In this document: positions 1 to 64,000 of the stretch, one piece after another | Numbering within the stretch: the first letter of the stretch is position 1 | Layout of the letters: every line of letters begins with the position of its first letter | NCBI GenBank assembly: GCA_001303125.1 | Contig: LJNE01000006.1 | Span: 9,169 to 73,168, forward strand | Reading direction: 5' to 3' | Source: Parcubacteria bacterium DG_74_1 | GTDB lineage: Bacteria; Patescibacteriota; Minisyncoccia; Minisyncoccales; DG-74-1 | Length of the DNA stretch: 64,000 nt | Made by a program: the position numbers and the translations under genes | The notes under the pieces: generated by a model | Seen by the model: the letters and a program-made list of their open reading frames with translations, nothing else | What the model was told of the DNA's origin: nothing | Databases searched by the model: none

Positions 1-431
1 AAAAATTTCTCAATGAGATGAACCACTACTTCGGTATCGGTATCTGAAGAAAATTGATGGCCTTCTTTAAGTAATTCTTTTTTCAGCTCAGTATAGTTTT
101 CAATAATACCATTATGAACTAAATAGATATTTTTTTGACAATCAAAATGAGGATGGGCATTATCTTCGGTTACTCCCCCGTGAGTTGCCCAACGAGTATG
201 TAAGATAAGGGGGTTAGCAAAAACGGAAGTATAATTATTATTCACCTTTTTTTCCAGATTAATAATCCTCCCTACTGCTTTTTGGCAAACAATCTCTTTT
301 TTATTTCTGTCCCAAAAAGCGAAACCAGCGGAATCATAACCGCGATATTCTAATCTTTTTAGAGCTTCTAGTCCCAATTTAAGAGTATTTGGATTTTCTT
401 TTTTTGAGATATAGCCAACTATACCGCACAT
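1..431 (-). CDS. glmS: Glutamine--fructose-6-phosphate aminotransferase, N-terminal part (gene runs off the window start)
   Basis: Not in the ORF track because it is open at the window edge. My translation of the minus strand from the ATG at 429-431 gives MCGIVGYISKKEN..RLEYRGYDSAGFAF..LHTRWATHGG..VHNGIIENYTELKKELLKEGHQFSSDTDTEVVVHL. This is a class-II (Cys2 nucleophile) amidotransferase domain with GlmS-type motifs. Confidence 0.8.
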   Translation of the reverse strand, partial: MCGIVGYISKKENPNTLKLGLEALKRLEYRGYDSAGFAFWDRNKKEIVCQKAVGRIINLEKKVNNNYTSVFANPLILHTRWATHGGVTEDNAHPHFDCQKNIYLVHNGIIENYTELKKELLKEGHQFSSDTDTEVVVHLIEKF

Positions 432-435
432 GCTT

Positions 436-2853
436 TTATATGACGATGTTGATTAGCTTACCCGGAACGAAGATGACTTTTTTAATTTCCTTGTCAGATA
501 TCCTATTTTTAATCTTTTCTCTGGAAATTGCAAGGCTACGAGCTTTTTCTTCGGAGATATCAGCCTCAACTTCAATTTTGTCTCTAACTTTGCCATTAAC
601 CTGAATAACTAAAGTTATAGTTTCTTCCTCAATCAACTTAGAATTATATTTTGGCCATTTTTGAAAAGCGATGCTTTCTTTCTGACCCAATAATCTCCAA
701 AGCTCTTCTGAAATATGAGGCGCCAAAGGATAAAGTAAGGTTAACATGTGTTCAAGCGTACCTTTCCCAACTTTCTCTTTTCTTTCCTGACATAAATTAA
801 CAAATTCCATAAAAGCAGCTACGGCCGTATTAAATTTCGTCGCTTCCAAATCTTCGTCTATTTTTTTATTTAGTTTATGTACGGCTCTTAAAATTTGCGG
901 ACTACTTTCTTTATTCTCAATACACTGAGAAAATAACCGCCACACTTTTTCCAAAAATCTGTAAACTCCTTTTACTCCCTGGGTACTCCAGGCGATAGTT
1001 TCTCCAAAAGGCCCCATAAACATTTCATAAACTCTTAGGGTGTCGGCCCCATATTTATTGACGATTTCATCAGGATTTATGACGTTGCCGAAAGATTTTG
1101 ACATTTTTCTGCCGTCTTCGGCCAAAACTACCCCATGGGAAGTTCTCTTCTGATATGGTTCGGGCTGAGGAACTACTTTAATATCGTAAAGAAACTTATA
1201 GATAAAGCGGGAATATAAAAGATGTAGAGTGGTGTGCTCAAAACCGCCGTTATACCAATCAACCGGCAACCAATATTTTAATTTCTTAGAGTCGGCTATT
1301 AGTTTATCGTTTTCTGGGTCGCAATAGCGCATATAATACCAGTTGGAGCCTGCCCAGTTTGGCATGGTATCGGTTTCTCTTTTAGCTCTACCTCCACATC
1401 CCGGACATTTAACATTGACCCAGTCAGAAATAACAGCCAAGGGTGATTCACTAGTTCCGGTTGGCTGATATTTCTCTACATAAGGCAACTCCACTGGCAG
1501 CTCTTTTTCGGGCACAGCCACTACGCCGCATTTTTGACAATGGATTATCGGAATTGGCTCTCCCCAATAATGTTGTCGAGAAAAAACCCAATCCCGCAAT
1601 TTATAATTTACTGTTTTTCTTCCCGCTCCTTTTTTTTCTAACCAGGTAGTAATTTTTTTTCTTGCCTCGGCGGAAGTCAAACCATCAAATTGTGCAGAGT
1701 TGACTAAAATTCCTTCTTCTGGGTAGCATACTTTTAAATTTTTGACTCTCTCCCAGAGGTCGTCGTTTTTTGGTCTTAAAGACACCTTCAATGGAATATT
1801 ATACTTTTTAGCCATTTCGAAGTCTCTCTGGTCATGCGCATCGGCAAAGACAGCACCGGTGCCATAATGCGCTAATACAAAATCCGCTATCCATATTGGT
1901 ATTTTTTCATTATTAGCTGGATTAATCGCATATGCTCCCGTGAATACACCCGTCCTTTCTTTTTCTAGTTCAGAGCGCTCCAATTCTCCTTTCTGAGCAG
2001 CCTCTTTCACGTATTTCTCTACCGCGTTTTTTTGCTCTTTGGTAGTAATTTCTTTAACTAATTGATGCTCGGGGGCTAAAATTATGAATGTGCCAGAAAA
2101 TATTGTATCAATGCGCGTTGTAAAAACTGGTATTTTCTTTCCAGAACTCTCAACTTGAAAATCAATTTCGGTGCCATAACTCTTACCAATCCAGTTTATT
2201 TGCTGAGTCTTAATTTTGTCTAAATAATCAACTTTTTCTAAATCTTCTATTAATCTGTCAGCGTAGGCTGTAATTTTTAACATCCACTGTTTCAAGGTTC
2301 TTTTTTCTACAACAGCTCCACAACGCTCGCAAGCACCTCCCACTACTTCTTCGTTGGCTAATCCAATTTTACAAGAAGGACACCAATTAACTGGTATTTC
2401 GGCCTGATAAGCTAAGCCCTTTTCAAAAAGTTTAAGAAAAATCCATTGGGTCCATTTATAGTATTTAGGATCGGTGGTATTAATCTCTCTTGACCAATCG
2501 AAGGAAAGGCCCAAGGATTTCAACTGTCTCTTGAAATTAGCGGTATTTTCTTCGGTCACTTTTTGGGGATGGATGCCCGTTTTGATAGCATAATTTTCAG
2601 TAGGTAAACCAAAAGCATCCCAACCGATAGGAAATAAAACATTATATCCTTCCATTTTTTTCTTACGGGCTATCGCATCTAAGGCCGAATAGCTCCGGGC
2701 ATGACCAACATGAAGACCGTCACCCGAAGGATAGGGAAATTCAACCAAGATGTACTTTTTAGGTTTTTTAGAAAAATCCTCTGCCCGAAATAGCTTATTT
2801 TCCTCCCAAAACCTTTGCCATTTAGGTTCAATTTTTTGCGGCTCGTATAGCAT
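436..2853 (-). CDS. leuS: Leucyl-tRNA synthetase
   Basis: 805 aa. It has the class I HVGH motif (PYPSGDGLHVGHARSY), the KMSKS motif (GRKMSKSFGN), and the CP1 editing and zinc-binding Cys regions typical of bacterial LeuRS. Confidence 0.97.
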   Translation of the reverse strand: MLYEPQKIEPKWQRFWEENKLFRAEDFSKKPKKYILVEFPYPSGDGLHVGHARSYSALDAIARKKKMEGYNVLFPIGWDAFGLPTENYAIKTGIHPQKVTEENTANFKRQLKSLGLSFDWSREINTTDPKYYKWTQWIFLKLFEKGLAYQAEIPVNWCPSCKIGLANEEVVGGACERCGAVVEKRTLKQWMLKITAYADRLIEDLEKVDYLDKIKTQQINWIGKSYGTEIDFQVESSGKKIPVFTTRIDTIFSGTFIILAPEHQLVKEITTKEQKNAVEKYVKEAAQKGELERSELEKERTGVFTGAYAINPANNEKIPIWIADFVLAHYGTGAVFADAHDQRDFEMAKKYNIPLKVSLRPKNDDLWERVKNLKVCYPEEGILVNSAQFDGLTSAEARKKITTWLEKKGAGRKTVNYKLRDWVFSRQHYWGEPIPIIHCQKCGVVAVPEKELPVELPYVEKYQPTGTSESPLAVISDWVNVKCPGCGGRAKRETDTMPNWAGSNWYYMRYCDPENDKLIADSKKLKYWLPVDWYNGGFEHTTLHLLYSRFIYKFLYDIKVVPQPEPYQKRTSHGVVLAEDGRKMSKSFGNVINPDEIVNKYGADTLRVYEMFMGPFGETIAWSTQGVKGVYRFLEKVWRLFSQCIENKESSPQILRAVHKLNKKIDEDLEATKFNTAVAAFMEFVNLCQERKEKVGKGTLEHMLTLLYPLAPHISEELWRLLGQKESIAFQKWPKYNSKLIEEETITLVIQVNGKVRDKIEVEADISEEKARSLAISREKIKNRISDKEIKKVIFVPGKLINIVI

Positions 2854-2930
2854 ATTTCAATGCTTAATTTTATATTGTTTTAGCGCTTTTGTCTATTAAA
2901 AAACATCCAAATATATCCCTAAGCCGCAAT

Positions 2931-2968
2931 TTTAATAAAAACGCGGGGAGACAAATTTCGTCTCCCCG
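2931..2968 (-). terminator. Rho-independent terminator downstream of the purC-like gene
   Basis: Perfect 9-bp stem CGGGGAGAC (2944-2952) / GTCTCCCCG (2960-2968) with a 7-nt loop. On the minus strand it is followed by CGTTTTTATTAAAA. Confidence 0.7.
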
Positions 2969-3026
2969 GTCTTACAAAGGTGCGGGAATTCTTAACAACG
3001 GAGAGTCACTCCTCTCTCCTTGTTAG

Positions 3027-3950
3027 TTAGATATCGAGGTTAACTCCGGCATAGGCTTCAGCTAGAGCTTTGTACCGTCGGCTGATTTCCCAAATCGTTT
3101 CTTCCGGCAACTCAGGAATTGGTGGTTCTTCCTCGCCCTTATCCCTTGCAGCTTTAAGTCGATCGTAATAGCGCATCTCAATCAGCTTCTGGCGGATGAA
3201 TTCTTTGGAATAATGCTCAATGATCCCCTGACGAAGTTTCTCCGTAGGAACTGGCCGATCCTCATCCGGCGTACAGAAGACATCACCAATCATTTTCCTT
3301 CTTCCTGGTCCCATCAACGGCTCAACTTTGCCGTCAAGAAGAGTGTAGCCACATCGAGCCATTTCCAAAGAACAAGCCCCAATCAGACGATCAATCATGG
3401 CCCAATAATGATCTAAATCTTCCATGGTAATACCTGCGAGTCTACACACCTCTTCCTCGGTCAGGTCACGGTCAACGCTCTCAAGCTTCGTTGTGAGATG
3501 TTTGATAGGATATGGAAAAGGCGTTCCGACGACCGGGATAACACCGACTGATAGGCCGTAATGTTCTGGCTTCTTTTTCCCTGAATGAAAATCTCTGTCG
3601 ATGCTTCCAGCCACCCGAAGCCGATAAATAAATTCGGCCGGCACTAAGTAATTTTGGTCTTGAGCGGTTAATGCCCGGTCGGCGATAAGCTGAACCTCCT
3701 TGATCCGGATAGTAACTGGGTCGAGTTGCTCGACAAAGTGCGTAGGAACCCCAATTTCTTCAGCAATTCGGAAAGACTTGACAGCGCAAGCGCACATTGC
3801 GAGCGCTTTACCGGGGATGGGGTAACTGGCCCGACCTCTATCGAATACCGAAAAAAAATTTGTAAAGCGGAAGGCGATATCTGATTCGTCGACCCTGTAA
3901 ATATCCTTGGCGCTGCCCGCCCTGATGAACTGCAGCTTCACTGGTTCCAT
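3027..3950 (-). CDS. purC: SAICAR synthetase-like protein (long form)
   Basis: 307 aa. N-terminal GSAKDIYRV..FRFTNFFSVFDRGRA..IPGKA..VPTHFVE matches the PurC pattern (GKAKDIY / SAFD / GKG / THF). The gene is GC-rich relative to its flanks. Confidence 0.75.
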   Translation of the reverse strand: MEPVKLQFIRAGSAKDIYRVDESDIAFRFTNFFSVFDRGRASYPIPGKALAMCACAVKSFRIAEEIGVPTHFVEQLDPVTIRIKEVQLIADRALTAQDQNYLVPAEFIYRLRVAGSIDRDFHSGKKKPEHYGLSVGVIPVVGTPFPYPIKHLTTKLESVDRDLTEEEVCRLAGITMEDLDHYWAMIDRLIGACSLEMARCGYTLLDGKVEPLMGPGRRKMIGDVFCTPDEDRPVPTEKLRQGIIEHYSKEFIRQKLIEMRYYDRLKAARDKGEEEPPIPELPEETIWEISRRYKALAEAYAGVNLDI

Positions 3951-3951
3951 T

Positions 3952-4488
3952 TTATTGACCCTCCTTTCTCCTTTTGTCTTCTATCATGGCGAGTGCAGTT
4001 TCGAGCGTGAGCTCGAGTGGCTCTTTTGCCGCCGGCAACTGGATTGTAGGCAGATTACCTTGAACCGCGTCGCGGCAGGCTCGATAGAACCCTTGCGAAC
4101 CAACATAGTCATCGTAGATTACCTCTACCCCGGGCAATTGGGTGATGCTAAGTATCGCTGCCTGCGTGTGAGTGGAATTATTTGGGTCTTCTAATGCCAC
4201 CCCGAAAACATGAATTGATGTGTTTTGTTTCTCGTAGCGCAGGAAAGCCTCGATTACGCCGGGGAGGATCGCGGCCCAGCCGGCCGCCGCTATTATGACA
4301 TCGACAGCTTGAGTTTCCACAAACCGAGTAAGAGATTCGACAAGTTTCTTCCTGTTACGATGGGCACTTATTACTTTTACAAAGGGTACTTCCGCCCTCG
4401 AAGAGCTATCCAGATATTTGAGCCCTGTCTCGCATTGCGCGAGGTCGTTCACCGATCCCAAAATGATTCCGAGTTTTCTTTTACCCAT
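3952..4488 (-). CDS. purE: PurE-like (AIR carboxylase / N5-CAIR mutase fold) protein, atypical motifs
   Basis: 178 aa. LGIILGSVNDL (versus GSKSD), VISAHRNRKKL (SAHR retained) and IIAAAGWAAILPGVI (versus AGGAAHLPGM) show the family fold. One of the two conserved His residues is replaced by Ile. Confidence 0.6.
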   Translation of the reverse strand: MGKRKLGIILGSVNDLAQCETGLKYLDSSSRAEVPFVKVISAHRNRKKLVESLTRFVETQAVDVIIAAAGWAAILPGVIEAFLRYEKQNTSIHVFGVALEDPNNSTHTQAAILSITQLPGVEVIYDDYVGSQGFYRACRDAVQGNLPTIQLPAAKEPLELTLETALAMIEDKRRKEGQ

Positions 4489-4491
4489 TCA

Positions 4492-5265
4492 TTACTCTCC
4501 TTCTACCCTAAACGTTAGATACTTCTCGTCTATTCCGGCTAAAATCCGTTCGGCTGCCTCTGTTTTAGTCCGGGGTTTAGGGTCATCCCATCCTTGAAGT
4601 TCAGTGATAGGACCACCGATCACTATGAAACGAGCTCCTCGTTCTTTTGCTTGGTTTGGAGTCAAGGTAAAGATATGTTCTCCTTTATCCGGGTATGAAT
4701 CTGGTCTAATAGCAACCGCTACTGTCATGGGGATATCTCTCTTTTCTGGCTGACGAGACAGATGCTCTAGTTCTTCGGCTGCACAGTAAAGCCCGGCTGC
4801 TTTTGTTTCTCGGGTCATCGCGGTGAAATCATCTGCCTTGGCCTCTCTGTTAACCGCGCCGAAGATAAACCTGATATCAGCTAAGCTGAGAGAGCTCAGG
4901 CTCGATCCAACTAGAATCTTTGTTGGGTGATGAGCGGTTGCCACCGCTCTCCGGATAGCCGTAGGGCCAGCCGCAGCATTACAGACAATAAAGCGTACTG
5001 CTGTACGACAGAAGAGCTTAATGCTATCCTCGATAAATTTAGGAGTGCCGATAAGCTGGAGATCAATGAGTAAATTCACTGATCCTACGCTTTTTTCTAT
5101 TTCCTCGAGCAATCTTACGCCTTCAGCAAAAATCGGAGTGCTTAGTTTATATCCCCAGACCATCTTGCCCTCTTCAAGCTCTTTTATTGTCTCTATCACT
5201 TCTTCCTTGCCCAGCATATCTAACGCCACAATAATGGGATTTTGTATTGGTTTACGCATCTTCAC
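4492..5265 (-). CDS. Orotidine-5'-phosphate decarboxylase-fold protein with non-canonical active-site motifs
   Basis: 257 aa. It is colinear with PyrF: PIIVALD, GYKL (KVG), LLIDLQLIGTPKF (versus LDLKLHDIPNT), ILVGSSLSS (versus AVTxLTS) and FIVIGGPIT (versus IVVGRPIT). The catalytic DxKxxD motif reads DLQLIG here. Confidence 0.6.
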   Translation of the reverse strand: MKMRKPIQNPIIVALDMLGKEEVIETIKELEEGKMVWGYKLSTPIFAEGVRLLEEIEKSVGSVNLLIDLQLIGTPKFIEDSIKLFCRTAVRFIVCNAAAGPTAIRRAVATAHHPTKILVGSSLSSLSLADIRFIFGAVNREAKADDFTAMTRETKAAGLYCAAEELEHLSRQPEKRDIPMTVAVAIRPDSYPDKGEHIFTLTPNQAKERGARFIVIGGPITELQGWDDPKPRTKTEAAERILAGIDEKYLTFRVEGE

Positions 5266-6767
5266 ACCTCCTTTCTCTGGTTATATTTTGCTAAAAAAGC
5301 GTCTGCTCTCCTAGCAATTTTAAAGGCTTTTTCTTTGGCGTAACCGATGAACTTCTCGGGCTCTTGCAACAAGTCGATTAGCTCGCTGGGAATATTAGCT
5401 ACTACCGGTTTTAGTCTTGGTTTCTCGTCTGCCAACAGAGACAACTCCGTTATCAGGTGACGACCAGAAACCTGAGAGCGCGGCATAAGAGTATGATTTA
5501 CCAAGCTATGGGCATCACCTTGATAACCTGCCATCACTAAGGCAACATAGACCGCCTCAGACAAAACAAGGTGCCTCTGGATGGCGAAATTGTGCTTCAG
5601 GGCTTCCGTGTCAACAGAAATTCTAGGCACAATCCTATTCGCTGTCTCTAATTGATGTTGAGTGAGAACAATTATGCCCGGGAACTCCCGCATGACACAC
5701 ATTCCAGTGGCATCACGCTGGTGATCAGAGATTACTACATCCAGAACCTTATGAAACTCACTCTTAACAATAGTGTAAATGCCCTCGATGCCTTCCCAAC
5801 TTATAGGGTTTCTCTTATGGGGCATAGCCGAAGACCCGTCCTGACTACCCTCAAAGGGTTCTACCACCTCTGCTAGCTCCGTTCTTTGAAGATTTCTGCA
5901 ATCCCGGGAAATCTGCCCTAAAGCACCGGAAAGCAAAGTGAACTCAAGGAGAAAACGAGCTAACGGTTCGGGTGGTAAAATTTGGGTGGAAATTGGAGCA
6001 GGAGAAAGCTTAAGTTCGGCCAGAACTAATTCTTCAAAGCTTTTACCGAGCATCTCTTGGGACTTTTTCTCAAACCCCAAAGCTACTTGGCAGTTGTAAG
6101 CTCCTACTGGGCCGCTAAACTTTCCTACTAACTCTGCTTCTCTGTCTACTAAATGCTCAGCTATGTCAATAATTCTTCCCAAAATAGTTGCTAACCAGAA
6201 GCCGACCGTGATAGGTTCGGCGTGCTGACCATGAGTCCGGCCAATCTGGACGGTATCGGAAAATTGAGCCACCCTCTCTTTCAGTGACTTAATTAGCCCC
6301 AAGAGAGCTGGAAAACTAACTTCCCAGAAAGCTCTCTTATAAGCAACTATCCTGGCCGTGTCAATGATGTCATAGCTGGTAGCTGGAACATGAAGCCAGC
6401 GTGCTAAAACCTTTACTAACTGTCGCCTGGTGGCTATTAAAAAATAGCGGATAGCTGTTAATAGGGCCCTGATATCATGTTTGGTAATATTCTTTTCGAT
6501 GGCATCTTCAAGTGTGGTAGCAACCTTAGAACGAATCATTTGATACATCTCGTCGGTTAAAAGAGTCGCTACTCCCGGTGGAAGCATATCGAGCTTAGCT
6601 GAAACTTTCAGTAGAGCCCACTCAACCTCGAAATAGAACCTGGCAATGTTATCGTGGCCGAAAAATGGCTTGAGTGACGCGGGCTGATAACGAGGGTTTC
6701 CTGGCAACTCTAATCTCTCTGGCATTCTTTTTATTTTCTTGACAATTTCTTTTACTTGGCTAGACAT
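5262..6767 (-). CDS. purB: Adenylosuccinate lyase (fumarate-lyase superfamily)
   Basis: 501 aa. GRTHGQHAEPIT, ISTQI, the signature GSSAMPHKRNP, and HQRD are present. It overlaps the upstream OMPDC-fold gene by 4 nt. Confidence 0.85.
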   Translation of the reverse strand: MSSQVKEIVKKIKRMPERLELPGNPRYQPASLKPFFGHDNIARFYFEVEWALLKVSAKLDMLPPGVATLLTDEMYQMIRSKVATTLEDAIEKNITKHDIRALLTAIRYFLIATRRQLVKVLARWLHVPATSYDIIDTARIVAYKRAFWEVSFPALLGLIKSLKERVAQFSDTVQIGRTHGQHAEPITVGFWLATILGRIIDIAEHLVDREAELVGKFSGPVGAYNCQVALGFEKKSQEMLGKSFEELVLAELKLSPAPISTQILPPEPLARFLLEFTLLSGALGQISRDCRNLQRTELAEVVEPFEGSQDGSSAMPHKRNPISWEGIEGIYTIVKSEFHKVLDVVISDHQRDATGMCVMREFPGIIVLTQHQLETANRIVPRISVDTEALKHNFAIQRHLVLSEAVYVALVMAGYQGDAHSLVNHTLMPRSQVSGRHLITELSLLADEKPRLKPVVANIPSELIDLLQEPEKFIGYAKEKAFKIARRADAFLAKYNQRKEV

Positions 6768-6899
6768 TCTTTTTCACCTCTCTCTATTTATTATTTTGAA
6801 GGAACTAATCTTCTCACTAAAGAGCTATAAAAAAGAGGGCCGTTCCTCCTTTAACCCTCCTTTTTAAAAGGGTAGCAAATTTTGAAGAAATGTCAAAGC

Positions 6900-7835
6900 T
6901 TAGATATATTCGATGGTAGCCGGAGGCTTTGGGGTTATATCGTAACAGACGCGATTTACTCCCGGAATTTCAGTCGTTAATCTTTTGGTAATTTTTTCCA
7001 ATAATTTCCAAGGTAATTTAGTTGGCTGAGCTTTCCTTGCATCAACGCTTTCAACACATCTCAAAATAATAATACTACCAAATTCTCTTTTATTGTTTCT
7101 TAAACCAGTTGCCCTATCTTCCATTAGTACCGGGAAATACTGGAAAGCGCCAGAATTCTTTAGCTCTTTCTCTACAACCTTGGTTGCCTTTCTGACAACA
7201 GTGATCTTTTGACGATTGGCTTCGCCGATCACTCTGGCGGACAAAGCTGGTCCGGGAAAGGGCATTCTTTGGCAGATTGATCTGGGTAACCCTAAAAGTT
7301 TAGACACCTTCCTTACGCCGTCTTTACGAAGCTTAATCAAGGGCTCGATGACTTGGTAACCGAATTCTTTTTGAGGGTTAATGCCGATTTGAGCCAAAAC
7401 ATTATGCTGCCTTTTGATCCCAGCTACCGTCTCTTCAATATCAGTAAGAATAGTTCCTTGAAATAAAAACTTAATCTTTTTTTCCTTAATAATTTCTCTG
7501 AAAATATCTTTATAAAAAGCTGTGGCGACAGCCTTTCTTTTTTCTTCGGGATCAGTTTTTCCTTTTAAGGCTTTAAAAAAAATATTTTGAGCATTAACTA
7601 TTTCCACTTTTATTCCTAATTTCTGAAAATTCTTAACAACGCTTTCTGGTTCTCCTTCTCTCATTAAGCCATTATCAACAAAGACAACTTTGAGATTTCT
7701 TTCTAGGGCTTTATATCCCAAAAGAGTTACAGCTGAACTGTCTACGCCTCCCGATAGAACACTTAAAGCTTTCTCTTCACCAACAATCTCTCTAATTTCT
7801 TTAATTTTTTCTTTAATAAATTTTTTGTAATTCAT
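6900..7835 (-). CDS. guaA: GMP synthase, ATP-pyrophosphatase subunit B (split, archaeal-type)
   Basis: 311 aa. PP-loop SGGVDSS, FLFQGTILTDIEE, and the C-terminal dimerisation region ending PPATIEYI. There is no GATase domain in the ORF or next to it. Confidence 0.85.
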   Translation of the reverse strand: MNYKKFIKEKIKEIREIVGEEKALSVLSGGVDSSAVTLLGYKALERNLKVVFVDNGLMREGEPESVVKNFQKLGIKVEIVNAQNIFFKALKGKTDPEEKRKAVATAFYKDIFREIIKEKKIKFLFQGTILTDIEETVAGIKRQHNVLAQIGINPQKEFGYQVIEPLIKLRKDGVRKVSKLLGLPRSICQRMPFPGPALSARVIGEANRQKITVVRKATKVVEKELKNSGAFQYFPVLMEDRATGLRNNKREFGSIIILRCVESVDARKAQPTKLPWKLLEKITKRLTTEIPGVNRVCYDITPKPPATIEYI

Positions 7836-8593
7836 AGGTTAAATAATTTTTTGGCATTTTCAGTAGTTATTTTAGATATTTCTTCATAGCTTATACTTCT
7901 AATCTGGGCAATTTTTTCAGCTATATATCTCACACATATAGGTTCATTTCTCTCGGTACTAGCTGAGGGAGGTGTTAAATATGGACAATCTGTTTCAATC
8001 AAAATTTTATCTAAAGGCGCCTTCTTTATTATGTCATCTAAGTTCATTTTAAAAATTATCCCGTTAAATCCTAAATAAAGCCTCATTGCTAAATATTTTT
8101 CTGCCTGAGCCCAGCTGCCGGTAAAACAATGCACCACTCCTTTTAATTGCTCTTTATTCGCCTTTTGTTGCTTATCAAGAATTGTTATCAAATCTTTGTG
8201 CGCCATACGACAATGAAAAATTACCGGCAAAGGCAATTTTCTTACTAATTGTAATTGTTCTAAAAAAAGTTCTTTTTGTTTTCCCTTAAAAGAAGCGTAT
8301 TCTTCTTTATAATCCAAGCCGACTTCTCCGATGGCCACCACCTTAGATGACTGAGCTAGTTGTTCATATTTTTTATAATCAAATTTGTCTCGTGCATAAA
8401 TAGGATGGAGCCCGATAGCAGCATAAACTCCCCTTTCGTATTTTTCAGCAAGCTCAACTGCTCTTTTGCTGGTTGAATATTGAGAACCAACATTGATAAG
8501 CCACGTATCGTTATCTAAAGACCGACGAATTATTTCGCCGGCATCATCTTTATACGCGTTGAAATTAACGTGAGCATGAGTATCAATCAGCAT
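7832..8593 (-). CDS. tatD: TatD-family metal-dependent hydrolase/DNase
   Basis: 253 aa. MLIDTHAHVNF start, GEVGLDY, HCR/HCF His motifs and ETDCPYL. Confidence 0.9.
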   Translation of the reverse strand: MLIDTHAHVNFNAYKDDAGEIIRRSLDNDTWLINVGSQYSTSKRAVELAEKYERGVYAAIGLHPIYARDKFDYKKYEQLAQSSKVVAIGEVGLDYKEEYASFKGKQKELFLEQLQLVRKLPLPVIFHCRMAHKDLITILDKQQKANKEQLKGVVHCFTGSWAQAEKYLAMRLYLGFNGIIFKMNLDDIIKKAPLDKILIETDCPYLTPPSASTERNEPICVRYIAEKIAQIRSISYEEISKITTENAKKLFNL

Positions 8594-8596
8594 AAA

Positions 8597-10195
8597 TTAG
8601 ATTTTTGGGAATAAAGGTTTACTTTTTTTAAATTTTGTTCCCGGCTTTAAACCGCCCCATTTTGTCGTTTCATCGAATGTTTTTTCTTTTTCTTTCTCAG
8701 GGTCCAATCCTAACTGCTCAAAAATTTTATTAGCTGTTTCAGGTAAAAATGGTAAAAGTATCCAAGCGATATGCCTTATTCCTTCTAAGACATTATATAA
8801 GACTGCGTCTATCTTTTCTTTTTTATTTCCTAATTTTTCGGCTGGTTTATATAATTTATGATGTTCTATGTAACCATCGCAAATAAAAACACTTGTGATA
8901 ACAGAGAAAAGGCTATTATTGAATGAAAAATTTTCTGTAGAAGATATTGACTTAATGAGTTCTTCTTTAATACTTTCTTGGAAATTTCCAACCCAACCAC
9001 TAGTAACAAATTTCCCTAAAGAAAGAGTTTCTGGAGTATTCTGAGGAATTTTAGGGACAATACCTAGCCAGTATTTCTCTGCCATAGTAAGCGTTCTGGC
9101 AAGCAGATTGCCTATACCATTTGCTAAATCCGCATTATATCTTTGTTTAAATTTCTCATATGTAAAGTCTCCATCTTCTGTCGGCGGAATCTCCCGCAAG
9201 AGAAAATAGCGAACAGCGTCCGTGCCGTATTTTTTAACCAATTCAAAAGGGTCAATGACGTTCCCTAGTGATTTCGACATTTTTTGGCCGCCAGAAGTTA
9301 TAAAACCGTGAACTAAAATGTTCTTTGGTCTTTCTAGTCCTGCCGCAATAAGTATTGCTGGCCAAATTAAGGCATGGAATTTAAGTATATCTTTACCAAT
9401 ACATTGAACATCGGGGGGCCAATACTTATTTTTAACTCCGGAAATGAAAGAAAGTCCGCCTAACCCCGAAATATAGTTCACTAAAGCATCAACCCAGACA
9501 TATGTTGTAGACTTTATACCGCCAACTTTAGGAATATAGGAAAGAACGGGAATTCCCCACTGCACTTTTTTTCTTGGCCTTGAAAAGCTTATATCTTCTA
9601 TCCCTTGTTCGATAAAACTTAGAATCTCATTCTTTCTCGCTCCGGGCACAACCTTTATTTTGTTAGCTTCTATTTCTTCTTTCACCTGTTTTGCATATCT
9701 TGAAAGTCTAAAGAAATAATTCTTCTCCTCAATTAACTCTGGCCTTGTCTGATGGACTGGGCATTCCCCATTGGCTAAATCCTTTTCCCTTATGAAGGCT
9801 TCACAACCAAAGCAATAAAATCCTTTATATTTTTTTATATAAATATCTCCTCCTTCTTCTAACTTACTCCAAATTTTTTGGACGGTTGGCCAGTGACGTT
9901 TTTTATCAGTCGTCCTGATAAAACCATCGTTTGATAAATTAAGTACTTCGACAAGTTTTTTAAATCTGCTTGAAAGTACATCGACAAATTCTTGCGGACT
10001 CTTTTTTGCATCCTCGGCCGCTTTAACAACTTTTTGCCCATGTTCATCAGTACCTGTCAAAAAGAAAACATCTTCACCTAAAATGCGATGATAACGAGCT
10101 AAAATATCGGCCTGAACCAATTCTAAAGCAAACCCGATGTGGGGAGGAGCATTAGTATAAGCTATGCTGGTTGTAATATAGAATTTCTTTTTCAT
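8597..10195 (-). CDS. metG: Methionyl-tRNA synthetase
   Basis: 532 aa. YITTSIAYTNAPPHIGF (HIGH-type), CxxC knuckle (CFGCE..ECPVH) and KMSKSLGN. Confidence 0.95.
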   Translation of the reverse strand: MKKKFYITTSIAYTNAPPHIGFALELVQADILARYHRILGEDVFFLTGTDEHGQKVVKAAEDAKKSPQEFVDVLSSRFKKLVEVLNLSNDGFIRTTDKKRHWPTVQKIWSKLEEGGDIYIKKYKGFYCFGCEAFIREKDLANGECPVHQTRPELIEEKNYFFRLSRYAKQVKEEIEANKIKVVPGARKNEILSFIEQGIEDISFSRPRKKVQWGIPVLSYIPKVGGIKSTTYVWVDALVNYISGLGGLSFISGVKNKYWPPDVQCIGKDILKFHALIWPAILIAAGLERPKNILVHGFITSGGQKMSKSLGNVIDPFELVKKYGTDAVRYFLLREIPPTEDGDFTYEKFKQRYNADLANGIGNLLARTLTMAEKYWLGIVPKIPQNTPETLSLGKFVTSGWVGNFQESIKEELIKSISSTENFSFNNSLFSVITSVFICDGYIEHHKLYKPAEKLGNKKEKIDAVLYNVLEGIRHIAWILLPFLPETANKIFEQLGLDPEKEKEKTFDETTKWGGLKPGTKFKKSKPLFPKI

Positions 10196-10866
10196 CTTTT
10201 ATCAACAATTACAACAAACTCTCCTTTTATTATATCCTTTTCTATCTGCTTTATCACTTCTTTGATCTTTCCGCGGTAAATCGTTTCAAATTTTTTTGTT
10301 AATTCCCGACAAACCACAATTTTCAATTCTTCATTCATAATTCCCAATTCATTCAAGCTTTTAATTATACGATGGGGCGACTCATAAAAAACTACTAGAT
10401 ATTTTGCATTTATTATTTCTTCAAAAAATTTCTTTCGCTTTTTTTTAGCTGGTGGGAAACCCAAAAATAAAAATTTATCCATGGGAAAACCAGAAATACC
10501 AGCTATCGCACTAATTGCCGATGGACCAGGGATAGGTACAATTTTTACTGAACTACTTAATGACTCAATTACTTTTTTCACTAATTTTCCGCCTGGGTCA
10601 GAGATTCCCGGAGTTCCGGCGTCAGAAACCAAAGCTAAGTTTTTACCTTCTTTCAAAAAATTAATAACTCGTTCAATCTTTTGGAGCTTTGAGTGCTGAT
10701 GATAACTTAAGGTCGGAGTTTTTATCTGGTAATGGTCTAATAATTTCTTGGTTACCCTAGTATCTTCGCACAAAATTAAATCAACCTCCGCTAAGGCACG
10801 GAGGGCTCTTTTTGAAATATCCTCTAAATTCCCAATAGGAGTAGCAACAATATAAAGGGTGCCCAT
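10192..10866 (-). CDS. rsmI: 16S rRNA (cytidine1402-2'-O)-methyltransferase
   Basis: 224 aa. GTLYIVATPIGNLEDIS..LILCEDTR..VSDAGTPGISDPG is the tetrapyrrole-methylase-fold RsmI pattern. Confidence 0.9.
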   Translation of the reverse strand: MGTLYIVATPIGNLEDISKRALRALAEVDLILCEDTRVTKKLLDHYQIKTPTLSYHQHSKLQKIERVINFLKEGKNLALVSDAGTPGISDPGGKLVKKVIESLSSSVKIVPIPGPSAISAIAGISGFPMDKFLFLGFPPAKKKRKKFFEEIINAKYLVVFYESPHRIIKSLNELGIMNEELKIVVCRELTKKFETIYRGKIKEVIKQIEKDIIKGEFVVIVDKR

Positions 10867-10872
10867 CTTAAC

Positions 10873-11961
10873 CTACCAAATTATGCTTTTTTTATGGCCA
10901 GATGACGACGGCTGATGAGAAGGCGGAATTTCGCCTTCTTTTCTTTTTTTCAAGAAATCTCGAGTAAACTCAAAAACAATACCGGCCAAAGGAATAGCTA
11001 AAATTGCTCCTAAAATTCCCCATAATTTACCGCCAATCATCAAAGAAATTAAAACTAAGGCCGGAGGCAAATCGGTGAATCTCTTGGTCAAAATTGGTGT
11101 TAAAATATTACCTTCTATCTGTTGAATAATAATAAAAACAAGCAAAATCATGACGGCTATCCCGGGAGAATTTAGGGCAGCGATTAAGGCAATAACTATT
11201 CCAGCTACTATTGGCCCGATAATCGGGATAATATCGGCAACACCAGCGAACAAAGCAAGGATAAACGGATAATTTATATCGAAGAGCCAGAGAGCAATAT
11301 AAGACATAAGGCCAACAAAAAGACAGGCTAAAATCCGCGCCCCAAACCAGCCTGAAACCTTTAATTGACAAGATTTCCAAATATTTAAAGCTTCTTCTTC
11401 CTGCCTCTTGGAGAAGAGAATCCTAATTGCCCTTTCTATTCCTTTTTCTTCTAAAGAGAGAAAAATTGCCAAGGTAAAAATAGTAATTGTCGTAAAAATT
11501 CCGCCAAAAATGGAAACTGTGGCAGAAATAATGCTTTCCGAAGCCTGGAGTAACCATTCTCGAAAGCCCTGAGTTAAAACACTAAAACTATCAGAGACTT
11601 CAAACCCCAATTCTTCTAAAAAAGGGGAGAGTGCTGCAAAATATTGTGGGATGTTTTCAACAAAATCTTGAATTTGATCAATAAAAACCGGAGCAACCAA
11701 ATAAATTAAAATTCCAAAAAACCCGAAGATAAAAATAAAAATGAAAATGGTGGCTACTACCCGAGGGATCCTTCTTTTCTGCAAAAAATCAATTGCCGGA
11801 GTCAATAAGACCGAGATGATCAAAGCAAAAATAAACCAAATTAAAATATCTTTGATCAAATAAACGACGTAAAAGACAAATGAAGCAATGCCAATTTTAA
11901 AAAGCGTCCCCCAAGAAATATCTAGAATTTTTTCATTGTTCATAAAAAACTTAAGTCTCAA
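10873..11961 (-). CDS. AI-2E (PerM/YhhT) family transporter
   Basis: 362 aa with about 8 predicted TM helices. The C-terminal LWGILGAILAIPLAGIV motif is typical of the family. Confidence 0.7.
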   Translation of the reverse strand: MRLKFFMNNEKILDISWGTLFKIGIASFVFYVVYLIKDILIWFIFALIISVLLTPAIDFLQKRRIPRVVATIFIFIFIFGFFGILIYLVAPVFIDQIQDFVENIPQYFAALSPFLEELGFEVSDSFSVLTQGFREWLLQASESIISATVSIFGGIFTTITIFTLAIFLSLEEKGIERAIRILFSKRQEEEALNIWKSCQLKVSGWFGARILACLFVGLMSYIALWLFDINYPFILALFAGVADIIPIIGPIVAGIVIALIAALNSPGIAVMILLVFIIIQQIEGNILTPILTKRFTDLPPALVLISLMIGGKLWGILGAILAIPLAGIVFEFTRDFLKKRKEGEIPPSHQPSSSGHKKSIIW

Positions 11962-11969
11962 TTGTCAAT

Positions 11970-13235
11970 TTATAATTTCAATAATTGTTGGAGTCTCGCT
12001 TTGTCTTTAAATGGACCAATTAAAGCTAAATTTAGTTTTTCCGGTCGGAAAACGTCTTTGGCTATTTCTAGAATATCATTTTGGCTAACTTTATCAATTT
12101 TCTTATAAATTTCTTCGGGGGTTAAAATTCTATTTTCTAAAAGTTCTTGGCCGGCATAAAAGGCAGCCTGAGCATCTGAGGATTCTAGTTCTAGGGCGGT
12201 TTTTCCCTTTATATATTCTTTAGCTTTTTTAAGCTCTTTAGCGGGAATTCTTTTCCGAGAAATTTTCTTATATTCTCTCAAAATAATAGGTATCGCCTTT
12301 TCTACATTTTTATTATCTATTCCAGCTTGAGTAACTAAGTATCCAGTATCAGGATCCAGGTGGGTGTTAGTTTTTATATAATAAGCTATACCTAGTTTCT
12401 CTCTTATTTCTACAAACAACCTCGAACTCATCATTCCTCCCAAGATTACTCCCAAAACCTCCTGCACAAATCTTTTATGATGCAAAAGGTTATAAGCTCT
12501 AACCCCTAAAGTTAAATGGGTTTGGTCAGTTTTCTTAGGGTAAAGAAGAACCTGAGGTTTATTTTGTTTTTCAATTACTGGAAGTTTAGTTTTGGAACTA
12601 GCGGTGCGAATTTTTGAAAAATATTTTTTAACTTCTTTAATTATACCTACTTCTGAAAATTTTCCTGCCAGACAAATAACGGTATTAGTGGCTACATACT
12701 GCGATTTCATATAATTAAAAATTTGCTGTCGAGTAATACTGGCCACATTCTCTTTTGTTCCTATTATTTCCCAGCCAGCCGGCTGGTCTCCATAAAGTAG
12801 TTTTTTCCAAAGCTCTCCAACATAAAGCATGGGCATATCTAAATACATATTTATTTCTTCAATTATCACTCCTCTTTCTTTTTCTATTTCTTTGGGTGGT
12901 AACAGACTGCCCAAATAAATATCAGAAATCCAGTCCAAAGCTAAGTCTATGTGAGAAGATCTTACTTTAGCGAAATAGCCAGTGTATTCTTCGGAAGTAA
13001 AGGCATTATAAATCGCGCCAACCCTATCTAAAGGTTCAATCAACGCCAAGGGAGTTGGTCTTTTTTTAGTGCCTTTAAAATACATATGCTCTAGAAAATG
13101 GGAAATGCCGTTATTTTCCTTGGTTTCATATTTTGAGCCAGTCCCTACTAATATCAAGGCAGTCACCGCTCGGGCACTTTCCTGAGGAATAGTAATTAAT
13201 CTAAGGCCGTTTTGAAAAGTTGTTTTTTTAAACAT
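11970..13235 (-). CDS. M16 (pitrilysin/insulinase) family zinc peptidase
   Basis: 421 aa with the inverted zinc motif HFLEH (GISHFLEHMYFKGT) and a downstream E. Confidence 0.85.
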   Translation of the reverse strand: MFKKTTFQNGLRLITIPQESARAVTALILVGTGSKYETKENNGISHFLEHMYFKGTKKRPTPLALIEPLDRVGAIYNAFTSEEYTGYFAKVRSSHIDLALDWISDIYLGSLLPPKEIEKERGVIIEEINMYLDMPMLYVGELWKKLLYGDQPAGWEIIGTKENVASITRQQIFNYMKSQYVATNTVICLAGKFSEVGIIKEVKKYFSKIRTASSKTKLPVIEKQNKPQVLLYPKKTDQTHLTLGVRAYNLLHHKRFVQEVLGVILGGMMSSRLFVEIREKLGIAYYIKTNTHLDPDTGYLVTQAGIDNKNVEKAIPIILREYKKISRKRIPAKELKKAKEYIKGKTALELESSDAQAAFYAGQELLENRILTPEEIYKKIDKVSQNDILEIAKDVFRPEKLNLALIGPFKDKARLQQLLKL

Positions 13236-14211
13236 TTTTATTGTTATTCAACAAGAGTTTTTTCAATAATTTTACGCCGAAACTTAAAAAGACAAATAAC
13301 CCTAGAAATGCAAAGAATAACTCCGCCCCTCGGACAATCATCGTAAAGGCAGTTGCCGTTCCAGCACTCAATCCCAGTTTTCCGAAAACAAAGATTTGGA
13401 TTATTTCAAGACTTCCGAGGGCCGCGGGAATCGGAAAAAATTGAGTTAATGTTGAAAAACTGAAAATAGAAAAGGCGGAAAAAAAGCCTAAAGACTTTCC
13501 CAAAAAAACAATTGCGAAAAAGGTTCGTAAAAGCGAAACAATGTCTTTTAAAAAGGCTACAATTAAGCCTTTCCAAAAAAACATTTTTCTCACGTTGAAA
13601 AAATTAAAAATTTCTTCTTCAACATTCAAAATAATGTTTCTTTCGCTCCTTTTTATAAAAAACTTGACTAAGCTTTCTTTCTTAAAGCTTTTAAAATAAA
13701 AAAGTGATATAGGTATTAGCGCTAGTAGAAAGCCCCCTCCCAGAATTATGGCTAAGTTACGAGGAGGCATTCCGATCTTCAAAAGAAAATAGACAATACC
13801 CAAAAAAGCCATTATTACGTGGGCTGTAATTTCCAAAATCCTATCAATAAAAGCCGAGGAAATGGCTATATTGCCAGGAAAATTTGTCTTTTCTTTTAAG
13901 ATGTATCCTCTGACAATTTCGCTACCAAAGGGAACCGTGGGCATCAAATAATTGACCGAGTGTGCGACTAAAAAAGGTTTGATAAGGGCGGCAATTGAAA
14001 TTTGACACCCCTGACTTTCAATAATCTGCTGCCATCTCAATATCGCCACCAACATCATCAAAAAAGTTAATCCTAAAATAGCTAATCCGTTAACTCCCGT
14101 AAACGACTGAAAAGCTAATATAAAATTATTCCATCCTATAAATCTTACAACGAAGATAAAAAGAACAATCCCAAGAGATAAAGAAGCCAAAAGAAATAAA
14201 ATTCTTTTCAT
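13228..14211 (-). CDS. Polytopic membrane protein, flippase-like (LPG-synthase TM / UPF0104-like)
   Basis: 327 aa with about 8 TM helices. The family call is from the general pattern only. Confidence 0.45.
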   Translation of the reverse strand: MKRILFLLASLSLGIVLFIFVVRFIGWNNFILAFQSFTGVNGLAILGLTFLMMLVAILRWQQIIESQGCQISIAALIKPFLVAHSVNYLMPTVPFGSEIVRGYILKEKTNFPGNIAISSAFIDRILEITAHVIMAFLGIVYFLLKIGMPPRNLAIILGGGFLLALIPISLFYFKSFKKESLVKFFIKRSERNIILNVEEEIFNFFNVRKMFFWKGLIVAFLKDIVSLLRTFFAIVFLGKSLGFFSAFSIFSFSTLTQFFPIPAALGSLEIIQIFVFGKLGLSAGTATAFTMIVRGAELFFAFLGLFVFLSFGVKLLKKLLLNNNKNV

Positions 14212-14212
14212 T

Positions 14213-14872
14213 TTAATTATTGTTTTTTCTTCCTAAAACTCCGAAGAGAGCTCCAAATACGGTTTCCCCTTCGTTAATAATTTCCAAACCGCTCTCTTTA
14301 AAAATAAGACGCAGTTCATCTTTGGTAAATGGCTGCTCCTTTATGCCTAAAATTTTATTTATTCTTTCAATCGGTTTGAAGGCTTTTGAAAAAACCGGGA
14401 CCCAGATCATAACTAACCCGCCGTCCCGAATAAAATCAGTGTGTCTTTTCACTGTCAAAAAACGTTCCTCTCCTTTAAAATGCTCTATCAAGCCCGTACT
14501 GTGAACAAGGTCATATTCTTTCCCCAATGAAATCTCAAAAATATCTCTATTGATTTTATTCACCGGACAGGGAAAATAATTTACTTTAACCCTTGCTAAA
14601 GCTTTTTCACTGAAATCAACCAGAGTAACCTCTTTTACGGAGTGAGTTTTTGCTAAATAAAGACTGTTATTCCCCGTCCCACTACCAAGCTCAATAATAT
14701 CTTTATCTCTAAGGGATATATTTTTTAAAAGCTTATCAATCGCATTAAAATAAATCCTGTGGCGGACAAAGTTCTCAAAATGCCAAGCAGCAGGAAGTTG
14801 GGGATAAAAATTCGTTATTTTATTTGTCCAAAGACGATTCCAATGATAACTTGAGTTTTCTAATTTTTCCAT
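14213..14872 (-). CDS. Class I SAM-dependent methyltransferase
   Basis: 219 aa with motif I IIELGSGTGNN and an acidic loop VDFS. Confidence 0.75.
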   Translation of the reverse strand: MEKLENSSYHWNRLWTNKITNFYPQLPAAWHFENFVRHRIYFNAIDKLLKNISLRDKDIIELGSGTGNNSLYLAKTHSVKEVTLVDFSEKALARVKVNYFPCPVNKINRDIFEISLGKEYDLVHSTGLIEHFKGEERFLTVKRHTDFIRDGGLVMIWVPVFSKAFKPIERINKILGIKEQPFTKDELRLIFKESGLEIINEGETVFGALFGVLGRKNNN

Positions 14873-15100
14873 GAATCAATAAAAAATTTTTTCTTCTTAT
14901 TTCTTTTACTCCCTTTCGCCAAGCACCTGGAAATTTCAAAAGGGATAATCGAAAAATTCTTCTCTTCTTACCGGACCGCCAATTAAGGCGTGAAGACAAT
15001 ATCTTATTTCAAAAAACTAAACTTTTTTTAAAAGCTATTTCACCATTTTTCAACATAGCAATTATCTATCATGAAAGGCGGCATTGTTAATTATAATATA

Positions 15101-16426
15101 TTATCTTATTTTTTTATTTAAAAATTCGCTTAATTTATTAATCTTTATTCTCTCTTGCTGCATTGTGTCGCGGTCGCGGACAGTGACATCCTCTTGTTTT
15201 AAAGTTTCGAAATCAATAGTAACAGCAAACAAGGTGCCAATTTCATCCTGGCGGCGGTAACGTCTTCCGATTGAACCCACTTCATCATACCGGACCATGA
15301 AATGAGCTCTTAAGATTTCAAAAACTTCTCTAGCTTTCTTAAGTAATTCTGGTTTGTTTTTGACCAAAGGCAAAACTGCCACCTTAATCGGCGCTATTTT
15401 TTTATTTAACTTTAAAACTACTTCAATCTCCTTTGCGGCTTTAGTAGTTTTGGTCCTGCCGCCTTTAATTTCCGTATAGGCATCACATAGAATTGCCAAA
15501 AGAGCTCTTTCTAGCCCCATCGTTGGTTCGATAACATAAGGATAATATTTCTTTTTTATCTCTTCATCAAAATATGCCAAATCTTCGCCAGAAAACTGAC
15601 TGTGCCTTTTTAAATCGTAATCTGTGCGATTAGCTACACCGGCTAATTCTGCCCAGCCAAAGGGAAATTTATATTCAATATCAACCGTCCTTTTGGAATA
15701 ATGAGATAAAGATTTTTTAGAATGCTCGTGACGCCTGAGGTTTTCTTTCTTCAGCCCCAGGCCTAGAAAGAATCTCTCCCAGTTATCTAACCAGACTTCA
15801 AATTGCTTCTCGTCCTTCCCCGGTTCAACAAAATATTCAATTTCGGCAATATCAAACTCTCGGGAACGAAAAGTAAAGTTGCCTGTAGTAATTTCATTTC
15901 TAAAACAACGGCCCATTTGAGCAATACCAAAAGGTATTTTCAAACGCTGAGATTCTTGAACTAGCTTAAAATCAGTAAACATAGATTGAGCAGTTTCTGG
16001 CCTGAGATAAGTTACATGCGCCTTGTCTTCCACTGGTCCCAAAAAAGTTTTGAAAAGTAAATTAAATTGTCTGGTAGGAGTAAGTTCTTCATTTCCACAC
16101 TGAGGGCACTTCTTTTTTGCTAACTCGTCTCCTCTGAAACGGGAGTGACATTTCTTACACTCAATTAAGGGATCAGTAAAACTTTCAAGGTGGCCTGAAG
16201 CTTTCCAAGTCTTGGGATGCATAAGAACTGTACCGTCTATCAAGACTACGTCCTCTCGGCCTTGAACAAATTTTTTAAGCCAGAGGTTCCTGATATTATT
16301 TTTTAAAAGAGCGCCTAGGGGCCCATAATCCCAGAGAGACTCTACGCCACCGTAAATTTCCGAAGATTGGTAAATAAAACCTCGGCGCTTGCATAAAGAG
16401 ACAATTTTTTCCATTAAATCAGCCAT
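15101..16426 (-). CDS. glyQS: Glycyl-tRNA synthetase (dimeric class II type)
   Basis: 441 aa. RRGFIYQSSEIYGG, YLRPETAQ, GRCFRNE and the C-terminal anticodon-binding domain. Confidence 0.95.
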   Translation of the reverse strand: MADLMEKIVSLCKRRGFIYQSSEIYGGVESLWDYGPLGALLKNNIRNLWLKKFVQGREDVVLIDGTVLMHPKTWKASGHLESFTDPLIECKKCHSRFRGDELAKKKCPQCGNEELTPTRQFNLLFKTFLGPVEDKAHVTYLRPETAQSMFTDFKLVQESQRLKIPFGIAQMGRCFRNEITTGNFTFRSREFDIAEIEYFVEPGKDEKQFEVWLDNWERFFLGLGLKKENLRRHEHSKKSLSHYSKRTVDIEYKFPFGWAELAGVANRTDYDLKRHSQFSGEDLAYFDEEIKKKYYPYVIEPTMGLERALLAILCDAYTEIKGGRTKTTKAAKEIEVVLKLNKKIAPIKVAVLPLVKNKPELLKKAREVFEILRAHFMVRYDEVGSIGRRYRRQDEIGTLFAVTIDFETLKQEDVTVRDRDTMQQERIKINKLSEFLNKKIR

Positions 16427-16427
16427 A

Positions 16428-18080
16428 TCATTGGACTTTGCCCATTTCTTCGGTTATGGTCTCATCATCTGGTAGAGTAGTATCAATGGCCGGAGAAGTG
16501 CCTTCTAGAATTCGGTCGGTCCAACTATCTTCGCCAGTTATCGTAGCCGCATTAATAATTTCTGGAGTTTGACCTCGTTGAAATTCATTAGGCGTAAAAG
16601 AAACTTGAAAGGCAATATTTTTAACCGGCGTAAAAACGCCACTTCCTCTCTCTAGGTCGCCGACCGACCAGATAATTTCTCTTGATTGCGAATCAAAGGA
16701 AAATTTTGTGGTTTCATCTTCGGGAAAGATTTTTCCGGTTAATTCAACACTCGGAGGCAAAAGAGCCTTCACCCTGATATCTTTCACCAGAGAATAGTAA
16801 TTTTTTACTTGCCAAATAATAGTATAACTTGTTGCCCCTCCTACTCGTGGCGGAATCGGCCCTCCATTCCCGAAAACCTCATCCCGGAAAAATCCTTTCT
16901 GAACTATCTCTATCTTTGAACTAATCTTAGTGATAAATTCTTCTTTCACATCATTGACAGAAATCTTGTTTATTAGAATAGGCTTTTCGGCCAAACCTAA
17001 GTCATCTTTTACCTTTATCCAAAAATCAACTTTTCTTTCCTCCATCGGTAGTAAATATTGAAGTTGAGAAATTTTATGCCAATCAAAAACTACCGAGTTC
17101 GAACCAGGTTCAGTTTGTCCAAAATCGGACCTAATAGTTCCTGAATCAAAGGCTTCTCCTTCTAGTTCACTAACTATAAATAGATTATTCAAAACATCTT
17201 CATCAATATTCTTAAAATAAATTTCGTAATGCAGCCAATCACCAGGCCGAGCCACATATTGGGGATTCCTGTTAATTTCTTGCCTAATATAAATTAATGG
17301 TTTTATAATCTCTAATCCTTTTTCTACTTCTTTTAACAAAATAAACTCTCCTTCTTTAAAAACGCCCAATTTTGCTACAAAGATTCTCGCCTCGCTGATT
17401 TGGCCAGAAACTTTACCGGTAATTTCAATTCTTCCCCCTTCGTTTTTATTCAAAAGCGAGACAAGCCATTCATTTTTCTCTAAAGAACTAGGGGTAGATT
17501 CAAGAAATTCAAATCCGGAAGGATATTCAGTCTGTACTCTTAAATCAGTCAATGGATAATCAACGTTAGAGAAATAATTTATTCTAAAGTTAAAACTTTT
17601 TACTGATTCAACCTTTGATGGCAGATCAAGTTCAAAGGTGATAGGAGCCGATTTAATGACGTTGGTGAAAGTAGTTTCCGATTCATATCGAGGTTTTAAA
17701 TTTTTAGGCCGATAACTTAAAGTGGCCTTGGCTGTTATATTTTCTCCTTCCTGGCCTAATAATCTGGCTTTGAAAGAAATAGTTCCTTCCATCTTGGGAT
17801 AAATATCATCTAAAATTATCTCCTGCCGCAAGGGTTTATCGTCGGGAACAAGAGCCTGTTTTGGATATTCAAAAATTAAGCGCGGCTCTTCAAGAGGAAC
17901 CGCTCCGTTATTCTTATATTTAACGGTATATTCAACTTCCTCTGCAAGACCTACTTCTCTTTTGCTCAAAATCTCCAAATTTAAATTTCCTTTAGAAAAA
18001 ACCTGTCTCTGCCATAAATAACCGATGAGGCCTATCAGAGAAGCTAAAATTATAAATACTAAAATCAGCCTATTACGCAT
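16428..18080 (-). CDS. N-terminally anchored surface protein with about four DUF11/CARDB-like beta-sandwich repeats
   Basis: 550 aa with one N-terminal TM helix. A recurring pattern (x-Y-x-I/V-x-Y/F-x-N followed by hydrophobic-N/D-L/I) appears around aa 45, 160, 290 and 420. Confidence 0.5.
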   Translation of the reverse strand: MRNRLILVFIILASLIGLIGYLWQRQVFSKGNLNLEILSKREVGLAEEVEYTVKYKNNGAVPLEEPRLIFEYPKQALVPDDKPLRQEIILDDIYPKMEGTISFKARLLGQEGENITAKATLSYRPKNLKPRYESETTFTNVIKSAPITFELDLPSKVESVKSFNFRINYFSNVDYPLTDLRVQTEYPSGFEFLESTPSSLEKNEWLVSLLNKNEGGRIEITGKVSGQISEARIFVAKLGVFKEGEFILLKEVEKGLEIIKPLIYIRQEINRNPQYVARPGDWLHYEIYFKNIDEDVLNNLFIVSELEGEAFDSGTIRSDFGQTEPGSNSVVFDWHKISQLQYLLPMEERKVDFWIKVKDDLGLAEKPILINKISVNDVKEEFITKISSKIEIVQKGFFRDEVFGNGGPIPPRVGGATSYTIIWQVKNYYSLVKDIRVKALLPPSVELTGKIFPEDETTKFSFDSQSREIIWSVGDLERGSGVFTPVKNIAFQVSFTPNEFQRGQTPEIINAATITGEDSWTDRILEGTSPAIDTTLPDDETITEEMGKVQ

Positions 18081-18703
18081 ACTTCTTTATTATACCACCG
18101 AGAGATATTTTTTAATAGTCTTAAATGGTCGGGTGTAATTTTCAATCTCGATAAGACGTGCCAATCTTTTTTTATAATAATTTTTAAAATTTTAGCAAGA
18201 TCGGGATCAATTTTTTTCCCGCAGATGTAATCAGCGCGCAGTTCCGGCTGATAGCCAAGGAGAGAAATAAGATTCCAGAAAAAATAATAGTACAAGAGCT
18301 CTAGTCTTACTCCGGTAATTTCTATCTTATTTAGTTTTTTAAAGATTTCCTCTAATAAATACCAAATTTTTTCGTCGGGCTCTTGATCTTTCACCAAATC
18401 ATCTAAAATCCCGGAAACTTTATAAGCAATTCTTAGTCTTTTTAAATCAGCTTTAATATTCGCGAATCTCTCAACTAAAATGGTGTCAGTCAAAGTTTTA
18501 TAATTTTTTCCCTGAATAAATTCAATTTCCGATAGATAAAAAATCTCAGCTCCTGACCTTAACTTTGAAGAAATTTTTCTAATTGCCTTTCCCAAAATTT
18601 CTAATTTTCCGAAATCCTTCGTGTAAATAGTAAATAATAAGTCCGCATCGCCACGATCCTCTTTTTTAAAGATAAAAGCCAAGGTCCGGTAATGAACGAA
18701 CAT
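18065..18703 (-). CDS. recO: DNA repair protein RecO
   Basis: 212 aa. The N-terminal OB fold (ALIFKKEDRGDADLLFTIYTKDFGKLEILGKAIRK) and helical C-terminal half match the RecO layout. Confidence 0.75.
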   Translation of the reverse strand: MFVHYRTLAFIFKKEDRGDADLLFTIYTKDFGKLEILGKAIRKISSKLRSGAEIFYLSEIEFIQGKNYKTLTDTILVERFANIKADLKRLRIAYKVSGILDDLVKDQEPDEKIWYLLEEIFKKLNKIEITGVRLELLYYYFFWNLISLLGYQPELRADYICGKKIDPDLAKILKIIIKKDWHVLSRLKITPDHLRLLKNISRWYNKEVCVIG

Positions 18704-18710
18704 TTATAAT

Positions 18711-19094
18711 TTATTTTTTAAAAAACCCTCTGTATATTTTTTTTACCTTCTCTCTATCGTTTAAGCTAAGGTTAAGGTCTCCAAATGCTCCGTATTTACC
18801 TTTGTCTAACTCGTGCTCTATATTTTCAGGTTCTCTTTTGGCTTTTTCAAAAAGCGTACCAACCAATTTCGGATCTGATATATGATGACCCAGTCTCAGT
18901 CTTTCGTCTCTCAATAAACCAGTAACCTTGAAAGCTTCATTACTTTCTAACCACCTGTCAAATTCTTTTGTAGAAAAGTGCGATCTTCCTTTATATGGCC
19001 CTGTATCTTTGGGCGGTTCTTTTCGGAGGGGCTTATCAAATTTTTCTTTAGCCTGTCCCTGTCTCAGCTCTTGTTTTTTTTCGATTAAAGCCAT
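18711..19094 (-). CDS. Hypothetical protein
   Basis: 127 aa, charged/basic, no motif recognised. It is packed tightly between recO and ileS. Confidence 0.5.
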   Translation of the reverse strand: MALIEKKQELRQGQAKEKFDKPLRKEPPKDTGPYKGRSHFSTKEFDRWLESNEAFKVTGLLRDERLRLGHHISDPKLVGTLFEKAKREPENIEHELDKGKYGAFGDLNLSLNDREKVKKIYRGFFKK

Positions 19095-19097
19095 ATT

Positions 19098-22000
19098 TTA
19101 ATTTTTTTTAATTGCTAACCATAGTTTTTGCTGGTCGACCATAATTTCTTTTTCAGCAGCAAAAACTTCTTTTTCTTTTTCTTTTCGGGCCAGATTTTTT
19201 ATCTTACCCTCTTTTAGAATAAGGTTCTTGTTCTTTTCCAGAATTTTGTTTAATCCTCCTGAACCAAAATAGTTTATTGAAACTTTATCTTCTGGTTTAA
19301 AGCGGGCAATTTTTCTCATTTCTTGGATTTGCCGAATAATTTCTCTAATGAACCCTTCTTCTCTCAATCCTGGAGTAATTCTGGTATCAAGCTCTACTTC
19401 TCCTTTAATTTTAGGATCAAAGACTATTTCTTTGACATTGACTTCTTCCTTGATTAGGCTTAATAACTCTGCTTTATTTCTCAATTCATAATTCTTAATT
19501 CTTAATTCATTTAAGGGCTGTCTAACTTTAATTTTTGCCCTAGCTCTCTCGGCTAGACTTTTAGTTACCATCTCTCTGGCTTTCTCCATTTTCTTTTCTA
19601 ATGCTCTACCAATCAATTTTTTACTCGCTTTCGGCCAATTCTCTAAATGAACAGAGTCTTGAATTTTTAATTTTGTCTGCCCTTTAGCGATTTTATCCTG
19701 TTTCGGCAGATTCTTAATTTTTTGATATATTTCTTCGGACAGAAAAGGAATAAATGGAGCGGTCAGCTTGCTTAAGGTCAAAAGTACATATTCTAAAGTA
19801 TCAGCGGCTTCGTCAAAGCGCTTACGCGATCTCCTAATATACCACAGAGAGAAATCATTAATAATAAAATCTTCAATTATTCTAGCGGCCCCAGTTATGT
19901 CGTATTTATCTAGTTTTTGAGTTGCCTCCTGGATAACTCTGTTTAATCTTGATATGACCCATCGGTCCAGTAAAGAAATGGCTTTGTACTGACCCATTTC
20001 TATATCAGAATTTGATTTAAGGTTAAATTTACTTGTCTTAATATCTGTAGCGTAAGTTCTGTAAAAGGTAAAACAATTCCAAAGAGTCAAAATGAATCTC
20101 TTAAGCGCCTGGTCAACATCTTTTTCCGAGAAAAGCTTAGAGTCGTCGGGCTGATTAATAGTGTAAAAATACCAGCGAGTGGCGTCGGCTCCGTATTTTT
20201 CAACAAGATACCAGGGATCAGTCACGTTCCCTTTCGATTTTGACATTTTTTCTCCCTTTTCATCTAAAACATGACCTACCGAAAGAACATTTTTATAGGA
20301 CGGACCCTTTCCAAGTAAAGAGGAGATAGCCAGTAAGGTATAGAACCATCCCCGAGTTTGATCAATTGCCTCTGAAATATATTCGGCCGGGAATTGAATT
20401 TTCTTATTAATCAAAGCTTTGTTCTCAAAGGGGTAGTGATACTGAGCGAAAGGCATGGCTCCGGAATCAAACCAACAGTCAATAACTTCAGGGACTCTTT
20501 CCATTGGGGCGTTACACTTTTGACAACAAAATTTTACTTCATCAATGTAAGGCCGGTGGAAATCTAATTCCATTTTTTCATTATAAGGCAGATCTTTGAA
20601 TTCAAATCTCCTGAGCTCTCCTGTTTTTATTTCTTTTTTCTTGATGATAATTCTTGTAAATCGTTTTAAATCATAGCTATAGTTCGCCTTTTCAAGTAAG
20701 GTTAGGGGTCGTTGATGGCCAATAATTAAAATGTTTTTCCCTTGATGTTTTCTATCAACTTGTTTTAAAAATTCGTACATTCTCTTCTCTATATCAGTAA
20801 AATTTTCTCCTTTCGGAGGATTGACCCGGAAACGCTTTGAATAATATTCCAAGGGAGAGAGTTCTTTTTCTTTGTCCCAAAACCTGCCAATTTCTTTCAC
20901 CGGCCTTCCGTTAAAAATACCAATATTTACTTCCCTAAGTTTTTTACTAAATTTGGGCCTTATTCCCAATTCTTTTCCGGCAATTTCAGCGGTTTGTTTT
21001 GTCCTTAAAAGATCTGACGAAAAGATCAGGTTAATTTTCTCCTTTTTTAATTTTTTGGTAGCTACTTTAACTTGTTCTTTTCCTTCTTTAGTTAAAGGAC
21101 AGGGTATTTTTTCTGGCCAACAAGCGGCAACATCTTTTAAATTTCTCAGGGATGTTCCATGTCTTAAAAGGAAATATTTGTTTTTGCTAAATTTTTGCGA
21201 CACTAAATCTTTCTTCGATCCGATTATTTCAAAACAACCACATTTTTTACATTGCCAAATGGGCAAAGGCGTCCCCCAGTATCTTTCTCTAGTTAAGGCC
21301 CAATCTTTTACTTCTTTCAGCCATTCGCCGAATCTTCCTTTTTTTAAATGGGCTGGAAGCCAGTTAGTTTTTTGATTATTTTTAATTAAATCTTTTTTGA
21401 TTTGAGTCATCCTAATAAACCAGGATTCTTTAGCGTAATAAAAAAGGGGCGAATGGCATCGCCAACAAAAAGGATAATCGTGTTCATATAATTCTCTTTT
21501 GAAAAGGATATTTCTATTTTTTAAATCCTCAATTATTAAGGGGTCAGCCTCTTTAATGAACATTCTCGCCCATTTCTTAACTCCCAACTTAAACCTCCCT
21601 TCTTCATCAACCGTTAAGAGTGTCGGCAAGTTATTCTTCTTGCCTGTTATCATGTCTTCTTCGCCAAAGGCCGGAGCTATATGAACCAACCCAGTTCCCT
21701 CTTCCAGAGAAACAAAGTCAGCCAGAATCACCCTGTAAGCCCCCTTAATAACCTCTTCACTGAAGGGATAGAGCGGTTGGTACCTTAAATCAACTAAATC
21801 TTTTCCCCTAAACTCCTTGACGACTTCTCCTTTCGCCCTGCAGGCCTTTATTCTTTCTTTGGCTAAAATTAAGTATTCTTTGTCAATTTTTACTTTAACG
21901 TAAGTAATTTCTGGGTTTACAGCTACCGCAACATTACCCGGCAACGTCCAGGGAGTAGTTGTCCAGACTAACAGAGAGGCGTTTTTGAATTCTGGATTTA

Positions 22001-22619
22001 AAACTGGAAACTTGATATAAATTGCTGGCTCTCTTATTTTTTCATAACCCAAAGCTACCTCATGACTTGATAGGCTTGTGCCACAACGAGCGCAGTAAGG
22101 GATCACCTTATAGTCTTTATATAAAAGTCCTTTTTGCCAAATTTGTTTAATAATCCACCAAACCGTTTCGATATAGTTCGGCATATAGGTAATATAAGGA
22201 TTTTCTGTGTCTAGCCAGAAGGCGATTCTTTCGGTTAAATTCTCCCAGTCTTTCTTATAATTCCAGACGGATTTCCGACATTTTTTGTTAAACTTAGCAA
22301 TTCCGTATTTTTCTATTTCTTTTTTTGATTTCAGCCCTAATTTTTTCTCAATTTCTAATTCTACCGGTAAACCGTGAGTATCCCAACCGGCCTTTCTCAA
22401 GACTTTAAAACCATGCATGGTTTTATATCGACAGATAATATCTTTAAAAACTCTAGTTAAAACATGATGGAGGCCGGGTTTGGCATTGGCTGTTGGCGGC
22501 CCTTCATAAAATACGAAATTCGGCGTCCTCTTGCGCTTCTGAATAGATTTTTCAAAAATTCTATTTCGCTGCCAAAATGTCAATATTTTCTTCTCAGTCT
22601 TGGGAAAATTTATTTCCAT
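19098..22619 (-). CDS. ileS: Isoleucyl-tRNA synthetase (type 2) carrying an internal histidine-phosphatase domain
   Basis: 1173 aa with HHVLTR-type HIGH, KMSKSKGN and a CP1 editing domain. About 200 extra residues (aa about 481-680) lie between the CKKCG zinc knuckle and DFHRPYID. They carry RHG, SSDLLRTKQTAE and IIGHQ motifs. Confidence 0.95.
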   Translation of the reverse strand: MEINFPKTEKKILTFWQRNRIFEKSIQKRKRTPNFVFYEGPPTANAKPGLHHVLTRVFKDIICRYKTMHGFKVLRKAGWDTHGLPVELEIEKKLGLKSKKEIEKYGIAKFNKKCRKSVWNYKKDWENLTERIAFWLDTENPYITYMPNYIETVWWIIKQIWQKGLLYKDYKVIPYCARCGTSLSSHEVALGYEKIREPAIYIKFPVLNPEFKNASLLVWTTTPWTLPGNVAVAVNPEITYVKVKIDKEYLILAKERIKACRAKGEVVKEFRGKDLVDLRYQPLYPFSEEVIKGAYRVILADFVSLEEGTGLVHIAPAFGEEDMITGKKNNLPTLLTVDEEGRFKLGVKKWARMFIKEADPLIIEDLKNRNILFKRELYEHDYPFCWRCHSPLFYYAKESWFIRMTQIKKDLIKNNQKTNWLPAHLKKGRFGEWLKEVKDWALTRERYWGTPLPIWQCKKCGCFEIIGSKKDLVSQKFSKNKYFLLRHGTSLRNLKDVAACWPEKIPCPLTKEGKEQVKVATKKLKKEKINLIFSSDLLRTKQTAEIAGKELGIRPKFSKKLREVNIGIFNGRPVKEIGRFWDKEKELSPLEYYSKRFRVNPPKGENFTDIEKRMYEFLKQVDRKHQGKNILIIGHQRPLTLLEKANYSYDLKRFTRIIIKKKEIKTGELRRFEFKDLPYNEKMELDFHRPYIDEVKFCCQKCNAPMERVPEVIDCWFDSGAMPFAQYHYPFENKALINKKIQFPAEYISEAIDQTRGWFYTLLAISSLLGKGPSYKNVLSVGHVLDEKGEKMSKSKGNVTDPWYLVEKYGADATRWYFYTINQPDDSKLFSEKDVDQALKRFILTLWNCFTFYRTYATDIKTSKFNLKSNSDIEMGQYKAISLLDRWVISRLNRVIQEATQKLDKYDITGAARIIEDFIINDFSLWYIRRSRKRFDEAADTLEYVLLTLSKLTAPFIPFLSEEIYQKIKNLPKQDKIAKGQTKLKIQDSVHLENWPKASKKLIGRALEKKMEKAREMVTKSLAERARAKIKVRQPLNELRIKNYELRNKAELLSLIKEEVNVKEIVFDPKIKGEVELDTRITPGLREEGFIREIIRQIQEMRKIARFKPEDKVSINYFGSGGLNKILEKNKNLILKEGKIKNLARKEKEKEVFAAEKEIMVDQQKLWLAIKKN

Positions 22620-22627
22620 GATTTTGT

Positions 22628-24169
22628 TTACATTCTCTCTGGAGCAGAAATTCCCATTAAAGCTAAAGTATTCTTTAAAACAATTTTAGTAGCCAAAATC
22701 AAAGCCAAACGAGCTTTTAACAAAGATTTGTCCTTCGCTAAAACCTTACAATCTCTGTAGAATCGATGGAAAGCAGTTGCCAACTCTGTCGAATATTGTG
22801 GTAATCGCTGCACTTGATAATCTTTAGCAGTCTCCTCAATAATCTCTGGTAATCTGATTAGCTGCTTGATCAAGTTAAACTCTGAAGGGTGAACTAACAA
22901 TTTCAGGTTGGAATCTTGGAATCGAGGATCGGAAATTTTTCTCAAGATACTACAGATTCTGGCGTGGGCGTATTGAACATAATAAACTGGATTTTTTTCT
23001 GATTGCTTTTTAGCTAACTCCAAATCAAATTCCATCTGGGTATCCAGCGACTTGGTTAGATATAAGAATCTGGCCACATCAAGGCCAACTTCATCAATTA
23101 AGTCTTCGAGGGTAACTATATTTCCTTTTCTTTTTGAGATTTTCCCCCGTTTTAGCCTGACCACCTGAGAAATTAAAATATCTAAATCTCCTTGGTATCC
23201 TAGCATTTTAGCTATCGCTTTTATTTTTGAAACATGCCCTTGGTGGTCAGCTCCCCAGATATTAATAATTTTTTTAAAACCTCTTTTAATTTTATAATCG
23301 TGGTAAGCAATATCGGTCAGGAAATACGTTGATTGGCCGTTTCTTCTGACTAAAACTTCATCTTTCTGGTTAAACCCTGAAAGGTCTAACCAGAGAGCAT
23401 TGTCTTTTTTGTAAACTAATTTTTTAGTTTCTAAAAAATCGTAGACTTTTTTTATCTTACCTTGGCGATATAGATTTTGCTCCGAAACCCACAAATCAAA
23501 TTTGATTTTCAGCTTTTCTTCTGTAAAACTCCTAATATCACCAAAAATATTTTGACCTAAGAGGTATCCTGCCTCGCTTTCTGATTTCACTTTTTTAAAG
23601 TAAGGTGCCAACCTCCGAATTACACGTTTCAAATGAGGAGTTAAATAACTTTTCCCCTGCCCTAAAGCTGTTCTTCCTAATTCCTGAATTTGAGTATTGT
23701 TTTTGGCGTCGTTAATATAATACTCTCTAAGCGCTCTGTATCCGGCCTTCTCCAAAATATTTGCTAAACAATCACCAAAAAAGGCTCCCCGGCCGTTACC
23801 AACGTGCAAAGGGCCGGTGGGATTAGCTGAAATAAATTCTACCAGAACCTTCTGGTGCTTCCCAATTTTTAATTCTCCGAACTTTTTGTCTCGTTTTAAA
23901 ATCTCCCTTACCTGTTTTTGTAAATGCTCTTTAGAAAGAAAAAAATTAATAAAACCATTCTTCGCCTCTACCCGCTCTAAAATAGTAGATTTTATCTGTT
24001 TGGCGATCTCTTGGGGATTTTCCTTGATCGCCATTGCCACATTAGTAGCGTAATCACCACAATCTTTTGCTGACGATCGGCTCACCTCAACTTCAACCTC
24101 TTTTTTATAGAGATTTTTGATTGCTCTGGCTGTCAATTTTTTGATTTTTTCTTTCATCATTTCCTTCAT
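22628..24169 (-). CDS. argS: Arginyl-tRNA synthetase
   Basis: 513 aa. SANPTGPLHVGNGR, the ADHQGH region, an MSKRKG-like loop (KISKRKGN) and a DALR anticodon-binding C-terminus. Confidence 0.95.
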   Translation of the reverse strand: MKEMMKEKIKKLTARAIKNLYKKEVEVEVSRSSAKDCGDYATNVAMAIKENPQEIAKQIKSTILERVEAKNGFINFFLSKEHLQKQVREILKRDKKFGELKIGKHQKVLVEFISANPTGPLHVGNGRGAFFGDCLANILEKAGYRALREYYINDAKNNTQIQELGRTALGQGKSYLTPHLKRVIRRLAPYFKKVKSESEAGYLLGQNIFGDIRSFTEEKLKIKFDLWVSEQNLYRQGKIKKVYDFLETKKLVYKKDNALWLDLSGFNQKDEVLVRRNGQSTYFLTDIAYHDYKIKRGFKKIINIWGADHQGHVSKIKAIAKMLGYQGDLDILISQVVRLKRGKISKRKGNIVTLEDLIDEVGLDVARFLYLTKSLDTQMEFDLELAKKQSEKNPVYYVQYAHARICSILRKISDPRFQDSNLKLLVHPSEFNLIKQLIRLPEIIEETAKDYQVQRLPQYSTELATAFHRFYRDCKVLAKDKSLLKARLALILATKIVLKNTLALMGISAPERM

Positions 24170-24199
24170 TTTATCTTAATTTTTGTTAAAATAAAAGAG

Positions 24200-24655
24200 G
24201 TGAAAGTTATAGCAGAGAACAAAAAGGCTTATTTTAATTATCAGATCCTGGAGAAATTCGAGGCAGGAGTTGCTTTGATTGGCCAAGAAGTGAAATCGAT
24301 AAAAACAAGAGGAATAAATTTGGTAGGATCATACATAATAGTTCGGAACGAAGAAATATATTGGATTGGGTCCAAAATCCCCGCTTATCAACCCAAAAAC
24401 GCGCCGTCAGATTATGATCCTGAGAGGTCGCGAAAGCTCCTTTTAAAAAAAGCAGAGATTAAATATTTAATCGGCAAATCAAAACAAAAAGGCTTGACTT
24501 TAATACCCTTAAGGGTATATACTAAAAATGGGAAGATAAAAATTGAATTTGGAATGGCCAAGGGAAAGAAAAAATTTGACAAAAGAGAGTTAATCAAAAA
24601 GCGGGAAACAGAAAGAGAGATCGAAAGAGTTTTAAAGCGGGGGCGCGTGGAGTAG
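24200..24655 (+). CDS. smpB: SsrA-binding protein SmpB
   Basis: 151 aa. IAENKKAYFNYQILEKFEAGVALIGQEVKSIK and a basic C-terminal tail. The GTG at 24200 abuts the AAGAGG Shine-Dalgarno, so the exact start is uncertain. Confidence 0.9.
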   Translation: MKVIAENKKAYFNYQILEKFEAGVALIGQEVKSIKTRGINLVGSYIIVRNEEIYWIGSKIPAYQPKNAPSDYDPERSRKLLLKKAEIKYLIGKSKQKGLTLIPLRVYTKNGKIKIEFGMAKGKKKFDKRELIKKRETEREIERVLKRGRVE

Positions 24656-24991
24656 ACGGGAAATCAGCCAAGATAGGCAAGCCGAGCAAGGTAGGCCAAC
24701 TCGTAAAACTACCTACCAAGGATATAAGCGCCAACTTATTCCAAAAACCCGCATTAGCCTACGCTTAATGCGGCATCCGGTTCGCTGATTCTCGATAGGC
24801 GGAAAATGGGTGTTATATTATCGAGATAGATAGCCCTTTTTAAAGTCTAGAAAGACTATCAAAAAAAATAGACTAAAAGCAGAAAGATTTCCGCCCAATT
24901 GATACTTTCTACTAATTGTTAAATTGGGACAAGCTTGTAGATCTATCTCTGGAAAATTTTCCGGACGCGAGCCCACAACTCGCCGCCTCCA
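24639..24991 (+). ncRNA. ssrA: tmRNA (SsrA), tag ANLFQKPALAYA
   Basis: The 5' GGGGGCG (24639-24645) pairs with CGCCTCC (24984-24990), including a G3:U wobble, and is followed by discriminator A. The 5' GGAGUAGACGGGA resembles the conserved GGAUUCGACGGGA. The T arm is GCGAG-CCCACAA-CTCGC. An internal tag ORF GCC AAC TTA TTC CAA AAA CCC GCA TTA GCC TAC GCT TAA lies at 24730-24768. The gene lies directly after smpB. CCA is not encoded. Confidence 0.85.
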
Positions 24992-25011
24992 TATAAAATC
25001 AATCTTGGAAT

Positions 25012-25521
25012 TTGCTAAAGAAGCCACTAGTCAATAACCAAATAAGGGCAAGAGAGGTAAAATTAATTGACCAAAGCGGAAAGCAGGCAGGGGTTATCCC
25101 GCTACTAGAGGCGCTCCGTATAGCTGAGGAGCGCGGTTTAGATTTAATTCAAGTGACAGAAAAAGTAGAGCCTCCAGTCTGCAAAATAATGGATTATGGA
25201 AAATATTTATATTGGTTGCAAAAGAAAGAAAAAGCGGCAAGAGGAAGCAAGGGTAGCGAATTAAAAGGAATAAGATTGGGCTTCAATATTTCTCTACATG
25301 ATTTAGAAATAAGAGCTCACCAAGCTGAAAAATTTTTAAAAAAGGGGGATAAGGTTAAGATAGAAATGGTCTTACGGGGAAGGGAAAAGGCTCTTGGAGG
25401 CTTCGCCAAAGGAAAAATCAGCCAATTTCTGGAAATTTTAGAAAAACTTGTCCCCATTAAAATTGAAAGGGAATTAAAAAGAGAGGTAAGAGGATTCACA
25501 ATGATTATCGCTAGGGCGTAA
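25012..25521 (+). CDS. infC: Translation initiation factor IF-3
   Basis: 169 aa with a TTG start (non-ATG starts are typical for infC). INNQIRAREVKLIDQSGKQ..LDLIQV..PPVCKIMDYGKY. Confidence 0.92.
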   Translation: MLKKPLVNNQIRAREVKLIDQSGKQAGVIPLLEALRIAEERGLDLIQVTEKVEPPVCKIMDYGKYLYWLQKKEKAARGSKGSELKGIRLGFNISLHDLEIRAHQAEKFLKKGDKVKIEMVLRGREKALGGFAKGKISQFLEILEKLVPIKIERELKREVRGFTMIIARA

Positions 25522-25525
25522 TTTT

Positions 25526-25705
25526 ATGAGAAAGTCAATTATCAAACGGTTCAAAATTACAAAAACTGGTAAGGTACTGCGGAAAGCAACCGGCCTTGAC
25601 CATTATCGGGTCAAAAAAACTGGAGAGGAAAAAAGAAAAAGCCGAAAATGGGTTGAGATTTCAAGGGCGGAATCAAAGAAGATAAAGAAACTTTTAGCTT
25701 CTTAG
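25526..25705 (+). CDS. rpmI: Ribosomal protein L35
   Basis: 59 codons, below the ORF-track cutoff. My translation is MRKSIIKRFKITKTGKVLRKATGLDHYRVKKTGEEKRKSRKWVEISRAESKKIKKLLAS. It lies between infC and rplT as expected. Confidence 0.85.
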   Translation: MRKSIIKRFKITKTGKVLRKATGLDHYRVKKTGEEKRKSRKWVEISRAESKKIKKLLAS

Positions 25706-25712
25706 TTTTGTT

Positions 25713-26090
25713 ATGACACGAGTAAAAAGAGGCAAAATCGCTCATAAACGAAGAAGGTATGTTTTAAAGCATGCTAAGGGTTTTCGTTGGGGAAGAAAGA
25801 AAAAATACCGCCTAGCCAAAGTGGCCCTCATGAAGGCTTGGCGCTATGCTTATCGAGACAGAAAAGCCAAAAAAAGAGATTTTAGGGCGCTTTGGCAAAC
25901 CAGGATTAATGCCGCCTGCCGGCTTTATGGAATGTCTTATAGCAAATTCGTCTACGGATTAAAGAAAAATAAAATTGGGGTTGACCGAAAGATCCTGTCT
26001 CAACTCGCCCAAAATCATCCTCAAATTTTCGAAAAAATACTTGAGAAAGTAAAAAGTCAAAAGCCTACCCCAAGAGAGACTCAAGAGTAA
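25713..26090 (+). CDS. rplT: Ribosomal protein L20
   Basis: 125 aa. MTRVKRGKIAHKRRRYVLKHAKGFRWGRKK..AYRDRKAKKRDFRALWQTRINAA. Confidence 0.95.
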   Translation: MTRVKRGKIAHKRRRYVLKHAKGFRWGRKKKYRLAKVALMKAWRYAYRDRKAKKRDFRALWQTRINAACRLYGMSYSKFVYGLKKNKIGVDRKILSQLAQNHPQIFEKILEKVKSQKPTPRETQE

Positions 26091-26135
26091 GTAAAGTACT
26101 CAAGGGTAGGCTTCTTTCTAGATCAAGCTCTCAAG

Positions 26136-26381
26136 TCATCCTTCTTTCTCGACACCTACTATTTCCCAAGCTCCTTTGCGGGGCCACTCTGGTATTGTCA
26201 TAGAAAAAGCTCTTATTTTCCCGTTAGCGTCAGCTGTGGCCTTAAGCTCTTCGACTGTCAGGGGATCAAAGTTTGAACAGAAGCATCTAGGACACGTTTC
26301 CACTTCCTGCTCACAGACTAATTTACAATCTCTACATTTTCTGAAGGGTGTAAACTGATTGGCTTTTGAGCTTTCTGGCAA
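26136..26381 (-). CDS. Small zinc-ribbon protein, function unknown
   Basis: 81 aa with CRDC..17..CPRC. A TTG start is preceded by the strong Shine-Dalgarno GGAGGTG. It lies downstream of guaB. Confidence 0.5.
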   Translation of the reverse strand: MPESSKANQFTPFRKCRDCKLVCEQEVETCPRCFCSNFDPLTVEELKATADANGKIRAFSMTIPEWPRKGAWEIVGVEKEG

Positions 26382-26456
26382 GGTGCACCTCCTTTTTTGT
26401 TAAATTATAGCTGTCTAACCTCAAACTACCACAGCTATTCTTAAAAATCAAGTTAA

Positions 26457-27941
26457 TTAAATCGGTCTAATGTCAGCCCCTTTTTGGAGCTGTTTTGTGT
26501 TTCTAAATCCCTGTTTTTGCAGAGATTGCTTTACTCCCACAATTAATTTGGGGAGGAAATCATGCCCGGAGCCACGATAAGGTACCTTGGTTACTACTCC
26601 CTCGGCAACCTTGATTTTCACTTTATCTACGGCGTATCTAACAGCTGAGGTTCCTTCCATCGCCTCTAAAGATCCCATACCTCGATATTTCTTAACCATT
26701 CTGTCTCCTTCATAGTCAAACTCTGCCTGGCCAGGAGACTCATCCAATCCAGCTAGGATACTCCCCATCATTACAGTATGAGCTCCTAGAGCTAAGGCCT
26801 TGGTAATATCGCTAGGCTTTTGAGGTTCTTCGGCTTCTTCATCGATTATTTTAATTCCTCCATCGGCAATTAATGGCATAAAACCATATTTGGGTTCTAA
26901 TTTTTTAGCCTCCTGACAGCAATCCCAGACAGCTGAAGCCTGGGCCCTGCCGGTACCCAACTCTTGTTGGGTGATACAAGCGGCTCCTGGTCCTAGGCCA
27001 ATTTTAATAGCGTCGCAATAATCGAATCCTTGTTCAATTATTTCCCTGACGACTTTAGCCGAAGCGACATTACCCATAATAACATCAAGGGTCGGGAAAT
27101 TTTCTTTACAATACTTGGCAATGGCAAATTGTTCTTTAAAAACGACACTTGCCTCGATATTAATCCCGTCTACGCCGGCAGCAAATGCCTTGCCAATTCT
27201 TTCCTTGGCTAATTTTAATCTTCCCTCGACGGCGATGAAAGCCCTCAGTTGGTTGTTCTCGTTCTCGGTAGCTAAAGGAAATTGTTCATTCTTCCTGATG
27301 TCAGAGTCAGTAACTAAAGCGGCTACCTTATCTTCCTTATCAATGATCAGTAAGGTATCAAGATTATGTTCTCTTAAGGTTTTTATCGCTAGAGACAACT
27401 CTTTTTTATCAACTGTTTCTGACTTCTTAGCAACTATTAATTTTTCTCTTGGCGTCATCACTTCTTTCAGTTCGGTTTCCATATCTTGTCTATATCTGAC
27501 ATCGCGATGAGTAACAATGCCTAATAATTTTGAAGTTAAGGTACCATCTGCAGTAATAGGAACACTGAAAAATCCATGTTTTTCGTTGACGTCATAAACG
27601 TCTCTAATCTTATTTCTGGGAGACAAAACTATAGGATCAAAGACGAATCCTGCCTGGAACTTTTTAACTTTTTTAACTTCCTCAATCTGCTCATCGATGG
27701 TCGGGAAGTTATAATGGATAACACCTATTCCTCCGTAAAGAGCCATGATAATTGCCATTTCAGCTTCGGTAACTGTATCCATAGGAGCGGAAACAAAAGG
27801 GTTTTTGAGTGCTACCCTTTTAGTAAAATGAGTAGTTAAATCAACCTCGTCTCTTTCAAAATCGGGGAAACGACTTGGAATCAAAGTAACATCTTTATAC
27901 CAAAACTCTTTATTTTGGAGGTCGGAATGTAATTTTGCCAT
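26457..27941 (-). CDS. guaB: IMP dehydrogenase (with CBS pair)
   Basis: 494 aa. VSAPMDTVTE, the CBS subdomain, the catalytic loop IKIGLGPGAACITQ, and GGIK..GSILAG. Confidence 0.92.
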   Translation of the reverse strand: MAKLHSDLQNKEFWYKDVTLIPSRFPDFERDEVDLTTHFTKRVALKNPFVSAPMDTVTEAEMAIIMALYGGIGVIHYNFPTIDEQIEEVKKVKKFQAGFVFDPIVLSPRNKIRDVYDVNEKHGFFSVPITADGTLTSKLLGIVTHRDVRYRQDMETELKEVMTPREKLIVAKKSETVDKKELSLAIKTLREHNLDTLLIIDKEDKVAALVTDSDIRKNEQFPLATENENNQLRAFIAVEGRLKLAKERIGKAFAAGVDGINIEASVVFKEQFAIAKYCKENFPTLDVIMGNVASAKVVREIIEQGFDYCDAIKIGLGPGAACITQQELGTGRAQASAVWDCCQEAKKLEPKYGFMPLIADGGIKIIDEEAEEPQKPSDITKALALGAHTVMMGSILAGLDESPGQAEFDYEGDRMVKKYRGMGSLEAMEGTSAVRYAVDKVKIKVAEGVVTKVPYRGSGHDFLPKLIVGVKQSLQKQGFRNTKQLQKGADIRPI

Positions 27942-28203
27942 TTGAATTAATTATTATACCTTCTTTTTTCAATAAAGCAATCTTTCTTTTGGCGCCGTAT
28001 CGGTAACCGCCGATTTCACCGTCCGATCTTATTACCCGGTGACAAGGAATTGTTTTAAAATCAGGGTTCTTATTCAGAATATTACCCACTGCTCGCCAAG
28101 CCCGAGGCCTATTTGCTAACCTTGCTACTTCTTTATAAGTTAAAAATCCCCCGCGGGGAATTTTTCTTACGACCTTAAAAACTTGTCCTGAAAGATTAAA
28201 CAT
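27910..28203 (-). CDS. ogt: Methylated-DNA--protein-cysteine methyltransferase (DNA-binding/active-site domain)
   Basis: Active-site IPCHRVI, preceded by the helix-turn-helix region YKEVARLANRPRAWRAVGN. The start is trimmed to MFNLSG (ATG at 28203) because the longer ORF overlaps mscS. The 3' end overlaps guaB by 32 nt. Confidence 0.85.
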   Translation of the reverse strand: MFNLSGQVFKVVRKIPRGGFLTYKEVARLANRPRAWRAVGNILNKNPDFKTIPCHRVIRSDGEIGGYRYGAKRKIALLKKEGIIINSNGKITFRPPK

Positions 28204-28210
28204 GATTGAA

Positions 28211-29068
28211 TTATTTTTTTGGTTTGCCGTGAGACCAAATCGCCATTTGAGGAAAGGGAATTTCAATCCCTTCTCTGTCGAAAGATTTCTTTAGCCTTCG
28301 TCTAAACTCTCTCAAGGTGTCCCATTGTTTTAAGGGCTGGGTTTCTCCTAAAACCTTAATCATCACCGCTGAATCACTAAATTTATCCGGGCCTGAACCA
28401 AGAACCTGGATTGGTTTTAAAATATATTCTTTCCATGGTTCTTCCTGCGCCATCTGGTTACCCACCCTATTAATTATTTTTATTACCTTATCTAAGTCTT
28501 CTTTATAGGCAACAGCAACATCCATGTGGGCTCGTGAATAGCCATGGGTTAAATTAGCAGCCATCTTAAAGGAACCATTGGGTATATGCATTTCTTTGCC
28601 GTCGAGGTCGCGCATAATGGTTTTTCTCAAGGTGATATCTTCCACAAAGCCACAGGTGTCATCTAGGCAAACCACGTCGCCTACCCGGTACTGGTTTTCT
28701 AAAATTATAAACATACCAGCTAAAAAATCGCGTACCATCCACTGGGCGCCAAAACCTAAAGCCACGCCCAAAAGCCCGGCTCCGGCTAAGATAGGTCCAA
28801 TGTCTAAACCCGCTTCAGACAAAATCATCATCGCAACTACCATCCAGACAAAAACCCTCAGAGCGCCGTTGAAAATCCCGATCAACGTTTTCTGTCTTTT
28901 AACTGCGCCGTCCTTGGTGCGATCCTTAATTTTAATTCCTTTTGCTATCGCGCTTTCAATTATTTTGGCCCCGAAGTGTGTAATCAAGAAAGCACCAACC
29001 AAAATTGCCAAAATTTTCAATCCACTTGATAAAAAATCCGGATTTAAACCTTGAAAAAACTGCATCAT
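28211..29068 (-). CDS. mscS: MscS-family mechanosensitive channel
   Basis: 285 aa with 3 TM helices followed by the pore-helix/beta-domain signature FLAGMFIILENQYRVGDVV. Confidence 0.88.
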   Translation of the reverse strand: MMQFFQGLNPDFLSSGLKILAILVGAFLITHFGAKIIESAIAKGIKIKDRTKDGAVKRQKTLIGIFNGALRVFVWMVVAMMILSEAGLDIGPILAGAGLLGVALGFGAQWMVRDFLAGMFIILENQYRVGDVVCLDDTCGFVEDITLRKTIMRDLDGKEMHIPNGSFKMAANLTHGYSRAHMDVAVAYKEDLDKVIKIINRVGNQMAQEEPWKEYILKPIQVLGSGPDKFSDSAVMIKVLGETQPLKQWDTLREFRRRLKKSFDREGIEIPFPQMAIWSHGKPKK

Positions 29069-29144
29069 ATATTTTTATTATACTCCGTTAGAAATTTTAG
29101 GACAAATTTTTTTATTTATCTAATTATTCAAGTTTCTAATAGGG

Positions 29145-30389
29145 TTATGCTAACTCTTTGAAAATCTTTAGATAGTCTCTTAAGACTCGAGGTACTAAAA
29201 AATCTCTCCTAACTGTTTGCCGAGCTGCTTTCCCTAATTTTTCAGCTAATTGAGGATTTTTGATTAGCTGAATAATTCTCTTTGACAGTTCCTGGGGACC
29301 AGAACTTAAAAATCCATTTTTATTATTTTGAATTTGAAGCCTTATCCCTTCTGCTGGACCGCCAACCACCGCTTTTCCTTTCCACATTGCTTCAGTAAGC
29401 GACAGCCCAAACCCTTCGCGGGTTGAATTTTGGACAATTACTTCCGAAGCAACCTGAATAGCATTAACAAAAGAATGAATTTCTAAGCTCCCTAACATTT
29501 CCGGATCAAAGAAAAGAAAAATATCGGGGTCTTTTTCCGCTTTTTCTTTAACAAGGCTATAAACCTTCATTGCCTCTGGATCATCTTTGGCTAAGAAAAA
29601 ACCAACTAAAGCCAGCTGCAAATCGGGAACCTTCTTTTTAAGCATTTGATAAGCCTCAATTAATTCCAAAAATCCTTTCCAAGGATCGAAACGAGAAACC
29701 TGAGAAACCAAAGGTCTTAAAGGATTTACTCCATAACTTTTTAAAATCTCTTTTGAGAAATCTAAATTTAGCGGTTGGTTTTTGTGGGCCAGAGGATCGA
29801 TGGCTGGAGGAAAAACCATCGTCTTCCTTCTTATCTCTTTTTTAATAAATCTTTTTGAGCTGAGAATAATTTTGTCGTACATCCCAAAAATTCCGGAGAA
29901 GAATTTCCAAGCCTCAGGGTTCGGCAATGTTAAATCAATATGTATTCTACAAATTGCCGGGTGGAAATGGGGTAAATACAAAATTACACCGGCCGGTTGG
30001 GGGTCGTGAATTATCCAGACATCGGGCTTCATGTCTCTCATTAAGTTAGCCGATCTTTCTATATGCTCCAGGTATCTCACTCGTTGCCAAAAAGGGATGA
30101 CATATTCTTTCCCCTGAAGGGCATTATGAATTTCTTTAGTAATTTTAAAAAAATCTTCTCTTGGCGGAATAGTATACCACTCAGCTCTTATCCCTATTCC
30201 TTTCATTAAGGGGACCAAACTTCTTAAAAGCTCAGCGACCCCACCGCCCCGGGGCGTAGCATTTACTTGAAAAACCCTCAGACCCTTAAGACCCTTAGCC
30301 AGCCTGGCTATCTCCTCAAAAAGATCTCCCGAGATCAGCTCTCTATAGTCCTCTAATTTTTGATGGTTAGTTCTAACTAATGGCAACAT
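29145..30389 (-). CDS. treT: Trehalose glycosyltransferring synthase-like GT4 glycosyltransferase
   Basis: 414 aa. KLEDY..VNATPRGGGVAELLRSLVPL..FFKITKEIHNALQG..HDPQPA..HIDL..VSRFDPWKG..REGFGLSLTEAMWKGK closely follows my recollection of archaeal TreT. Confidence 0.7.
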   Translation of the reverse strand: MLPLVRTNHQKLEDYRELISGDLFEEIARLAKGLKGLRVFQVNATPRGGGVAELLRSLVPLMKGIGIRAEWYTIPPREDFFKITKEIHNALQGKEYVIPFWQRVRYLEHIERSANLMRDMKPDVWIIHDPQPAGVILYLPHFHPAICRIHIDLTLPNPEAWKFFSGIFGMYDKIILSSKRFIKKEIRRKTMVFPPAIDPLAHKNQPLNLDFSKEILKSYGVNPLRPLVSQVSRFDPWKGFLELIEAYQMLKKKVPDLQLALVGFFLAKDDPEAMKVYSLVKEKAEKDPDIFLFFDPEMLGSLEIHSFVNAIQVASEVIVQNSTREGFGLSLTEAMWKGKAVVGGPAEGIRLQIQNNKNGFLSSGPQELSKRIIQLIKNPQLAEKLGKAARQTVRRDFLVPRVLRDYLKIFKELA

Positions 30390-30819
30390 AATTCTTTAAA
30401 TATTCATTAGCCTTTTTGAGAACCTTTTTAGCATTTTTGAAGGTTAGTTGTCTCAGGGCCTCGGAATATGGTAGCCATTTATACCCAATGTGTTCTCCAG
30501 AAATTTTTATTTCTTTTGTTTTTGTTTCTACCAAATAAAAAGTAACGAATTTTAGAATGTTTTCATCCCCCCATTTAAAAAAATATTTAATCGTTTCTTG
30601 AAATTCTTTAAGAAATTTAATATCTTGTAGGCCCGTTTCTTCTTCAACTTCTCTTCTGACGGTATCTTCCGATTTTTCTCCTTTCTCAATGTGCCCTTTG
30701 GCTAAATCCCAATATTCTTTTCGAGCCCGTGAACCAGAGGGGTAATGCAAAAGCAAAAATAATGGTTTTTCACTCTCTTTTCTGAAGATTATTGCTCCGG
30801 CTGATTTTTCAACTGGCAT
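30373..30819 (-). CDS. NUDIX hydrolase
   Basis: 148 aa with the Nudix box GHIEKGEKSEDTVRREVEEETGL. Confidence 0.88.
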   Translation of the reverse strand: MPVEKSAGAIIFRKESEKPLFLLLHYPSGSRARKEYWDLAKGHIEKGEKSEDTVRREVEEETGLQDIKFLKEFQETIKYFFKWGDENILKFVTFYLVETKTKEIKISGEHIGYKWLPYSEALRQLTFKNAKKVLKKANEYLKNYVAIS

Positions 30820-30925
30820 ATTTTAGCATTATAACAATTTTAAAAATAAACCAAAATGGCTTCTTTCAAGGAACCATTTTCAAGAATAATGGTCATTAAA
30901 TTCTATTTCTAAAAAAGGAGATAAC

Positions 30926-32641
30926 TTACTGCCTAAAAAACTTTAATAATTTTACTAAGGGGTGCGCGTTAATAATATTTGCCTTCTCGGCCCACCCCCT
31001 TCTCGCCTGGGCAATACCCAATTCAATATACCTTAATTGATCTTTATGATGAGCGTCGGTATTGATTACCATTTTCACTCCAGCCTCTTTTGCTCTTCTA
31101 ATATTTTGATCGTTTAAATCTAGCCTCTCAGGGCAAGAATTAATTTCCAAAATCACCCTATATTCTTTAGCCGCTCTCAAAATTTTATCAAAATCGCACT
31201 GAAACTCGTCTCTTTTTTTTAGGATTCTCCCAGTTGGATGAGAAATAATATTAATGTAAGGATTTTTCATGGCCCGAATTATTCTTTCTGTCATCCGTTC
31301 TTTTTCTATCTTAAAACTAGAGTGAATTCCGGCAATAGCATAATCTAATTCTTTGAGGGCTTCGTCTTTAATGTCAATTGTGCCGTTATTTAAAATATTA
31401 GTCTCAGCCCCCTGTAAGATTTTGAAATTCTTAAGCTTAGAGTTTACCTTATTAATCTCCTTTCTCTGTCGGGCTAATTTCTTTTCATCTAAACCGTGTT
31501 CAATCCTTAAGAACTTGGTATGATCAGAAATTCCCAAATATTCATAGCCCAATTTCTGAGCTGCCTTAACTAGTTCCTGAATTGAATTCACTCCTCCGTC
31601 CCAACTGGAGTGACAATGCAGGTCGCCCTTAATATCTTGGTAGCCAATAACCCTTGGGAGTTTTCTCTCTAGGGAAGCCTCTACTTCACCTTGATCTTCT
31701 CTCAACTCTGGTTCCATCCACTCCATGCCAAGTTTTTTGTAAACTTCCCCCTCGGTTTTACCGGCAATTATTTTTTTACTCTTAAATAATCCGTATTCTG
31801 AAAGTTTTAATCCTTTATTGATGGCTATCCTTCGGGTAGCTATATTGTGCTCTTTGGACCCAGTAAAATATTGAAGGGCCGAACCGTAACTTTTTTTAGG
31901 CAAAACCCTTACGTCTATATCAAAACCCTCTTCTACCCTGACAGAGCATTTCGTCGAACCCTTACCCCAAACCTTTATCACTTCTGGTTGAGAAACAATA
32001 AAATCCATCACCTTTTGTGGTTTTCTTGAAATAACCAAAAAATCAGCATCGCCGATTGTTTCCTTCATTCTTCTAACTGAGCCCGCATAATCTACTCTTT
32101 CCACTTCTTTTAATGCTTGCAGTTTCGAGTAAATCATTCTGACTCTCGGCAAAATTTCTCCTAAGAGAAATCGTCCTTTGTCTCTCTTCAAAAAAGCAAT
32201 TCCTTCTAGAATGTTTTTTTCAGTCTTCTCATCAAATCCAAATAAATGAGCAACCTGATGAGTTTTGGCAGCTTTTTCTAAATCCTTTAAACTCCTGATG
32301 CCTAACTTCTGATGAAGAACTTTTACCCTCTTTGGACCCAATCCTTCTACTGCTGTTAACTCTTCCACCTGAACAGGTGTTTTTTTTCTTAGATCTTGAT
32401 AATACTTGACTTTTCCGGTTTTTAGATATTCTTCAATCTTTCCTGCAATGCTTTTGCCCACTCCGGGAATTTTTTCCAAAGCTTTAATTCCTCCTTGTTT
32501 ATAAATTTCTTCCACATCTTCTTCTAAGCTTTCTAAGGTAATAGCTGCTTTCTGATAGGCATAAGGCTTAAAGGTTATTCCTTCCATTTCCAAGAAATCA
32601 GCAATCTCATATAAAACATTGGCTAATTCTTGATTCTTCAT
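30926..32641 (-). CDS. polX: Family X DNA polymerase with C-terminal PHP domain
   Basis: HhH motifs (IPGVGKSIAGKI, VEGLGPKR), the palm motif GSVRR..IGDADFLV, and PHP motifs GDLHCHS..SDH. The start is trimmed to MKNQELAN (ATG at 32641). Confidence 0.9.
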   Translation of the reverse strand: MKNQELANVLYEIADFLEMEGITFKPYAYQKAAITLESLEEDVEEIYKQGGIKALEKIPGVGKSIAGKIEEYLKTGKVKYYQDLRKKTPVQVEELTAVEGLGPKRVKVLHQKLGIRSLKDLEKAAKTHQVAHLFGFDEKTEKNILEGIAFLKRDKGRFLLGEILPRVRMIYSKLQALKEVERVDYAGSVRRMKETIGDADFLVISRKPQKVMDFIVSQPEVIKVWGKGSTKCSVRVEEGFDIDVRVLPKKSYGSALQYFTGSKEHNIATRRIAINKGLKLSEYGLFKSKKIIAGKTEGEVYKKLGMEWMEPELREDQGEVEASLERKLPRVIGYQDIKGDLHCHSSWDGGVNSIQELVKAAQKLGYEYLGISDHTKFLRIEHGLDEKKLARQRKEINKVNSKLKNFKILQGAETNILNNGTIDIKDEALKELDYAIAGIHSSFKIEKERMTERIIRAMKNPYINIISHPTGRILKKRDEFQCDFDKILRAAKEYRVILEINSCPERLDLNDQNIRRAKEAGVKMVINTDAHHKDQLRYIELGIAQARRGWAEKANIINAHPLVKLLKFFRQ

Positions 32642-32645
32642 GTTC

Positions 32646-33311
32646 TTATCCTTTAGGCAAATAAGGTTCCTGAAGTCCTTTTGCTTCAGGGGTCCGAGGG
32701 ATAGAATTATCTTTGGGTGCAATATCCTTATAAATCAGAAATGGCAAGAAGGCGCTAGCCAACGCAAAAAATGCTACCCCCATAAACAGAACATCAAAAC
32801 CAAATTTGACAGCAATTACTCCCCCCAAAGCTCCCGATGTGGCCGCTCCAATCCCAATAACGGTACTTCTAGTTGACCATTCAAAGGCTTCTTTCCCCCT
32901 ATCAATGTGACGAGTAAAAATGGCACACCATCCAGGAATATTCATTGCCATCCCTAAAGAATAAACTCCCTGGCACAGATAAATATGCCAAGGTAAATAA
33001 CTAAAAATGTAGCCTAAAACAGCTAAAGTCGCTAAAAAGTTACCAATTACCACGAACCATAAATCATCTCTTTCTCCCCTAATTTTATCTAAATACTGAC
33101 CGAAGGGAATTTGGAAAATTGATTTTACCCCCCAATAAATTCCCATAGTAAAACCGGCTATTTCTGTCGCTTCTATTGTGTCCCCAGCTGTAATTCTTTG
33201 AGCAATAAAAATAGCAAAAATTGGAGTAATAAACCCAAAACCAGTTAGAAGGGCAACGTCAGAAGCAATCATTACCTTAATCACTTTGTCAATTGACTTC
33301 AACATAATCAA
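32646..33311 (-). CDS. Six-TM MFS-like half-size membrane protein
   Basis: 221 aa with 6 TM helices. An MFS motif-A-like loop (GQYLDKIRGERD) lies between TM2 and TM3, and there is no second six-helix half. Confidence 0.5.
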   Translation of the reverse strand: MIMLKSIDKVIKVMIASDVALLTGFGFITPIFAIFIAQRITAGDTIEATEIAGFTMGIYWGVKSIFQIPFGQYLDKIRGERDDLWFVVIGNFLATLAVLGYIFSYLPWHIYLCQGVYSLGMAMNIPGWCAIFTRHIDRGKEAFEWSTRSTVIGIGAATSGALGGVIAVKFGFDVLFMGVAFFALASAFLPFLIYKDIAPKDNSIPRTPEAKGLQEPYLPKG

Positions 33312-33455
33312 CTACTAAATATTTTTATCGTTATTCCTCTCCCCCTGAGTGGACTATTAAAATCTAGAGGCCACTTTAGCCTTGTTTTCTTTAAACAAGA
33401 TATTCCCCAATAATATTATTCCCAACCAGAGACATCGATAAAAACCTTCCTCCGA

Positions 33456-34223
33456 CTATATTTCGCGAAATCTGTTTCTAAGAAAGGCTACAATTTCAGA
33501 GCCAACCTCTGGAGCGTCCCAAAAATAATCATGCCCCGGAGCTTGGATAGCTTGAGAAAATGAAAGATCTTGTCTTTTTATTTTTGCTGAAAGCCATTTG
33601 CGGGGTGAGTTTAACAAAGAGAAAAGCAAAATTTTAATTTTCCCTTTAGCTAAACTGTCTTTCCCGGCATTGTTTAATTGAAGAATATTTTCTGGCTCAG
33701 AAATGTTGGCCCAAAAAGGTGTTCCCGCGGTAATAACTATAACTGAACCTCTAGCTTCTTCGGAAATTTTCTCATAGGTTTCATTGGCAAAAGCTCCGCC
33801 AGCAGACAACCCTGTCACGATAACTTTTTTATCTGGCATTTTTTCAACCAAAGACTCAATTTCTCTCGCCAGAAGATTCGAAGAAGACTCAAAAGAATTT
33901 AAAAAATCTTTGGCCCCAGCTATTCTGCCAAAAAAATCATCTTTGGTTCTGGCATAAGGAATGACTAAAGAATTATAGCCCCAATCGTTAAGTGTTTTTT
34001 GAATTCCTTCAATAATCGGTGCGAAATCTTTAGCTTCTTCTAGAGAGGTATTTCCCCAACCACCGGAATTAAAAATAATAATGACGTCGGCCTGCGGGAC
34101 CGGGTTTAAAAACTCCTCAAGTTGAATATGTTCTGGAAAACCCGTCGGACTGAAAAGAAAAAGTAGGCCATTTAAAGCAACCAAAGAGATGGTAAGGTAT
34201 TTTATTTTTTTCATCTTCAACAA
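33456..34223 (-). CDS. Secreted alpha/beta-hydrolase-like protein
   Basis: 255 aa with an N-terminal signal/anchor and the nucleophile elbow VTGLSAGG. Confidence 0.55.
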   Translation of the reverse strand: MLKMKKIKYLTISLVALNGLLFLFSPTGFPEHIQLEEFLNPVPQADVIIIFNSGGWGNTSLEEAKDFAPIIEGIQKTLNDWGYNSLVIPYARTKDDFFGRIAGAKDFLNSFESSSNLLAREIESLVEKMPDKKVIVTGLSAGGAFANETYEKISEEARGSVIVITAGTPFWANISEPENILQLNNAGKDSLAKGKIKILLFSLLNSPRKWLSAKIKRQDLSFSQAIQAPGHDYFWDAPEVGSEIVAFLRNRFREI

Positions 34224-34831
34224 AACTTTTTTTCTAAGGCCTTTATAAATTCAAGTAGGGTAGAATTATCCACTAATTCTTCTATCTGAATCCACCAAGG
34301 CTCAATTGCAAAACGTTTTTCTTTTTTATAATACTCTAGGGCCTGTAATAAATTTTCTACACGGTCTACTTGACGAACGAACCTACCTTCCGGTGTTAAT
34401 CCCCTTTCGTAGTCAAGCCAAAGACTTTCTATTTCTTTTTTTGTCGTAGGGGCCAGTTTAAAAATTAATTTTTTCAATGCCGTATGTTCTTTTTTGTATT
34501 TCTCGGAAAAAAATTTTTCTTTTTCTTTTTTAGAAAATCTTGGCCATTTTTGGGTTAGTTTTCTCCGTTCCTTCTTATTTCTCGGATGGAGCTGGTGGTA
34601 AGGAGTAGTATCTCCGGCATAAACCTCGCAAATATCATGAATTAGAGAAATTTTAATAACTTTATTCACATTAAGCCTTCTCTTCTTTCCTAAAAGCCAG
34701 GCCATAATAGACATTCGAAAACTGTGAGCGGCAATTGTTTCCGGGTTTTTTATTCCCCTTAATACCCACCCTCGTCTTGGCATCTTTTTTAGTTTTCCGA
34801 CTTCAATTAAAAAATTAACGATGTTCTTCAT
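34217..34831 (-). CDS. HD-domain phosphohydrolase (YfbR-like 5'-deoxynucleotidase family)
   Basis: 204 aa. ETIAAHSFRM..SLIHDICEVYAGDTTPY provides the H..HD..D metal ligands. Confidence 0.8.
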   Translation of the reverse strand: MKNIVNFLIEVGKLKKMPRRGWVLRGIKNPETIAAHSFRMSIMAWLLGKKRRLNVNKVIKISLIHDICEVYAGDTTPYHQLHPRNKKERRKLTQKWPRFSKKEKEKFFSEKYKKEHTALKKLIFKLAPTTKKEIESLWLDYERGLTPEGRFVRQVDRVENLLQALEYYKKEKRFAIEPWWIQIEELVDNSTLLEFIKALEKKFC

Positions 34832-34894
34832 AAAATTAAACCAGGCTTTTGTCCTGGCTTAATGATATCAAAATTTTAAACTAATTTGAAGTTC

Positions 34895-35371
34895 TTAAGA
34901 AGTTTGATACTTTATTTTTTTAATCTTATAAATTGTTTTTACGGGGGAGGAGACTAAAACTGCGTCGCCGACCTTGTGTCCTAAAAGGATTCGGCCGACC
35001 GGTGATTCATTTGAAATCTTACCAACCGTTGGGTTAGCCTCTAAGGTCCCGACAATTTCAAACTCATCTTTTTGCCCGTCTATTTCTACTAAAACCTTTG
35101 CCCCTAGCTGGACAATATTTTGTTTTTCTTTTGGAGGCGGTTTAATCAACTGAGTATTTCTTAAGATATATTTCAACTCCATTATCCTTGACTCTAAAAA
35201 GCTTAAATCTTCCTGGAAAGAGAGGTATTCCGGGTTTAAATCTTCTGAATGCCAAATTTTAGGAACCTCTCCCTTGGTTTTGGATATTTTAAGACTATTT
35301 AAATCTTGGAGCTCTTTCTTGAGCTTTTCTAGGCCTCCTTTGGTTAAATAAAACTTTTTTTCTTGGGCCAT
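34895..35371 (-). CDS. greA: Transcription elongation factor GreA
   Basis: 158 aa with an N-terminal coiled coil (LTKGGLEKLKKELQDL) and a C-terminal FKBP-like domain (ISNESPVGRILLGHKVGD). Confidence 0.9.
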   Translation of the reverse strand: MAQEKKFYLTKGGLEKLKKELQDLNSLKISKTKGEVPKIWHSEDLNPEYLSFQEDLSFLESRIMELKYILRNTQLIKPPPKEKQNIVQLGAKVLVEIDGQKDEFEIVGTLEANPTVGKISNESPVGRILLGHKVGDAVLVSSPVKTIYKIKKIKYQTS

Positions 35372-35401
35372 TTTTTTAAAAAATCCCCTTGGCGAGGGGA
35401 T
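35372..35401 (-). terminator. Intrinsic terminator/attenuator in the greA leader
   Basis: On the minus strand: ATCCCCT-CGCCA-AGGGGAT (7-bp stem, 35383-35401), followed by TTTTTAAAAAA and then the greA ATG. The right arm AGGGGA is the only Shine-Dalgarno-like element for greA. Confidence 0.7.
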
Positions 35402-35425
35402 AAGTTTTCCAGAAGAATTATTTAT

Positions 35426-35539
35426 TCAACTTTCCCCTCGTAAAATCAACGGACCAGAAACATAAATAGCGATGCAGCCTTTCTTACAAGCAGCGCATGA
35501 GTCGATAAGATTTAATTGATTTCTTTCCTTTGGCATCAT
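35426..35539 (-). CDS. Candidate small ORF / leader peptide (37 aa, three Cys)
   Basis: My translation is MMPKERNQLNLIDSCAACKKGCIAIYVSGPLILRGES. It is preceded by AAGGT and a consensus promoter and followed by the terminator. It is below the ORF-track cutoff. Confidence 0.3.
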   Translation of the reverse strand: MMPKERNQLNLIDSCAACKKGCIAIYVSGPLILRGES

Positions 35540-35554
35540 TGTATTACCTTTTAT

Positions 35555-35582
35555 ATTATATTCCTTTAAAAGCCCTTGTCAA
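35555..35582 (-). promoter_or_regulatory. Consensus sigma70-type promoter (TTGACA-16 nt-TATAAT)
   Basis: On the minus strand, TTGACA (35577-35582), a 16-nt spacer and TATAAT (35555-35560). Both hexamers are perfect, and the -10 lies 15 nt upstream of the small-ORF ATG. Confidence 0.6.
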
Positions 35583-35730
35583 GAGGGCTTTGATTCTCTA
35601 AAACTTCTGTTTTAGAATTGATTAAGGGAATCGATTGGCCAGAGATTTATCTTTTTTATTTAGTAAAATAATCTAAAAAGATATGGCCTTGTTTTAGAGA
35701 TTATCTTAACAGATTTAAATTTTTATTCCG

Positions 35731-36756
35731 ATGATTGAAATTGACGGTTCATTTGGTTCCGGTGGTGGCCAGATTCTGCGTACGGCTTGTGCCCTGGCTG
35801 CGATAACTAAAAAGCCCTGCCACATATTTAATATAAGAGTTAAGCGACCAAAGCCTGGCTTGATGCCGCAACACCTTTTTGGTCTTCAGGCTCTAGCTCA
35901 GATTTGTAAAGCTAGACTAGAGGGTGACGAGCTTGAATCAAAAGAAATCAAATTTTATCCCGGAGAAATTTACAAAGACCGAATTACCATCAATATCCCA
36001 ACGGCAGGGAGCATTACTTTAATTTTGCAAGCATTAATCCCGCCAGCCCTATTTGTGCCAAGCATTACAAAAATTTCTTTTAATGGCGGGGCGACCGACA
36101 CCTTTTTCTCGCCGACGATCGATTATTTCAGATATGTTTTTTTGAAAATTATAGAAATAATGGGGGCGAAAGTTAAAATTAACGTTTCAAGAAGGGGTTA
36201 CTATCCAGAAGGTGAAGCAAAAATGGAGGCCGAAGTTTTTCCATCAGAATTAAAGAACCTTAATTTATTAAAAAGAGGGGCATTCAAAAAAATTACTGCA
36301 ATCTCCGGAGCCTCAACTTCTCTAAGAAATAAAAAGGTAGCTGAGCGTCAGTTAGCTGGAGTAAGAGAAGTTTTGGGTAAATTTAAATTACCAACTGAGG
36401 AAAAAATTGAATATTTTGATGTTTGTTGCCCGGGAAGCCAAATTTGTTTGATCGCCGAGTTTGAAAATACAACAATTGGCACCGATAATCTTGGAAGGCT
36501 TAATAAAAGAGCTGAAGATATTGGAAAAGAAGCGGCTTTAGAGCTCCTGAAAGAACAAAAATCTGGAACTTGTTTAGACAAATATTTGGCGGACCAAATT
36601 CTTCCTTATCTGGCCCTCTTGCCCGGGAAAAGCCAGGTCGCTTGTTCAGAAATTACAAAACATTCCCGAACTAACATTTGGGTAATTGAAAAATTCCTAG
36701 ATGGGGAATTCGAAATAGAAAATAGTTTAATCTCTTGGAGTCCTAAAAAAATTTAA
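35731..36756 (+). CDS. rtcA: RNA 3'-terminal phosphate cyclase
   Basis: 341 aa. IEIDGSFGSGGGQILRTACALAAITKKPCHIFNIR..RPKPGLMPQH..GGATD matches the RtcA family pattern. Confidence 0.9.
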   Translation: MIEIDGSFGSGGGQILRTACALAAITKKPCHIFNIRVKRPKPGLMPQHLFGLQALAQICKARLEGDELESKEIKFYPGEIYKDRITINIPTAGSITLILQALIPPALFVPSITKISFNGGATDTFFSPTIDYFRYVFLKIIEIMGAKVKINVSRRGYYPEGEAKMEAEVFPSELKNLNLLKRGAFKKITAISGASTSLRNKKVAERQLAGVREVLGKFKLPTEEKIEYFDVCCPGSQICLIAEFENTTIGTDNLGRLNKRAEDIGKEAALELLKEQKSGTCLDKYLADQILPYLALLPGKSQVACSEITKHSRTNIWVIEKFLDGEFEIENSLISWSPKKI

Positions 36757-37729
36757 GCATCAAAGAAGCGACAGAGAAATAGATTACCAAGGTTAAAACA
36801 TCTCTAACAATCGTAGCAAAGGGTCCAGAGCCAATGGCTGGGTCTTTTTTTAGACCTTGCAACAACCAAGGAACTAGAACAGCAATGAGACAAGCGCAAA
36901 TTACGGTCAAGAAAAGAGAGACGCCCAAAATAATTCCTATGTTCAAAAGCCCAAACCATAAAAAAGAAATCAAAGCAAGAAAGGCCCCTAATATCAAAGC
37001 GATGACAAGGCTAATTTTTATTTCTTTTAAAAAATATTTTCTTGCATCTAGTCGTGAATCTAGGGCCAGATTCCTGATAAATAAGGTTTGGGCTTGGACG
37101 CCAACTGCGTCAGCCATATAGACAATTAAGGGAATGAAGGCGGCTAGAACAAAATTAACCTTTAGGGGGCCCTCGAAAAAGGTGACTATTTTAGCGGCAA
37201 AAAGGCCTCCAAGAAGACCGAAAATCAACCAAGGGAGTCGAATCTTAGCCAGAACAGAGACCGGGAATTGTAAGGTTTTATTTAAAATGACATCACGTTT
37301 AGAAATTCCGGCAAAACGCAGAATATCTTCAACGTTTTCTGAATGTAGAATCCCCAGAATGACGTCTGAGGGGACAACGCCCAGAAAAATATCCTCTTTA
37401 TCAACTACCGGAACTGACTTAAGGTTATACTTTAAAGCTAAAATTGCTACTCTTTCCTGGTCGGTATGAGGACGAGCTCTTATAACGTCTTTTACCATCA
37501 GGTCTTTGACCTTACTTTCTTCTGGTTTCTGAAAAACATCTTTTAAAGAGAGAACGCCTGCTAGTTTCCCTTTTCGATCGATAATATAAACATAATTCAG
37601 GGTTTCAAAGTCATTGGCTTTTTCAAAAAGTCTTTTACGGATATCTGAAACTCTTTCTTCCGGTACGGCCTTAGGGACATCATCTATCATTCTTCTGCCG
37701 GCTGATTCTGGTGGATACCTATTAGACAT
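36743..37729 (-). CDS. mgtE: Magnesium transporter MgtE (CBS pair + TM domain, no N-domain)
   Basis: 328 aa. After the CBS region come FIPLIVYMADAVGVQAQTLFIRNLA and DPAIGSGPFATIVRDVLTLVIYF, the MgtE pore motifs. Confidence 0.85.
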   Translation of the reverse strand: MSNRYPPESAGRRMIDDVPKAVPEERVSDIRKRLFEKANDFETLNYVYIIDRKGKLAGVLSLKDVFQKPEESKVKDLMVKDVIRARPHTDQERVAILALKYNLKSVPVVDKEDIFLGVVPSDVILGILHSENVEDILRFAGISKRDVILNKTLQFPVSVLAKIRLPWLIFGLLGGLFAAKIVTFFEGPLKVNFVLAAFIPLIVYMADAVGVQAQTLFIRNLALDSRLDARKYFLKEIKISLVIALILGAFLALISFLWFGLLNIGIILGVSLFLTVICACLIAVLVPWLLQGLKKDPAIGSGPFATIVRDVLTLVIYFSVASLMLKFF

Positions 37730-37770
37730 TGTCTTATTTTAGTAAAATTAAAGGGTTAATGCCGCTACCA

Positions 37771-38736
37771 TTAGTCGTATTTTAAGTTAGAATATTTTCC
37801 GCAGCGGTCGTTCCAGCGGGCAACGACCTCTCCATCTATCCTGGCTTCAATTACTTCACAATTATTAGGGCAGCTTTTACATTGGAAAGAGGTACATTTT
37901 ATATTCTTATCTGAAATTTCAAAGCCTAAGAACTTAGTTTTTTGAGGATGATTTTCTTTAACAAGGAGCGCTACTCCAAAAGCTCCGATGACTGTGTTAT
38001 AAGGAGGAACAATAATTTTCTCTCCTAGGGCCTCTTTAAAGGCCCTTCTCATTCCTAAGTTCTCCGAAACCCCTCCCTGAAAGACAATGGGCGGCTTAAT
38101 ATTTTTTCCTTTAGCCACATTATTTAGAAAATTTCTTGCTAGCCCCTGGCAGAGACCAGCCACAATATCTTCAGTAGAATAACCAATTTGTTGTTTATGA
38201 ATCATGTCTGATTCAGCGAACACGGTACATCTTGATCCTATATTAGTTGGGTTGTCTGATCTCAAGGCTATTTCCCCAAATCTCTCAATTGGTAATTTTA
38301 AGCGAGAGGCCTGAGCATCAAGAAAAGAACCAGTACCAGCAGCACAAATAAGGTTCATAGCGAAATCAACCGCCACCCCATTTTCTAAAATAATAATCTT
38401 GGAATCCTGGCCACCGATTTCAATGACTGTTCTAACCTCGGGCACAAAAAAGGAAGCACCCTTGGCATGAGCCGTGATTTCATTTTTAACCAAATCTGCT
38501 CCAGTGATTACTCCGGCTAACTGGCGAGCCGAACCTGTAGTTCCTACGCCAGATACTTCAATGGCTGGATTATATTTTGAGATATAATTCTTTAACTCTT
38601 TCAGTCCCTTCTGAATAACCTCAATCGGATCTCCTTCTGTTCTCAAATAGAGCGAGCTCAAAATTTGGTTTTTCTCATCAATCAAAACCAGATTAGTAGA
38701 GATAGAGCCAACATCTATACCTAAATAAGTTTTCAT
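37771..38736 (-). CDS. BcrAD/BadFG/HgdC-type ATPase (radical-enzyme activase) with Cys-rich C-terminal tail
   Basis: 321 aa with the ASKHA-fold start LGIDVGSISTN and the cluster-helix Cys (ICAAGTGSF) plus a second Cys (GSRCTVFAESD). The extra tail is CTSFQCKSCPNNCEV..RCGKY. Confidence 0.8.
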   Translation of the reverse strand: MKTYLGIDVGSISTNLVLIDEKNQILSSLYLRTEGDPIEVIQKGLKELKNYISKYNPAIEVSGVGTTGSARQLAGVITGADLVKNEITAHAKGASFFVPEVRTVIEIGGQDSKIIILENGVAVDFAMNLICAAGTGSFLDAQASRLKLPIERFGEIALRSDNPTNIGSRCTVFAESDMIHKQQIGYSTEDIVAGLCQGLARNFLNNVAKGKNIKPPIVFQGGVSENLGMRRAFKEALGEKIIVPPYNTVIGAFGVALLVKENHPQKTKFLGFEISDKNIKCTSFQCKSCPNNCEVIEARIDGEVVARWNDRCGKYSNLKYD

Positions 38737-38741
38737 AATTA

Positions 38742-39833
38742 TTATTGTTTGCTATTATAATGATTTCTGACTACGTCTATAAAGGCCTCCAACCGAGTAT
38801 TGATTCCTGCCTCAGCTACTTGCTCATCTAAAGACAAAGACAAAAAGGGGATACCTGATTCCAAATGAATCTTTTCTAAAATTGGCCTGACCGTGACCTC
38901 CGGCATACAGCCGAAAGGTAATAAGTGGATTATACCGTCAAAGTCTTCTTTCACATAATGTAACATTTCATAAATAGCATCTCTTCCATGGCCGCCAACT
39001 GTGGAACGTAAATAGGGATTTATCTTTCTCTGAATTGTCCAGTCCTTCCAAGGAAAGACTAATTTTTTTAAATGATAAGTAATATCCATTTCCCGGTGGA
39101 CCTCAATCCCCTCTTTTCCCAGTTTACTTTCTAAATCAAAGTTAATACTTGGGTCGCAAACGGTATAAATTTCTCCCACTAAAGCTACTCTGGGAATTTT
39201 TTTATCTTTTTCAGTTTCAATTTCAGAAAAACTTTTCAAAATTTCTTTCCTCAGCCTTGGAAAATCTTTCTCCTTATTTAACTTCTCAAGTTCAGTAAGG
39301 CTCTCGGTCAACACCTGGTCAGTGGTTCCTTTTTTAATTTCTCTGGGACGATAGAATTGGGCTTTTTTCTCTATTTTTTCAATTAAACGCAGTTTTTTGA
39401 AAAAGAAACGAGCAGCTCTTATTATTTGCCAGGAAGAAGCACCAGAAATTTTTTTAATTGTTCGATAAATATCTCTGGGGGTAGCCCGGAAATCTAAAAA
39501 ATTAACTTGATGCCCGTTCTCTTCTAAAACCTTTTTCTGGATTGCTCCGTAATATCTCTGCCGGCAAGAGCCGCCAATATTTTGAACCATAAAAACAGTG
39601 TTGGCTCCCTTCCTTAAGCCGGGGAGAACATTGCCTAAGGTCGTTTTCAATGGAAAGCAATACATTTCTGGAGAAATCTTCGCCCCCTCGGCAATGGTGG
39701 TTGGATTGGTTGGTTCTGGAGGAATAACCTCTAAGCCAAGCTGATCAAAAATAGTCTTAAAAGCAATAGTATAATTTCCCCATCTGGCAAAAGTAATTAT
39801 TGTTTTTTTCATATTTTTAGCGCAGGGTATCAA
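38742..39833 (-). CDS. Acyl-CoA dehydratase activase-related protein (DUF2229-like), subunit 2
   Basis: 363 aa. ISPEMYCFPLKTTLGN, GGSCRQRYYG and C-terminal HLLPFGCMPE..IPFLSLSLDEQVAEAGINTRLEAFID. The C-terminal motif is shared with the neighbouring subunit. Confidence 0.6.
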   Translation of the reverse strand: MIPCAKNMKKTIITFARWGNYTIAFKTIFDQLGLEVIPPEPTNPTTIAEGAKISPEMYCFPLKTTLGNVLPGLRKGANTVFMVQNIGGSCRQRYYGAIQKKVLEENGHQVNFLDFRATPRDIYRTIKKISGASSWQIIRAARFFFKKLRLIEKIEKKAQFYRPREIKKGTTDQVLTESLTELEKLNKEKDFPRLRKEILKSFSEIETEKDKKIPRVALVGEIYTVCDPSINFDLESKLGKEGIEVHREMDITYHLKKLVFPWKDWTIQRKINPYLRSTVGGHGRDAIYEMLHYVKEDFDGIIHLLPFGCMPEVTVRPILEKIHLESGIPFLSLSLDEQVAEAGINTRLEAFIDVVRNHYNSKQ

Positions 39834-40722
39834 TAAAGGCTTCTAAGCGAGTTTGTAGACCGGCCTCTCCAGTTTGTTCATCAATTAATAAATATAAAAA
39901 GGGAATGCTATTTTGCTTAAATTTTTTTTCCACAAATTCTTTTAATACCGCGTCGCAGCCGCATTGGAAAGAGGAAATTTCAATCGCTCCAGTAATATTA
40001 TAGTCCAAGATGGCGTCGATTTTCTCCATCCACTCTTTTCCAAACTCCCAATGGAACTTTGGGTAATCTTTATCTTGGACTTTAGATCTTTGATTTATGG
40101 TTTCGTTTACTGGTGTCTCCTCAATAAAGATAGTTTGGGCTCCCAATTTTTCTAATTTTTCCTTTACTCTCAAATTCACATAATCATCGTAAAAATTATA
40201 AGGGTGGGAGACCAGCGTTATCTTCGTTGTTTTTTCTTCTATTTTTCTAAAAAAATTTTCTCTTTTTTCTCTCTCTTCGTCTTTTTCTTTTAAAAAAGCT
40301 TTTTCTCTGGCCCTCTTTACTTCTCTCTTCTCTCTGCCTATTTTTCTCCCTAATTTTGCGAGAGTTCCTTCAAGTGGTTCCTTTTTTTCATTAAATGTTT
40401 CGGTCAAAATTGGCGTTCTAACTAGGATCTTTGACAAATCAGGAAGCGCAAAGAATTTAGGACAATATTCAAGTTTTTCTGCGTTAGTTTTTAATCGTGG
40501 GACAAAAACCCAATCAACTTTCCCATCTAGCCACAGAAGGTGACCAAAAAAAACTTTCGTTGAGAAACAATTCTCCGGGTCAGAAACTCTTACTCCTGCC
40601 TCGACAAGCTCCTTATTGGTTTCTGGTGAAAGTAAAACTCTGAACCCTAGGTCTTCAAAAAAACTTTCCCAAAACTGAGGACGCTTCCAATAAATTAAAG
40701 CTCGCGGTATACCAATAGTCAT
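39817..40722 (-). CDS. Acyl-CoA dehydratase activase-related protein (DUF2229-like), subunit 1
   Basis: IGIPRALIYWKRPQFWESFFEDLGFRVLLSPETNKELVEAG..ENCFSTKVFFGH and the C-terminal SSFQCGCD..IPFLYLLIDEQTGEAGLQTRLEAFID. The start is trimmed to MTIGIPR (ATG at 40722), 1 nt after the stop of the upstream gene. Confidence 0.6.
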   Translation of the reverse strand: MTIGIPRALIYWKRPQFWESFFEDLGFRVLLSPETNKELVEAGVRVSDPENCFSTKVFFGHLLWLDGKVDWVFVPRLKTNAEKLEYCPKFFALPDLSKILVRTPILTETFNEKKEPLEGTLAKLGRKIGREKREVKRAREKAFLKEKDEEREKRENFFRKIEEKTTKITLVSHPYNFYDDYVNLRVKEKLEKLGAQTIFIEETPVNETINQRSKVQDKDYPKFHWEFGKEWMEKIDAILDYNITGAIEISSFQCGCDAVLKEFVEKKFKQNSIPFLYLLIDEQTGEAGLQTRLEAFIDTLR

Positions 40723-40723
40723 G

Positions 40724-41983
40724 TTAAAACAAGCTTTTCTGTTTAGAAAGTTTTTTTTGGTCACCTTCAGAAAAGATTCTGATCTTGCCGTAAACTCCAT
40801 CATAGCCAGGTTCAATATAAACCTTGCCTTCCCTAACTCTAATTATTCCCTCGGCGATTTCGGGTAGCGTAACCAGCTCTAATTCAGAACGAGAAGCCTC
40901 AAGTAAAACATTAAACTCAGAGCCAAATTTGTCAATAAGGCTCTTATATTCTGTTTTGGTCTGTTTCGTCCCCGACATTACTCCTAATGTATCGGCAATA
41001 ATTTCTTCTAAGGGAATCAAGCTCTTGAAAGGAAGAGCATTTTCTGGGTTAAAGCCTTCTGGCTTGTCAGCTAATTCGTCTATCCTATTTAAAACGCCAA
41101 TGGTTAAGGGTTTCCCGCAGTTAGGACAGATATTTCCTGCTTTTTTTGATTCTTGAGGAGAGAAAGAAACTCCGCATAATCTATGGCCATCGTAATGATA
41201 TTTCCCTTCTTGAGGAAAGAATTCAATGGTGCTAATTAGCTTTAGGGTTGCCGGCTCCTGACCCTGCCGCTTTATGGCAGTGATAATTGATTGATAAGTT
41301 AACTCGGAGCCCTCAAAAATATTGGCTTCCCGGCCTAATTTGGTTGGACTATGCGCGTCGCTGTTTGAAATTAAGGTAATCCTTCGACCGTCAGGCATGC
41401 GCCAGAGCATATCCGGGCTAGCCGAAAGTCCTGTTTCGCCAGCATAAATATATTCTGAATAGTTTCCGAAGCATTCTTCAATTGAATCAAACCCTGATTT
41501 TGAACCAAACAAAGAAAACCATGGCGTCATTAAGTGAGCAGGAACTATCAAACAATCTTTCGAGGCATTTAAAACAATTTTGGCTAATTCCTTGGCATCC
41601 AGTCCTAAAATGGGTCGGCCATCCGATTTTAGATTACCAATCCAACTTAAATGAGTATTAATTTTCTCAACTATTTCAAAAGAAGGGGCGAAAATTATAA
41701 TATGAATTTTTCTAACTTTTCCTGTTTTGGAATAAACACAGCTAATTTCAGAGGTCAAAACAAAGCGAGCTTCTGGACCGTTCCTTAATTTAAAAAGCCC
41801 TGGTTCGACAGGCTCTAGTGTTTCTTTCAAGCTTTTAAACCAATCGGGATGAGTAAAATCTCCGCTGCCTAAAATTTTGATTCCCTTTATCTTTGCCCAC
41901 TTACCAAGGTTCTCTAAATCCATATCTTTACTGGTCGCCCTGGAGTACCTTGAATGTAAATGAAAATCGGCAATAAATTGCAT
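40724..41983 (-). CDS. endoQ: Endonuclease Q-like PHP-domain nuclease with zinc finger
   Basis: 419 aa. ADFHLHSRYSRA, GSGDFTHP, SDGRPILGL, PAHLMTPW, NSDAHSP, CPNCGKPLTIGVLNRIDELAD and C-terminal PGYDGVYGKIRIF follow the archaeal EndoQ layout as I recall it. Confidence 0.7.
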   Translation of the reverse strand: MQFIADFHLHSRYSRATSKDMDLENLGKWAKIKGIKILGSGDFTHPDWFKSLKETLEPVEPGLFKLRNGPEARFVLTSEISCVYSKTGKVRKIHIIIFAPSFEIVEKINTHLSWIGNLKSDGRPILGLDAKELAKIVLNASKDCLIVPAHLMTPWFSLFGSKSGFDSIEECFGNYSEYIYAGETGLSASPDMLWRMPDGRRITLISNSDAHSPTKLGREANIFEGSELTYQSIITAIKRQGQEPATLKLISTIEFFPQEGKYHYDGHRLCGVSFSPQESKKAGNICPNCGKPLTIGVLNRIDELADKPEGFNPENALPFKSLIPLEEIIADTLGVMSGTKQTKTEYKSLIDKFGSEFNVLLEASRSELELVTLPEIAEGIIRVREGKVYIEPGYDGVYGKIRIFSEGDQKKLSKQKSLF

Positions 41984-41990
41984 TTTTACG

Positions 41991-42425
41991 TTATTTCTTC
42001 AAAAATTTCTCTTCTAATAGCCCAAAGCCGGTTAAAATAAAAAGAGCTAAAAAAGTAGTGAAACTGGCCAAAAAATAAAGTTTGGCACCAATGGCAATTC
42101 CAATGGCAGCGGCCGCCCATAATCCGGCAGCAGTAGTCAAGCCAATAACTCCTGAGGCTTGACGGAAAATAACTCCGGCGCCAATAAAACCAATACCAAC
42201 AGCAATGGCCATAATTATTCGTGAAGGATCAAAGCTGACGCCGGCTTTTTCAAAAAAGACATCGATATTAAACAATTCAAAAGAAATAATTGTAAAAAGG
42301 CAGGTACCTAAAGTAACTAAACTATAGGTTTGGAGGCCGGCCTCCTTTCTTTTGATTCCTCTTTCTAGGCCAATCAACGCACCAAAAATTGTAGCTAAAA
42401 TTAGCTGAAAGGCAGCTTCTCCCAT
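41991..42425 (-). CDS. mgtC: MgtC/SapB family membrane protein (membrane domain only)
   Basis: 144 aa with 4-5 TM helices. IGLERGIKRKEAGLQTYSLVTLG matches the MgtC N-terminal signature. Confidence 0.75.
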   Translation of the reverse strand: MGEAAFQLILATIFGALIGLERGIKRKEAGLQTYSLVTLGTCLFTIISFELFNIDVFFEKAGVSFDPSRIIMAIAVGIGFIGAGVIFRQASGVIGLTTAAGLWAAAAIGIAIGAKLYFLASFTTFLALFILTGFGLLEEKFLKK

Positions 42426-42444
42426 ACATTTTAGAATTCAGAGT

Positions 42445-42714
42445 TTAGAGTTTATATGCTTTATATCCGTCTCTAACTTTCTGGCTGACCTTTAAACCAA
42501 CTGAGTCGCCAGACTTAGCTTCCTTAACTTTTTGATGTTCAACCTCCATTGATTCAACAACTTGATTAAAGTCGGTTTCTCCCCCAACAATACGAATGGT
42601 ATCACCAACTTTCAAGGTGTCCGAAAGTTCAATTACTGCTACCCCAATGTTAGAAAAATAATGAGTGACTTTACCAATTAATTTTCCTTCTTCAGCTGGG
42701 GAAACTTCTTCCAT
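42445..42714 (-). CDS. Small EF-Tu domain-2-like beta-barrel protein
   Basis: 89 aa. GKVTHYFSNIGVAVIELSDTLKVGDTIRIVG..VESMEVEHQKVKEAKSGDSVGLKV resembles the translation-factor domain II barrel. Confidence 0.55.
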   Translation of the reverse strand: MEEVSPAEEGKLIGKVTHYFSNIGVAVIELSDTLKVGDTIRIVGGETDFNQVVESMEVEHQKVKEAKSGDSVGLKVSQKVRDGYKAYKL

Positions 42715-42807
42715 AAGTTAAGATATTTTAAATTATTTTTTAGCTCGTAGCGGTTTAAAAATAACTTGCTGGGGGAAATATATTAATTAAGCCCCGCTAA
42801 AAATCCA

Positions 42808-43267
42808 CTACAAAGCTTTAAATCGACCTTTGCTAAATTTCTTTTCTTTTTTAATGAGGGTAATTAATCTCTTAACTAGTCTCTGGAGATCTTTCTCGTA
42901 AATAATCTTTTTCACTCCTCGGTGAGGACCGGTAACAATTTTTTATCGGCAGCTTTTGTCATCATAATGTTTCTTTCTATGTAATCTGCTTTGTATAAAT
43001 CATTATATCAAAAGGAGACGAAGGAAGCCGATAGGTTTTTAGGTGAGCCGATTCTGAGGCAGCTGGTGAAAATCCGATACTAAATCCCCAGGCTTTGGCG
43101 CAGCCTAAAGCTGCGAAATAAGGGACGCCGGTTGTTGCTCCGGTAACCAAATTGCATTTCTGCCGGGCAACTTGTCTACCAATCTCTCTCGTTATCTCTT
43201 TTATTCTGCCGCAGCAATGATTGGCCTGGGCAGCTCCGGAAACAACAATCTCAAACTCATCTGCCAT
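42808..43267 (-). pseudogene. Degraded LOG/TIGR00725-like (SLOG Rossmann) gene
   Basis: The 96-aa ORF (42977-43267) has VSGAA..NLVTGATTGVPYFAALGCAKAWGFSIGFSPA..IMIYT and then stops. A shifted frame downstream (to 42808) reads KIVTGPHRGVKKIIYEKDLQRLVKRLITLIKKE. The central GG-GT-E region is missing and there is no Shine-Dalgarno before the ATG. Confidence 0.4.
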
Positions 43268-43282
43268 GTTTTTATTTTAGCA

Positions 43283-43316
43283 AATTAAAAGCGGAGAGTA
43301 AATCTCTCCGTTTTTA
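43283..43316 (-). terminator. Hairpin terminator (usable in both directions)
   Basis: CGGAGAG (43292-43298) / CTCTCCG (43304-43310) with a 5-nt loop. The minus strand continues CTTTTAATTT and the plus strand continues TTTTTAATG. Confidence 0.6.
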
Positions 43317-43498
43317 ATGAGGGGGCTCAGTCTTAATAAAATCGGTTAGATCGAATTCGCTGGAGTTGGCCTTAACCAGTGACGTCTTTTAAACCTCCTT
43401 TATCAAATACTGCGGCCTTAGAGAATAACATCTCGCACCCCCTCAATTCAATAATATTCATATGAAAATTAATGTCAAGTCCTGTTCTGTTTAAATTG

Positions 43499-43570
43499 TG
43501 TCCCCACCAGGAGTCGAACCTGGATCAATGGCTCCGGAGGCCATCACTCTATCCATTGAGCTATGGGGAC
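43499..43570 (-). tRNA. tRNA-Arg (anticodon CCG)
   Basis: The 72-nt cloverleaf folded by hand is GTCCCCA-TA-GCTC-AATGGATA-GAGT-G-ATGGC-CTCCGGA-GCCAT-TGAT-CCAGG-TTCGACT-CCTGG-TGGGGAC-A. The anticodon loop CT-CCG-GA has G37. CCA is not encoded. Confidence 0.92.
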
Positions 43571-43574
43571 AAAA

Positions 43575-44267
43575 TTATTTTTTAGCGATTAAATATATAT
43601 TATAATTCTTTGTCTCTTTTCTTCTAAAAATACCTACTTCTTTTACTCTTAGCCCTGTCCCCGTTATCAATTTGTCTAATTCTCTTTTTGTGAAACAATG
43701 AATATAGCGGTCAACTTTATTCTGCCACGGCACAAGAATATCTTTAAAATCTAGTTTCGTCTTCCCTAAAATTTTTAATATAGAAAATTTAATTATTTTT
43801 CTAAAATAGCTATATTGCGGCCAAAGGTTCCAAACGGTTATGAAAAAAATTCCGCCGGGGCGCAAAACTCTTTCAGCTTCTTTTATGAATCGTCTTCTAA
43901 AATAGGTCGAGGGGATATGGTGCAAAACTGCAATACAAAAAATTTTGTCGAAATAACTATCTTGGAATGGTAAATTTAAACTATCTGCTACTAAAAATTC
44001 AGCCCCCGGATTTCTTCTTTTAGCTATTTCGATAAGCTTTTCAGAATTATCTATCCCGATATAAACGATATTTTCACCCTTAAAAAGCTCAAGTAATCTG
44101 CCATTTCCACATCCTAAATCGAGCACTTTATCTCCTTCGTTTATGTATTTACTAAATAAATTAAGCTCTGGCCAGGCTGAGTATCGACTGCTTGAAAAGT
44201 CTTCGGCAATTAGATTATAATCTTCTTGAGTTTTTCTCATTAAATATTCGGCGTATTCTCTTTCCAT
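43575..44267 (-). CDS. Trm9/ALKBH8-like class I SAM methyltransferase
   Basis: YNLIAEDFSSSRYSAWPEL..VLDLGCGNGRL..VADSLNLPFQDSYFDKIFCIAVLHHI..ERVLRPGGIFFITVWN follows the Trm9 pattern (IAxxFSxTRxxxWP, GCGNGK, IAVxHH, RVLRPGG). The start is either the ATG at 44267 (MEREYAEY) or the one at 44285. Confidence 0.7.
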   Translation of the reverse strand: MEREYAEYLMRKTQEDYNLIAEDFSSSRYSAWPELNLFSKYINEGDKVLDLGCGNGRLLELFKGENIVYIGIDNSEKLIEIAKRRNPGAEFLVADSLNLPFQDSYFDKIFCIAVLHHIPSTYFRRRFIKEAERVLRPGGIFFITVWNLWPQYSYFRKIIKFSILKILGKTKLDFKDILVPWQNKVDRYIHCFTKRELDKLITGTGLRVKEVGIFRRKETKNYNIYLIAKK

Positions 44268-45818
44268 ATGGAGATTCTTCAGCAAATAATCAAAGACTTA
44301 ATTAAAGGACAGATTAAAACTTCGACGGAGTTAGTTTCTTTTAAAAGAAGGGTATCAAAAAAATATAAAATTCCTTGTCCGAGTAATATCAAGCTATTAA
44401 GAGCTTATCACGAACTGGTTAAAAATAAAAGTATCAAAAAATCAATGGAATTAGAGGACACACTTAAAACTCGACCGATCCGCTCTCTTTCCGGAGTTGT
44501 TAATGTCTCGGTTCTAACTAAACCCTATCCTTGTCCGGGAAAATGTCTTTACTGCCCGATAGAAAAAGGAATTCCCAAAAGTTATGTTTCCGGAGAGCCG
44601 GCCGTAGAAAGAGCTAAGAAATTAAAATATAATCCTTGCTCGCAAGTTAAAAAGAGGATTGAAATGTTAGGAATTGAAGGACATCCTACAGATAAGATTG
44701 AAATTAGGATAGTGGGAGGGACTTGGAGTTATTATCCCAGGGATTATCAAGCTTGGTTTATAAAAAGATGCTCCGATGCTTGTAATGAGAAGCCTAGTAA
44801 AAATTTAAAAGAGGCTCAAAAACTGAACGAGAAAGCAAAACATAGAATAGTTGGGTTATCAGTTGAGACAAGGCCAGATTTTATTAATAAAAATGAAGTC
44901 AAACGGTTAAGAGATTTGGGGGTAACGATGGTTGAGATTGGAGTTCAGTCAATATATGACAACATTTTAAAATTGAATCAAAGGGGACATGGAGTTAGGG
45001 AGACAATTTTGGCGACTAAGCTCTTGAAAGATGCTGGTTTCAAGGTTTTGTATCAAATAATGCCGAACTTACTTGGCTCCACTCTCAAAAGAGACAAGAA
45101 AATGTTTAAAGAGCTCTTCTCTAATTCTGATTTCCAGCCAGATTTATTAAAAATTTATCCCTGCGCCCTTTTGAAAGAAACCCCGTTATATGAATTATGG
45201 AAAAAGGGTAAATATAAGCCCTACGCACAATCGCAATTGATAAACCTTTTAAAGTCGATCAAAAAGAAAATGCCCTATTATGTCAGGATCCAACGAATTA
45301 CTAGAGATATTCCTTCAAAAATTATTATTGTGGGCCCGGCAAAAATTTCTAATTTGCGCCAGATACTGTTTCAAAAAATGAGGAAGGAGAGATGGCAATG
45401 CAAATGTATCAGGTGCCGTGAGGTTAAGGAAGCATACAATCAAAAAGAAAAAATATATTTTTTCCGTCAGGACTATAAGGCTTCGGGGGGCAGAGAAGTA
45501 TTTTTGAGTTTTGAAAGTAAACAAAAAACAAAACTTTATAGCTTACTCCGTCTCCATTTAACTTCAGATAAACGAGCAATAATACGCGAGCTTCATACTT
45601 ACGGCCAACAACTTTCTTTTTTATATCCCCTTAAGAAGTTAGCGGTCTCACCTCAGCATAAGGGATTAGGAAAAAAATTAGTTAAAGAGGCGGAGAAAAT
45701 TACTAAAAAAGATTTCAAATTAAATAAAATTGCTGTAATTTCAGCCGTTGGAACGAGGAATTACTTCCGCAGATTAGGGTACAGGTTAAAAGATACTTAT
45801 ATGGTCAAGAAAATATAG
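44268..45818 (+). CDS. elp3: Elp3-family radical SAM + GNAT tRNA-modification enzyme
   Basis: 516 aa. RPIRSLSGVVNVSVLTKPYPCPGKCLYCP provides the CxxxCxxC radical SAM motif. A TIM-barrel region (VEIGVQS) and a C-terminal GNAT domain with QHKGLGKKL follow. Confidence 0.88.
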   Translation: MEILQQIIKDLIKGQIKTSTELVSFKRRVSKKYKIPCPSNIKLLRAYHELVKNKSIKKSMELEDTLKTRPIRSLSGVVNVSVLTKPYPCPGKCLYCPIEKGIPKSYVSGEPAVERAKKLKYNPCSQVKKRIEMLGIEGHPTDKIEIRIVGGTWSYYPRDYQAWFIKRCSDACNEKPSKNLKEAQKLNEKAKHRIVGLSVETRPDFINKNEVKRLRDLGVTMVEIGVQSIYDNILKLNQRGHGVRETILATKLLKDAGFKVLYQIMPNLLGSTLKRDKKMFKELFSNSDFQPDLLKIYPCALLKETPLYELWKKGKYKPYAQSQLINLLKSIKKKMPYYVRIQRITRDIPSKIIIVGPAKISNLRQILFQKMRKERWQCKCIRCREVKEAYNQKEKIYFFRQDYKASGGREVFLSFESKQKTKLYSLLRLHLTSDKRAIIRELHTYGQQLSFLYPLKKLAVSPQHKGLGKKLVKEAEKITKKDFKLNKIAVISAVGTRNYFRRLGYRLKDTYMVKKI

Positions 45819-45832
45819 TCTTGTCTCCCCCA

Positions 45833-45871
45833 GGGGAAATCCTTCTTTTAAATTTCCCCTTTATTTTTTTT
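45833..45871 (+). terminator. Rho-independent terminator of elp3
   Basis: GGGGAAAT (45833-45840) / ATTTCCCC (45852-45859) with an 11-nt loop, followed by TTTATTTTTTTT. Confidence 0.8.
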
Positions 45872-45940
45872 ATGTTATTATAATTAAAGATGAGTAAAAA
45901 GGTCGATTTTTCTCCCTAATAAAAAAAATTTAATTCGCAT

Positions 45941-46705
45941 ATGGGAACCTTATTCGGATTTTTAATTTTTATTTTTGTAGTTTTTCTGCTTGGTTTACGT
46001 CTCATTAACCAATACGAAAGGGGGGTTGTATTAAGGCTAGGAAGATATAATAGTACGCGTCAACCAGGGCTTAACTGGATTATCCCTTTCATCGACAGAA
46101 TGATAAAGGTAGATATAAGAATCACCACCGTTGATATACCTCGCCAGGAAGCCATAACCAAAGACAATGTACCAGTCGGAATTAATGCTGTCGTTTATTT
46201 TAAAGTCCAGAGAGCCGAAGATGCAGTACTAAAAATTGAAAACTACTCCTACGCAACATCTCAATACGCCCTGGCTGCAATGCGAGATATTGTTGGGGGA
46301 GTTGAGCTCGATGTTCTCCTTACTGAAAGGGAAAAAATCGCCGGGGATATTAAGTTGGTAGTAGACAAAGAAACCGATCCGTGGGGAATTGATGTCACGG
46401 CAATAAAAATGCAGGATATAGAACTTCCGGCTGGAATGAAAAGAGCTATGGCTGCCCAAGCTGAAACTGAAAGAGAAAAAAGAGCAATTATTATTAAAGC
46501 AGAGGGTGAAGTAAAGGCGGCTGAAAACTTACAAAGAGCAGCAGGAATCCTCGGCACAATCCCTGGTGGTTTGTCTTTAAGGACCTTGGAAACAATTGAC
46601 AAACTTCAGCCCGATCCTTCTAAAACCGTGATTTTTGCTTTACCGGTAGAAATTATGGAAGGAATGCAGTCATTAATTGCCGAAAGGAAGAAAAATAAAC
46701 AATAA
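45941..46705 (+). CDS. SPFH/band-7 (stomatin-like) protein
   Basis: 254 aa with an N-terminal TM helix. YERGVVLRLGRY..GLNWIIPFIDR..TKDNV..YFKV and an Ala/Glu-rich coiled coil. Confidence 0.88.
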   Translation: MGTLFGFLIFIFVVFLLGLRLINQYERGVVLRLGRYNSTRQPGLNWIIPFIDRMIKVDIRITTVDIPRQEAITKDNVPVGINAVVYFKVQRAEDAVLKIENYSYATSQYALAAMRDIVGGVELDVLLTEREKIAGDIKLVVDKETDPWGIDVTAIKMQDIELPAGMKRAMAAQAETEREKRAIIIKAEGEVKAAENLQRAAGILGTIPGGLSLRTLETIDKLQPDPSKTVIFALPVEIMEGMQSLIAERKKNKQ

Positions 46706-46711
46706 GGACCG

Positions 46712-46752
46712 AATATTAAAAGTCCCTTTTAATATTCATAGGGACTTTTAAT
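46712..46752. terminator. Bidirectional terminator between convergent genes
   Basis: There are two alternative hairpins: AATATTAAAA/TTTTAATATT, and AAAAGTCCC (46718-46726)/GGGACTTTT (46741-46749). Both are flanked by T/A runs. Confidence 0.6.
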
Positions 46753-46766
46753 TTGAATAAATTTAT

Positions 46767-47552
46767 CTATCTGATTTCTTTCAAGAATTCTTTGGCCAAT
46801 TCTGCGGTTTCGGTACTGCTTTTATAAAAAGACTTCCAAACAACTACGATATCGGCGTCATTAAACAGTGCTCTTCGGGCTTCTTCAAAAGTGTCGCCGC
46901 CAGCAATAGCAATCATAATGTCGTAGTTGCTTTTTATTCTTTGAATTTCGTGAAAGGGAATTTCTTTTTCTGGATTAAAAGCCTCTTCGTCTACACCACG
47001 GTGCAAAATTACAACCTGGGGAGGTTCTTTTAACTGGCGGAGGACATTCAAAGGAAATTCAAAGTTCATCATGTCTATCATTGAATCCAAGCCGGCTTTT
47101 CCGCAGTTTTCAATAAAAGCATCCAGTGTTTCAATCGGAGCATGCCCAAGAACAACGGCGGCATTAGCCCCTCCTTCTCGGGCGATTTCTACTTCTCTTA
47201 GCCCCCTGTCCATACATTTTAAATCAGCGACAATATATGGCGTAAAAAAAGTTTCGGTAACCTTCTCCCTTCTATTCTGCTTTGTTCTTTTTTCTAAACT
47301 TCTAGCCAATAATCCGACCGGTCCCATTGAACTAAAGGCCGGAGGAGGTAGTCCGCCAGAGGTTCCGAAAATTCTTTGCTCCCACCAATTCCTTATAGCT
47401 CTGACACCTCTTATTCCATAAGCCTTAATCAAAGGAGTGCCAGCCTCAACAATAATTCTTTTATCTAAAGGGATTTGGCTTATAATACTATGAGCCTCGT
47501 TTAATGTGCTGTTCAGGGCAATCTGAAAATATTTTTGTTTTTTATCTAACAT
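46767..47552 (-). CDS. 3-hexulose-6-phosphate synthase-like protein (OMPDC/HUMPS superfamily)
   Basis: 261 aa. FQIALN (versus QVALD), IVEAGTPLIK, IVADLKCMDRG (versus ADLKTMDAG), and HRGVDE..IAIAGG. An insertion of about 45 aa (FGTSGGLPPPAFSS..REKVTETFFT) precedes the DLK motif. Confidence 0.5.
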   Translation of the reverse strand: MLDKKQKYFQIALNSTLNEAHSIISQIPLDKRIIVEAGTPLIKAYGIRGVRAIRNWWEQRIFGTSGGLPPPAFSSMGPVGLLARSLEKRTKQNRREKVTETFFTPYIVADLKCMDRGLREVEIAREGGANAAVVLGHAPIETLDAFIENCGKAGLDSMIDMMNFEFPLNVLRQLKEPPQVVILHRGVDEEAFNPEKEIPFHEIQRIKSNYDIMIAIAGGDTFEEARRALFNDADIVVVWKSFYKSSTETAELAKEFLKEIR

Positions 47553-47630
47553 TTTAATTGATATTCTATTTAGAATTAAAAAATATCAGCTTATTGAATA
47601 ATTATATAGCAAATTGATATTTTAAAGAAG

Positions 47631-48782
47631 TTAGCGACCCAAGAGCTGCAACCTTTTTTGAGCCCTGGCTTTCTCTGAAATAGAAATACTGCTTTTTTGA
47701 ATTCCTTTTTCTAAAATTTCTAAAGTTTTATCGTAGGTCATTCTGTCAACAGGAAAAGGTGTACCATCTTTCCCTCCAACGGAAAAAGTATAACGAGCCG
47801 GATCTTGATAAGAAGGTTTCGCCCCGTAAATTATTTCTGAAACCAAAGAAAGAGCTCTAATTGTCTTTGGGCCTACACCCTTTAACGAAAGAAGTTGCTC
47901 AAAGTTTTTTGGCTCCTTACCCCGGGCTCCAAAAATTATTTTTTCTATCCTTTTTAAGTCAAATTTTTCCTCGACTGTCCAAGTGGAACGAGGACGGGAG
48001 ATGAATGAAAATTCATCGACCACTGGATGCCAGTAGAATTCTTTATTGTATAATTCCATTGTTGTCAGGTTTTTTGATTTTTTCGTCTGAATTAAATTCA
48101 GATCTTTTAAAAATTGCCCTGGCTCCTCTCTAACTAAACCAAGGGAAATTTCCCTGTTGTCGTTACTTTTTTCCGCGGTTAGATTGAGAGGCCTTACCTT
48201 AGCCCCAGAGATAATTCCTGAATGAGGTCTCTCAATAAAATCTTTGACAGCAGAAGATAGCCAATGATAACGGCGGGCCGTCTGATTCTGCGTATTCATC
48301 CCCTGTTGAACAACTACCCAATTGCCTGATTTGGTAAATAAAAAATTATGCTGGTAGATTTGGTAATTATCCTGGATTAAGGAAGAATCAACTTTAGCTG
48401 CCATTTTGGAGGCATAAATTAATTTAGGGGCAAAAGAAAATTGCCGGGAAATTCCGTAGGCCGTAATTTCCTCTGGAGTTTTTCTTGACTCTCTTTTCCC
48501 TCCGCAGACATAAATACCCAACTGGTCTTGAATTTCAAAAAGTCCGGCTTTCAACGCCCCCAGAGTTGTCACCGTCAGCCCCGAAGAATTCCAGTCAAAG
48601 CCCAGAACGCAACCTAAACTCTGAAACCAAACCGGACTTGATAACCTCTTTAAAAATTCTTCCGGGCCAAATTCTTCCACAATAGCTATAGCAATACCTC
48701 GCCCCAATCTCTTCATCCTTTCAAAAAGCCACCTCGGGCACCGTCCATAATCAAGAGGTACTGTAGCAATTCCTGTTCTCAT
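47631..48782 (-). CDS. DUF763-family protein (archaeal-type, HhH motif)
   Basis: 383 aa. ATVPLDYGRCPRWLFERMKRLG..LSSPVWFQSLGCVLGFDWNSSGLTVTT matches my recollection of DUF763. LLSLKGVGPKTIRAL is a helix-hairpin-helix motif. Confidence 0.65.
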   Translation of the reverse strand: MRTGIATVPLDYGRCPRWLFERMKRLGRGIAIAIVEEFGPEEFLKRLSSPVWFQSLGCVLGFDWNSSGLTVTTLGALKAGLFEIQDQLGIYVCGGKRESRKTPEEITAYGISRQFSFAPKLIYASKMAAKVDSSLIQDNYQIYQHNFLFTKSGNWVVVQQGMNTQNQTARRYHWLSSAVKDFIERPHSGIISGAKVRPLNLTAEKSNDNREISLGLVREEPGQFLKDLNLIQTKKSKNLTTMELYNKEFYWHPVVDEFSFISRPRSTWTVEEKFDLKRIEKIIFGARGKEPKNFEQLLSLKGVGPKTIRALSLVSEIIYGAKPSYQDPARYTFSVGGKDGTPFPVDRMTYDKTLEILEKGIQKSSISISEKARAQKRLQLLGR

Positions 48783-48845
48783 AACTTCATTTTACAAAAA
48801 AACCGCTTTCTTGGCGATTTTTGCTGCCCTAAGGGTAGTATAATG

Positions 48846-49562
48846 TTAAAACTCGGTTTTGGAAAAATTCTCCCGTGGAGACCGTTTTAAAAGCATAGGA
48901 ATATATATTCCAACCAAAATAAATAATACGCCTAAAATCGAAAGAGACGCTGCTACTGTAGCCATTACTTTATTAGTAACGGCATTATGCATCGGACCGC
49001 CGATAAAGAAGGCCAGAATACCTAATCCTAGAAAGATCGATCTTAATTTTATTAATCTGTCTTTTATCTTAAATGATTCTCTTATGAATACATAAACGGG
49101 GAAAAGCATGCCCAAAGCTGCTGCACCAACTATTACTGCAATACTCAGCCCTGGAACACGCCAGTTGATTATGTTTTCTGGAGCCCTAAAGAGCTCAACA
49201 TTCGAAAGGTTAAATAAAAGAATTAATCCCCCGATAACTAAATACAAAATGCTAATTTTTTTTACCAGCTTTTCCTTGTTTGGAAATTTAAGCCTTATGG
49301 GTAAAATAACTAAATTACTCATCGCCACTATCAAAAAAATATGGGCTATCCACCAGGAAATGTTGCTCATTAAATAGTTATCGAAAAACACTGCCAATCC
49401 CAAAGTCAAAAAAATCATCTGCATACCCATAGTCAATAAAAATATAGTAAGTACTTGAAGAAGAAATTCTTTCTTCTTTCTCCAGGTAAGGAAAATATAT
49501 AAACCGGATAATAAAAATGCCGTTCCCGATATAATAGTAGTTATTGAAATTAATGTAATCAT
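48846..49562 (-). CDS. Hypothetical 7-TM membrane protein
   Basis: 238 aa with about 7 hydrophobic helices. No motif recognised. Confidence 0.55.
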   Translation of the reverse strand: MITLISITTIISGTAFLLSGLYIFLTWRKKKEFLLQVLTIFLLTMGMQMIFLTLGLAVFFDNYLMSNISWWIAHIFLIVAMSNLVILPIRLKFPNKEKLVKKISILYLVIGGLILLFNLSNVELFRAPENIINWRVPGLSIAVIVGAAALGMLFPVYVFIRESFKIKDRLIKLRSIFLGLGILAFFIGGPMHNAVTNKVMATVAASLSILGVLFILVGIYIPMLLKRSPRENFSKTEF

Positions 49563-49652
49563 AATTTCCAGTTGGTTTTACCTCGAATAATAATTAATTA
49601 TATCAAAAAAAGGAATAGGCGGAAATTTCAGCCCTGAGTATAGGACTCGAAG

Positions 49653-50606
49653 TTATTTCCCTAAACGAGAAACTCTAGTTAGTCCAGAGCAAGGCGTTAT
49701 TTCAATCCCTTGCTTTTCTAGCTCATCTAAGAATAAATTCACTCCCAGGGAGTCAGAGCTCATATGGCCAGCGACAACTACATTAATATTAGCCGTCTCT
49801 GCCTCTTTTTTATGCTCCTCGGAAACATGCATACCAATTATCGTGCCAATGCCAGCTTGCGCCATTTTTTCATAAAGTTTTGGCGAGCCTTCAGTGCCAC
49901 CGGTGATTTCGGTAATAGCAATTTTACCACATCTTCTTTCAGGGTCACCAACAAAGATTGCAGGACCAGCGCCGATTTTAATGGCCTCCTTATGTTCGGG
50001 TATCTCTTTTAAAAGATTTAACAAATCCTCTAGTCTCATCAGGCTGTCTTTTTTTTCAATTTTGTTTTTTAAAAATTTAGCTGCTAAGTTATCGCAAGCT
50101 GTGTGCAGACACATCAGGTTAAATCCTAGAATCCTAGCCGTGTCTACTGTTCTTTGATGGTTCTTAGCATTAACTCCTCTAGCCACCTCGTCAATTCTTT
50201 CTTTCATTAAACCCTCGGCAATGTTTATAGGAACGCCGTATTGGTTTAAAACGTCGCATTGAAGCTCCATTACTTCAGATAGGTAGGCCAAGCCTTTACC
50301 TAGCGGATGGTGAGAAATAATCAAATCAATATTACCGATCTCTTTAGCTAATAAGATTTCCGCAGGTTCAATGTCAATGCCCACCAAAACTCTTTTAATA
50401 TCTTCGTCTTGGCTGATATTTAGAATCCTTGAATCTAAATAGGGATTTTCTAGGGACTCTTTGTCAAATTCGTTTTTTTCCTGCTCAGAAAGTTTTTCAT
50501 ATTTTTCTTTCTTTCTTTGTAAAAATTTTGCCACCCCTTCTCTTCCCCGAAAGTCAGCCTCAATTCCTTTGTTTATCGCTAGATTGTAGATTTCTTTTGC
50601 TTTCAT
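49653..50606 (-). CDS. NIF3-family dinuclear-metal protein
   Basis: 317 aa. DLIISHHPL, the C-terminal VVAGHMSSDSLG, and a long inserted middle domain. Confidence 0.7.
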   Translation of the reverse strand: MKAKEIYNLAINKGIEADFRGREGVAKFLQRKKEKYEKLSEQEKNEFDKESLENPYLDSRILNISQDEDIKRVLVGIDIEPAEILLAKEIGNIDLIISHHPLGKGLAYLSEVMELQCDVLNQYGVPINIAEGLMKERIDEVARGVNAKNHQRTVDTARILGFNLMCLHTACDNLAAKFLKNKIEKKDSLMRLEDLLNLLKEIPEHKEAIKIGAGPAIFVGDPERRCGKIAITEITGGTEGSPKLYEKMAQAGIGTIIGMHVSEEHKKEAETANINVVVAGHMSSDSLGVNLFLDELEKQGIEITPCSGLTRVSRLGK

Positions 50607-50742
50607 CTTTTTTAAGGAATCTTTGATAAAGTTGGTTGATTAGTTCTCCTTGTTTTTTAGTATCTAAAACTTCTCGGCGAATCCGAGCTTTTTCCTGACG
50701 AATAAATTTTCTGATACTTCTCGGCATCTTTTTTCTTCCCAT
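50560..50742 (-). CDS. Small basic protein (hypothetical)
   Basis: 60 aa (MGRKKMPRSIRKFIRQEKARIRREVLD..). An AGGA lies 5 nt upstream of the ATG. It overlaps the NIF3 start by 47 nt. Confidence 0.4.
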   Translation of the reverse strand: MGRKKMPRSIRKFIRQEKARIRREVLDTKKQGELINQLYQRFLKKDESKRNLQSSDKQRN

Positions 50743-50833
50743 AATTCCTAATTATTAATCTATAATTCATAAAGTGAGACCCGCGAAGCGGGGTGAGGTG
50801 GGAGACGAGGTAATCCTCAGCGATCTTCGATGT

Positions 50834-52276
50834 TTATTCTCCCTTAATTACCGCTAATGGTTTTAATTTTACTACTTTTTTGGACAAGCCAGCGTTATGG
50901 ACTACTCCTACCACGTCGTCAACATTTTTATAGGCCATTGGGGCTTCTTCTGCTATCCCTCGAAGATTCCAACATTTAACAATAATACCTTTGGATTTTA
51001 ACTCTTTTAGCAAATTTTGTCCAGAAACCCTTCTGGTAGCTTCGTGACGAGACATGGTTCTACCCGCGCCATGATTTGTCGAGAAAAATGCGTCTCTCCC
51101 AGTATTTACTCCGACCAGGACATAGGAGGCGGTCCCCATTGAGCCGGGAATCAAAACCGGTTGGCCAACCGCTCGGTATTTCTGAGGAACCTCGGGATGA
51201 CTAGGGGGAAAGGCTCTCGTTGCCCCTTTTCTATGGAGACAAAGTTCTAATGTTTCTCCTTCAATTTCATGTTTCTCGATTTTAGCAATATTATGGGCCA
51301 CATCATAAACTGTAGTTAAGTTTGTAGATTTTTCTCCCAAAACTGACCTCCAGGCCTTCCTGACAAAGTGGGCGATTGTTTGGCGATTGGCCCAAGCATA
51401 ATTGGCTCCGGCAGCCATAGCTGATAGATATTTTTGTCCTTCAGGAGAATTAATCGGGCAGGCAGCTAACTCTCTATCGGGCAATCTTATACCGTATTTA
51501 TCCATCGTCCCCATCATTACCCTTATATAATCAGTAGCAATTTGATGACCTAGGCCCCGAGAACCAGTGTGAATCATGATAACGACCTGTTCTAAAAATA
51601 AACCGAAAATTTCAGCTGTCTTCCCGTCAAAAACTTCGTCTACTTTTTGAATTTCCAAGAAATGATTTCCGGAACCTAAGGTCCCCACCTGGTCTCTGCC
51701 CCTGTTTTTGGCATGATCGGAAACGAGAGAAGCGTCAGCTTGAGGAAGCCTCCCATTCGATTCGCAGCTCTCTAAGTCCTCCTTTTCGCCATAACCCTGT
51801 TCAACTACTCTCTGGGCCCCTCTCTCTAAAATCTTATTAATAGAAGCGGCGTCTAGCTTTATTTGCCTTCCCCGTCCTAAGCCAGAAGGAACTTCTTTTT
51901 GGATTTCTATTGCTAAGCCCTCTAAATAGTTTCTAATTTCTTCTTCTTTATAATCTGATTTTAAAAGCCTCATGCCGCAGTTAATATCATAGCCAACGCC
52001 GCCGGGCGAAATCACCCCACTCTTTATATCCATAGCGGCTACTCCGCCAATTGGGAAGCCGTACCCTTCATGCATATCCGGCATAGCCAAGCTATAATTT
52101 ACTATTCCCGGTAAAGAGGCTACATTAACCAACTGGTCAAGCGATTTATCCCGAAGGGCGCTTTCTAACATTATTTCTGAAACGTAGGCCCTAGCCGCTA
52201 CTCGCATATCTGACCTAAACCCTTTAGGAATCTCCCATAGCGAATCATTAATTTTTATAAAATCAGATTTTTTCAT
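50834..52276 (-). CDS. rtcB: RNA ligase RtcB
   Basis: 480 aa. PDMHEGYGFPIGGV, GYDINCGMR, GSGNHFLE, HTGSRGLGHQ and NHGAGR provide the metal and GMP-His motifs. Confidence 0.96.
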   Translation of the reverse strand: MKKSDFIKINDSLWEIPKGFRSDMRVAARAYVSEIMLESALRDKSLDQLVNVASLPGIVNYSLAMPDMHEGYGFPIGGVAAMDIKSGVISPGGVGYDINCGMRLLKSDYKEEEIRNYLEGLAIEIQKEVPSGLGRGRQIKLDAASINKILERGAQRVVEQGYGEKEDLESCESNGRLPQADASLVSDHAKNRGRDQVGTLGSGNHFLEIQKVDEVFDGKTAEIFGLFLEQVVIMIHTGSRGLGHQIATDYIRVMMGTMDKYGIRLPDRELAACPINSPEGQKYLSAMAAGANYAWANRQTIAHFVRKAWRSVLGEKSTNLTTVYDVAHNIAKIEKHEIEGETLELCLHRKGATRAFPPSHPEVPQKYRAVGQPVLIPGSMGTASYVLVGVNTGRDAFFSTNHGAGRTMSRHEATRRVSGQNLLKELKSKGIIVKCWNLRGIAEEAPMAYKNVDDVVGVVHNAGLSKKVVKLKPLAVIKGE

Positions 52277-52292
52277 ATTGATCTTTTATTTT

Positions 52293-52700
52293 TTAGACAT
52301 CGAAAAGGACTATCGCTTCCCAAGTTTTGTCTTTTTTTTGATGAACATCTAAATTATGATAGGTTACGGCTTTAATATCTTCCCCAAGTCTTTCTACTTT
52401 TCGCCCCGCAAGCCTAGCTTCAAGCTCGGTATCTGTAAATCTTATAAAATCTACATTACTGTATATCTCTTTATTTATTTGATTAAAATATAAAATCTCG
52501 CTTAAAAAATCAACTAACAAAGAAAGAGGGTTAAGAGACTTGATTTTAATTTTTCTTTCTGTCTTTTTATTGTCCTTAATTTCTGGTTTTTGACTCTCGC
52601 TCATTCCTAAAAGCATGTTCTGAAATAATTCTTCTTTTGTTTTCCCAAAAGCTCTAATTTTCAAATCTGCTTTATGTTCTAAAACCTCATATTTCTTCAT
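52293..52700 (-). CDS. Archease (RtcB activator)
   Basis: 135 aa. YEVLEHKADLKIRAFGKTKEELFQN..IKAVTYHNLDV matches the archease N- and C-terminal motifs. Confidence 0.85.
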   Translation of the reverse strand: MKKYEVLEHKADLKIRAFGKTKEELFQNMLLGMSESQKPEIKDNKKTERKIKIKSLNPLSLLVDFLSEILYFNQINKEIYSNVDFIRFTDTELEARLAGRKVERLGEDIKAVTYHNLDVHQKKDKTWEAIVLFDV

Positions 52701-53890
52701 AGATTTAGTCTCTTAAATTCTTCTCTCGCCACCCGCCTGTCGTCCCAAGGAACCTTTCTACCGCGAGCTTCTACCAACCAAGGTTCACAGCCTTTACCGG
52801 TAATAATTATCGCGTCTCCTGCTCGGGCAAACCCTAGGGCTTTTTTTATTGCTTCTCTCCTGTCTAATATTTTTTTAGCCTTACCATTAGTTTCTTTGGC
52901 TACTTGCTCAATAATTTCCATTGGGTCTTCGTCATACGGATCTTCGTTCGTCACGATTATCTCATCACAATATTTCACCGCTAACTTCCCCAGCTCAGGT
53001 CTTTTCCATTTATCTCTTCCCCCGCCGCAAGCGCCGAGCACGCATATCATCTTTCTCTTTTGAGGTTTTAGAGTTTGATAAACCTTTTCCAGGGCATTCG
53101 GAGTAAAAGCATAATCAACAAAAACCTTGAAGGGTCGGGAGATCACTTCTTCCATGCGACCCGGGATTCCCTCCATTTTTTCAATAACTCTTTTACAGAT
53201 ACCTAAATTAATTTCTTGAGACAGGGCAACGCAGGTTGCGGCCAAGGCGTTATAAATATTAAATTTGCCAAGCAATTTAAGGCCGAACTGAATATCGCTG
53301 TTTTTGACATCACCATTTTCTAAGCCATAAGTATATTTTTTCTCTGCAGGAAAACTCAAAAAATAATCAGCATTTTCATCTTCAACGTTTATAATGTGAA
53401 TTTTTTTAGTCGCTGCGAAAAGTCTACCCTTGGCTTTTTTGTAATTTTCAAAGCCCTTGTGAGCTTCGATATGCTCTGGCGATAAGTTGGTCAATACGGC
53501 TACCTCGAAGTTAATAAACCTATGGCGGTGTTGTAAAATCCCCTCTGAGGTAACCTCTAAAACTGCATACTGACAGCCAGAAGTAACTGCCTTTCTTAAA
53601 AATTCTTGAATTTTGAAACGGCCAGGCATGGTCATTTTTAACATGTTCGACTCCTCCTCCTCTCCAATCTTAAACCTGATCGAATTCATAACAGCTGTTT
53701 TATACCCGGCTTCTTCTAAAACTTTAGAGATCATTTCTGTCGTTGTCGTCTTTCCATTGGTTCCGGTTACTCCAATTACTTTTATCTTCCGAGAAGGGAA
53801 TGCATAAAAAAAGGCGCCCAAAAGAGCCAACAAAAAATGATACCAGTCAAGCAGGAAGGAGGGGATAAATTTTTTAATCAAACCCTTCAT
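52697..53890 (-). CDS. Mur-ligase family protein (MurE-like, lacking the N-terminal domain)
   Basis: 397 aa. VIGVTGTNGKTTT, NLSPEH, DYAFTPNAL (versus DYAHTPDAL), GACGGGRDKWKRPELG, TNEDPYDEDP and TGKGCE. It overlaps archease by 4 nt. Confidence 0.75.
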   Translation of the reverse strand: MKGLIKKFIPSFLLDWYHFLLALLGAFFYAFPSRKIKVIGVTGTNGKTTTTEMISKVLEEAGYKTAVMNSIRFKIGEEEESNMLKMTMPGRFKIQEFLRKAVTSGCQYAVLEVTSEGILQHRHRFINFEVAVLTNLSPEHIEAHKGFENYKKAKGRLFAATKKIHIINVEDENADYFLSFPAEKKYTYGLENGDVKNSDIQFGLKLLGKFNIYNALAATCVALSQEINLGICKRVIEKMEGIPGRMEEVISRPFKVFVDYAFTPNALEKVYQTLKPQKRKMICVLGACGGGRDKWKRPELGKLAVKYCDEIIVTNEDPYDEDPMEIIEQVAKETNGKAKKILDRREAIKKALGFARAGDAIIITGKGCEPWLVEARGRKVPWDDRRVAREEFKRLNL

Positions 53891-53949
53891 TAATTTTATT
53901 CTAACTTAAACTTGAAAAAAGAGAAAATGTGAGCCAAAATTAATCTGTT

Positions 53950-56013
53950 ATGTTCAGACTGGTTTCACGTTTCAGGCCGACCGGCGATCAACCTCAGGCG
54001 ATAGAAAAATTAGTTAAAAATTTAAAAGCTGGGGTACAACACCAGGTACTTTTGGGAGTGACAGGTTCGGGCAAAACATTTAGCATGGCTAAGGTAATTG
54101 AAAAAATCCACAAGCCCATTTTGGTTATATCTCACAATAAAACTTTAGCAGCCCAACTATATCAAGAGTTCAAGGAATTTTTTCCGGAAAACGGAGTCCA
54201 CTATTTTGTTTCTTATTATGACTATTACCAGCCCGAGGCCTATATTCCCCAGACCGATACTTATATAGAAAAAGACGCCAAAATTAACGAAGAAATTGAT
54301 AGATTGAGGCATGCTACCACTCAAGATGTTTTATCCAGGAAGGACGTTATCGTTGTGGCTTCAGTTTCCTGTATTTATAATATCGGCTCACCCGAGGACT
54401 ATCAGAAAGTTTCTTTAGAAATAAAAGGGGGCCAGAAAATAAAAAGAGGGGAATTAATCTCCCATCTGGCTTCCTTGCAATATCAGAGAAACGATATTGA
54501 TTTCAGGCCGGGGAACTTCAGGGTCAGGGGAGGTATAGTCGATATCTGTTTGGTCACAGGACAAGAGACGCTGCGAATTGAATTTTCTGGCGATAAAATT
54601 GAAAGGATTTTTATTTCTAAGCCAGGCCTTGATCCTAAATTCAGTCTTCTAAATACTAAGTACCAAATTTTTCCCGCTCATTTCTGGGTTACTCCCCAAG
54701 AAAAACTGAATATTGCTATTGGAAATATAAAATTAGAGCTTCAAGAGCAGCTGAAAAAATTAAAAAAACAGGGCAAATTATTAGAGGCCCAAAGGTTGAG
54801 ACAAAGAACAAGCTATGACTTAGAAATGCTCAATGAGGCCGGCTATTGTTATGGAATCGAAAATTACTCCAGACATTTAGAATTCAGGCAGCCAAGAGAA
54901 GCTCCATTTTCTCTCCTAGATTATTTTGGTTATTCAAACCACCCAAGCAATAAATTAATACAACCAGATTTCATTGTTTTTATTGACGAATCACACATAA
55001 CCCTACCCCAGCTCCACGCTATGGCCAACCAAGACAGAGCCAGAAAAGAAACCTTAATTGAATACGGTTTTCGCTTACCTTCGGCTATTGATAACCGGCC
55101 TTTAACTTACGGAGAATTTGAAGAAAGAGCCCCTCAAATAGTTTATATTTCGGCTACGCCAGCCCAAGAGGAAAAGAAGAGGGCCGGCAAGGAACATATT
55201 GTCGAACAATTACTCAGGCCAACCGGATTATTGGAACCATCGATTGAGATCAGGCCAATTCATCCTTTACCTAAACGAACGAGTGTTTTTAAAAGTGCCG
55301 ACGTCCGTTACGCTAGAGAAACGAAAAATCAAATTCAGGATTTAGTGGAAGAAATTAAAAAGCGGGTAGCTAAAAAACAACGAGTTTTGGTTCTTACTCT
55401 TACTAAAAGATTGGCTGAGGCTGTCTCTGATTATTTAACTGAAAGAGGAGTCAAGGCCCAGTGGCTTCATGCCGAAGTCAAAACCTTAGAAAGACCGCAA
55501 GTCCTTAAAAAGTTAAGAGAAGGGAAACATGATGTTCTGGTAGGAATTGGTTTGTTGAGAGAAGGGTTGGATTTACCAGAAGTGGCTCTAGTAGTAATTT
55601 TAGACGCGGATAAAGAGGGTTTTTTAAGATCAGAAACTACCCTTATTCAAACAATGGGCCGGGCAGCTAGGCATCAAGAGGGCCATGTTATTTTGTATGC
55701 TGATAAAATAACTAAGTCGATGAAGCTAGCGATTGCTGAAGTCATAAGAAGAAGGAAGATTCAGCAAAAATATAACAAAAAGCACCAGGTCACTCCTAGG
55801 CCGATTATTAAAGAAATAAGAGACTGGCCATTTGCTTTCAAAAAGAAGGAGGTAGCCTCGGAGTTCTGGCTAGTTCGAGATAAAAAATTATTAGAGAAAG
55901 AAATGCAAGAAGCTGCTAAAGACCTAGATTTCGAAAGGGCAACCGAAATCCGCAGCTTGATAAATAAGCTAAAAATACAAGACGAAAAGTTAAAACTTGC
56001 ACCAAAAAAATAA
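53950..56013 (+). CDS. uvrB: Excinuclease ABC subunit B
   Basis: 687 aa. PTGDQPQAI, GVTGSGKTF, the beta-hairpin region YYDYYQPEAY, the DESH box and a C-terminal UVR domain. Confidence 0.97.
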   Translation: MFRLVSRFRPTGDQPQAIEKLVKNLKAGVQHQVLLGVTGSGKTFSMAKVIEKIHKPILVISHNKTLAAQLYQEFKEFFPENGVHYFVSYYDYYQPEAYIPQTDTYIEKDAKINEEIDRLRHATTQDVLSRKDVIVVASVSCIYNIGSPEDYQKVSLEIKGGQKIKRGELISHLASLQYQRNDIDFRPGNFRVRGGIVDICLVTGQETLRIEFSGDKIERIFISKPGLDPKFSLLNTKYQIFPAHFWVTPQEKLNIAIGNIKLELQEQLKKLKKQGKLLEAQRLRQRTSYDLEMLNEAGYCYGIENYSRHLEFRQPREAPFSLLDYFGYSNHPSNKLIQPDFIVFIDESHITLPQLHAMANQDRARKETLIEYGFRLPSAIDNRPLTYGEFEERAPQIVYISATPAQEEKKRAGKEHIVEQLLRPTGLLEPSIEIRPIHPLPKRTSVFKSADVRYARETKNQIQDLVEEIKKRVAKKQRVLVLTLTKRLAEAVSDYLTERGVKAQWLHAEVKTLERPQVLKKLREGKHDVLVGIGLLREGLDLPEVALVVILDADKEGFLRSETTLIQTMGRAARHQEGHVILYADKITKSMKLAIAEVIRRRKIQQKYNKKHQVTPRPIIKEIRDWPFAFKKKEVASEFWLVRDKKLLEKEMQEAAKDLDFERATEIRSLINKLKIQDEKLKLAPKK

Positions 56014-56072
56014 ATATGATAATATAGCTTTACGCTTTTCGTTTTTTATTCTTTTTATTTAAGAAAAGGGTT

Positions 56073-56336
56073 ATGGCCATAACTAAATCAGCTAAAAAAG
56101 CCCTACGGCAAAGCCTAAAAAGAAGAACTAGAAATATACAGCAGAAAGAAAAAATAAAAAGCCTGATTAAACAGGTAAGGAATTTAGTTTCTCAAGAAAA
56201 TGGAGGAGAGGCAAAAAAGCTCTTGCCCCAAATCTATAAATTATTAGACAAGGCAGCTAAAGCCAGATTGGTCAAAACGAATACAGCGGCTAGGAAAAAA
56301 GCTAGGATAACTAAGTTAATAAATAAAAATATATAG
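56073..56336 (+). CDS. rpsT: Ribosomal protein S20
   Basis: 87 aa. ITKSAKKALRQSLKRRTRN..LDKAAKARLVKTNTAARKK. Confidence 0.9.
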   Translation: MAITKSAKKALRQSLKRRTRNIQQKEKIKSLIKQVRNLVSQENGGEAKKLLPQIYKLLDKAAKARLVKTNTAARKKARITKLINKNI

Positions 56337-56385
56337 TCGCTCCCGCCGCGAAATGGCTTATAGCTTCGCTCACGTTTATATCGAT

Positions 56386-57321
56386 TCATATCCCTGCAAT
56401 AAGTAAATCCAGCGCTACTTCGGGTTCTATCTTGCCAGTTTTAATATCAAGATCTGCCTGAGAAATTTTTTGGTAGATTTTTTTTAGCTCGCCCAAGGAA
56501 AAATTTCTAGCTTGTTGGATTGTTTTTTTGACTACATAAGGGTGCGCACTTAATCTAGCCCCTGATTTTACTATCAGGATGTTGCGCAGTTGAAAATTAA
56601 TCATTGTCAAAAGATATAAGGGGGCATCGCCTTTTTCCAAATGTTTGCGCAATAACCCTAGGGCTTGCTTTTTGTTTCTTAAGGCCATAGCATCAATTGT
56701 TTTAAAAATATCTAATTCGATTTTCGGCCTGACTAAAAGTTCAACATCTTCTGCCTCGACAGTCCCTTTATTTTTGTAATTAACCAGTTTTTTAATTTCG
56801 TTGGACATTTGCCAGAGGTTATTACCAACAAGGTCTATCAGTCTGTCTAGGGCTTTTTCTTCGATTCTTGCCTGATTGATACCAGCTCTTTGTCGAGAAA
56901 GAGCCTGGTAATCTTTGAGCTTTTTCTTGGCCCAATTCTTTAATTTTTGACCCTCTAGGAGTTGAAATTCTTGAGATTTTGCTTCCTTTTTAAGAAATTT
57001 AAAGAGAGGATTATCTTTTTCTACTTCTTTTTTCTCATAAATTAAAATGATATTGTCGAAATTAATAATTTTTTTTCCTTGCTTTAAAAATTCTTCTTGA
57101 AAATCATTATTATCAAAAACGCCTTTTAAAATTATCAATTTTTTCTCTCGAAATATAGAACGGGTCTCAATCTCGTTTTTAAAGTCCTGAAAAATTAAAT
57201 TTTCGTCATCAAAATATCTTAAATTCAGGCCACTCTTGTGGGTTTTTCTATAATACTCAACGATTTCTTTTAGTTTCTGGCGAGAACGGTAAGTGTCTTG
57301 CCCGTAGAGAAAAATTATCAT
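56386..57321 (-). CDS. holA: DNA polymerase III delta subunit
   Basis: 311 aa. MIIFLYGQDTYRSRQKLKEI start, AAA+-like domain layout and helical C-terminal domain. The call is based on overall pattern. Confidence 0.65.
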   Translation of the reverse strand: MIIFLYGQDTYRSRQKLKEIVEYYRKTHKSGLNLRYFDDENLIFQDFKNEIETRSIFREKKLIILKGVFDNNDFQEEFLKQGKKIINFDNIILIYEKKEVEKDNPLFKFLKKEAKSQEFQLLEGQKLKNWAKKKLKDYQALSRQRAGINQARIEEKALDRLIDLVGNNLWQMSNEIKKLVNYKNKGTVEAEDVELLVRPKIELDIFKTIDAMALRNKKQALGLLRKHLEKGDAPLYLLTMINFQLRNILIVKSGARLSAHPYVVKKTIQQARNFSLGELKKIYQKISQADLDIKTGKIEPEVALDLLIAGI

Positions 57322-57354
57322 AACCTTGGCGCTTTTCGCAAAAACTTTTTTAGG

Positions 57355-58035
57355 TCATGTTTCTATTTGAAATGCCCTATAAAGTAAAATTGCGCCTATC
57401 AGATATCCCCACCTGGCATAGATTGGAGAAATAAACATGCAGATGGTTACCATGGGGAAAGTTAAAAATACAAACCCTAAGCCATAGAGCAGCCCCTTCT
57501 GTCTTACGTTTTTCTCTTTTAATTTTAAGGCGTTGTACGAAATTATACCTAGTATTAAAAGAGGAACCAATAAAGACATCCAGAAAAACAATATAGACAA
57601 AACGTCCGGTTCGGCAATAAAGTTTCTAACTACAGTATAAGGAAAAAACTCGAAAGGAGCCTGAATTACCTCACTGTCAAAAGAAACAATCCTTATGCCA
57701 AATACCAAGAATATCATTAGTATTAAACCCAAGCCAAAGGAAATCTTGCGCAAACTTTCTGCGGCAAAACCACAAACAAACCAGAATAGTAAAATACTTC
57801 CTAAGATATGGAAAATACCGCCAAGCAAGAGAACGCTTTCTTGAATTTTATACATCTCTAGTTGGATAAACAGGTCCCTGATGGCATACATTAAAATTCC
57901 CAACCCTATCAAGGTTAAACTGACGCCTACTACCTTACCCGGGAAATAAGTTATTTCTTTAGCCTTGCGATAAAAATTAGCCCCGGCCCAGCAAAGTAAA
58001 ATAATTGTTAAAAACATTACTGACTGAGTAAACAT
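57355..58035 (-). CDS. Hypothetical 7-TM membrane protein
   Basis: 226 aa with about 7 hydrophobic helices. No motif recognised. Confidence 0.55.
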   Translation of the reverse strand: MFTQSVMFLTIILLCWAGANFYRKAKEITYFPGKVVGVSLTLIGLGILMYAIRDLFIQLEMYKIQESVLLLGGIFHILGSILLFWFVCGFAAESLRKISFGLGLILMIFLVFGIRIVSFDSEVIQAPFEFFPYTVVRNFIAEPDVLSILFFWMSLLVPLLILGIISYNALKLKEKNVRQKGLLYGLGFVFLTFPMVTICMFISPIYARWGYLIGAILLYRAFQIET

Positions 58036-58051
58036 ATTCTAAAACCGATCA

Positions 58052-58786
58052 TTAAAGCGGTTGACATTTAGGGCAAAAATAAGCAGATCTGCCGCCAATC
58101 TTTTCTCTTTTTATTGCTGCTCCGCAGCGGCTACATTTCTTTCCTTCCCGGCCGTAAACCTTAAGAAGCTTAAGGTAATCGCCTTCCTGACCACAAGCGT
58201 CACGGTAATATTGCTCAGTAGTTCCACGATATTGAATAGCTTTCTTTAAGATTTTTTTAACATTATGGAAAATTTGCCAAGCTTCTTTTTCAGACAACGT
58301 TTTTACTTGTCGTAAAGGATGAATCCTAGCGGCAAATAAAATCTCATTTGAATAAATATTACCAATACCCGCAATAGATTTCTGGTCCATGAGTAGGGGT
58401 TTAATTTTTGTATTTGATCGTTTTTTAAAAAGAGTTTTGAGACTTTTAAAGTCGACTTCCAGCGCTTCAGGGCCGAAACCCTCCTCGGCTCTCTTTGTCC
58501 CTTTTACTTTTTTCCACCAGCCAAACTTACGCGCATCGTTAAAAGTCAAATGTGAGCCGTCTTCAAAATAAAAAACCTTACGGGTTGATGACGAAGGTTT
58601 TCCATTAAAAATTAATTGACCAGTTAGTTTGAGATGAAAAATTAAGCTTGAATTGTCGCTAAAATCAATTATTAGAAGCTTAGCCCTTCTCCTAACATTG
58701 GTAATCTTTCGGTTTCTTAATTTCTTGCCGATAACTTTCCGGGCTAATTGCCGTTTTATTGTTTCAACCTCCGGCAACTCCGGCAT
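58052..58786 (-). CDS. mutM: Formamidopyrimidine-DNA glycosylase
   Basis: 244 aa. MPELPEVETI (Pro2 nucleophile), an H2TH region and the C-terminal zinc finger CSRCG..CPKCQ. Confidence 0.93.
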   Translation of the reverse strand: MPELPEVETIKRQLARKVIGKKLRNRKITNVRRRAKLLIIDFSDNSSLIFHLKLTGQLIFNGKPSSSTRKVFYFEDGSHLTFNDARKFGWWKKVKGTKRAEEGFGPEALEVDFKSLKTLFKKRSNTKIKPLLMDQKSIAGIGNIYSNEILFAARIHPLRQVKTLSEKEAWQIFHNVKKILKKAIQYRGTTEQYYRDACGQEGDYLKLLKVYGREGKKCSRCGAAIKREKIGGRSAYFCPKCQPL

Positions 58787-58787
58787 C

Positions 58788-59153
58788 TTATTTTAGGACG
58801 TTCTTAATTTTTTCGATAATCTCCCCTGGGGTAAAGTGAGCCTTAATCAAATAATCAACTGCTCCCAGCTTTAACCCTCGCTCCACGTCTTCCTTTTGGC
58901 CAAGATTAGAGAGGACGATAACTGGGATTTTGGCTATATTTGGATCTTCTTTTTTCTGCGATAGAACCTCGAACCCGTCAATGCCTGGCAAAATTAAATC
59001 AAGCAAGACAAGGTCAGGTTTTTCTTCTTTCACTTTTTTTATACCTTGCTCGCCATCGATCGCCTCTGAAGTTTCGTAGCCTTCCTTAATTAATTTTTGG
59101 ACAATTAATTCCCGAAGGAATTTATCATCCTCGACAATTAGAATTTTTTTCAT
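58788..59153 (-). CDS. Single-domain response regulator (CheY-like receiver)
   Basis: MKKILIVEDD..PDLVLLDLILPGIDG..IPVIVLSN..KLGAVDYLIK, with no output domain. The start is trimmed to the ATG at 59153. Confidence 0.88.
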   Translation of the reverse strand: MKKILIVEDDKFLRELIVQKLIKEGYETSEAIDGEQGIKKVKEEKPDLVLLDLILPGIDGFEVLSQKKEDPNIAKIPVIVLSNLGQKEDVERGLKLGAVDYLIKAHFTPGEIIEKIKNVLK

Positions 59154-59227
59154 AATGAGAATTTTGACTAAGACGATATCCAACAAAGTGGAATATCACC
59201 ATCATTGAAGTTACCTTGGCTATATTT

Positions 59228-59596
59228 CTATTTTCCAATTTGTCTGGCTACTTTATTAATCACTTCCTGAGGGTCAAATTCAGTTTTAACCAGCCAATCT
59301 TTTGCTCCTAATTTTTGAGCCCGATCTAACTCTACTGGCTGACCAGAATTAGAAACGACGATTACTGGAATCTTACTCAATTCTTGATCTTTGGCCATTT
59401 CTTCCATAACTTCAAGTCCACCCATTTTGGGCATAATGATGTCTAGCAGAACCAGGTCTGGCCTTGCTTCCTTCATGGCTTTTAGCCCTTTTTCGCCGTC
59501 TCTGGCGACCGAAACCTTATAACCCTCTCTTATTAATTTTTTTTGGAGGAGATCAATCATGATTTCCTCGTCCTCAATTAGTAAAATTTTTTTCAT
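59228..59596 (-). CDS. Single-domain response regulator (CheY-like receiver)
   Basis: 122 aa. MKKILLIEDEE..PDLVLLDIIMPKMGG..IPVIVVSN..KLGAKDWLVK, with no output domain. Confidence 0.9.
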   Translation of the reverse strand: MKKILLIEDEEIMIDLLQKKLIREGYKVSVARDGEKGLKAMKEARPDLVLLDIIMPKMGGLEVMEEMAKDQELSKIPVIVVSNSGQPVELDRAQKLGAKDWLVKTEFDPQEVINKVARQIGK

Positions 59597-59820
59597 AGTT
59601 ATAATTTATTTACATAAAGTTTTAATTAAAATTCCTACAAGAAAGGAGGAACTCCCACCACTAAGATCCTCTTTCCTCTATTTAATTATACTTAAAATTT
59701 AACCAAAAATCTAGAAGGGAATATTCGGGTTAGTCTCCAAAGATCTTGCTAACCCGCGCTATGGCCCCTTGTTCGTATCCATTATAACAAAACTAGAAAA
59801 TAAAAGAAACAAGCCAAGCG

Positions 59821-61395
59821 TCAAAATTCTCTTAAAAAACCTTCAAATTCTTCTTTAATCGGCAGGGCGAGATAAAAGGTGGTCCCCTTACCTTCTTCGG
59901 ACTCAAACCAGATTCTCCCACCGTGTGCCTCAATAATATTTTTGGTAATAAACAAGCCAAGACCAGTCCCTTCGGTTGCCATTCTTATAACATTAGCTCC
60001 TCGAAAAAATTTAGCAAATACTCTTCCTTGTTGGTCTTTGGGAATACCGACCCCAGAATCTTTTACCGAAAGCTCTATTTCCTTTGGGGTATTTTTTAAG
60101 GAAACTATCACTCTCCCGCCTGCCTGAGTGTATTTTATAGCATTATCAAGAAGATTTTCAACAGCCAATCTTATTTTTTCAATATCTAGCATGGCCCGAC
60201 GAGATTTCTTTTTTGGTTTTCTAAATTCTATTTTTATTTTCTTCCTTTCAGCTTCTCCTTTACAAGAATCAACTACAAACTGAACAATAGGCTCGAATTC
60301 GGTCAGAGCTGGTTTGTAAATATATCTCCCCTCTTCAATTCTAGTTATATCCAAAAGATTATTAATTAGGGTAATCATTCTTTCGTTGGATTGATAAGTT
60401 TTTGTAATAAAATCTCTCTGCTCTTCGGTTATCTTACCAAGGTCTCCATCTAAAAGCATTTTCAGGGTCCATTTAATCGCCGAAAGAGGTGTTCTTAGTT
60501 GATGGGCGGCCAAGGAAACAAATTCGGTTTTCATTTTCTCAACCAGCTTTTCGCGGGTGATGTCATGGAGAATAATTAGATTCCCTATTCTTTCTTTTTT
60601 TCTTAATACTGGAACAGCAGACATTTCTAAAGTTAAATCTTTTTTAAGAGATACTTCTTTTCTAAAAATTTCTCCAACTTCTTCCGTCAAAACCTTTATT
60701 AGAGGTTTTAAGGTAGGAAAAGTGCTTAATTCCGAGATTGGCCTGTCGATTAAATCTCTGGCTTTGATATCAAAGAACTTTTCAGCCAAAGGGTTCATCA
60801 GAGAAAGCTTGTCTTCCTCGCCAAATACCAAAATTCCGTCAGTAAGATTAATGATGATTGCTCCAGTTTTATTTTTTTCTTCCTCTGCTTTGGCCCTTGC
60901 TTCTTCTACGTCCTCTAATATGTTAGCTAGAGCGACCTGAGTCTCTCTTAGTTCTTTTTCTCTCTTTTTAATGCCGGCTAAATTAAAAAAACCTAGAAAA
61001 TAGCCAACGATTTCTCCTTCTTCGGTTTTTCTTAAAGTAGCAGAGGCGCTTCCGAGAATTTCTTTTTTGTTCTTGGTGAAAATACTGAGTTCTTCTGCTC
61101 TGACAAACCCTTTTTCTAAGGTTTGCTTTGATATTTCCCCAAGTCTCCCTTTGTCAAAAACTTCCTCTGCAGGTTTTCCGATAATTTCCTCAAGCCTATA
61201 ACCAGATAGCTCCTCAAAAGAAGGATTAGCGTCTAATATTATTCCTATCGCGCTGATAAGACAAACCGGTAGGGGTAAAAAAGAAAATAGGTCCCTGGCA
61301 TAACTCTCGAGAGAGGCTAAGTCTTCCAAGAGAATAGAGACTTTATCTTCTTCTCCCCTCCTTATTCTTTCTTTTTTCCCCTTTGCTACTGCCAT
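59821..61395 (-). CDS. Soluble PAS-domain sensor histidine kinase
   Basis: 524 aa with no TM helix. Two PAS-like regions precede the H-box SLAAHQLRTPLSAIKW, the N-box LDNAIKYT, G1 DSGVGI and G2 GTGLGL. Confidence 0.9.
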   Translation of the reverse strand: MAVAKGKKERIRRGEEDKVSILLEDLASLESYARDLFSFLPLPVCLISAIGIILDANPSFEELSGYRLEEIIGKPAEEVFDKGRLGEISKQTLEKGFVRAEELSIFTKNKKEILGSASATLRKTEEGEIVGYFLGFFNLAGIKKREKELRETQVALANILEDVEEARAKAEEEKNKTGAIIINLTDGILVFGEEDKLSLMNPLAEKFFDIKARDLIDRPISELSTFPTLKPLIKVLTEEVGEIFRKEVSLKKDLTLEMSAVPVLRKKERIGNLIILHDITREKLVEKMKTEFVSLAAHQLRTPLSAIKWTLKMLLDGDLGKITEEQRDFITKTYQSNERMITLINNLLDITRIEEGRYIYKPALTEFEPIVQFVVDSCKGEAERKKIKIEFRKPKKKSRRAMLDIEKIRLAVENLLDNAIKYTQAGGRVIVSLKNTPKEIELSVKDSGVGIPKDQQGRVFAKFFRGANVIRMATEGTGLGLFITKNIIEAHGGRIWFESEEGKGTTFYLALPIKEEFEGFLREF

Positions 61396-61991
61396 TTTAT
61401 CAGATACTCGTGATATTCATCCCCCTTAAAAGGACACTTTCTTTCCTGGCAGGTTATTTGGGGGCTTTTAATTATCAGAGAAAAAAGACCAGACATATAA
61501 CCTCTTAGAAAAATGCAGTAAATAGGATGAAGATTAAAATCTTTCAGCTGTAAAACGGCATATTTTTTCTCCTTATTGAATTCAATCGGAACCAATCTCC
61601 CTATGGTCCAGTGTTTTCTCCAAATTTTCTGACCTTCTCGTAAAAAAACTTTTGGAACTGAGGAGATGTATTTGATAAAAAATTTGGCAACCAAAGAAAC
61701 TCTGGTTCCAAAAAAACCAATCTCCTCAATCTTTTTATCATCAAAATCAAAAACTTTTTTAATAGCCAGAAGAGAAAGAGCTCTCAATCCTACCGGGTAA
61801 TAGCCGAACGTTTCAATCTCTTTGTATTTTATTGGGTAACCCAATTCCCCCAGCTCCTCTTCTACCTTCTTAAGCCCCTCTTCTCCTTTGTTTTTTAAAA
61901 TATAATCACGGTCAATTGTAAGGGTCACCCCCCTTGTTTCTCCTTTAACCTCCATTAATTTTTGGACCTCTTCTTTGGCTATTCCTTTCAT
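61386..61991 (-). CDS. H-NOX/V4R/DUF2378-like putative ligand-binding protein, paralog 1 (kinase-proximal)
   Basis: 201 aa. It shares YP, WRKH, HPIYC, GY and C-terminal ERKCPFKGDEYHEYLIKW with the three upstream paralogs. Its stop overlaps the kinase start (ATGGCAGTAG). Confidence 0.55.
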   Translation of the reverse strand: MKGIAKEEVQKLMEVKGETRGVTLTIDRDYILKNKGEEGLKKVEEELGELGYPIKYKEIETFGYYPVGLRALSLLAIKKVFDFDDKKIEEIGFFGTRVSLVAKFFIKYISSVPKVFLREGQKIWRKHWTIGRLVPIEFNKEKKYAVLQLKDFNLHPIYCIFLRGYMSGLFSLIIKSPQITCQERKCPFKGDEYHEYLIKWQ

Positions 61992-62041
61992 TTTATTGCT
62001 AGAAAGCTTTAATTGACATTTTTCGTCTTTTAATTTTCATT

Positions 62042-62659
62042 TTACTCCCACCTTATTACGTATTCATGATAGGGGCCTCCCTTAAAAGTACATTTTGTTT
62101 CTTCAACCGAAAATTTTTCACTTCTTTGTATGTATTGAGTTAATCGAAGGAAGTAGCCAGCTAAAAAGACGCAAATCACCGGATGAATTTTGAAGTTTCT
62201 AACTTGGAAGGTAACCCGTTTTTCTTTGTCGTTTGGATAAACTTCCAATTCTCCTATCGTATAATGTTTTTTCCAATATATATAGCCTAGCTTAAATACC
62301 GATATGGGCGCCGCCTTCAGAAAACGTAAATATTTTATTAACGTCTTTACGACAGGGGAATACTCAGATACAGAGTAGCCCAGATTAAAAATTTCTTTGT
62401 CTCCCCAGTTAAAAACTTCTTTTATCGCCAATAAATGACTTGCATATAAACCGATTGGGTACCATTGAGCAGGCTTTATTCTCTCGTACTTAATCGGGTA
62501 TCCCCAATTCTTTAGTTTTTCTTCTAGAGACTTTACTGCTTTTTCTCCTTTTTTCGCTTTTATATACTCCAAATGAATTAAAAATGTCGCTCCCGCTACC
62601 TGCCCTGGAACTCCTTTTAATTTTTCAATTTCCTGTTCAGTAACCTGACCTTTGGGCAT
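62042..62659 (-). CDS. H-NOX/V4R/DUF2378-like putative ligand-binding protein, paralog 2
   Basis: 205 aa with WYP, WKKH, HPVIC, GY and ETKCTFKGGPYHEYVIRW. Confidence 0.55.
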   Translation of the reverse strand: MPKGQVTEQEIEKLKGVPGQVAGATFLIHLEYIKAKKGEKAVKSLEEKLKNWGYPIKYERIKPAQWYPIGLYASHLLAIKEVFNWGDKEIFNLGYSVSEYSPVVKTLIKYLRFLKAAPISVFKLGYIYWKKHYTIGELEVYPNDKEKRVTFQVRNFKIHPVICVFLAGYFLRLTQYIQRSEKFSVEETKCTFKGGPYHEYVIRWE

Positions 62660-62662
62660 ATT

Positions 62663-63268
62663 CTAGTCCCACGTTATTACATATTCGTTATAAAGATCCC
62701 CCTTAAAAACACATTTTGTTTCTTTAATTGAAATTTTCTCAGCTTTAACAACATACTCAGTAATTCCTTGATAATAACCAGCGTGATAAACGCATATTAT
62801 GGGGTGAAATTTGAAATCTTTCTCACGTAAAACTATATATTTCTTTTCTTCATCAAATTGAACAACCTCAAGCTTCCCGCAGTCTAAATGTTTTCTCCAA
62901 TAATTAGGGACCTCTGCCAGAAATTTTTCTAAAGAAACGAAATATCTCATCAGTATTTTGGCAATGAAATTGTATTTCGGGGCTGACCTTCCCATCTCGA
63001 AAATGTCTTTTTCAGTCCAATTGAACAAGGTCTTAGCCGTTAGAATAATTAAGGTACTAAGAGATTCAGGATACCATTCTCCTGCCTTAAATTTTTCAAA
63101 ATTTACCGGATACCCCAACTCGGTTATTTTTTTCTCAACGGCGCCTACCCCCCCTTTTCCCTCTCTATTTTGAATGAAAATAGCATGGGACTGCAATATT
63201 GCTCCCCTAACGTTCCCTCTAACTCTCATTAATTTTTGAATTTCTTCTTTGGTTATTTCTTCTGCCAT
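62663..63268 (-). CDS. H-NOX/V4R/DUF2378-like putative ligand-binding protein, paralog 3
   Basis: 201 aa with WYP, WRKH, HPIIC, GY and ETKCVFKGDLYNEYVITW. Confidence 0.55.
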   Translation of the reverse strand: MAEEITKEEIQKLMRVRGNVRGAILQSHAIFIQNREGKGGVGAVEKKITELGYPVNFEKFKAGEWYPESLSTLIILTAKTLFNWTEKDIFEMGRSAPKYNFIAKILMRYFVSLEKFLAEVPNYWRKHLDCGKLEVVQFDEEKKYIVLREKDFKFHPIICVYHAGYYQGITEYVVKAEKISIKETKCVFKGDLYNEYVITWD

Positions 63269-63272
63269 ATTT

Positions 63273-63881
63273 TTATTCCCACTTTAATAAATACTCATGG
63301 TATTTATCTCCCTTAAAGGGGCATTTTGTTTCTCGGCACGTTATTTTATGGGACTTTATCAACATTTGCAAAATCCCTGAAAAATACCCGCAAAGATAAA
63401 CAGAGCAGTATAAAGGGTGGAGGTCAAAATCTTTCAACCTCAAAAGGCCATACCTCTTCTCTTCGTTTAAGTCAACTGGGATTAATGTCCCCTTAGTCCA
63501 ATGTTTTTGCCAAATTCTAGGGGCTTCTTTGAAAAAGACCCTTTCTACGGAAAGGAAGTACCTTACAAATAACTTAATAATTAATGACTTTTTAGTGGCC
63601 ACAAGCCCCATCTCTTTAATTTTTTCATCGTCAAAATTAAAAGTTTCCTTGATGGTCATTAAAGAAAGAATTCTTAATCCTACTGGGTAAAAATCCATAC
63701 TTTTAATCTCTTGATAATTTAAAGGATGGCCCAGTCTTCCTAGTTCTTCTTCTACTTTCTTCAGCCCTTCTTTTCCTTTTTCTGCCAAGACATATTCAGC
63801 GTCGGTCTTTAAAACTACCCCCCTCACCTGGCCCTCAATTTCCATCAGTTTTTTAACTTCTTCTTTTTTCATTTCTTCCAT
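63273..63881 (-). CDS. H-NOX/V4R/DUF2378-like putative ligand-binding protein, paralog 4 (operon-first)
   Basis: 202 aa with FYP, WQKH, HPLYC, GY and ETKCPFKGDKYHEYLLKW. It is most similar to paralog 1; by eye, more than half of positions are identical. Confidence 0.55.
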   Translation of the reverse strand: MEEMKKEEVKKLMEIEGQVRGVVLKTDAEYVLAEKGKEGLKKVEEELGRLGHPLNYQEIKSMDFYPVGLRILSLMTIKETFNFDDEKIKEMGLVATKKSLIIKLFVRYFLSVERVFFKEAPRIWQKHWTKGTLIPVDLNEEKRYGLLRLKDFDLHPLYCSVYLCGYFSGILQMLIKSHKITCRETKCPFKGDKYHEYLLKWE

Positions 63882-63930
63882 ATTTTTTTCGTTGACGAAA
63901 GGTCCAGTTGGCTTTCTCGACCTTTCTTTT

Positions 63931-64000
63931 TTATGTTACTTGTATCTTATAAGATACTAGTTTAGCAATTTTTTCTACCCCTTCTTCTTTGGTCACGTTA
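63931..64000 (-). CDS. C-terminal end of an unidentified gene running in from beyond the window
   Basis: The minus-strand frame reads ..NVTKEEGVEKIAKLVSYKIQVT followed by a stop (TAA, complement of 63931-63933). It lacks the paralog C-terminal motif. Confidence 0.3.
   Translation of the reverse strand, partial: NVTKEEGVEKIAKLVSYKIQVT

Follow-up and report, generated by a model that had tools for sequence, protein, structure and literature searches.

Late-purine-like genes flank a resident OMP decarboxylase-fold gene in Parcubacteria bacterium DG_74_1

Introduction

The closest described counterparts of the locus analysed here are the late steps of purine synthesis. The purE(K)–purC–purB set of E. 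coli and B. subtilis comprises the same three enzyme families, with the implied order AIR→CAIR→SAICAR→AICAR, and in animals PurC and PurE are joined in the PAICS-type fusion. A fourth gene of the locus shares the (β/α)8 fold of PyrF (PF00215). According to a preprint, 93% of the Patescibacteriota genomes examined are without de novo nucleotide synthesis, and the genes for it are phylogenetically scattered.

Parcubacteria bacterium DG_74_1, a tiny member of the CPR, carries four co-directional minus-strand genes at 3027-6767 of the window, by which we mean the whole 64-kb stretch of DNA analysed. The features considered are as follows.

2944-2968, minus strand: predicted intrinsic terminator at the end of the operon, CGGGGAGAC-N7-GTCTCCCCG, then a T-run
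3027-3950, minus strand: PurC-like protein, long archaeal-type SAICAR synthetase of a CPR clade, 307 aa (PF01259)
3952-4488, minus strand: PurE-like protein, AIRC family, 178 aa (PF00731), SAHR retained
4492-5265, minus strand: OMPDC-fold protein from a rare family confined to the CPR, 257 aa from a GTG start (255 aa in databases; PF00215)
5262-6767, minus strand: PurB-like protein, long adenylosuccinate/SAICAR lyase, 501 aa (PF00206)
6768-6899, minus strand: leader of 132 nt with a hairpin, a weak -35/-10 at 6817-6790 and an RBS (promoter scan)
6900-7835, minus strand: GuaA, ATP-pyrophosphatase part of GMP synthase (TIGR00884, 323 bits)
26457-27941, minus strand: GuaB, IMP dehydrogenase (PF00478, 300 bits), for context only

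Compared with the pur genes of E. coli and B. subtilis, the catalytic motifs are kept in the PurB-like and PurC-like proteins, as is SAHR in the PurE-like protein. In contrast, purK, the early genes and purH are absent nearby, the three proteins score below equivalog thresholds, the three genes appear to be inserted in a foreign operon with an OMPDC-fold gene in the middle, and the host lineage mostly lacks de novo nucleotide synthesis. PAICS has a parallel in a related MAG locus (L019), where a gene for a 461-aa SAICAR_synt+AIRC protein adjoins PurB–PurC; it is a parallel only, since the fusion belongs to another genome and the window genes are separate. The block is genuine, if only slightly out of the ordinary, and consists mostly of known parts.

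Results and discussion

Composition, borders and surroundings of the block

A sequence-only reading of this DNA had described a GC-rich four-gene block, and ORF calling places all four genes on the minus strand at the coordinates given there. Block GC is 0.472, compared with 0.374±0.014 (maximum 0.407) in 1070 equal-sized windows from the rest of the 64-kb window (z=6.8), and the hand counts behind the original description (36/60, 29/60 and 14/60 G+C) were exact on recount. Gene by gene, GC is 0.455-0.503 and GC3 0.415-0.525, against 0.374±0.026 and 0.341±0.035, respectively, for the other genes of the window; no other gene in the 64 kb matches the GC of the block genes, translation genes and RtcB included. 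At four-fold degenerate sites, only the PurE-like (0.56) and PurC-like (0.49) genes are clearly above the native range of 0.32-0.43, within which the PurB-like (0.40) and OMPDC-like (0.41) genes fall. The PurE-like gene also has the highest overall GC of the block (0.503). Because an independent 136.6-kb contig carries the same four-gene block, it is not an assembly chimera.

Both proposed borders, a strong terminator and a 132-nt spacer, are present. The terminator, whose 11-bp stem includes 7 G-C pairs and is followed by a T-tail, lies in a region with a fold z of -6.9; it is kept in the close relative L008, and in L006 and L009 other hairpins occupy the position. The spacer is a leader that aligns as a homologue of the L006 leader directly preceding the OMPDC-like gene; it has no Rfam match and an unexceptional fold (z=-1.1). 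Leader and leuS promoter are conserved across the states of the site described below. Upstream, GuaA (74% identical to its L006 counterpart) is the native neighbour of the block and lends it a nucleotide-metabolism context, and the presence of GuaB in the window indicates that IMP is a metabolite of DG_74_1. No significant repeats flank the block, Pfam scans retrieved no integrase or transposase domains, and no tRNA target was found near it, the sole tRNA of the window being at 43498.

Domain searches of the window and ~10 kb beyond leuS (53950-57321 and 59821-62659 were inspected by eye only) retrieved no other pur gene; purK, purH, purA and early pur genes were not seen within about 74 kb. 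What the locus itself encodes is the AIR→AICAR segment alone, as had been proposed, and the source of AIR and the fate of AICAR are not accounted for; that the block plugs into a salvage route is plausible.

These data also bear on vertical inheritance of a complete de novo pathway, with the other genes elsewhere in the genome and a GC excess due to amino-acid composition or expression. The PurB-like and OMPDC-like genes are indeed unremarkable at four-fold sites, the gene search covers the window plus ~10 kb, and de novo synthesis does occur in about 7% of Patescibacteriota genomes. Nevertheless, we regard this as improbable, given the clearly raised synonymous-site GC of the PurC-like and PurE-like genes, a block GC unmatched by any other gene of the 64 kb, translation genes and RtcB included, the different closest relatives of the PurB-like (L019) and PurC-like (L010) proteins, and the states of the site in relatives, discussed below.

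The three purine-like proteins

All four block proteins match their Pfam families (SAICAR_synt, AIRC, OMPdecase and Lyase_1) and all four are far under the NCBIfam equivalog cut-offs, in agreement with the earlier description of each member as atypical. Purifying selection acts on all four genes (dN/dS 0.10-0.16).

The PurB-like protein matches PF00206 (Lyase_1) at 109 bits vs 27 and is below the TIGR00928 cut-off (245.5 vs 326.2), its L009 counterpart reaching 406.8. Its GSSAMPHKRNP and RTHGQHAEP stretches (signature and catalytic His region) align to T. maritima ASL. There are 232 representatives at E<1e-30, the best at 54% identity; among the fetched loci the closest is L019, at 45%. Its dN/dS is 0.10.

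For the PurC-like protein (PF01259, 76.5 bits vs a gathering score of 20), the best-scoring model is that of the archaeal-type long PurC (NF010564, PRK13959.1-1 subfamily; ~300 aa). The match is end to end, residues 7-302 aligning with profile positions 2-291 of 294, but the score is 181 vs a cut-off of 459, and TIGR00081 is likewise missed (96.8 vs 189.9). The motifs D[VT]F[GC]T[PQ]DED and IGVPTHFVE, by which loci were fetched, are shared with the archaeal type. About 60 relatives were found at 43-87% identity, all named ones being Patescibacteria, and this CPR clade is just 30-37% identical to archaeal, Nitrospinota and Myxococcota members; among the fetched loci, L010 is closest. The GxxK, RxxAGS, DxKxE, D…TPD…R and K…R positions, which we take to bind ATP, Mg and CAIR from roles assigned in E. 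coli PurC structures, do not vary across 31 CPR-clade sequences and can be aligned with M. abscessus PurC; a 'DEDR' stretch stands where the latter reads 'DSSR'. The dN/dS is 0.14-0.15.

The PurE-like protein (PF00731, 57 bits vs 30; TIGR01162, 45.5 vs a cut-off of 149.6) has GSxxD, SAHR (here SAHRN), the 70s-loop LPG, QxPG and a size of ~175 aa in common with class I PurE. It differs in the 70s loop, AAGWAAILPG vs AGGAAHLPG (Trp for Gly, Ile for His), in a 7-residue insertion ('LRYEKQN') after that loop, in its C-terminus and in having no ATP-grasp PurK partner in the window or ~10 kb beyond leuS. Only three relatives are 78-83% identical to it, with L012 a further one at 44%, and dN/dS is 0.12-0.16. 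Scores well under the cut-offs for all three pur-like proteins, and the altered 70s loop of this one, count against ordinary purine chemistry of the trio. LarB was considered as an identity for the PurE-like protein and rejected, with no NF033503 match at E≤0.01 and, at 178 aa, no LarB N-terminal extension.

The sequence-only reading had also entertained carboxylation and then amidation of a different ribonucleotide. In a more specific form of this idea, the trio would act on a substrate other than AIR/CAIR (e.g. a pyridine or pyrazole nucleotide), which the OMPDC-like protein would also handle. Such a role would suit four sub-equivalog scores, the changed 70s loop, 'DEDR' in place of 'DSSR' and an OMPDC fold that is here a non-decarboxylase, but gene context disfavours it. 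In L009 the divergent pair gives way to canonical PurB and PurC; L016 (PurH–PurC) and L017 (PurA–PurH–PurB–PurE–PurC) link the same PurC type to PurH and PurA; and outside the CPR, in archaea as well as in other bacteria, the 'DEDR' type adjoins PurP, PurB, PurQ and PurM/L. With neither a LarB match at E≤0.01 nor accessory tailoring genes present, we consider this the least probable of the readings and very unlikely.

The OMPDC-fold protein

In a set of 5.8 billion proteins, the OMPDC-like family numbers only some 20 relatives, of which every named one is from the CPR. The window protein scores 49 bits with PF00215 and 76 vs 193 with the PyrF equivalog; its AF2 model (pLDDT 89.5) has PyrF as top Foldseek matches (TM 0.75-0.77). 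From PyrF it keeps an Asp on strand 1, a Lys on strand 2 and the first Asp of the strand-3 motif, together with the 'IRP' and 'TP' elements. However, DLQLIG replaces DxKxxD, so that the catalytic Lys becomes Gln and the dimer-partner Asp becomes Gly; His stands in for the loop-7 Gln; and IGGPI occupies the gripper region, the gripper Arg being Gly here and Gly or Ser in the family. These motif and gripper changes are common to the CPR family, while a genuine PyrF (P0022) keeps DAKLHD and GRP. With the catalytic Lys/Asp and gripper Arg lost, an OMP decarboxylase identity was rejected.

Family-invariant residues are D16, K40, D68, N96, S121, C161, R187, H197 and G217, of which Cys161, His197 and Asn96 are new with respect to PyrF. 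The whole invariant set maps to the C-terminal ends of the barrel strands, which indicates that the active site is maintained, and dN/dS is 0.16. The protein probably binds a ribonucleotide and is an enzyme whose active site has been re-tooled. Most members are solitary: their neighbours are aaRS, def or FAD-oxidoreductase genes, and pur genes are absent for 10-20 kb around.

The same chromosomal site in relatives

Four states of the site were found. In L006, L007 and L090 the OMPDC-like gene stands without the three pur genes, the order in L006 being guaA–OMPDC-like–leuS. L009 has canonical PurB–OMPDC-like–canonical PurC, with PurB and PurC above cut-off and of different types (xenologues) from those of the window; the OMPDC-like gene is orthologous. 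The close relative L008 has long PurB–OMPDC-like–archaeal-type PurC without a PurE-like gene, which is added in the window, L099, L101 and L102. The PurE-like gene thus comes and goes among relatives 82-93% identical (missing from L008 but found in L101 and L102).

The guaA–X–leuS site is where the OMPDC-fold gene natively resides: it has the same leader in L006, and its 56% identity to the L006 protein is congruent with that of the flanks (LeuRS 55%, MetRS 56%, TatD 55%). The proposal of a horizontally acquired cassette therefore stands in part. Import of the PurC-like and PurE-like genes is supported by synonymous-site GC and by absence from the L006 site, and for the PurE-like gene also by its variable presence among close relatives, but this is not one four-gene cassette. 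For the PurB-like gene, acquisition is plausible but more weakly so, as it is not foreign at four-fold sites and loss in L006 is possible. Vertical descent of the whole set is hard to reconcile with the L006/L007/L090 state, with the xenologous PurB and PurC of L009 and with a PurE-like gene that differs in presence between such similar relatives.

Proposed addition of purine genes to a native unit

On balance, we favour a native OMPDC-like unit to which three pur genes performing ordinary late-purine chemistry were added. The native transcription unit would have consisted of the guaA-side leader, the OMPDC-fold gene and the terminator, followed by leuS. The PurB-like gene would have entered after the leader and ahead of the OMPDC-like start codon, and the PurC-like gene, later joined by the PurE-like gene, after the OMPDC-like stop codon and ahead of the terminator, so that all additions, presumably gains and not losses elsewhere, fall at gene boundaries and may be co-transcribed. 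The PurE-like protein would convert AIR/N5-CAIR to CAIR, the PurC-like protein would ligate aspartate using ATP to give SAICAR, and the PurB-like protein would remove fumarate to yield AICAR and could double as adenylosuccinate lyase.

Comparable modules recur in Patescibacteria: Falkowbacteria, Parcubacteria and Moranbacteria have PurB–PurE–PurC, and the CPR purine modules have unrelated housekeeping flanks, are often GC-richer than these and are patchily distributed. Given this recurrence, AIR/N5-CAIR→CAIR→SAICAR→AICAR is most likely the chemistry of the three added enzymes, as predicted from sequence. The locus would then be one case of a compact late-segment purine module, patchy and horizontally exchanged among Patescibacteria, for which the OMPDC-like operon served as a landing pad, the function of the OMPDC-like protein being separate from, or loosely linked to, the pur genes. 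Besides the low scores, the altered 70s loop, the missing purK, purH, purA and early pur genes within about 74 kb and the unremarkable four-fold sites of the PurB-like gene, one more point counts against this reading: the split PurB–X–PurC order occurs twice with non-orthologous pairs, which a passive landing pad explains poorly.

The OMPDC-fold protein could instead be an integral fourth enzyme of the pathway, the PurB–OMPDC-like–(PurE)–PurC order having been selected for; its role could be that of an AIR carboxylase analogue independent of PurE/PurK, or of an entry enzyme giving AIR/CAIR from a salvaged precursor. In favour of this, PurB–OMPDC-like–PurC is found at the same site with two non-orthologous PurB/PurC pairs, stop and start codons overlap or abut, and the barrel-mouth residues are invariant, with purifying selection on the gene (dN/dS 0.16). 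Moreover, the middle position, occupied by PurE in other CPR modules, is held by the OMPDC-like gene in L008 and L009, which have no PurE on the contig. Yet most OMPDC-like members stand alone, far from pur genes; no OMPDC-like gene lies within 10 kb of the PurB–PurE–PurC modules of other CPR; the sample comprises four related contigs, for which one ancestral arrangement plus replacement could account; and literature searches gave no chemical precedent for AIR carboxylation by an OMPDC fold. We hold an integral role to be unlikely, if the strongest competitor of the added-gene reading, and it is slightly less probable still that the family is a new purine-metabolism enzyme offering a PurE/PurK-independent AIR-CAIR route or an entry step from a scavenged host metabolite. 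Were that so, it would form, with the mobile PurB–(PurE)–PurC(–PurH–PurA) module, an unrecognised half-pathway from an imported intermediate to IMP and AMP in ultra-small bacteria. In favour of an integral role, two OPRT-like genes immediately precede PurE-like–PurC in L012, so that a second paralogue of pyrimidine type adjoins such a module.

Composition and borders of the block

The locus at 3027-6767 is a mobile module of late-purine genes built up around a resident gene for a non-canonical OMPDC-fold protein. Its four ORFs were recovered where the sequence-only reading had placed them, as were the strong terminator and the 132-nt spacer described as its borders:

2944-2968, minus strand, strong intrinsic terminator
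3027-3950, minus strand, PurC-like ORF
3952-4488, minus strand, PurE-like ORF
4492-5265, minus strand, OMPDC-like ORF
5262-6767, minus strand, PurB-like ORF
6768-6899, 132-nt leader, no Rfam match, unexceptional fold

The three hand counts of G+C in that reading were exact on recount, and the block is indeed GC-rich (0.472, z=6.8, versus 0.374±0.014 and at most 0.407 in windows of equal size from the rest of the 64 kb). Individual block genes range from 0.455 to 0.503, against 0.374±0.026 for 55 other ORFs, the GC-richest gene outside the block being RtcB (0.436). Four-fold degenerate sites give GC values of 0.56 in PurE-like and 0.49 in PurC-like, both beyond the native range (0.32-0.43), but 0.40 in PurB-like and 0.41 in OMPDC-like, both within it; the GC excess of the latter two therefore stems partly from codon positions 1 and 2. 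The block is not an assembly artefact, since it was also found on an independent 136.6-kb contig, and dN/dS values of 0.10-0.16 across the four genes indicate purifying selection, ruling out pseudogenes or decay. No mobility signatures were found for the block, where repeats were short and at chance level only. A purine, ZTP or PRPP riboswitch in the leader was rejected, given its fold and the lack of any Rfam match at E≤1.

PurB-like, PurC-like and PurE-like proteins

The Pfam families SAICAR_synt, AIRC, OMPdecase and Lyase_1 were confirmed for the four proteins. All score far under their NCBIfam equivalog cut-offs (PurC-like, 181 against 459; PurE-like, 45.5 against 149.6; OMPDC-like with the PyrF model, 76 against 193; PurB-like, 245.5 against 326.2), in agreement with the earlier view that each member is atypical. 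An alignment to Thermotoga ASL shows both the GSSAMPHKRNP signature and the histidine region, RTHGQHAEP, preserved in PurB-like. An exhaustive search, which singled out no donor lineage, retrieved 232 strong relatives, the 10 closest being almost all metagenome proteins, with one labelled Planctomycetota on a 4-kb contig.

PurC-like is a member of a CPR (Patescibacteria) clade of ~60 clusters nested in the long archaeal-type PurC family. Putative ligand-binding residues, whose roles we presume from E. coli PurC structures, are invariant in 31 clade members. Non-CPR members of the family adjoin PurP, PurB, PurQ and PurM/L; PurC-like is therefore from a genuine PurC lineage. PurE-like retains GSxxD and SAHR, and its motifs are altered as had been noticed, the 70s loop reading AAGWAAILPG rather than AGGAAHLPG and being followed by an insertion. 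It has only three close relatives, the next being a protein of 44% identity from another Parcubacteria. A LarB (nickel-pincer cofactor) identity was rejected for PurE-like, which gave no LarB match, and so was LarE for the PP-loop gene near the block (LarE 47 against 150; GuaA 323 bits).

The OMPDC-like family

The OMPDC-like ORF encodes 257 aa (255 aa in the database call, from an ATG start). An OMPDC barrel was predicted confidently (pLDDT 89.5), with TM scores of 0.75-0.77 to E. coli, Klebsiella and Campylobacter PyrF. The DxKxxD motif of all OMP decarboxylases is replaced by DLQLIG, and the gripper GRP by IGGPI. Judging by these motifs, the family cannot be a conventional OMP decarboxylase. 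It comprises ~20 clusters among 5.8 billion proteins, the named members being CPR without exception and sharing the altered motifs. The gripper position holds Gly, Ser or another residue in the window and most members; in the comparison contig L101 (2-337, plus strand) it reads VIGRPIN, with the phosphate-gripper Arg present. Invariant residues of the family (D16, K40, D68, N96, S121, C161, R187, H197 and G217) map to the catalytic face of the modelled barrel.

A metagenome scan with the family profile yielded only 9 loci, mostly in contexts already known, and nothing specific on a Lys-less OMPDC paralogue was found in the literature searched. Where PF00215 'PyrF' serves an annotation pipeline as its marker for de novo pyrimidine synthesis, this CPR family would be miscounted. 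In Nealsonbacteria (L001-L003 and L095), OMPDC-like lies between ArgRS and IleRS, in a block otherwise syntenic with window 10192-24169 (RsmI, AI-2E, M16, class II aaRS, RecO, IleRS and ArgRS). In the window, ArgRS abuts IleRS and OMPDC-like is instead at guaA/leuS. The window IleRS (19098-22619, minus strand) is unusually long (1173 aa), and in its Nealsonbacteria orthologue (L001, 10791-14162) the synthetase is interrupted by a His_Phos_1 (phosphoglycerate-mutase-like) domain.

A second PF00215-family gene (46767-47552, minus strand; 261 aa) retains an intact ADLKCMD motif and has a ~50-aa insertion near the N-terminus. It was rejected as the true PyrF of the organism: among solved structures it is closest to 3-hexulose-6-phosphate synthases, and this homology suggests a RuMP-type pentose-phosphate route.

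Probable stepwise growth at the guaA/leuS site

Among related Parcubacteria, the (tatD–)guaA/leuS site occurs in four states.

Gene content of the guaA/leuS site in the window and comparison loci
L006, L007, L090: OMPDC-like without pur genes
L009: PurB–OMPDC-like–PurC, with canonical PurB and PurC
L008: long PurB–OMPDC-like–archaeal-type PurC, without PurE
Window, L099, L101, L102: the L008 arrangement plus PurE-like (L101 and L102 are short contigs spanning OMPDC-like–PurE-like–PurC only)

PurB and PurC of L009 score 407 against 326 and 316 against 251, respectively, and are 27% identical to, or unalignable with, those of the window. In this lineage with canonical PurB and PurC, OMPDC-like (2674-3408, plus strand) is split into ORFs of 74 and 165 aa, through a frameshift or an assembly error.

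The guaA-side leader of the window, in front of PurB-like, aligns up to the ATG with that of L006, in front of OMPDC-like, and the leuS promoter is alignable across all four states. OMPDC-like is 56% identical between the window and L006, as diverged as the flanking LeuRS (55%), MetRS (56%) and TatD (55%). This marks OMPDC-like as a resident, vertically inherited gene, around which the pur genes appear to have been added at gene boundaries. Thus, while the observation of the sequence-only reading is confirmed, its interpretation as a horizontally acquired four-gene cassette stands only in part: acquisition is supported for PurC-like and PurE-like and plausible for PurB-like, but fails for OMPDC-like.

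Whether OMPDC-like is also functionally linked to these genes, e.g. by standing in for PurE or catalysing an entry step, is another matter. Room for such a link is left by the PurB–OMPDC-like–PurC order, which recurs with two non-orthologous PurB/PurC pairs, by its location in L008 and L009 where other CPR modules have PurE, and by the invariant residues at the catalytic face. However, in most of the family OMPDC-like is a solitary gene that lacks pur neighbours, and we consider the link unlikely. If OMPDC-like does turn out to belong to the pathway, a fold that ranks among the best studied in enzymes would gain a new function.

Late-purine modules in Patescibacteria

Compact modules for the late purine segment recur in Patescibacteria.

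Gene content of late-purine modules in comparison loci
Falkowbacteria, Parcubacteria and Moranbacteria loci: PurB–PurE–PurC
L020: PurE–PurC
L016: PurH–PurC
L017 (4073-10933, plus strand): PurA–PurH(split)–PurB–PurE–PurC, one compact cluster
L019: PurB–PurC plus a PurC–PurE fusion
L012: two OPRT-like genes immediately 5' of PurE-like–PurC

Their neighbours are unrelated housekeeping genes, and in most loci their GC exceeds that of the flanks. Among the loci compared, the closest relatives of the window proteins differ (PurB in L019, PurC in L010 and PurE in L012). According to a recent preprint, de novo nucleotide synthesis is absent from most Patescibacteriota, and those genes that do occur are scattered over the phylogeny, in line with these patchy modules and their differing closest relatives. 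The literature searched yielded nothing specific on late-only purine modules in CPR.

In L017, PurH is split into an MGS/IMPCH ORF (242 aa) and an AICARFT ORF (482 aa) that overlap, owing to a frameshift or to an arrangement like purJ/purV. The L019 fusion (11024-12409, plus strand; 461 aa, SAICAR_synt and AIRC) is PAICS-like and directly 3' of PurB–PurC; the MAG is labelled Gammaproteobacteria, yet its PurB and PurC are of CPR type. The tandem OPRT-like pair of L012 (7564-9453, plus strand; pyrE_Therm 79 bits, cut-off 150), from a Parcubacteria MAG, might provide a base-salvage entry into the module.

Function and origin of the block

The most likely function of the block, as far as homology indicates, is ordinary late-purine chemistry: PurE-like, PurC-like and PurB-like would convert AIR/N5-CAIR to CAIR, SAICAR and AICAR, PurB-like being also available for AMP synthesis. 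The pur genes would have been gained horizontally and stepwise into a native operon, with PurE-like as the probable latest gain, because of its composition and its presence or absence among close relatives.

Other pur genes are missing locally, as had been noted for purH and early genes: neither purH nor purA nor any early pur gene lies within ~74 kb (two stretches inspected by eye only). The missing purK would be compatible with non-enzymatic formation of N5-CAIR at high CO2. The presence of guaA and guaB shows that the organism uses IMP. GuaA (6900-7835, minus strand; 311 aa) comprises the ATP-pyrophosphatase/dimerisation part only, with no glutamine amidotransferase domain and no adjoining GATase subunit gene.

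Patescibacteria are usually described as wholly reliant on scavenged nucleotides. An AIR→AICAR(→IMP→AMP)-only module that recurs in the group, is horizontally exchanged and is under purifying selection implies that some lineages import an early purine intermediate or the corresponding riboside, putatively from hosts or the environment, or else make it in an unrecognised way.

Other genes in the window

RNA repair genes are encoded at 35731-36756 (plus strand; RtcA) and 50834-52700 (minus strand; RtcB then archease). Four tandem paralogues of ~200 aa (61386-63881, minus strand) lie 3' of genes for one histidine kinase and two response regulators; in Pfam they give nothing but a V4R match below threshold. 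At 37771-40815 (minus strand), two HGD-D/DUF2229 (CoA-enzyme-activase-like) genes come after that of a BcrAD/BadFG-type ATPase, a set one would not expect in a CPR genome that is minimal and fermentative.

Follow-up and report, generated by a model that had tools for sequence, protein, structure and literature searches.

A PhoE-like histidine phosphatase domain nested within isoleucyl-tRNA synthetases of Patescibacteria

Aminoacyl-tRNA synthetases (aaRS) are among the best-studied enzymes, and an accessory domain in one of them usually has a genuine role, for example in editing, tRNA binding or signalling. The CP1 module of class Ia synthetases is an inserted domain with its own hydrolytic active site, which serves the tRNA 3' end. 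In type-2 isoleucyl-tRNA synthetases (IleRS), represented by the structures from Thermus thermophilus (1ILE) and Priestia megaterium (IleRS2, 8C8U), a zinc motif in CP3 is known from the Thermus enzyme (PMC7191050), and a GXHH variant of the class I signature motif has been described (PMC10485003). Among solved or described IleRS, none contains a second enzyme within CP3. Neither a phosphatase nor Patescibacteria is mentioned in a 2026 survey that covers the domain architectures of about 96,000 IleRS sequences, the AARS Online paper does not mention a phosphatase-bearing IleRS, and in the full-text literature we found no published description of an IleRS, or any aaRS, with a histidine phosphatase.

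The stretch of DNA analysed here (the window, 64 kb from Parcubacteria bacterium DG_74_1) encodes a protein that is homologous to these type-2 enzymes outside of one large insert (888 bits to 1ILE), with zinc-binding CP3, CP1, KMSKS and C-terminal domains in common (Table 1). The ileS product is identical (100%) to the public isoleucyl-tRNA synthase of this bacterium (P0121) and is matched in Pfam by tRNA-synt_1 (E 2e-112), Anticodon_1, DUF5915 and His_Phos_1. Its assignment to type-2 IleRS is borne out by the score of the 1173-aa product against the NCBIfam ileS equivalog TIGR00392 (886 bits, cut-off 621), by KMSKS, by a class I signature in the GLHH form, which fits the variant described previously, by a CP1 editing domain (TM 0.9 to 1WK8) and by type-2 C-terminal domains. 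The synthetase flanking the insert is thus intact and its frame continuous, as the earlier note on this DNA had maintained. No second ileS was matched in the locus sequences of any insert-bearing relative, and together with the intact motifs this suggests that aminoacylation is probably kept despite the insert.

Table 1. Coordinates of ileS, its parts and the nested phosphatase domain P in the window
Feature	Residues (aa)	Position	Strand	Remarks and basis
ileS CDS	1173 aa	19098..22619	-	One continuous ORF; type-2 IleRS with nested phosphatase
IleRS N-terminal part	1-474	21198..22619	-	First half of Rossmann fold, CP core, CP1 editing domain, CP2, start of CP3 with first zinc knuckle; alignment to 1ILE residues 7-478
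Class I signature motif, non-canonical GXHH form (GLHH)	49-52	22464..22475	-	Sequence
CP3 zinc knuckle 1, CKKC	457-460	21240..21251	-	C457 and C460 kept in 78/78
N-linker QKFSK	475-479	21183..21197	-	Conserved: Q 70/78, F 77/78, S 65/78
P domain, His_Phos_1, PhoE-like	480-675	20595..21182	-	Full-length homology to free-standing 198-200-aa proteins
RHG motif	486-488	21156..21164	-	R486 and H487 in 78/78; H487 is the predicted phospho-acceptor nucleophile
Catalytic R539	539	21003-21005	-	78/78
Catalytic acid E563	563	20931-20933	-	E 62, D 16 (of 78)
Second catalytic histidine H635	635	20715..20717	-	78/78
C-linker DLPYNEKME	676-684	20568..20594	-	Conserved: P678 76/78, N680 66/78
IleRS C-terminal part	685-1173 and stop codon	19098..20567	-	Second half of Rossmann fold, KMSKS, anticodon-binding domain, DUF5915; Pfam and 1ILE alignment
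HRPY, ahead of zinc knuckle 2		20547-20558	-	Sequence
CP3 zinc knuckle 2, CCQKC	698-702	20514..20528	-	C699 and C702 kept in 78/78
KMSKS	791-795	20235-20249	-	78/78 inserted proteins
argS, directly upstream of ileS		22628..24169	-	8-nt gap; ORF call

The boundaries of the insert emerge from an alignment with 1ILE, a comparison that the earlier note had proposed: residues 2-474 of the query pair with 7-478 of the chain and residues 685-1029 with 488-818, such that about 210 residues stand in place of a loop of about 9. On this alignment, the insertion site is the loop between both CP3 zinc knuckles. The phosphatase domain, here called P, had previously been placed at 20574-21182 (aa 480-682); here it likewise starts at 21182, homology extends to 20595 (aa 675), and the C-linker follows. 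This DLPYNEKME linker is missing from free-standing phosphatases as well as from uninserted IleRS. Within P, all of the motifs quoted earlier were found (FLLRHGTS, PLTKEGKEQ, IFSSDLLRTKQTAEIA, REVNIGIFNG, PPKGENF and ILIIGHQ). Pfam PF00300 (His_Phos_1) matches aa 483-661 with E 3.1e-31 (109 bits, gathering threshold 21.7), and profile matches reach PhoE (1EBB/1H2E) with E 5e-19. An AF2 model of the isolated domain has a pLDDT of 94.3 and a pTM of 0.90, and Foldseek relates it, with probability 1.00 and TM 0.72-0.78, to 4IJ6, 1H2E, 6NRU and 4QIH (PspA, PhoE, CobC and GpgP). The full-length model is poor (pTM 0.52, Rossmann core pLDDT < 50, Foldseek rmsd ~20 Å to IleRS structures).

All 78 inserted relatives have the catalytic set of P (R486, H487, R539, E/D563 and H635) together with KMSKS and the zinc cysteines of the host, and where a protein carries two inserts, the five catalytic positions are intact in the second copy too. 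Sequence and model together confirm a complete branch-1 histidine phosphatase with a predicted competent site, in frame in an intact IleRS, as claimed from the sequence at the outset. The former label 'PGM-like' is apt at the level of the superfamily but does not extend to dPGM, because P misses the respective cut-offs (TIGR01258, 27.7 against 81.7; NF038349, 72.7 against 225). Neither does P reach those of the alpha-ribazole phosphatase CobC (TIGR03162, its best NCBIfam match, 92.1 against 162.9) or PspA (NF045917, 70.8 against 350), nor indeed any NCBIfam equivalog threshold. A C-W-P-E-K signature after RHG marks it as a distinct family. Profile comparison and AF2 model indicate a PhoE-sized cap region, which would turn the active site into a pocket. 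P is also very basic, with a median pI of 10.1 (proteome median 9.25) and a net charge of about +24 per ~196 aa. Its mean pairwise identity is 54%, compared with 61-78% in the domains of IleRS; both linkers are nearly invariant. Insert and flanks have the same GC content (0.33-0.35), and no further copy of P was found within the 64-kb window.

Might so odd an arrangement be an artefact or a selfish element? The oddity of a gene-sized insert as such, and one locus (L005) at which ileS is broken downstream of the insert, could be taken to favour this view, to which we nonetheless give next to no credence, because it is refuted by recurrence. In a survey of IleRS orthologues in CPR bacteria, again a check put forward earlier, the genome scan gave 80 species-level loci, 38 of which have the nested form, in addition to the partial L005; apart from the latter and four loci cut by contig ends, the ORFs run continuously through the insert. 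More than 120 protein clusters have the architecture, and the best 120 all carry PF00300 together with IleRS domains. A chimeric assembly is ruled out by identical junctions at these loci and clusters from independent samples, and by a composition equal to that of the flanks. An intein, likewise rejected by the earlier note, can be dismissed since Pfam reports no Hint or intein family and the junctions (...SQKFSK|NKYF... and ...FEFK|DLPYNEK...) lack the Cys/Ser...His-Asn residues, and a mobile insertion is rejected on account of recurrence and of the lack of any transposase family in Pfam. With dozens of independent genomes sharing the architecture, the former verdict that it is no fusion artefact is upheld. 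P-bearing proteins of about 750, 860 and 920-980 aa recur with a conserved Met start; we considered a split IleRS and rejected it in favour of truncated genes (in the case checked, P0300, the gene begins 32 nt from a contig end). For several inserted proteins, the NCBI name goes no further than 'class I tRNA ligase family protein', presumably as the insert disrupts the naming.

Where does P come from? The closest relatives of the insert are free-standing genes of 198-200 aa with 60-70% identity. In about 43 other species, such a gene precedes ileS on the same strand, in the order argS-P-ileS or P-ileS (41 of 80 species-level loci; 45 of 85 loci fetched). Gaps between P and ileS measure 30 nt or less at most loci, stop and start codons often overlap in these upstream forms, and the synteny of upstream-type loci equals that of the window (L20, IF3 and SmpB, then argS ... 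recO, DUF7619 and a class II aaRS). At two upstream-type loci (L058 and L074), genes between P and ileS are unrelated and not conserved. Among all 80 species-level loci, the P family adjoins or sits inside an aaRS gene with the single exception of L036. P is thus, on these sequence comparisons, the orthologue of the gene between argS and ileS and was not acquired from outside, and we propose that P and ileS, which are found adjacent, constitute a conserved two-gene module in the sense of a Rosetta-stone pair. Free and nested states of the gene coexist.

In a neighbor-joining (NJ) tree of IleRS, all but one of 28 inserted forms (27) group together with 95% bootstrap. This clade is sister to one of the upstream type (100%), and every deeper clade is of the upstream type as well. 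Since the inserted clade is nested among upstream-gene clades, P was captured into ileS as its operon neighbour, the direction from upstream to inserted being the parsimonious reading of a distance tree. A plausible route would start with a tandem duplication of P-ileS, after which two in-frame deletions would have occurred. The corresponding tree of P (NJ, 183 columns) has bootstraps near zero and speaks neither for nor against a single insertion. At locus L001, P shows 69% and IleRS 42% identity, a discordance that is no evidence of transfer given these bootstraps. The likely evolutionary intermediate can still be seen in the form of a translationally coupled neighbour gene or of an ArgRS fusion.

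The insertion described above is one of several. P occupies three sites in IleRS (aa 475-685, ~732-742 and ~858-883, with KMSKS at 791-795), tandem P-P copies exist, and an ArgRS-P fusion was found in two samples. Further fusions join the phosphatase to TsaC and QueC (TsaC-P and QueC-His_Phos, a single cluster each) and to a ValRS-like protein; the QueC and ValRS copies lack the WPEK signature. TsaC and QueC do not bind tRNA themselves, and their fusions fit a small-molecule product better. The repeated capture is best read as a sign that P is accessory to class I tRNA synthetases and that its tethering has been selected.

What might a phosphatase contribute to tRNA charging? We favour, with moderate confidence, the overall reading that P is a competent PhoE-like phosphatase nested in the CP3 loop, a captured neighbour that is accessory to class I synthetases. 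P is probably active as a phosphomonoesterase, and it likely works together with IleRS and ArgRS. Its substrate is a far more tentative matter; possibly it is a phosphate carried by a macromolecule with which the synthetase partners, with a 2'/3'-phosphorylated tRNA 3' end as the first candidate. A macromolecular substrate is favoured by the unusual basicity of P, and RtcA and RtcB, in which this genome had been said to invest and whose substrates are RNA ends with a 3'-phosphate, are indeed both found within the window. We envision a scenario whereby P would heal a phosphorylated tRNA 3' end ahead of aminoacylation: the phosphate would be attacked by H487, giving a phospho-histidine, while the ribose hydroxyl would leave with a proton from E563; water would finally free inorganic phosphate. 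Against a macromolecular substrate stand the PhoE-sized cap and pocket of P and the nature of its nearest characterised relatives (PhoE, PspA, CobC, GpgP and a riboflavin-pathway phosphatase, HFP), which are all small-molecule enzymes. With regard to the tRNA end in particular, no histidine phosphatase is known that acts on RNA ends, and this guess does not account for the strong preference of P for IleRS over other synthetases. CP3 has no reported tRNA contact (PMC7191050). A link of P to a paper on peptide-nucleotide antibiotics and a HIT hydrolase was considered and set aside as not relevant.

The main rival holds that P scavenges a product, hydrolysing pyrophosphate (PPi) or a nucleotide monophosphate and thereby pulling or tuning amino-acid activation by enzymes that convert ATP to AMP and PPi. 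All hosts found (IleRS, ArgRS, the ValRS-like protein, Sua5/TsaC and QueC) perform this split, and the small-molecule character of the closest relatives, which include CobC with its nucleoside-5'-phosphate analogue as substrate and TIGR03162 as the best NCBIfam match, argues in the same direction, as does the capped pocket. E. coli Ppa had no match in the 64-kb window, and this absence of a family-I pyrophosphatase, which speaks for those 64 kb and not for the whole genome, is compatible with this role. However, tethering brings little kinetic gain when the molecule diffuses freely, destruction of AMP would be wasteful for an organism presumed to depend on salvage, and the TsaC, QueC and ValRS fusions lose weight as single clusters or as copies without WPEK; moreover, branch-1 histidine phosphatases are not established pyrophosphatases. 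We consider product scavenging rather unlikely, and slightly more so the view that there is no mechanistic link at all, with P being a housekeeping metabolic phosphatase, for example of phosphoserine or sugar-phosphate type, in a stable translation cluster, whose insertion was neutral and then frozen. CP3 is indeed variable, peripheral and tolerant of very different topologies (PMC7191050), the gene order of the locus is extremely conserved whatever the function, with recO and the DUF7619 protein being fixed neighbours too, and P scores as a generic PhoE-like enzyme below every equivalog threshold. Such neutrality would nevertheless have to accommodate the capture of P at three IleRS sites, in tandem and by ArgRS, the rise of nearly invariant new linkers, the overlap of stop and start codons in upstream forms, and an association with aaRS genes that fails at one locus only.

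Alternatively, P might be a protein phosphatase that guards the synthetase by stripping an inhibitory phosphate from IleRS, ArgRS or another bound protein. Hip-like kinase toxins, a conceivable source of such a phosphate, are known to have two class I synthetases, GltX and TrpS, among their targets, and SixA, PGAM5 and Sts-1 are protein phosphatases within the histidine phosphatase superfamily. A tethered or stoichiometric enzyme would be sensible for a macromolecular substrate, and the portion of the catalytic domain that bears KMSKS is flanked by each of the three insertion sites. We nevertheless hold this to be improbable, as neither the window nor the loci revealed a kinase partner, these particular synthetases are not known to be phosphorylated, and P resembles capped small-molecule enzymes and matches SixA weakly (29 bits). 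Least probable among these functional readings is a pseudo-enzyme that docks to or stabilises CP3 after loss of catalysis: although R637, which corresponds to R158 of an alignment of mostly free-standing sequences (27 of 28) and is invariant there, is relaxed in inserted forms (R 30, L 28, D 9), the five catalytic positions persist in 78 of 78 inserted proteins, and in second copies too. The reading of P as a competent accessory phosphatase of class I synthetases remains the one that we prefer.

Throughout a large radiation of uncultivated bacteria, IleRS thus houses an entire second enzyme, its active site intact by sequence, within its own catalytic domain, and the Rosetta-stone signal points to a phosphatase reaction coupled to tRNA charging in minimal-genome CPR bacteria, where no such step is known. 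There is a fair minority chance that tethered P represents a new quality-control or repair step that a large branch of Patescibacteria has added to tRNA charging, either by removing a blocking 2'/3'-phosphate from tRNA 3' ends right at the synthetase, as a second 'editing-like' site beside CP1, or by serving adenylate-forming enzymes as a pyrophosphatase of the histidine phosphatase type. Each would extend the superfamily by a novel catalytic function and define a bifunctional aaRS of a new type. The prospect is to learn of such a function or of how CPR bacteria handle damaged tRNA or their PPi economy.

How does P relate to the systems already described? With PhoE (YhfR) of Geobacillus stearothermophilus (1EBB/1H2E), the phosphoserine phosphatase PspA (4IJ5), CobC (6NRU/6E4B), GpgP (Rv2419c) and the riboflavin-pathway HFP (9MMH), it shares branch, fold, the R-H-R-E-H set, a size of about 200 aa and the cap subdomain, yet it differs from this group by an identity of just 18-26%, its own C-W-P-E-K signature and a pI of about 10. 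That the IleRS scaffold tolerates additional enzyme domains is also evident from an IleRS with a GNAT acetyltransferase domain (NCBIfam NF040702, 'ileS_w_GNAT'), but there both the accessory domain and the IleRS lineage are different, and the window protein, at 300 bits against a cut-off of 1999, is no member. The bifunctional RNase H/acid phosphatase of the Rv2228c type (NF005567), the second-best NCBIfam match of the insert, likewise joins a CobC-like His_Phos_1 domain to a nucleic-acid enzyme, albeit a different partner and by end-to-end fusion rather than nested insertion (77 bits against a cut-off of 326). In architecture, P is comparable to the insertion modules of class Ia synthetases, the CP1 editing domain and the leucine-specific domain of LeuRS, each of which is a folded domain placed into the Rossmann fold via two linkers. 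Those modules, however, are ancient and aaRS-specific folds, whereas P appears to be a recent capture from a general phosphatase superfamily.

The ileS gene of the window encodes a type-2 isoleucyl-tRNA synthetase (IleRS) in which a PhoE-like histidine-phosphatase domain, called P here together with its free-standing orthologues, is nested in the catalytic domain, separating its two halves. The protein as a whole is assigned to ileS by NCBIfam (TIGR00392, 886 bits against a cut-off of 621), and Pfam places His_Phos_1 at residues 483-661 (E = 3.1e-31; 109 bits against a gathering threshold of 21.7) alongside tRNA-synt_1, the IleRS catalytic family (E = 2e-112), Anticodon_1 and DUF5915. Its class I signature is the GXHH variant: in one alignment (A2), G49 and H51 never vary and conservation of H52 is 90% or more (consensus PGIHH). 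The G/AXHH motif in type-2 IleRS has been shown to confer mupirocin hyper-resistance (PMC10485003). Alignment with T. thermophilus IleRS (1ILE), a comparison of the kind that the earlier note had proposed, falls into two blocks (residues 2-474 with chain residues 7-478, and 685-1029 with 488-818), so that about 210 residues occupy the place of about nine. The insert lies between the Cys pairs CKKC (residues 457-460) and C-CQKC (698-702), which in T. thermophilus IleRS make up the zinc-binding site of subdomain CP3 (nomenclature and TtIleRS zinc motif: PMC7191050). Its boundaries, set by aligning the protein with free-standing homologues and with relatives' uninserted IleRS, fall within a few residues of those first drawn from the sequence (480-682). 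The linkers are nearly invariant among 78 inserted relatives (F477 in 77, P678 and D686 in 76 each), and all 78 conserve KMSKS and the four zinc cysteines; the earlier reading of a continuous frame with intact synthetase motifs stands.

Features of the window (residue numbers refer to its IleRS) and of relatives' loci (L-numbers) and proteins (P-numbers)
Feature	Coordinates	Strand	Length or residues	Remark
ileS ORF	19098-22619	minus	1173 aa	uninterrupted
Class I signature GLHH	22464-22475	minus	aa 49-52	non-canonical G/AXHH form
N-linker QKFSK			aa 475-479	from alignment
Phosphatase-homologous core			aa 480-675	covers free-standing ~198-aa proteins end to end
C-linker DLPYNEKME			aa 676-684	then native LDFHRPYID
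Insertion site 2			aa ~732-742	between YPFEN and FPADY
Insertion site 3			aa ~858-883	just before anticodon-binding domain
ORF antisense to phosphatase segment	20872-21375	plus	167 aa	wholly within ileS, from a mechanical ORF list; almost certainly not a gene
ORF between ileS and recO	18711-19094	minus	127 aa	no Pfam match; L001 and L005 have an ORF of similar size (125-142 aa) there
RtcA RNA 3'-phosphate cyclase	35731-36756	plus		Pfam E = 1e-74
RtcB RNA ligase	50834-52276	minus		Pfam E = 1e-173
Doubly inserted IleRS, L069; L071	4504-8607; 2145-6248		1368 aa	complete phosphatase domains in CP3 loop and between YPFEN and FPADY, both with RHG and second catalytic His
ArgRS with C-terminal P (P0275), L091/L092	5001-7070			
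ORF between P and ileS, L058	6573-7592		215 aa	P still directly after argS
ORFs between P and ileS, L074	6560-7935		113 and 338 aa	P still directly after argS
Retroelement-like cassette, L001 (GCA_043814215.1)	1313-5853			directly 5' of P-ileS, in the usual place of argS
Broken nested ileS, L005 (GCA_002774735.1, Nealsonbacteria CG10)	1-1881		305 aa (partial), then 289 aa	break ~50 aa past insert; ~25 IleRS residues unmatched between two tblastn pieces

By score, residues and fold, P belongs to branch 1 of the histidine phosphatases, as the earlier note had held, and all the motifs that it quoted are present in the ORF. The isolated domain is modelled by AF2 with high confidence (pLDDT 94.3, pTM 0.90), and Foldseek matches it at TM 0.72-0.78 to PspA (4IJ6), PhoE (1H2E), CobC (6NRU), GpgP (4QIH) and a riboflavin-pathway HFP (9MMH). 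The P-family profile matches PhoE at E = 5e-19, and P reaches none of the NCBIfam equivalog cut-offs for CobC, PspA, dPGM and SixA; rather than a phosphoglycerate mutase, P therefore represents a PhoE-like family of its own. All 78 inserted relatives conserve the catalytic residues R486, H487, R539, E/D563 and H635, in keeping with the competent-looking site first described. P evolves somewhat faster than the catalytic core and at a rate close to that of the C-terminal domains (mean pairwise identity 54% versus 75-78% and 61%, respectively); the phosphatase domain is intact and subject to purifying selection.

The nested form is widespread. The window protein is identical to a public 'isoleucyl-tRNA synthase [Parcubacteria bacterium DG_74_1]', and PF00300 occurs together with the IleRS domains in all 120 best clusters (at least 61% identity). 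Scanning one genome per species with the insert profile yielded 80 loci, all from Patescibacteria save one labelled WOR-3, which is probably mis-binned; many organism labels of metagenome-assembled genomes ('uncultured Candidatus Saccharibacteria') are unreliable. When arrangements were assigned by tblastn with IleRS N-part, P, IleRS C-part and ArgRS queries, only two emerged: either P is nested, as in 38 of the 80 and additionally in the partial L005, or it is encoded by a separate gene before ileS (upstream-type). The N-P-C frame is continuous in nested loci, save for four that end at contig ends and L005, whose break may reflect a frameshift, pseudogene formation or faulty assembly. This recurrence, together with a GC content equal within and outside the insert, excludes an assembly artefact, and Pfam finds no intein, Hint or transposase family in the window IleRS, which disposes of an intein or mobile element; the earlier note had likewise rejected a fusion artefact and an intein.

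The insert has its closest relatives not among other inserts but among free-standing His_Phos_1 proteins of 198-200 aa (60-70% identity), encoded directly 3' of argS and directly 5' of an ileS of normal length (953-963 aa). The order argS-P-ileS, or same-strand P-ileS, occurs in 41 of the 80 scanned loci and in 45 of all 85 fetched, mostly with gaps of at most 30 nt and in several cases with overlapping stop and start codons; in the window, argS and ileS are 8 nt apart with no P gene between them. The synteny of relatives (L20, IF3, SmpB, argS, P, ileS, small ORF, recO, DUF7619 protein, class II aaRS) matches that of the window. In an IleRS tree built after removal of P (61 taxa, 911 columns; neighbour-joining on Kimura-corrected distances, midpoint rooting, 100 bootstraps), 27 of 28 nested forms make up one clade (95%), the exception being L073 (Azambacteria). 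Its sister is an upstream-type clade (100%); three more clades of this type, with supports of 100, 99 and 80%, fall outside the nested clade. By parsimony on this tree, the separate gene came first and the nested form arose from it, mainly in a single event; P's own tree gave no resolution. Tandem duplication of P-ileS and then two deletions that kept the frame would provide a simple route. Upstream-type loci also vary: in the deepest clade (L058 and L074), whose IleRS is a different subtype (~40% identical), unrelated genes, known from ORF lengths only, separate P from ileS, and the cassette of L001, which resembles a diversity-generating retroelement, comprises bAvd, an RVT_1 reverse transcriptase and a 1015-aa protein.

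Capture of P has occurred repeatedly. A P-profile search of 1.84 billion representatives returned 110 matches at E <= 1e-30, about half free-standing and half embedded, as read off the listed lengths. Among the P-bearing proteins of at least 300 aa gathered here, 169 carry a single P in the CP3 loop (site 1) and five score two matches there, four being true tandems and one (P0224, 1174 aa) a single domain split into two adjacent matches; one combines sites 1 and 2, one sites 1 and 3, two sites 2 and 3, and one has site 2 only. P0257, P0346, P0389 and P0302 use the third site or hold tandem copies. Other hosts exist as well. The argS-P fusion P0275 was found on 70-kb contigs from two samples, in a locus with the window's synteny (PolX, TreT, L20, L35, IF3, SmpB, argS-P, recO, DUF7619, class II aaRS) from which ileS is absent. 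Single clusters represent Sua5/TsaC of the t6A pathway with P (P0316, contig L090), QueC of the queuosine pathway with His_Phos_1 (P0365), and a fragment resembling ValRS that bears four His_Phos_1 domains (P0245), one of them placed after GHRIPVW, which corresponds structurally to IleRS site 1. Less weight falls on the QueC and ValRS copies, in which the P-family WPEK signature is missing. These three hosts are all PPi-releasing enzymes. Among the 80 species-level loci, the coding sequence of P adjoins a class I synthetase gene or lies within one in every case but L036.

How might a phosphatase serve a synthetase? From its intact, conserved site, its constant linkage to synthetases and its repeated capture, we infer that P is very probably an active phosphomonoesterase, a pseudo-enzyme being highly improbable, and that it probably works together with IleRS or ArgRS; that P has no mechanistic link to the synthetase appears unlikely. 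Covalent tethering and translational coupling chiefly benefit enzymes acting on macromolecules, and P is strongly basic (median pI 10.1 and a net charge of about +24 per 196 aa, versus a window proteome median pI of 9.25), which together favour a macromolecular substrate, either tRNA or the synthetase itself.

A tRNA 3' end bearing a 2'/3'-phosphate is not chargeable, and P may conceivably remove it; this tentative proposal ranks first among the candidates. RtcA and RtcB, correctly recognised by the earlier note, make RNA 3'-phosphate ends part of this organism's biology; their genes, unlinked to ileS, are some 15 and 30 kb away from it. CP3 is not reported to contact tRNA. Somewhat less likely, P would remove a small-molecule product, PPi or a nucleotide: all P hosts convert ATP to AMP and PPi, and the characterised relatives of P are all small-molecule phosphatases with a capped pocket, although the tethering and basicity point to a larger substrate. 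A protein phosphatase is improbable and ranks below the absence of any mechanistic link.

Sequences of P-bearing IleRS are already public, under generic names only. Full-text literature searches found no description of an aaRS catalytic domain harbouring a phosphatase alongside a free-standing operon form, and a survey from 2026, covering about 96,000 IleRS architectures, does not mention a nested phosphatase. The NCBIfam family ileS_w_GNAT likewise joins an extra enzyme domain to IleRS, and the RNase H/acid phosphatase family likewise fuses His_Phos_1 to a nucleic-acid enzyme. We thus rate P-bearing IleRS as belonging among the multidomain aaRS, of which the phosphatase-nested form is new.

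Follow-up and report, generated by a model that had tools for sequence, protein, structure and literature searches.

An overlap of smpB with the tmRNA gene (ssrA) is known from Candidatus Carsonella ruddii (Mao et al. 2009; Hudson, Lau and Williams 2014, PMC4131195). For this insect endosymbiont a feedback acting through a non-stop smpB mRNA was proposed in 2014 by Hudson, Lau and Williams (PMC4131195). In a survey of 2031 complete genomes, older than the genomes considered here, the same authors encountered the layout in no other organism, and they estimated that same-strand overlaps between coding sequences and t(m)RNA genes affect about 1 in 15000 CDSs (PMC4131195). The SmpB protein of Carsonella has lost its C-terminal tail and its central loop, and the intrusion into ssrA adds a short stretch of apparently random residues.

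The nearest system with experimental support is arfA of E. coli, whose mRNA is obligatorily non-stop, either through an RNase III cut at a hairpin or through early termination, which places ArfA under the control of trans-translation (PMC8012679). The logic of arfA has been demonstrated experimentally, the truncated and untagged ArfA being the active form (Garza-Sanchez 2011; Chadani 2011; PMC8012679). It resembles the junction described below in that the mRNA of a rescue factor is cut, or expected to be cut, ahead of its stop codon by a housekeeping endoribonuclease, and in that the product can be tagged by tmRNA. By contrast, the cut here would be made by RNase P on the partner RNA, it would affect SmpB itself, and the case is a prediction from sequence. 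A more distant parallel is the thrU-tyrU-glyT-thrT-tufB operon of E. coli, in which tRNA genes are co-transcribed with a protein gene and freed by RNase P. There, likewise, an embedded tRNA-like RNA is excised and the same processing sets the ends of the neighbouring mRNA, but the tRNAs do not overlap coding sequence. That RNase P matures the 5' end of tmRNA is established (PMC3985003), and tmRNA-SmpB is known to prefer ribosomes with little or no mRNA beyond the decoding site (PMC3929946). A literature search for tmRNA/smpB overlap in bacteria of the candidate phyla radiation (Patescibacteria) returned nothing relevant.

Here we describe such a junction in a parcubacterial stretch of 64 kb (hereafter the window, i.e. 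the whole stretch of DNA that was analysed) and its counterparts in related genomes. As in Carsonella, a same-strand smpB frame enters the tmRNA gene, 5' maturation would be expected to leave a non-stop smpB mRNA, and the layout is confined to part of the lineage and goes with strong genome reduction. Unlike in Carsonella, SmpB is full length and the tmRNA supplies just its last 2-10 residues, the hosts are free-living or episymbiotic Parcubacteria, and the overlap is the majority state over dozens of species, with six registers and a conserved promoter inside smpB. The feedback idea itself, which a first-pass annotation of this DNA had also put forward, was thus already published and is not original with that annotation. 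New are the majority state in a large clade of Parcubacteria, the intact SmpB tail, the several registers and the conserved internal promoter.

In the window, smpB occupies positions 24200-24655 of the plus strand and, according to the list of open reading frames, encodes 151 amino acids from a GTG start codon to a TAG stop codon at 24653-24655. Its product matches the Pfam SmpB family (PF01668) over residues 4-146 with 172 bits, against a cutoff of 27, and shares 99-100% identity with the SmpB protein of Parcubacteria bacterium DG_74_1. The 3' end of the frame reads AAG CGG GGG CGC GTG GAG TAG on the plus strand. On the same strand, the gene of a one-piece tmRNA runs from 24639 to the discriminator A24991, CCA not being encoded, and the two genes share the 17 nt at 24639-24655. 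Read as smpB, this stretch (plus strand) begins with the second base of the CGG codon for Arg147 and continues through codons 148-151, which encode G, R, V and E, to TAG. Read as tmRNA, it represents nt 1-17, i.e. the 5' strand of the acceptor stem and a D-loop-like region, and the smpB stop codon corresponds to tmRNA nt 15-17, inside the mature tmRNA sequence.

The assignment of the tmRNA ends relies on a covariance-model match to Rfam RF00023, which was obtained on 24400-25200 with permissive filters. It spans 24639-24994, scores 100 bits (gathering score 47, E 8.6e-40), covers the model in full length (positions 1-374) and has a high posterior probability at the 5' end. Both the alignment to the model and the sequence itself give a 7-bp acceptor stem, in which GGGGGCG (24639-24645) pairs with the 3' strand CGCCTCC (24984-24990, plus strand), beginning with G1:C72 and including, as in tRNA-Ala, a G3:U70 pair (G24641:U24988). 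They likewise place the T-arm stem at 24967-24971 (GCGAG) and 24979-24983 (CTCGC) and the T-loop CCCACAA at 24972-24978, all on the plus strand; this loop differs from the usual 7-nt UUCRANY, which is not decisive for membership among tmRNAs. The tag frame (24730-24768, plus strand; GCC AAC TTA TTC CAA AAA CCC GCA TTA GCC TAC GCT TAA) encodes ANLFQKPALAYA*, with an alanine resume codon and a hydrophobic end that is followed by the stop. The tag called by ARAGORN is identical in two relatives (L065 and L073) and near-identical in 22 more (24 in total). The first-pass annotation had read from the letters the smpB frame and its TAG, a tmRNA start at G24639 and hence upstream of 24655, and the acceptor pairing with its G3:U; each of these agrees with the open reading frame list, the model match or the alignment. 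For the ends it had suggested both Rfam and ARAGORN, of which the former gave 24639-24994.

ARAGORN called no tmRNA on the window. It was likewise missed when Rfam was run in gathering mode on the full 64 kb, where tRNA-Arg alone was reported, and this second miss is explained by the speed filters of the whole-window search. ARAGORN was probably misled by the aberrant T-loop. Indeed, in a T-loop survey just 40 of 139 relatives possess a 7-nt loop beginning with UUC, and ARAGORN detects 24 of the 81 tmRNAs (30%) in the loci examined, while nhmmer and the Rfam model recover ssrA homologues in the relatives. Absence of the tmRNA gene as a cause of the ARAGORN misses was considered and rejected in favour of aberrant T-loops.

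These two missed calls would also be an argument for regarding the overlap as an artefact, be it of a wrong tmRNA 5' end, of a wrong smpB stop due to assembly error or frameshift, or of a recoded stop codon. Apart from the full-length model match and its high posterior at the 5' end, several lines of evidence contradict this. Acceptor positions 5 and 6 vary among relatives on both strands (GGGGGCG/CGCCTCC, GGGGATG/CATCTCC, GGGGACG/CGTCTCC), identical junctions occur in independent assemblies, and long open reading frames under table 11 extend over about 91% of the window. On these grounds we rejected assembly or recoding artefacts, which appear barely credible.

The first-pass annotation had asked for the junction to be compared in related genomes. 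Such a comparison was made for 80 metagenome and 80 GTDB species-representative loci, and the junction was callable in 157 of 161. The smpB stop of each locus was located by tblastn and in-frame extension, and G1 of the tmRNA by acceptor and T-arm pairing with nhmmer support. Because 75 loci could not be resolved by a strict rule for the tmRNA end, which demanded a T stem of 5 bp and a loop of 7 nt, a relaxed rule was used; in 20 of 20 loci, drawn from every overlap class, the 5' end given by the Rfam model coincided with the called end (82-149 bits). The genomes belong to Candidatus Nealsonbacteria and allied Parcubacteria, among which smpB overlaps ssrA in 85 of 157 junctions (54%), and in 43 of the 79 GTDB species representatives. 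Most of the closest among these representatives bear the name Candidatus Nealsonbacteria, Parcubacteria or Paceibacteria, and a few are Gribaldobacteria or Wildermuthbacteria. Submitter labels such as 'Saccharibacteria' or 'Humimicrobiaceae' on some relatives look like defaults.

Six registers of overlap were found. By far the commonest measures 8 nt (63 loci), where the motif (A/C)GG GGN UGA, i.e. Arg-Gly-stop, is read from tmRNA GGGGnUGA. The 17-nt register, with the stop at tmRNA nt 15-17, comprises 11 loci including the window, and overlaps of 18 nt (seven loci), 29 nt (two), 30 nt (one) and 21 nt (one) make up the remainder. Where the genes do not overlap, they are separated by 0-10 nt in 29 loci, by 11-50 nt in 19 and by over 50 nt in 24. 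The register of the window is shared with ten relatives (L001-L005, L081-L083, L113 and L117), and this recurrence, together with the overlap in 85 of 157 related junctions, argues that the overlap in the window is not due to chance. Independently of our calls, the gene callers used for public assemblies end smpB 8 nt within the tmRNA called by ARAGORN.

The overlap is evolutionarily labile. All three complete Nealsonbacteria genomes sampled (L086, L107 and L130) are without it and have gaps of 1-22 nt. On a neighbour-joining tree of SmpB, overlapping and non-overlapping states are interspersed and require 33 binary changes under parsimony; this tree is based on 144 residues, is weak and was used qualitatively, and the number of gains and losses is accordingly uncertain. 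In about ten non-overlapping relatives SmpB likewise ends in RG, but its stop is a TAA that a spacer of 0-5 nt separates from GGGG. It follows that the two states are interconvertible by small indels with the protein unchanged, and microhomology between AGG GGN and the GGGG of the tmRNA might favour such indels. The overlapped residues in the 17-nt class shift with the tmRNA sequence (RVE, CLE, RLV, RLE). As they track changes of the tmRNA and lie outside the Pfam domain, the end of SmpB is to be seen as a passenger of the RNA. The C-terminal tail, which contains the DKR motif, can be aligned with solved SmpB structures up to a few residues from their chain ends.

What RNase P would do to an smpB message follows from the geometry of the junction. 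The expected cleavage site, C/G at 24638/24639 on the plus strand, is the mature tmRNA 5' end of the covariance model, and from there to the first base of the smpB stop codon the distance is 14 nt, the value already given in the first-pass annotation. A cut at this site would leave an smpB mRNA with the 3' end AAG C, from which the stop codon is gone. The predicted loss amounts to five residues (RGRVE) at the extreme end of the tail, beyond the Pfam domain, and SmpB(1-146) would retain that domain in its entirety. Since the complete smpB frame needs tmRNA nt 1-17, messages for full-length SmpB must extend into ssrA. A terminator scan of 23900-25300 found no terminator-like site, including none between ssrA and infC, and read-through transcripts into ssrA should thus become non-stop smpB RNA once RNase P acts. 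The junction sequence argues strongly for this outcome.

To what extent such transcripts arise depends on the promoters, of which two are predicted. The first, P1, is a promoter-like extended -10 element (TGtTAAAAT, 24184-24192, plus strand) that ends 7 nt before the GTG of smpB. Of 150 distinct loci, 96 carry a TGnTAnnnT motif in the 30 nt that precede the smpB start, and in 81 of the 150 it ends 6-7 nt before the start codon. Its position predicts a leaderless or nearly leaderless smpB mRNA. The second, P2, lies inside smpB on the plus strand and is sigma-70-like, with a -35 hexamer TTGACT (24494-24499), an 18-nt spacer and a -10 hexamer TATACT (24518-24523), which amounts to 10 of 12 consensus matches. 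Its predicted start at about 24530 would give the tmRNA precursor a leader of about 108 nt for RNase P to remove. P2 is found at the same codons in nearly all relatives, and for 74 of the 79 overlapping loci its distance to G1 downstream is 111-120 nt.

The conservation of P2 is also evident from codon usage in an alignment of 153 distinct smpB genes with 77 conserved columns. Leu99 is encoded by TTG in 153 of 153 genes, although TTG makes up 25% of Leu codons gene-wide and other invariant Leu columns use 3-5 codons. Tyr107 is TAT in 151 of 153 (gene-wide 75%), Thr108 is ACT in 137 of 138 and Thr100 in 131 of 153 (gene-wide 52%), and Gly98 is GGC in 106 of 141 (gene-wide 24%). Leu99, Tyr107 and Thr108 are the only ones among the 77 columns in which codon entropy is at or below 0.1 bit. 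The codons of the P2 hexamers are thus frozen at synonymous sites, which indicates that the promoter is conserved at the DNA level inside smpB. The first-pass annotation had offered co-transcription of the two genes and a promoter within smpB as alternatives; conservation at synonymous sites supports the promoter, but the two are not mutually exclusive. A promoter starting exactly at G1, for which no RNase P would be needed, was rejected, since -10-like matches immediately ahead of G1 are few (15 of 79 loci) and their ends lie too close to it.

The genes around the junction are tightly spaced. The local order is argS (minus strand), followed on the plus strand by smpB, ssrA, infC, rpmI and rplT. 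By Pfam match, infC, encoding IF3, is located at 25012-25521 and starts 20 nt past the tmRNA 3' end, with rpmI at 25526-25705 and rplT at 25713-26090, all on the plus strand. Among the relatives, 134 of 139 loci have a co-directional infC downstream of ssrA, in most cases with a spacing of 2-40 nt after the tmRNA, and argS is divergent upstream of smpB in 129 loci. P2 probably drives both ssrA and infC-rpmI-rplT, as judged from sequence, since the interval from ssrA to infC is too short to hold a promoter.

The strong conservation of P2 is at the same time an argument that the overlap has no practical effect. The tmRNA would then be made solely from P2, and the few P1 transcripts would be translated co-transcriptionally and degraded, or ended in ssrA, before the acceptor stem is complete, with the consequence that RNase P rarely or never yields a non-stop smpB mRNA. 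In keeping with this, some 350 nt have to be transcribed between the smpB stop and the acceptor 3' strand, a delay in which ribosomes can terminate, and a ribosome terminating at 24653-24655 would be expected to cover and unfold the acceptor 5' strand. However, no terminator-like site is present in or after ssrA, infC follows within 20 nt and seemingly depends on read-through, and any P1 transcript that reaches 24991 would be an RNase P substrate. We therefore consider a complete lack of effect quite improbable.

Compaction is a general property of this DNA. The window has 38% G+C and is about 91% coding, and the median spacing within its 54 same-strand ORF pairs is 8 nt, with 11 pairs overlapping (about 20%). 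Its single tRNA, tRNA-Arg, begins 4 nt after the stop of the preceding ORF; one tRNA was found in about 0.7 Mb of DNA examined from the loci, and four contigs of relatives showed syntenic neighbourhoods devoid of tRNA genes. Against this background the frequency of smpB-ssrA overlap (54%) exceeds that of overlap among CDS-CDS pairs in the window (about 20%), a baseline of protein-gene pairs, and the difference could hint at a specific tolerance or at selection.

The following sequence of events would account for these observations. In a very compact genome, smpB, ssrA and infC-rpmI-rplT would form one tightly packed co-directional unit, in which the spacer between smpB and ssrA has been lost and tmRNA nt 1-17 double as the end of the smpB frame, providing five codons and the stop. 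P1 would give rise to a probably leaderless smpB message that runs through ssrA without a terminator, while the bulk of the tmRNA precursor, and probably the message of the infC operon as well, would come from P2. RNase P would trim the tmRNA 5' end at 24638|24639 and, on read-through RNAs from P1, thereby remove the smpB stop. Ribosomes that are done before the cut would release full-length SmpB, whereas those still on the cut message would reach its 3' end and need rescue by tmRNA-SmpB, which would tag SmpB(1-146) with (A)ANLFQKPALAYA and direct it to degradation. In this scheme the joint transcript, its cleavage by RNase P, the stalling of ribosomes and the tagging and degradation of SmpB are all predicted from the sequence. 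The overlap would be tolerated because the rescue system clears its own message, the cost being at most a mild self-limitation of SmpB. A point in favour of some specific tolerance or selection is that smpB, alone among genes, has its non-stop message handled by its own product.

Given the lability of the overlap and the compactness of the genome, we favour the reading, with moderate confidence, that the overlap is an easily arising and tolerated by-product of compaction, accompanied by a mild self-limitation of SmpB, and not a selected circuit. The contrary proposition, that an autoregulatory circuit has been selected in which maturation of tmRNA renders smpB mRNA non-stop and so keeps SmpB in homeostasis relative to tmRNA, can draw on a geometry that makes the non-stop outcome hard to avoid, on a majority state in a large clade that is commoner than CDS-CDS overlap in the window, and on a truncated SmpB that would retain the whole Pfam domain. 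In addition, control through a message that is obligatorily non-stop has a working example in E. coli arfA (PMC8012679), and the same proposal has been made for Carsonella (PMC4131195). A variant of this circuit could be ArfA-like, with an alternative rescue factor freeing untagged, active SmpB(1-146) when trans-translation is limiting. The distribution of the overlap speaks against such selection: 46% of close relatives do without it, among them all three of the complete Nealsonbacteria genomes, and six registers with states scattered over the tree suggest that the overlap was often gained and lost and was not retained. The claim of the first-pass annotation that the feedback is built in, understood as a selected trait, is not supported in view of the same pattern. 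Furthermore, P2 would uncouple most tmRNA synthesis from smpB mRNA, and unless an alternative rescue factor exists, the sign of any feedback is doubtful, as low levels of tmRNA-SmpB would trap ribosomes instead of freeing SmpB. Within the 64-kb window no gene for ArfB, RNase R, RnpA, other RNase P components or an alternative rescue factor was found. On balance we regard a selected circuit as unlikely.

The more specific proposal of a self-targeting homeostat, selected in Nealsonbacteria-like Parcubacteria and with tmRNA supplied independently by P2, appears rather unlikely to us. If it were true, every smpB message would be destroyed by maturation of the tmRNA it carries, and SmpB output would be set by a race between translation and RNase P, trimmed by the capacity for trans-translation. 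The 8-nt register with GGGGnUGA would then represent a repeatedly evolved solution and not an accident of compaction.

Under the favoured reading of a tolerated by-product as under that of a selected circuit, the junction offers material for comparison. The natural variants, with six registers and gaps of 0-10 nt or longer, could separate regulation from mere tolerance, and the smpB-ssrA junction is short enough to be rebuilt in E. coli. Standard annotation would not reveal the overlap, as ARAGORN finds 30% of these tmRNAs and the default filters of Rfam missed that of the window. The present findings correct the belief that a layout in which smpB runs into ssrA is unique to Carsonella, and they place it in a large and environmentally widespread group of ultra-small bacteria.

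In a group of relatives whose smpB stop codon lies outside the tmRNA sequence, the C-terminus of SmpB still reads ...RG and is followed by TAA, a further 0-5 nt and then the GGGG with which the tmRNA begins, a layout kept in loci L015, L023, L038, L053, L069, L074, L100, L123 and L158. The retention of the ...RG end in these non-overlapping loci suggests that the overlapping and abutting states have been switched repeatedly by small indels, with the protein left unaltered.

At the other end of smpB, an extended -10 element (TGnTAnnnT; TGtTAAAAT in the window, in the region 24184-24200) lies upstream of the gene and is conserved in relatives. Of 150 distinct loci among the upstream regions of L001-L160, the related smpB-ssrA loci, 81 have it ending 6-7 nt 5' of the smpB start. 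No Shine-Dalgarno sequence at a usable distance from the smpB start was found in these upstream regions or in the window (24184-24200). From the position of the -10 element we predict that the smpB mRNA is leaderless. Upstream of the divergent argS, one relative (L071, 1108-1372, minus strand) has a match to a T-box leader that, at 70 bits (E 3e-13), stays below the gathering threshold of 93.

In place of the near-universal T-loop UUCRANY, the tmRNA of the window carries CCCACAA (24972-24978). Among 139 related tmRNAs, only 40 possess a 7-nt T-loop beginning with UUC. In 41 the 7-nt loop has a different sequence, such as AGCAAAA, GGCAGUA or CGCAACU, and in 56 the loop is parsed as 6 nt. ARAGORN recovered the tmRNA in only 24 of 81 loci, and Rfam with default filters missed that of the window.

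Elsewhere in the window, an IleRS-type class I aminoacyl-tRNA synthetase of 1173 aa (19098-22619, minus strand; tRNA-synt_1, Anticodon_1, DUF5915) has its catalytic domain split by an inserted histidine-phosphatase domain (His_Phos_1, residues 483-661). The insertion is kept in several related loci (L161-L164, L167-L170) and is missing from the 945-aa orthologue in L165. The window also encodes a complete set of proteins for RNA repair and ligation, comprising the RNA 3'-phosphate cyclase RtcA, the ligase RtcB and archease (35731-36756, plus strand; 50834-52276 and 52293-52700, minus strand), the latter two genes being neighbours. Four tandem ORFs of 201-205 aa (61386-63881, minus strand), adjoined by a histidine kinase and two single-domain response regulators, gave no Pfam match. 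Since N_methyl is present in a neighbour in the related locus L165, their products may be pilin-like paralogues.

A second probable RNA-processing junction lies at tRNA-Arg(CCG) (43570..43498, minus strand), which starts 4 nt past the stop codon (43575-43577) of an upstream methyltransferase ORF on the same strand; judged from this arrangement, RNase P would set the 3' end of that mRNA as well. Downstream of ssrA, 20 nt separate the tmRNA 3' end from the infC start (24991-25012) with no terminator found between them, infC begins 2-40 nt 3' of the tmRNA end in most of 134 related loci, and only 15 of 139 tmRNA genes include the CCA. Given this close spacing, the missing terminator and the seldom encoded CCA, the infC-rpmI-rplT message probably also owes its 5' end to 3' maturation of the tmRNA.
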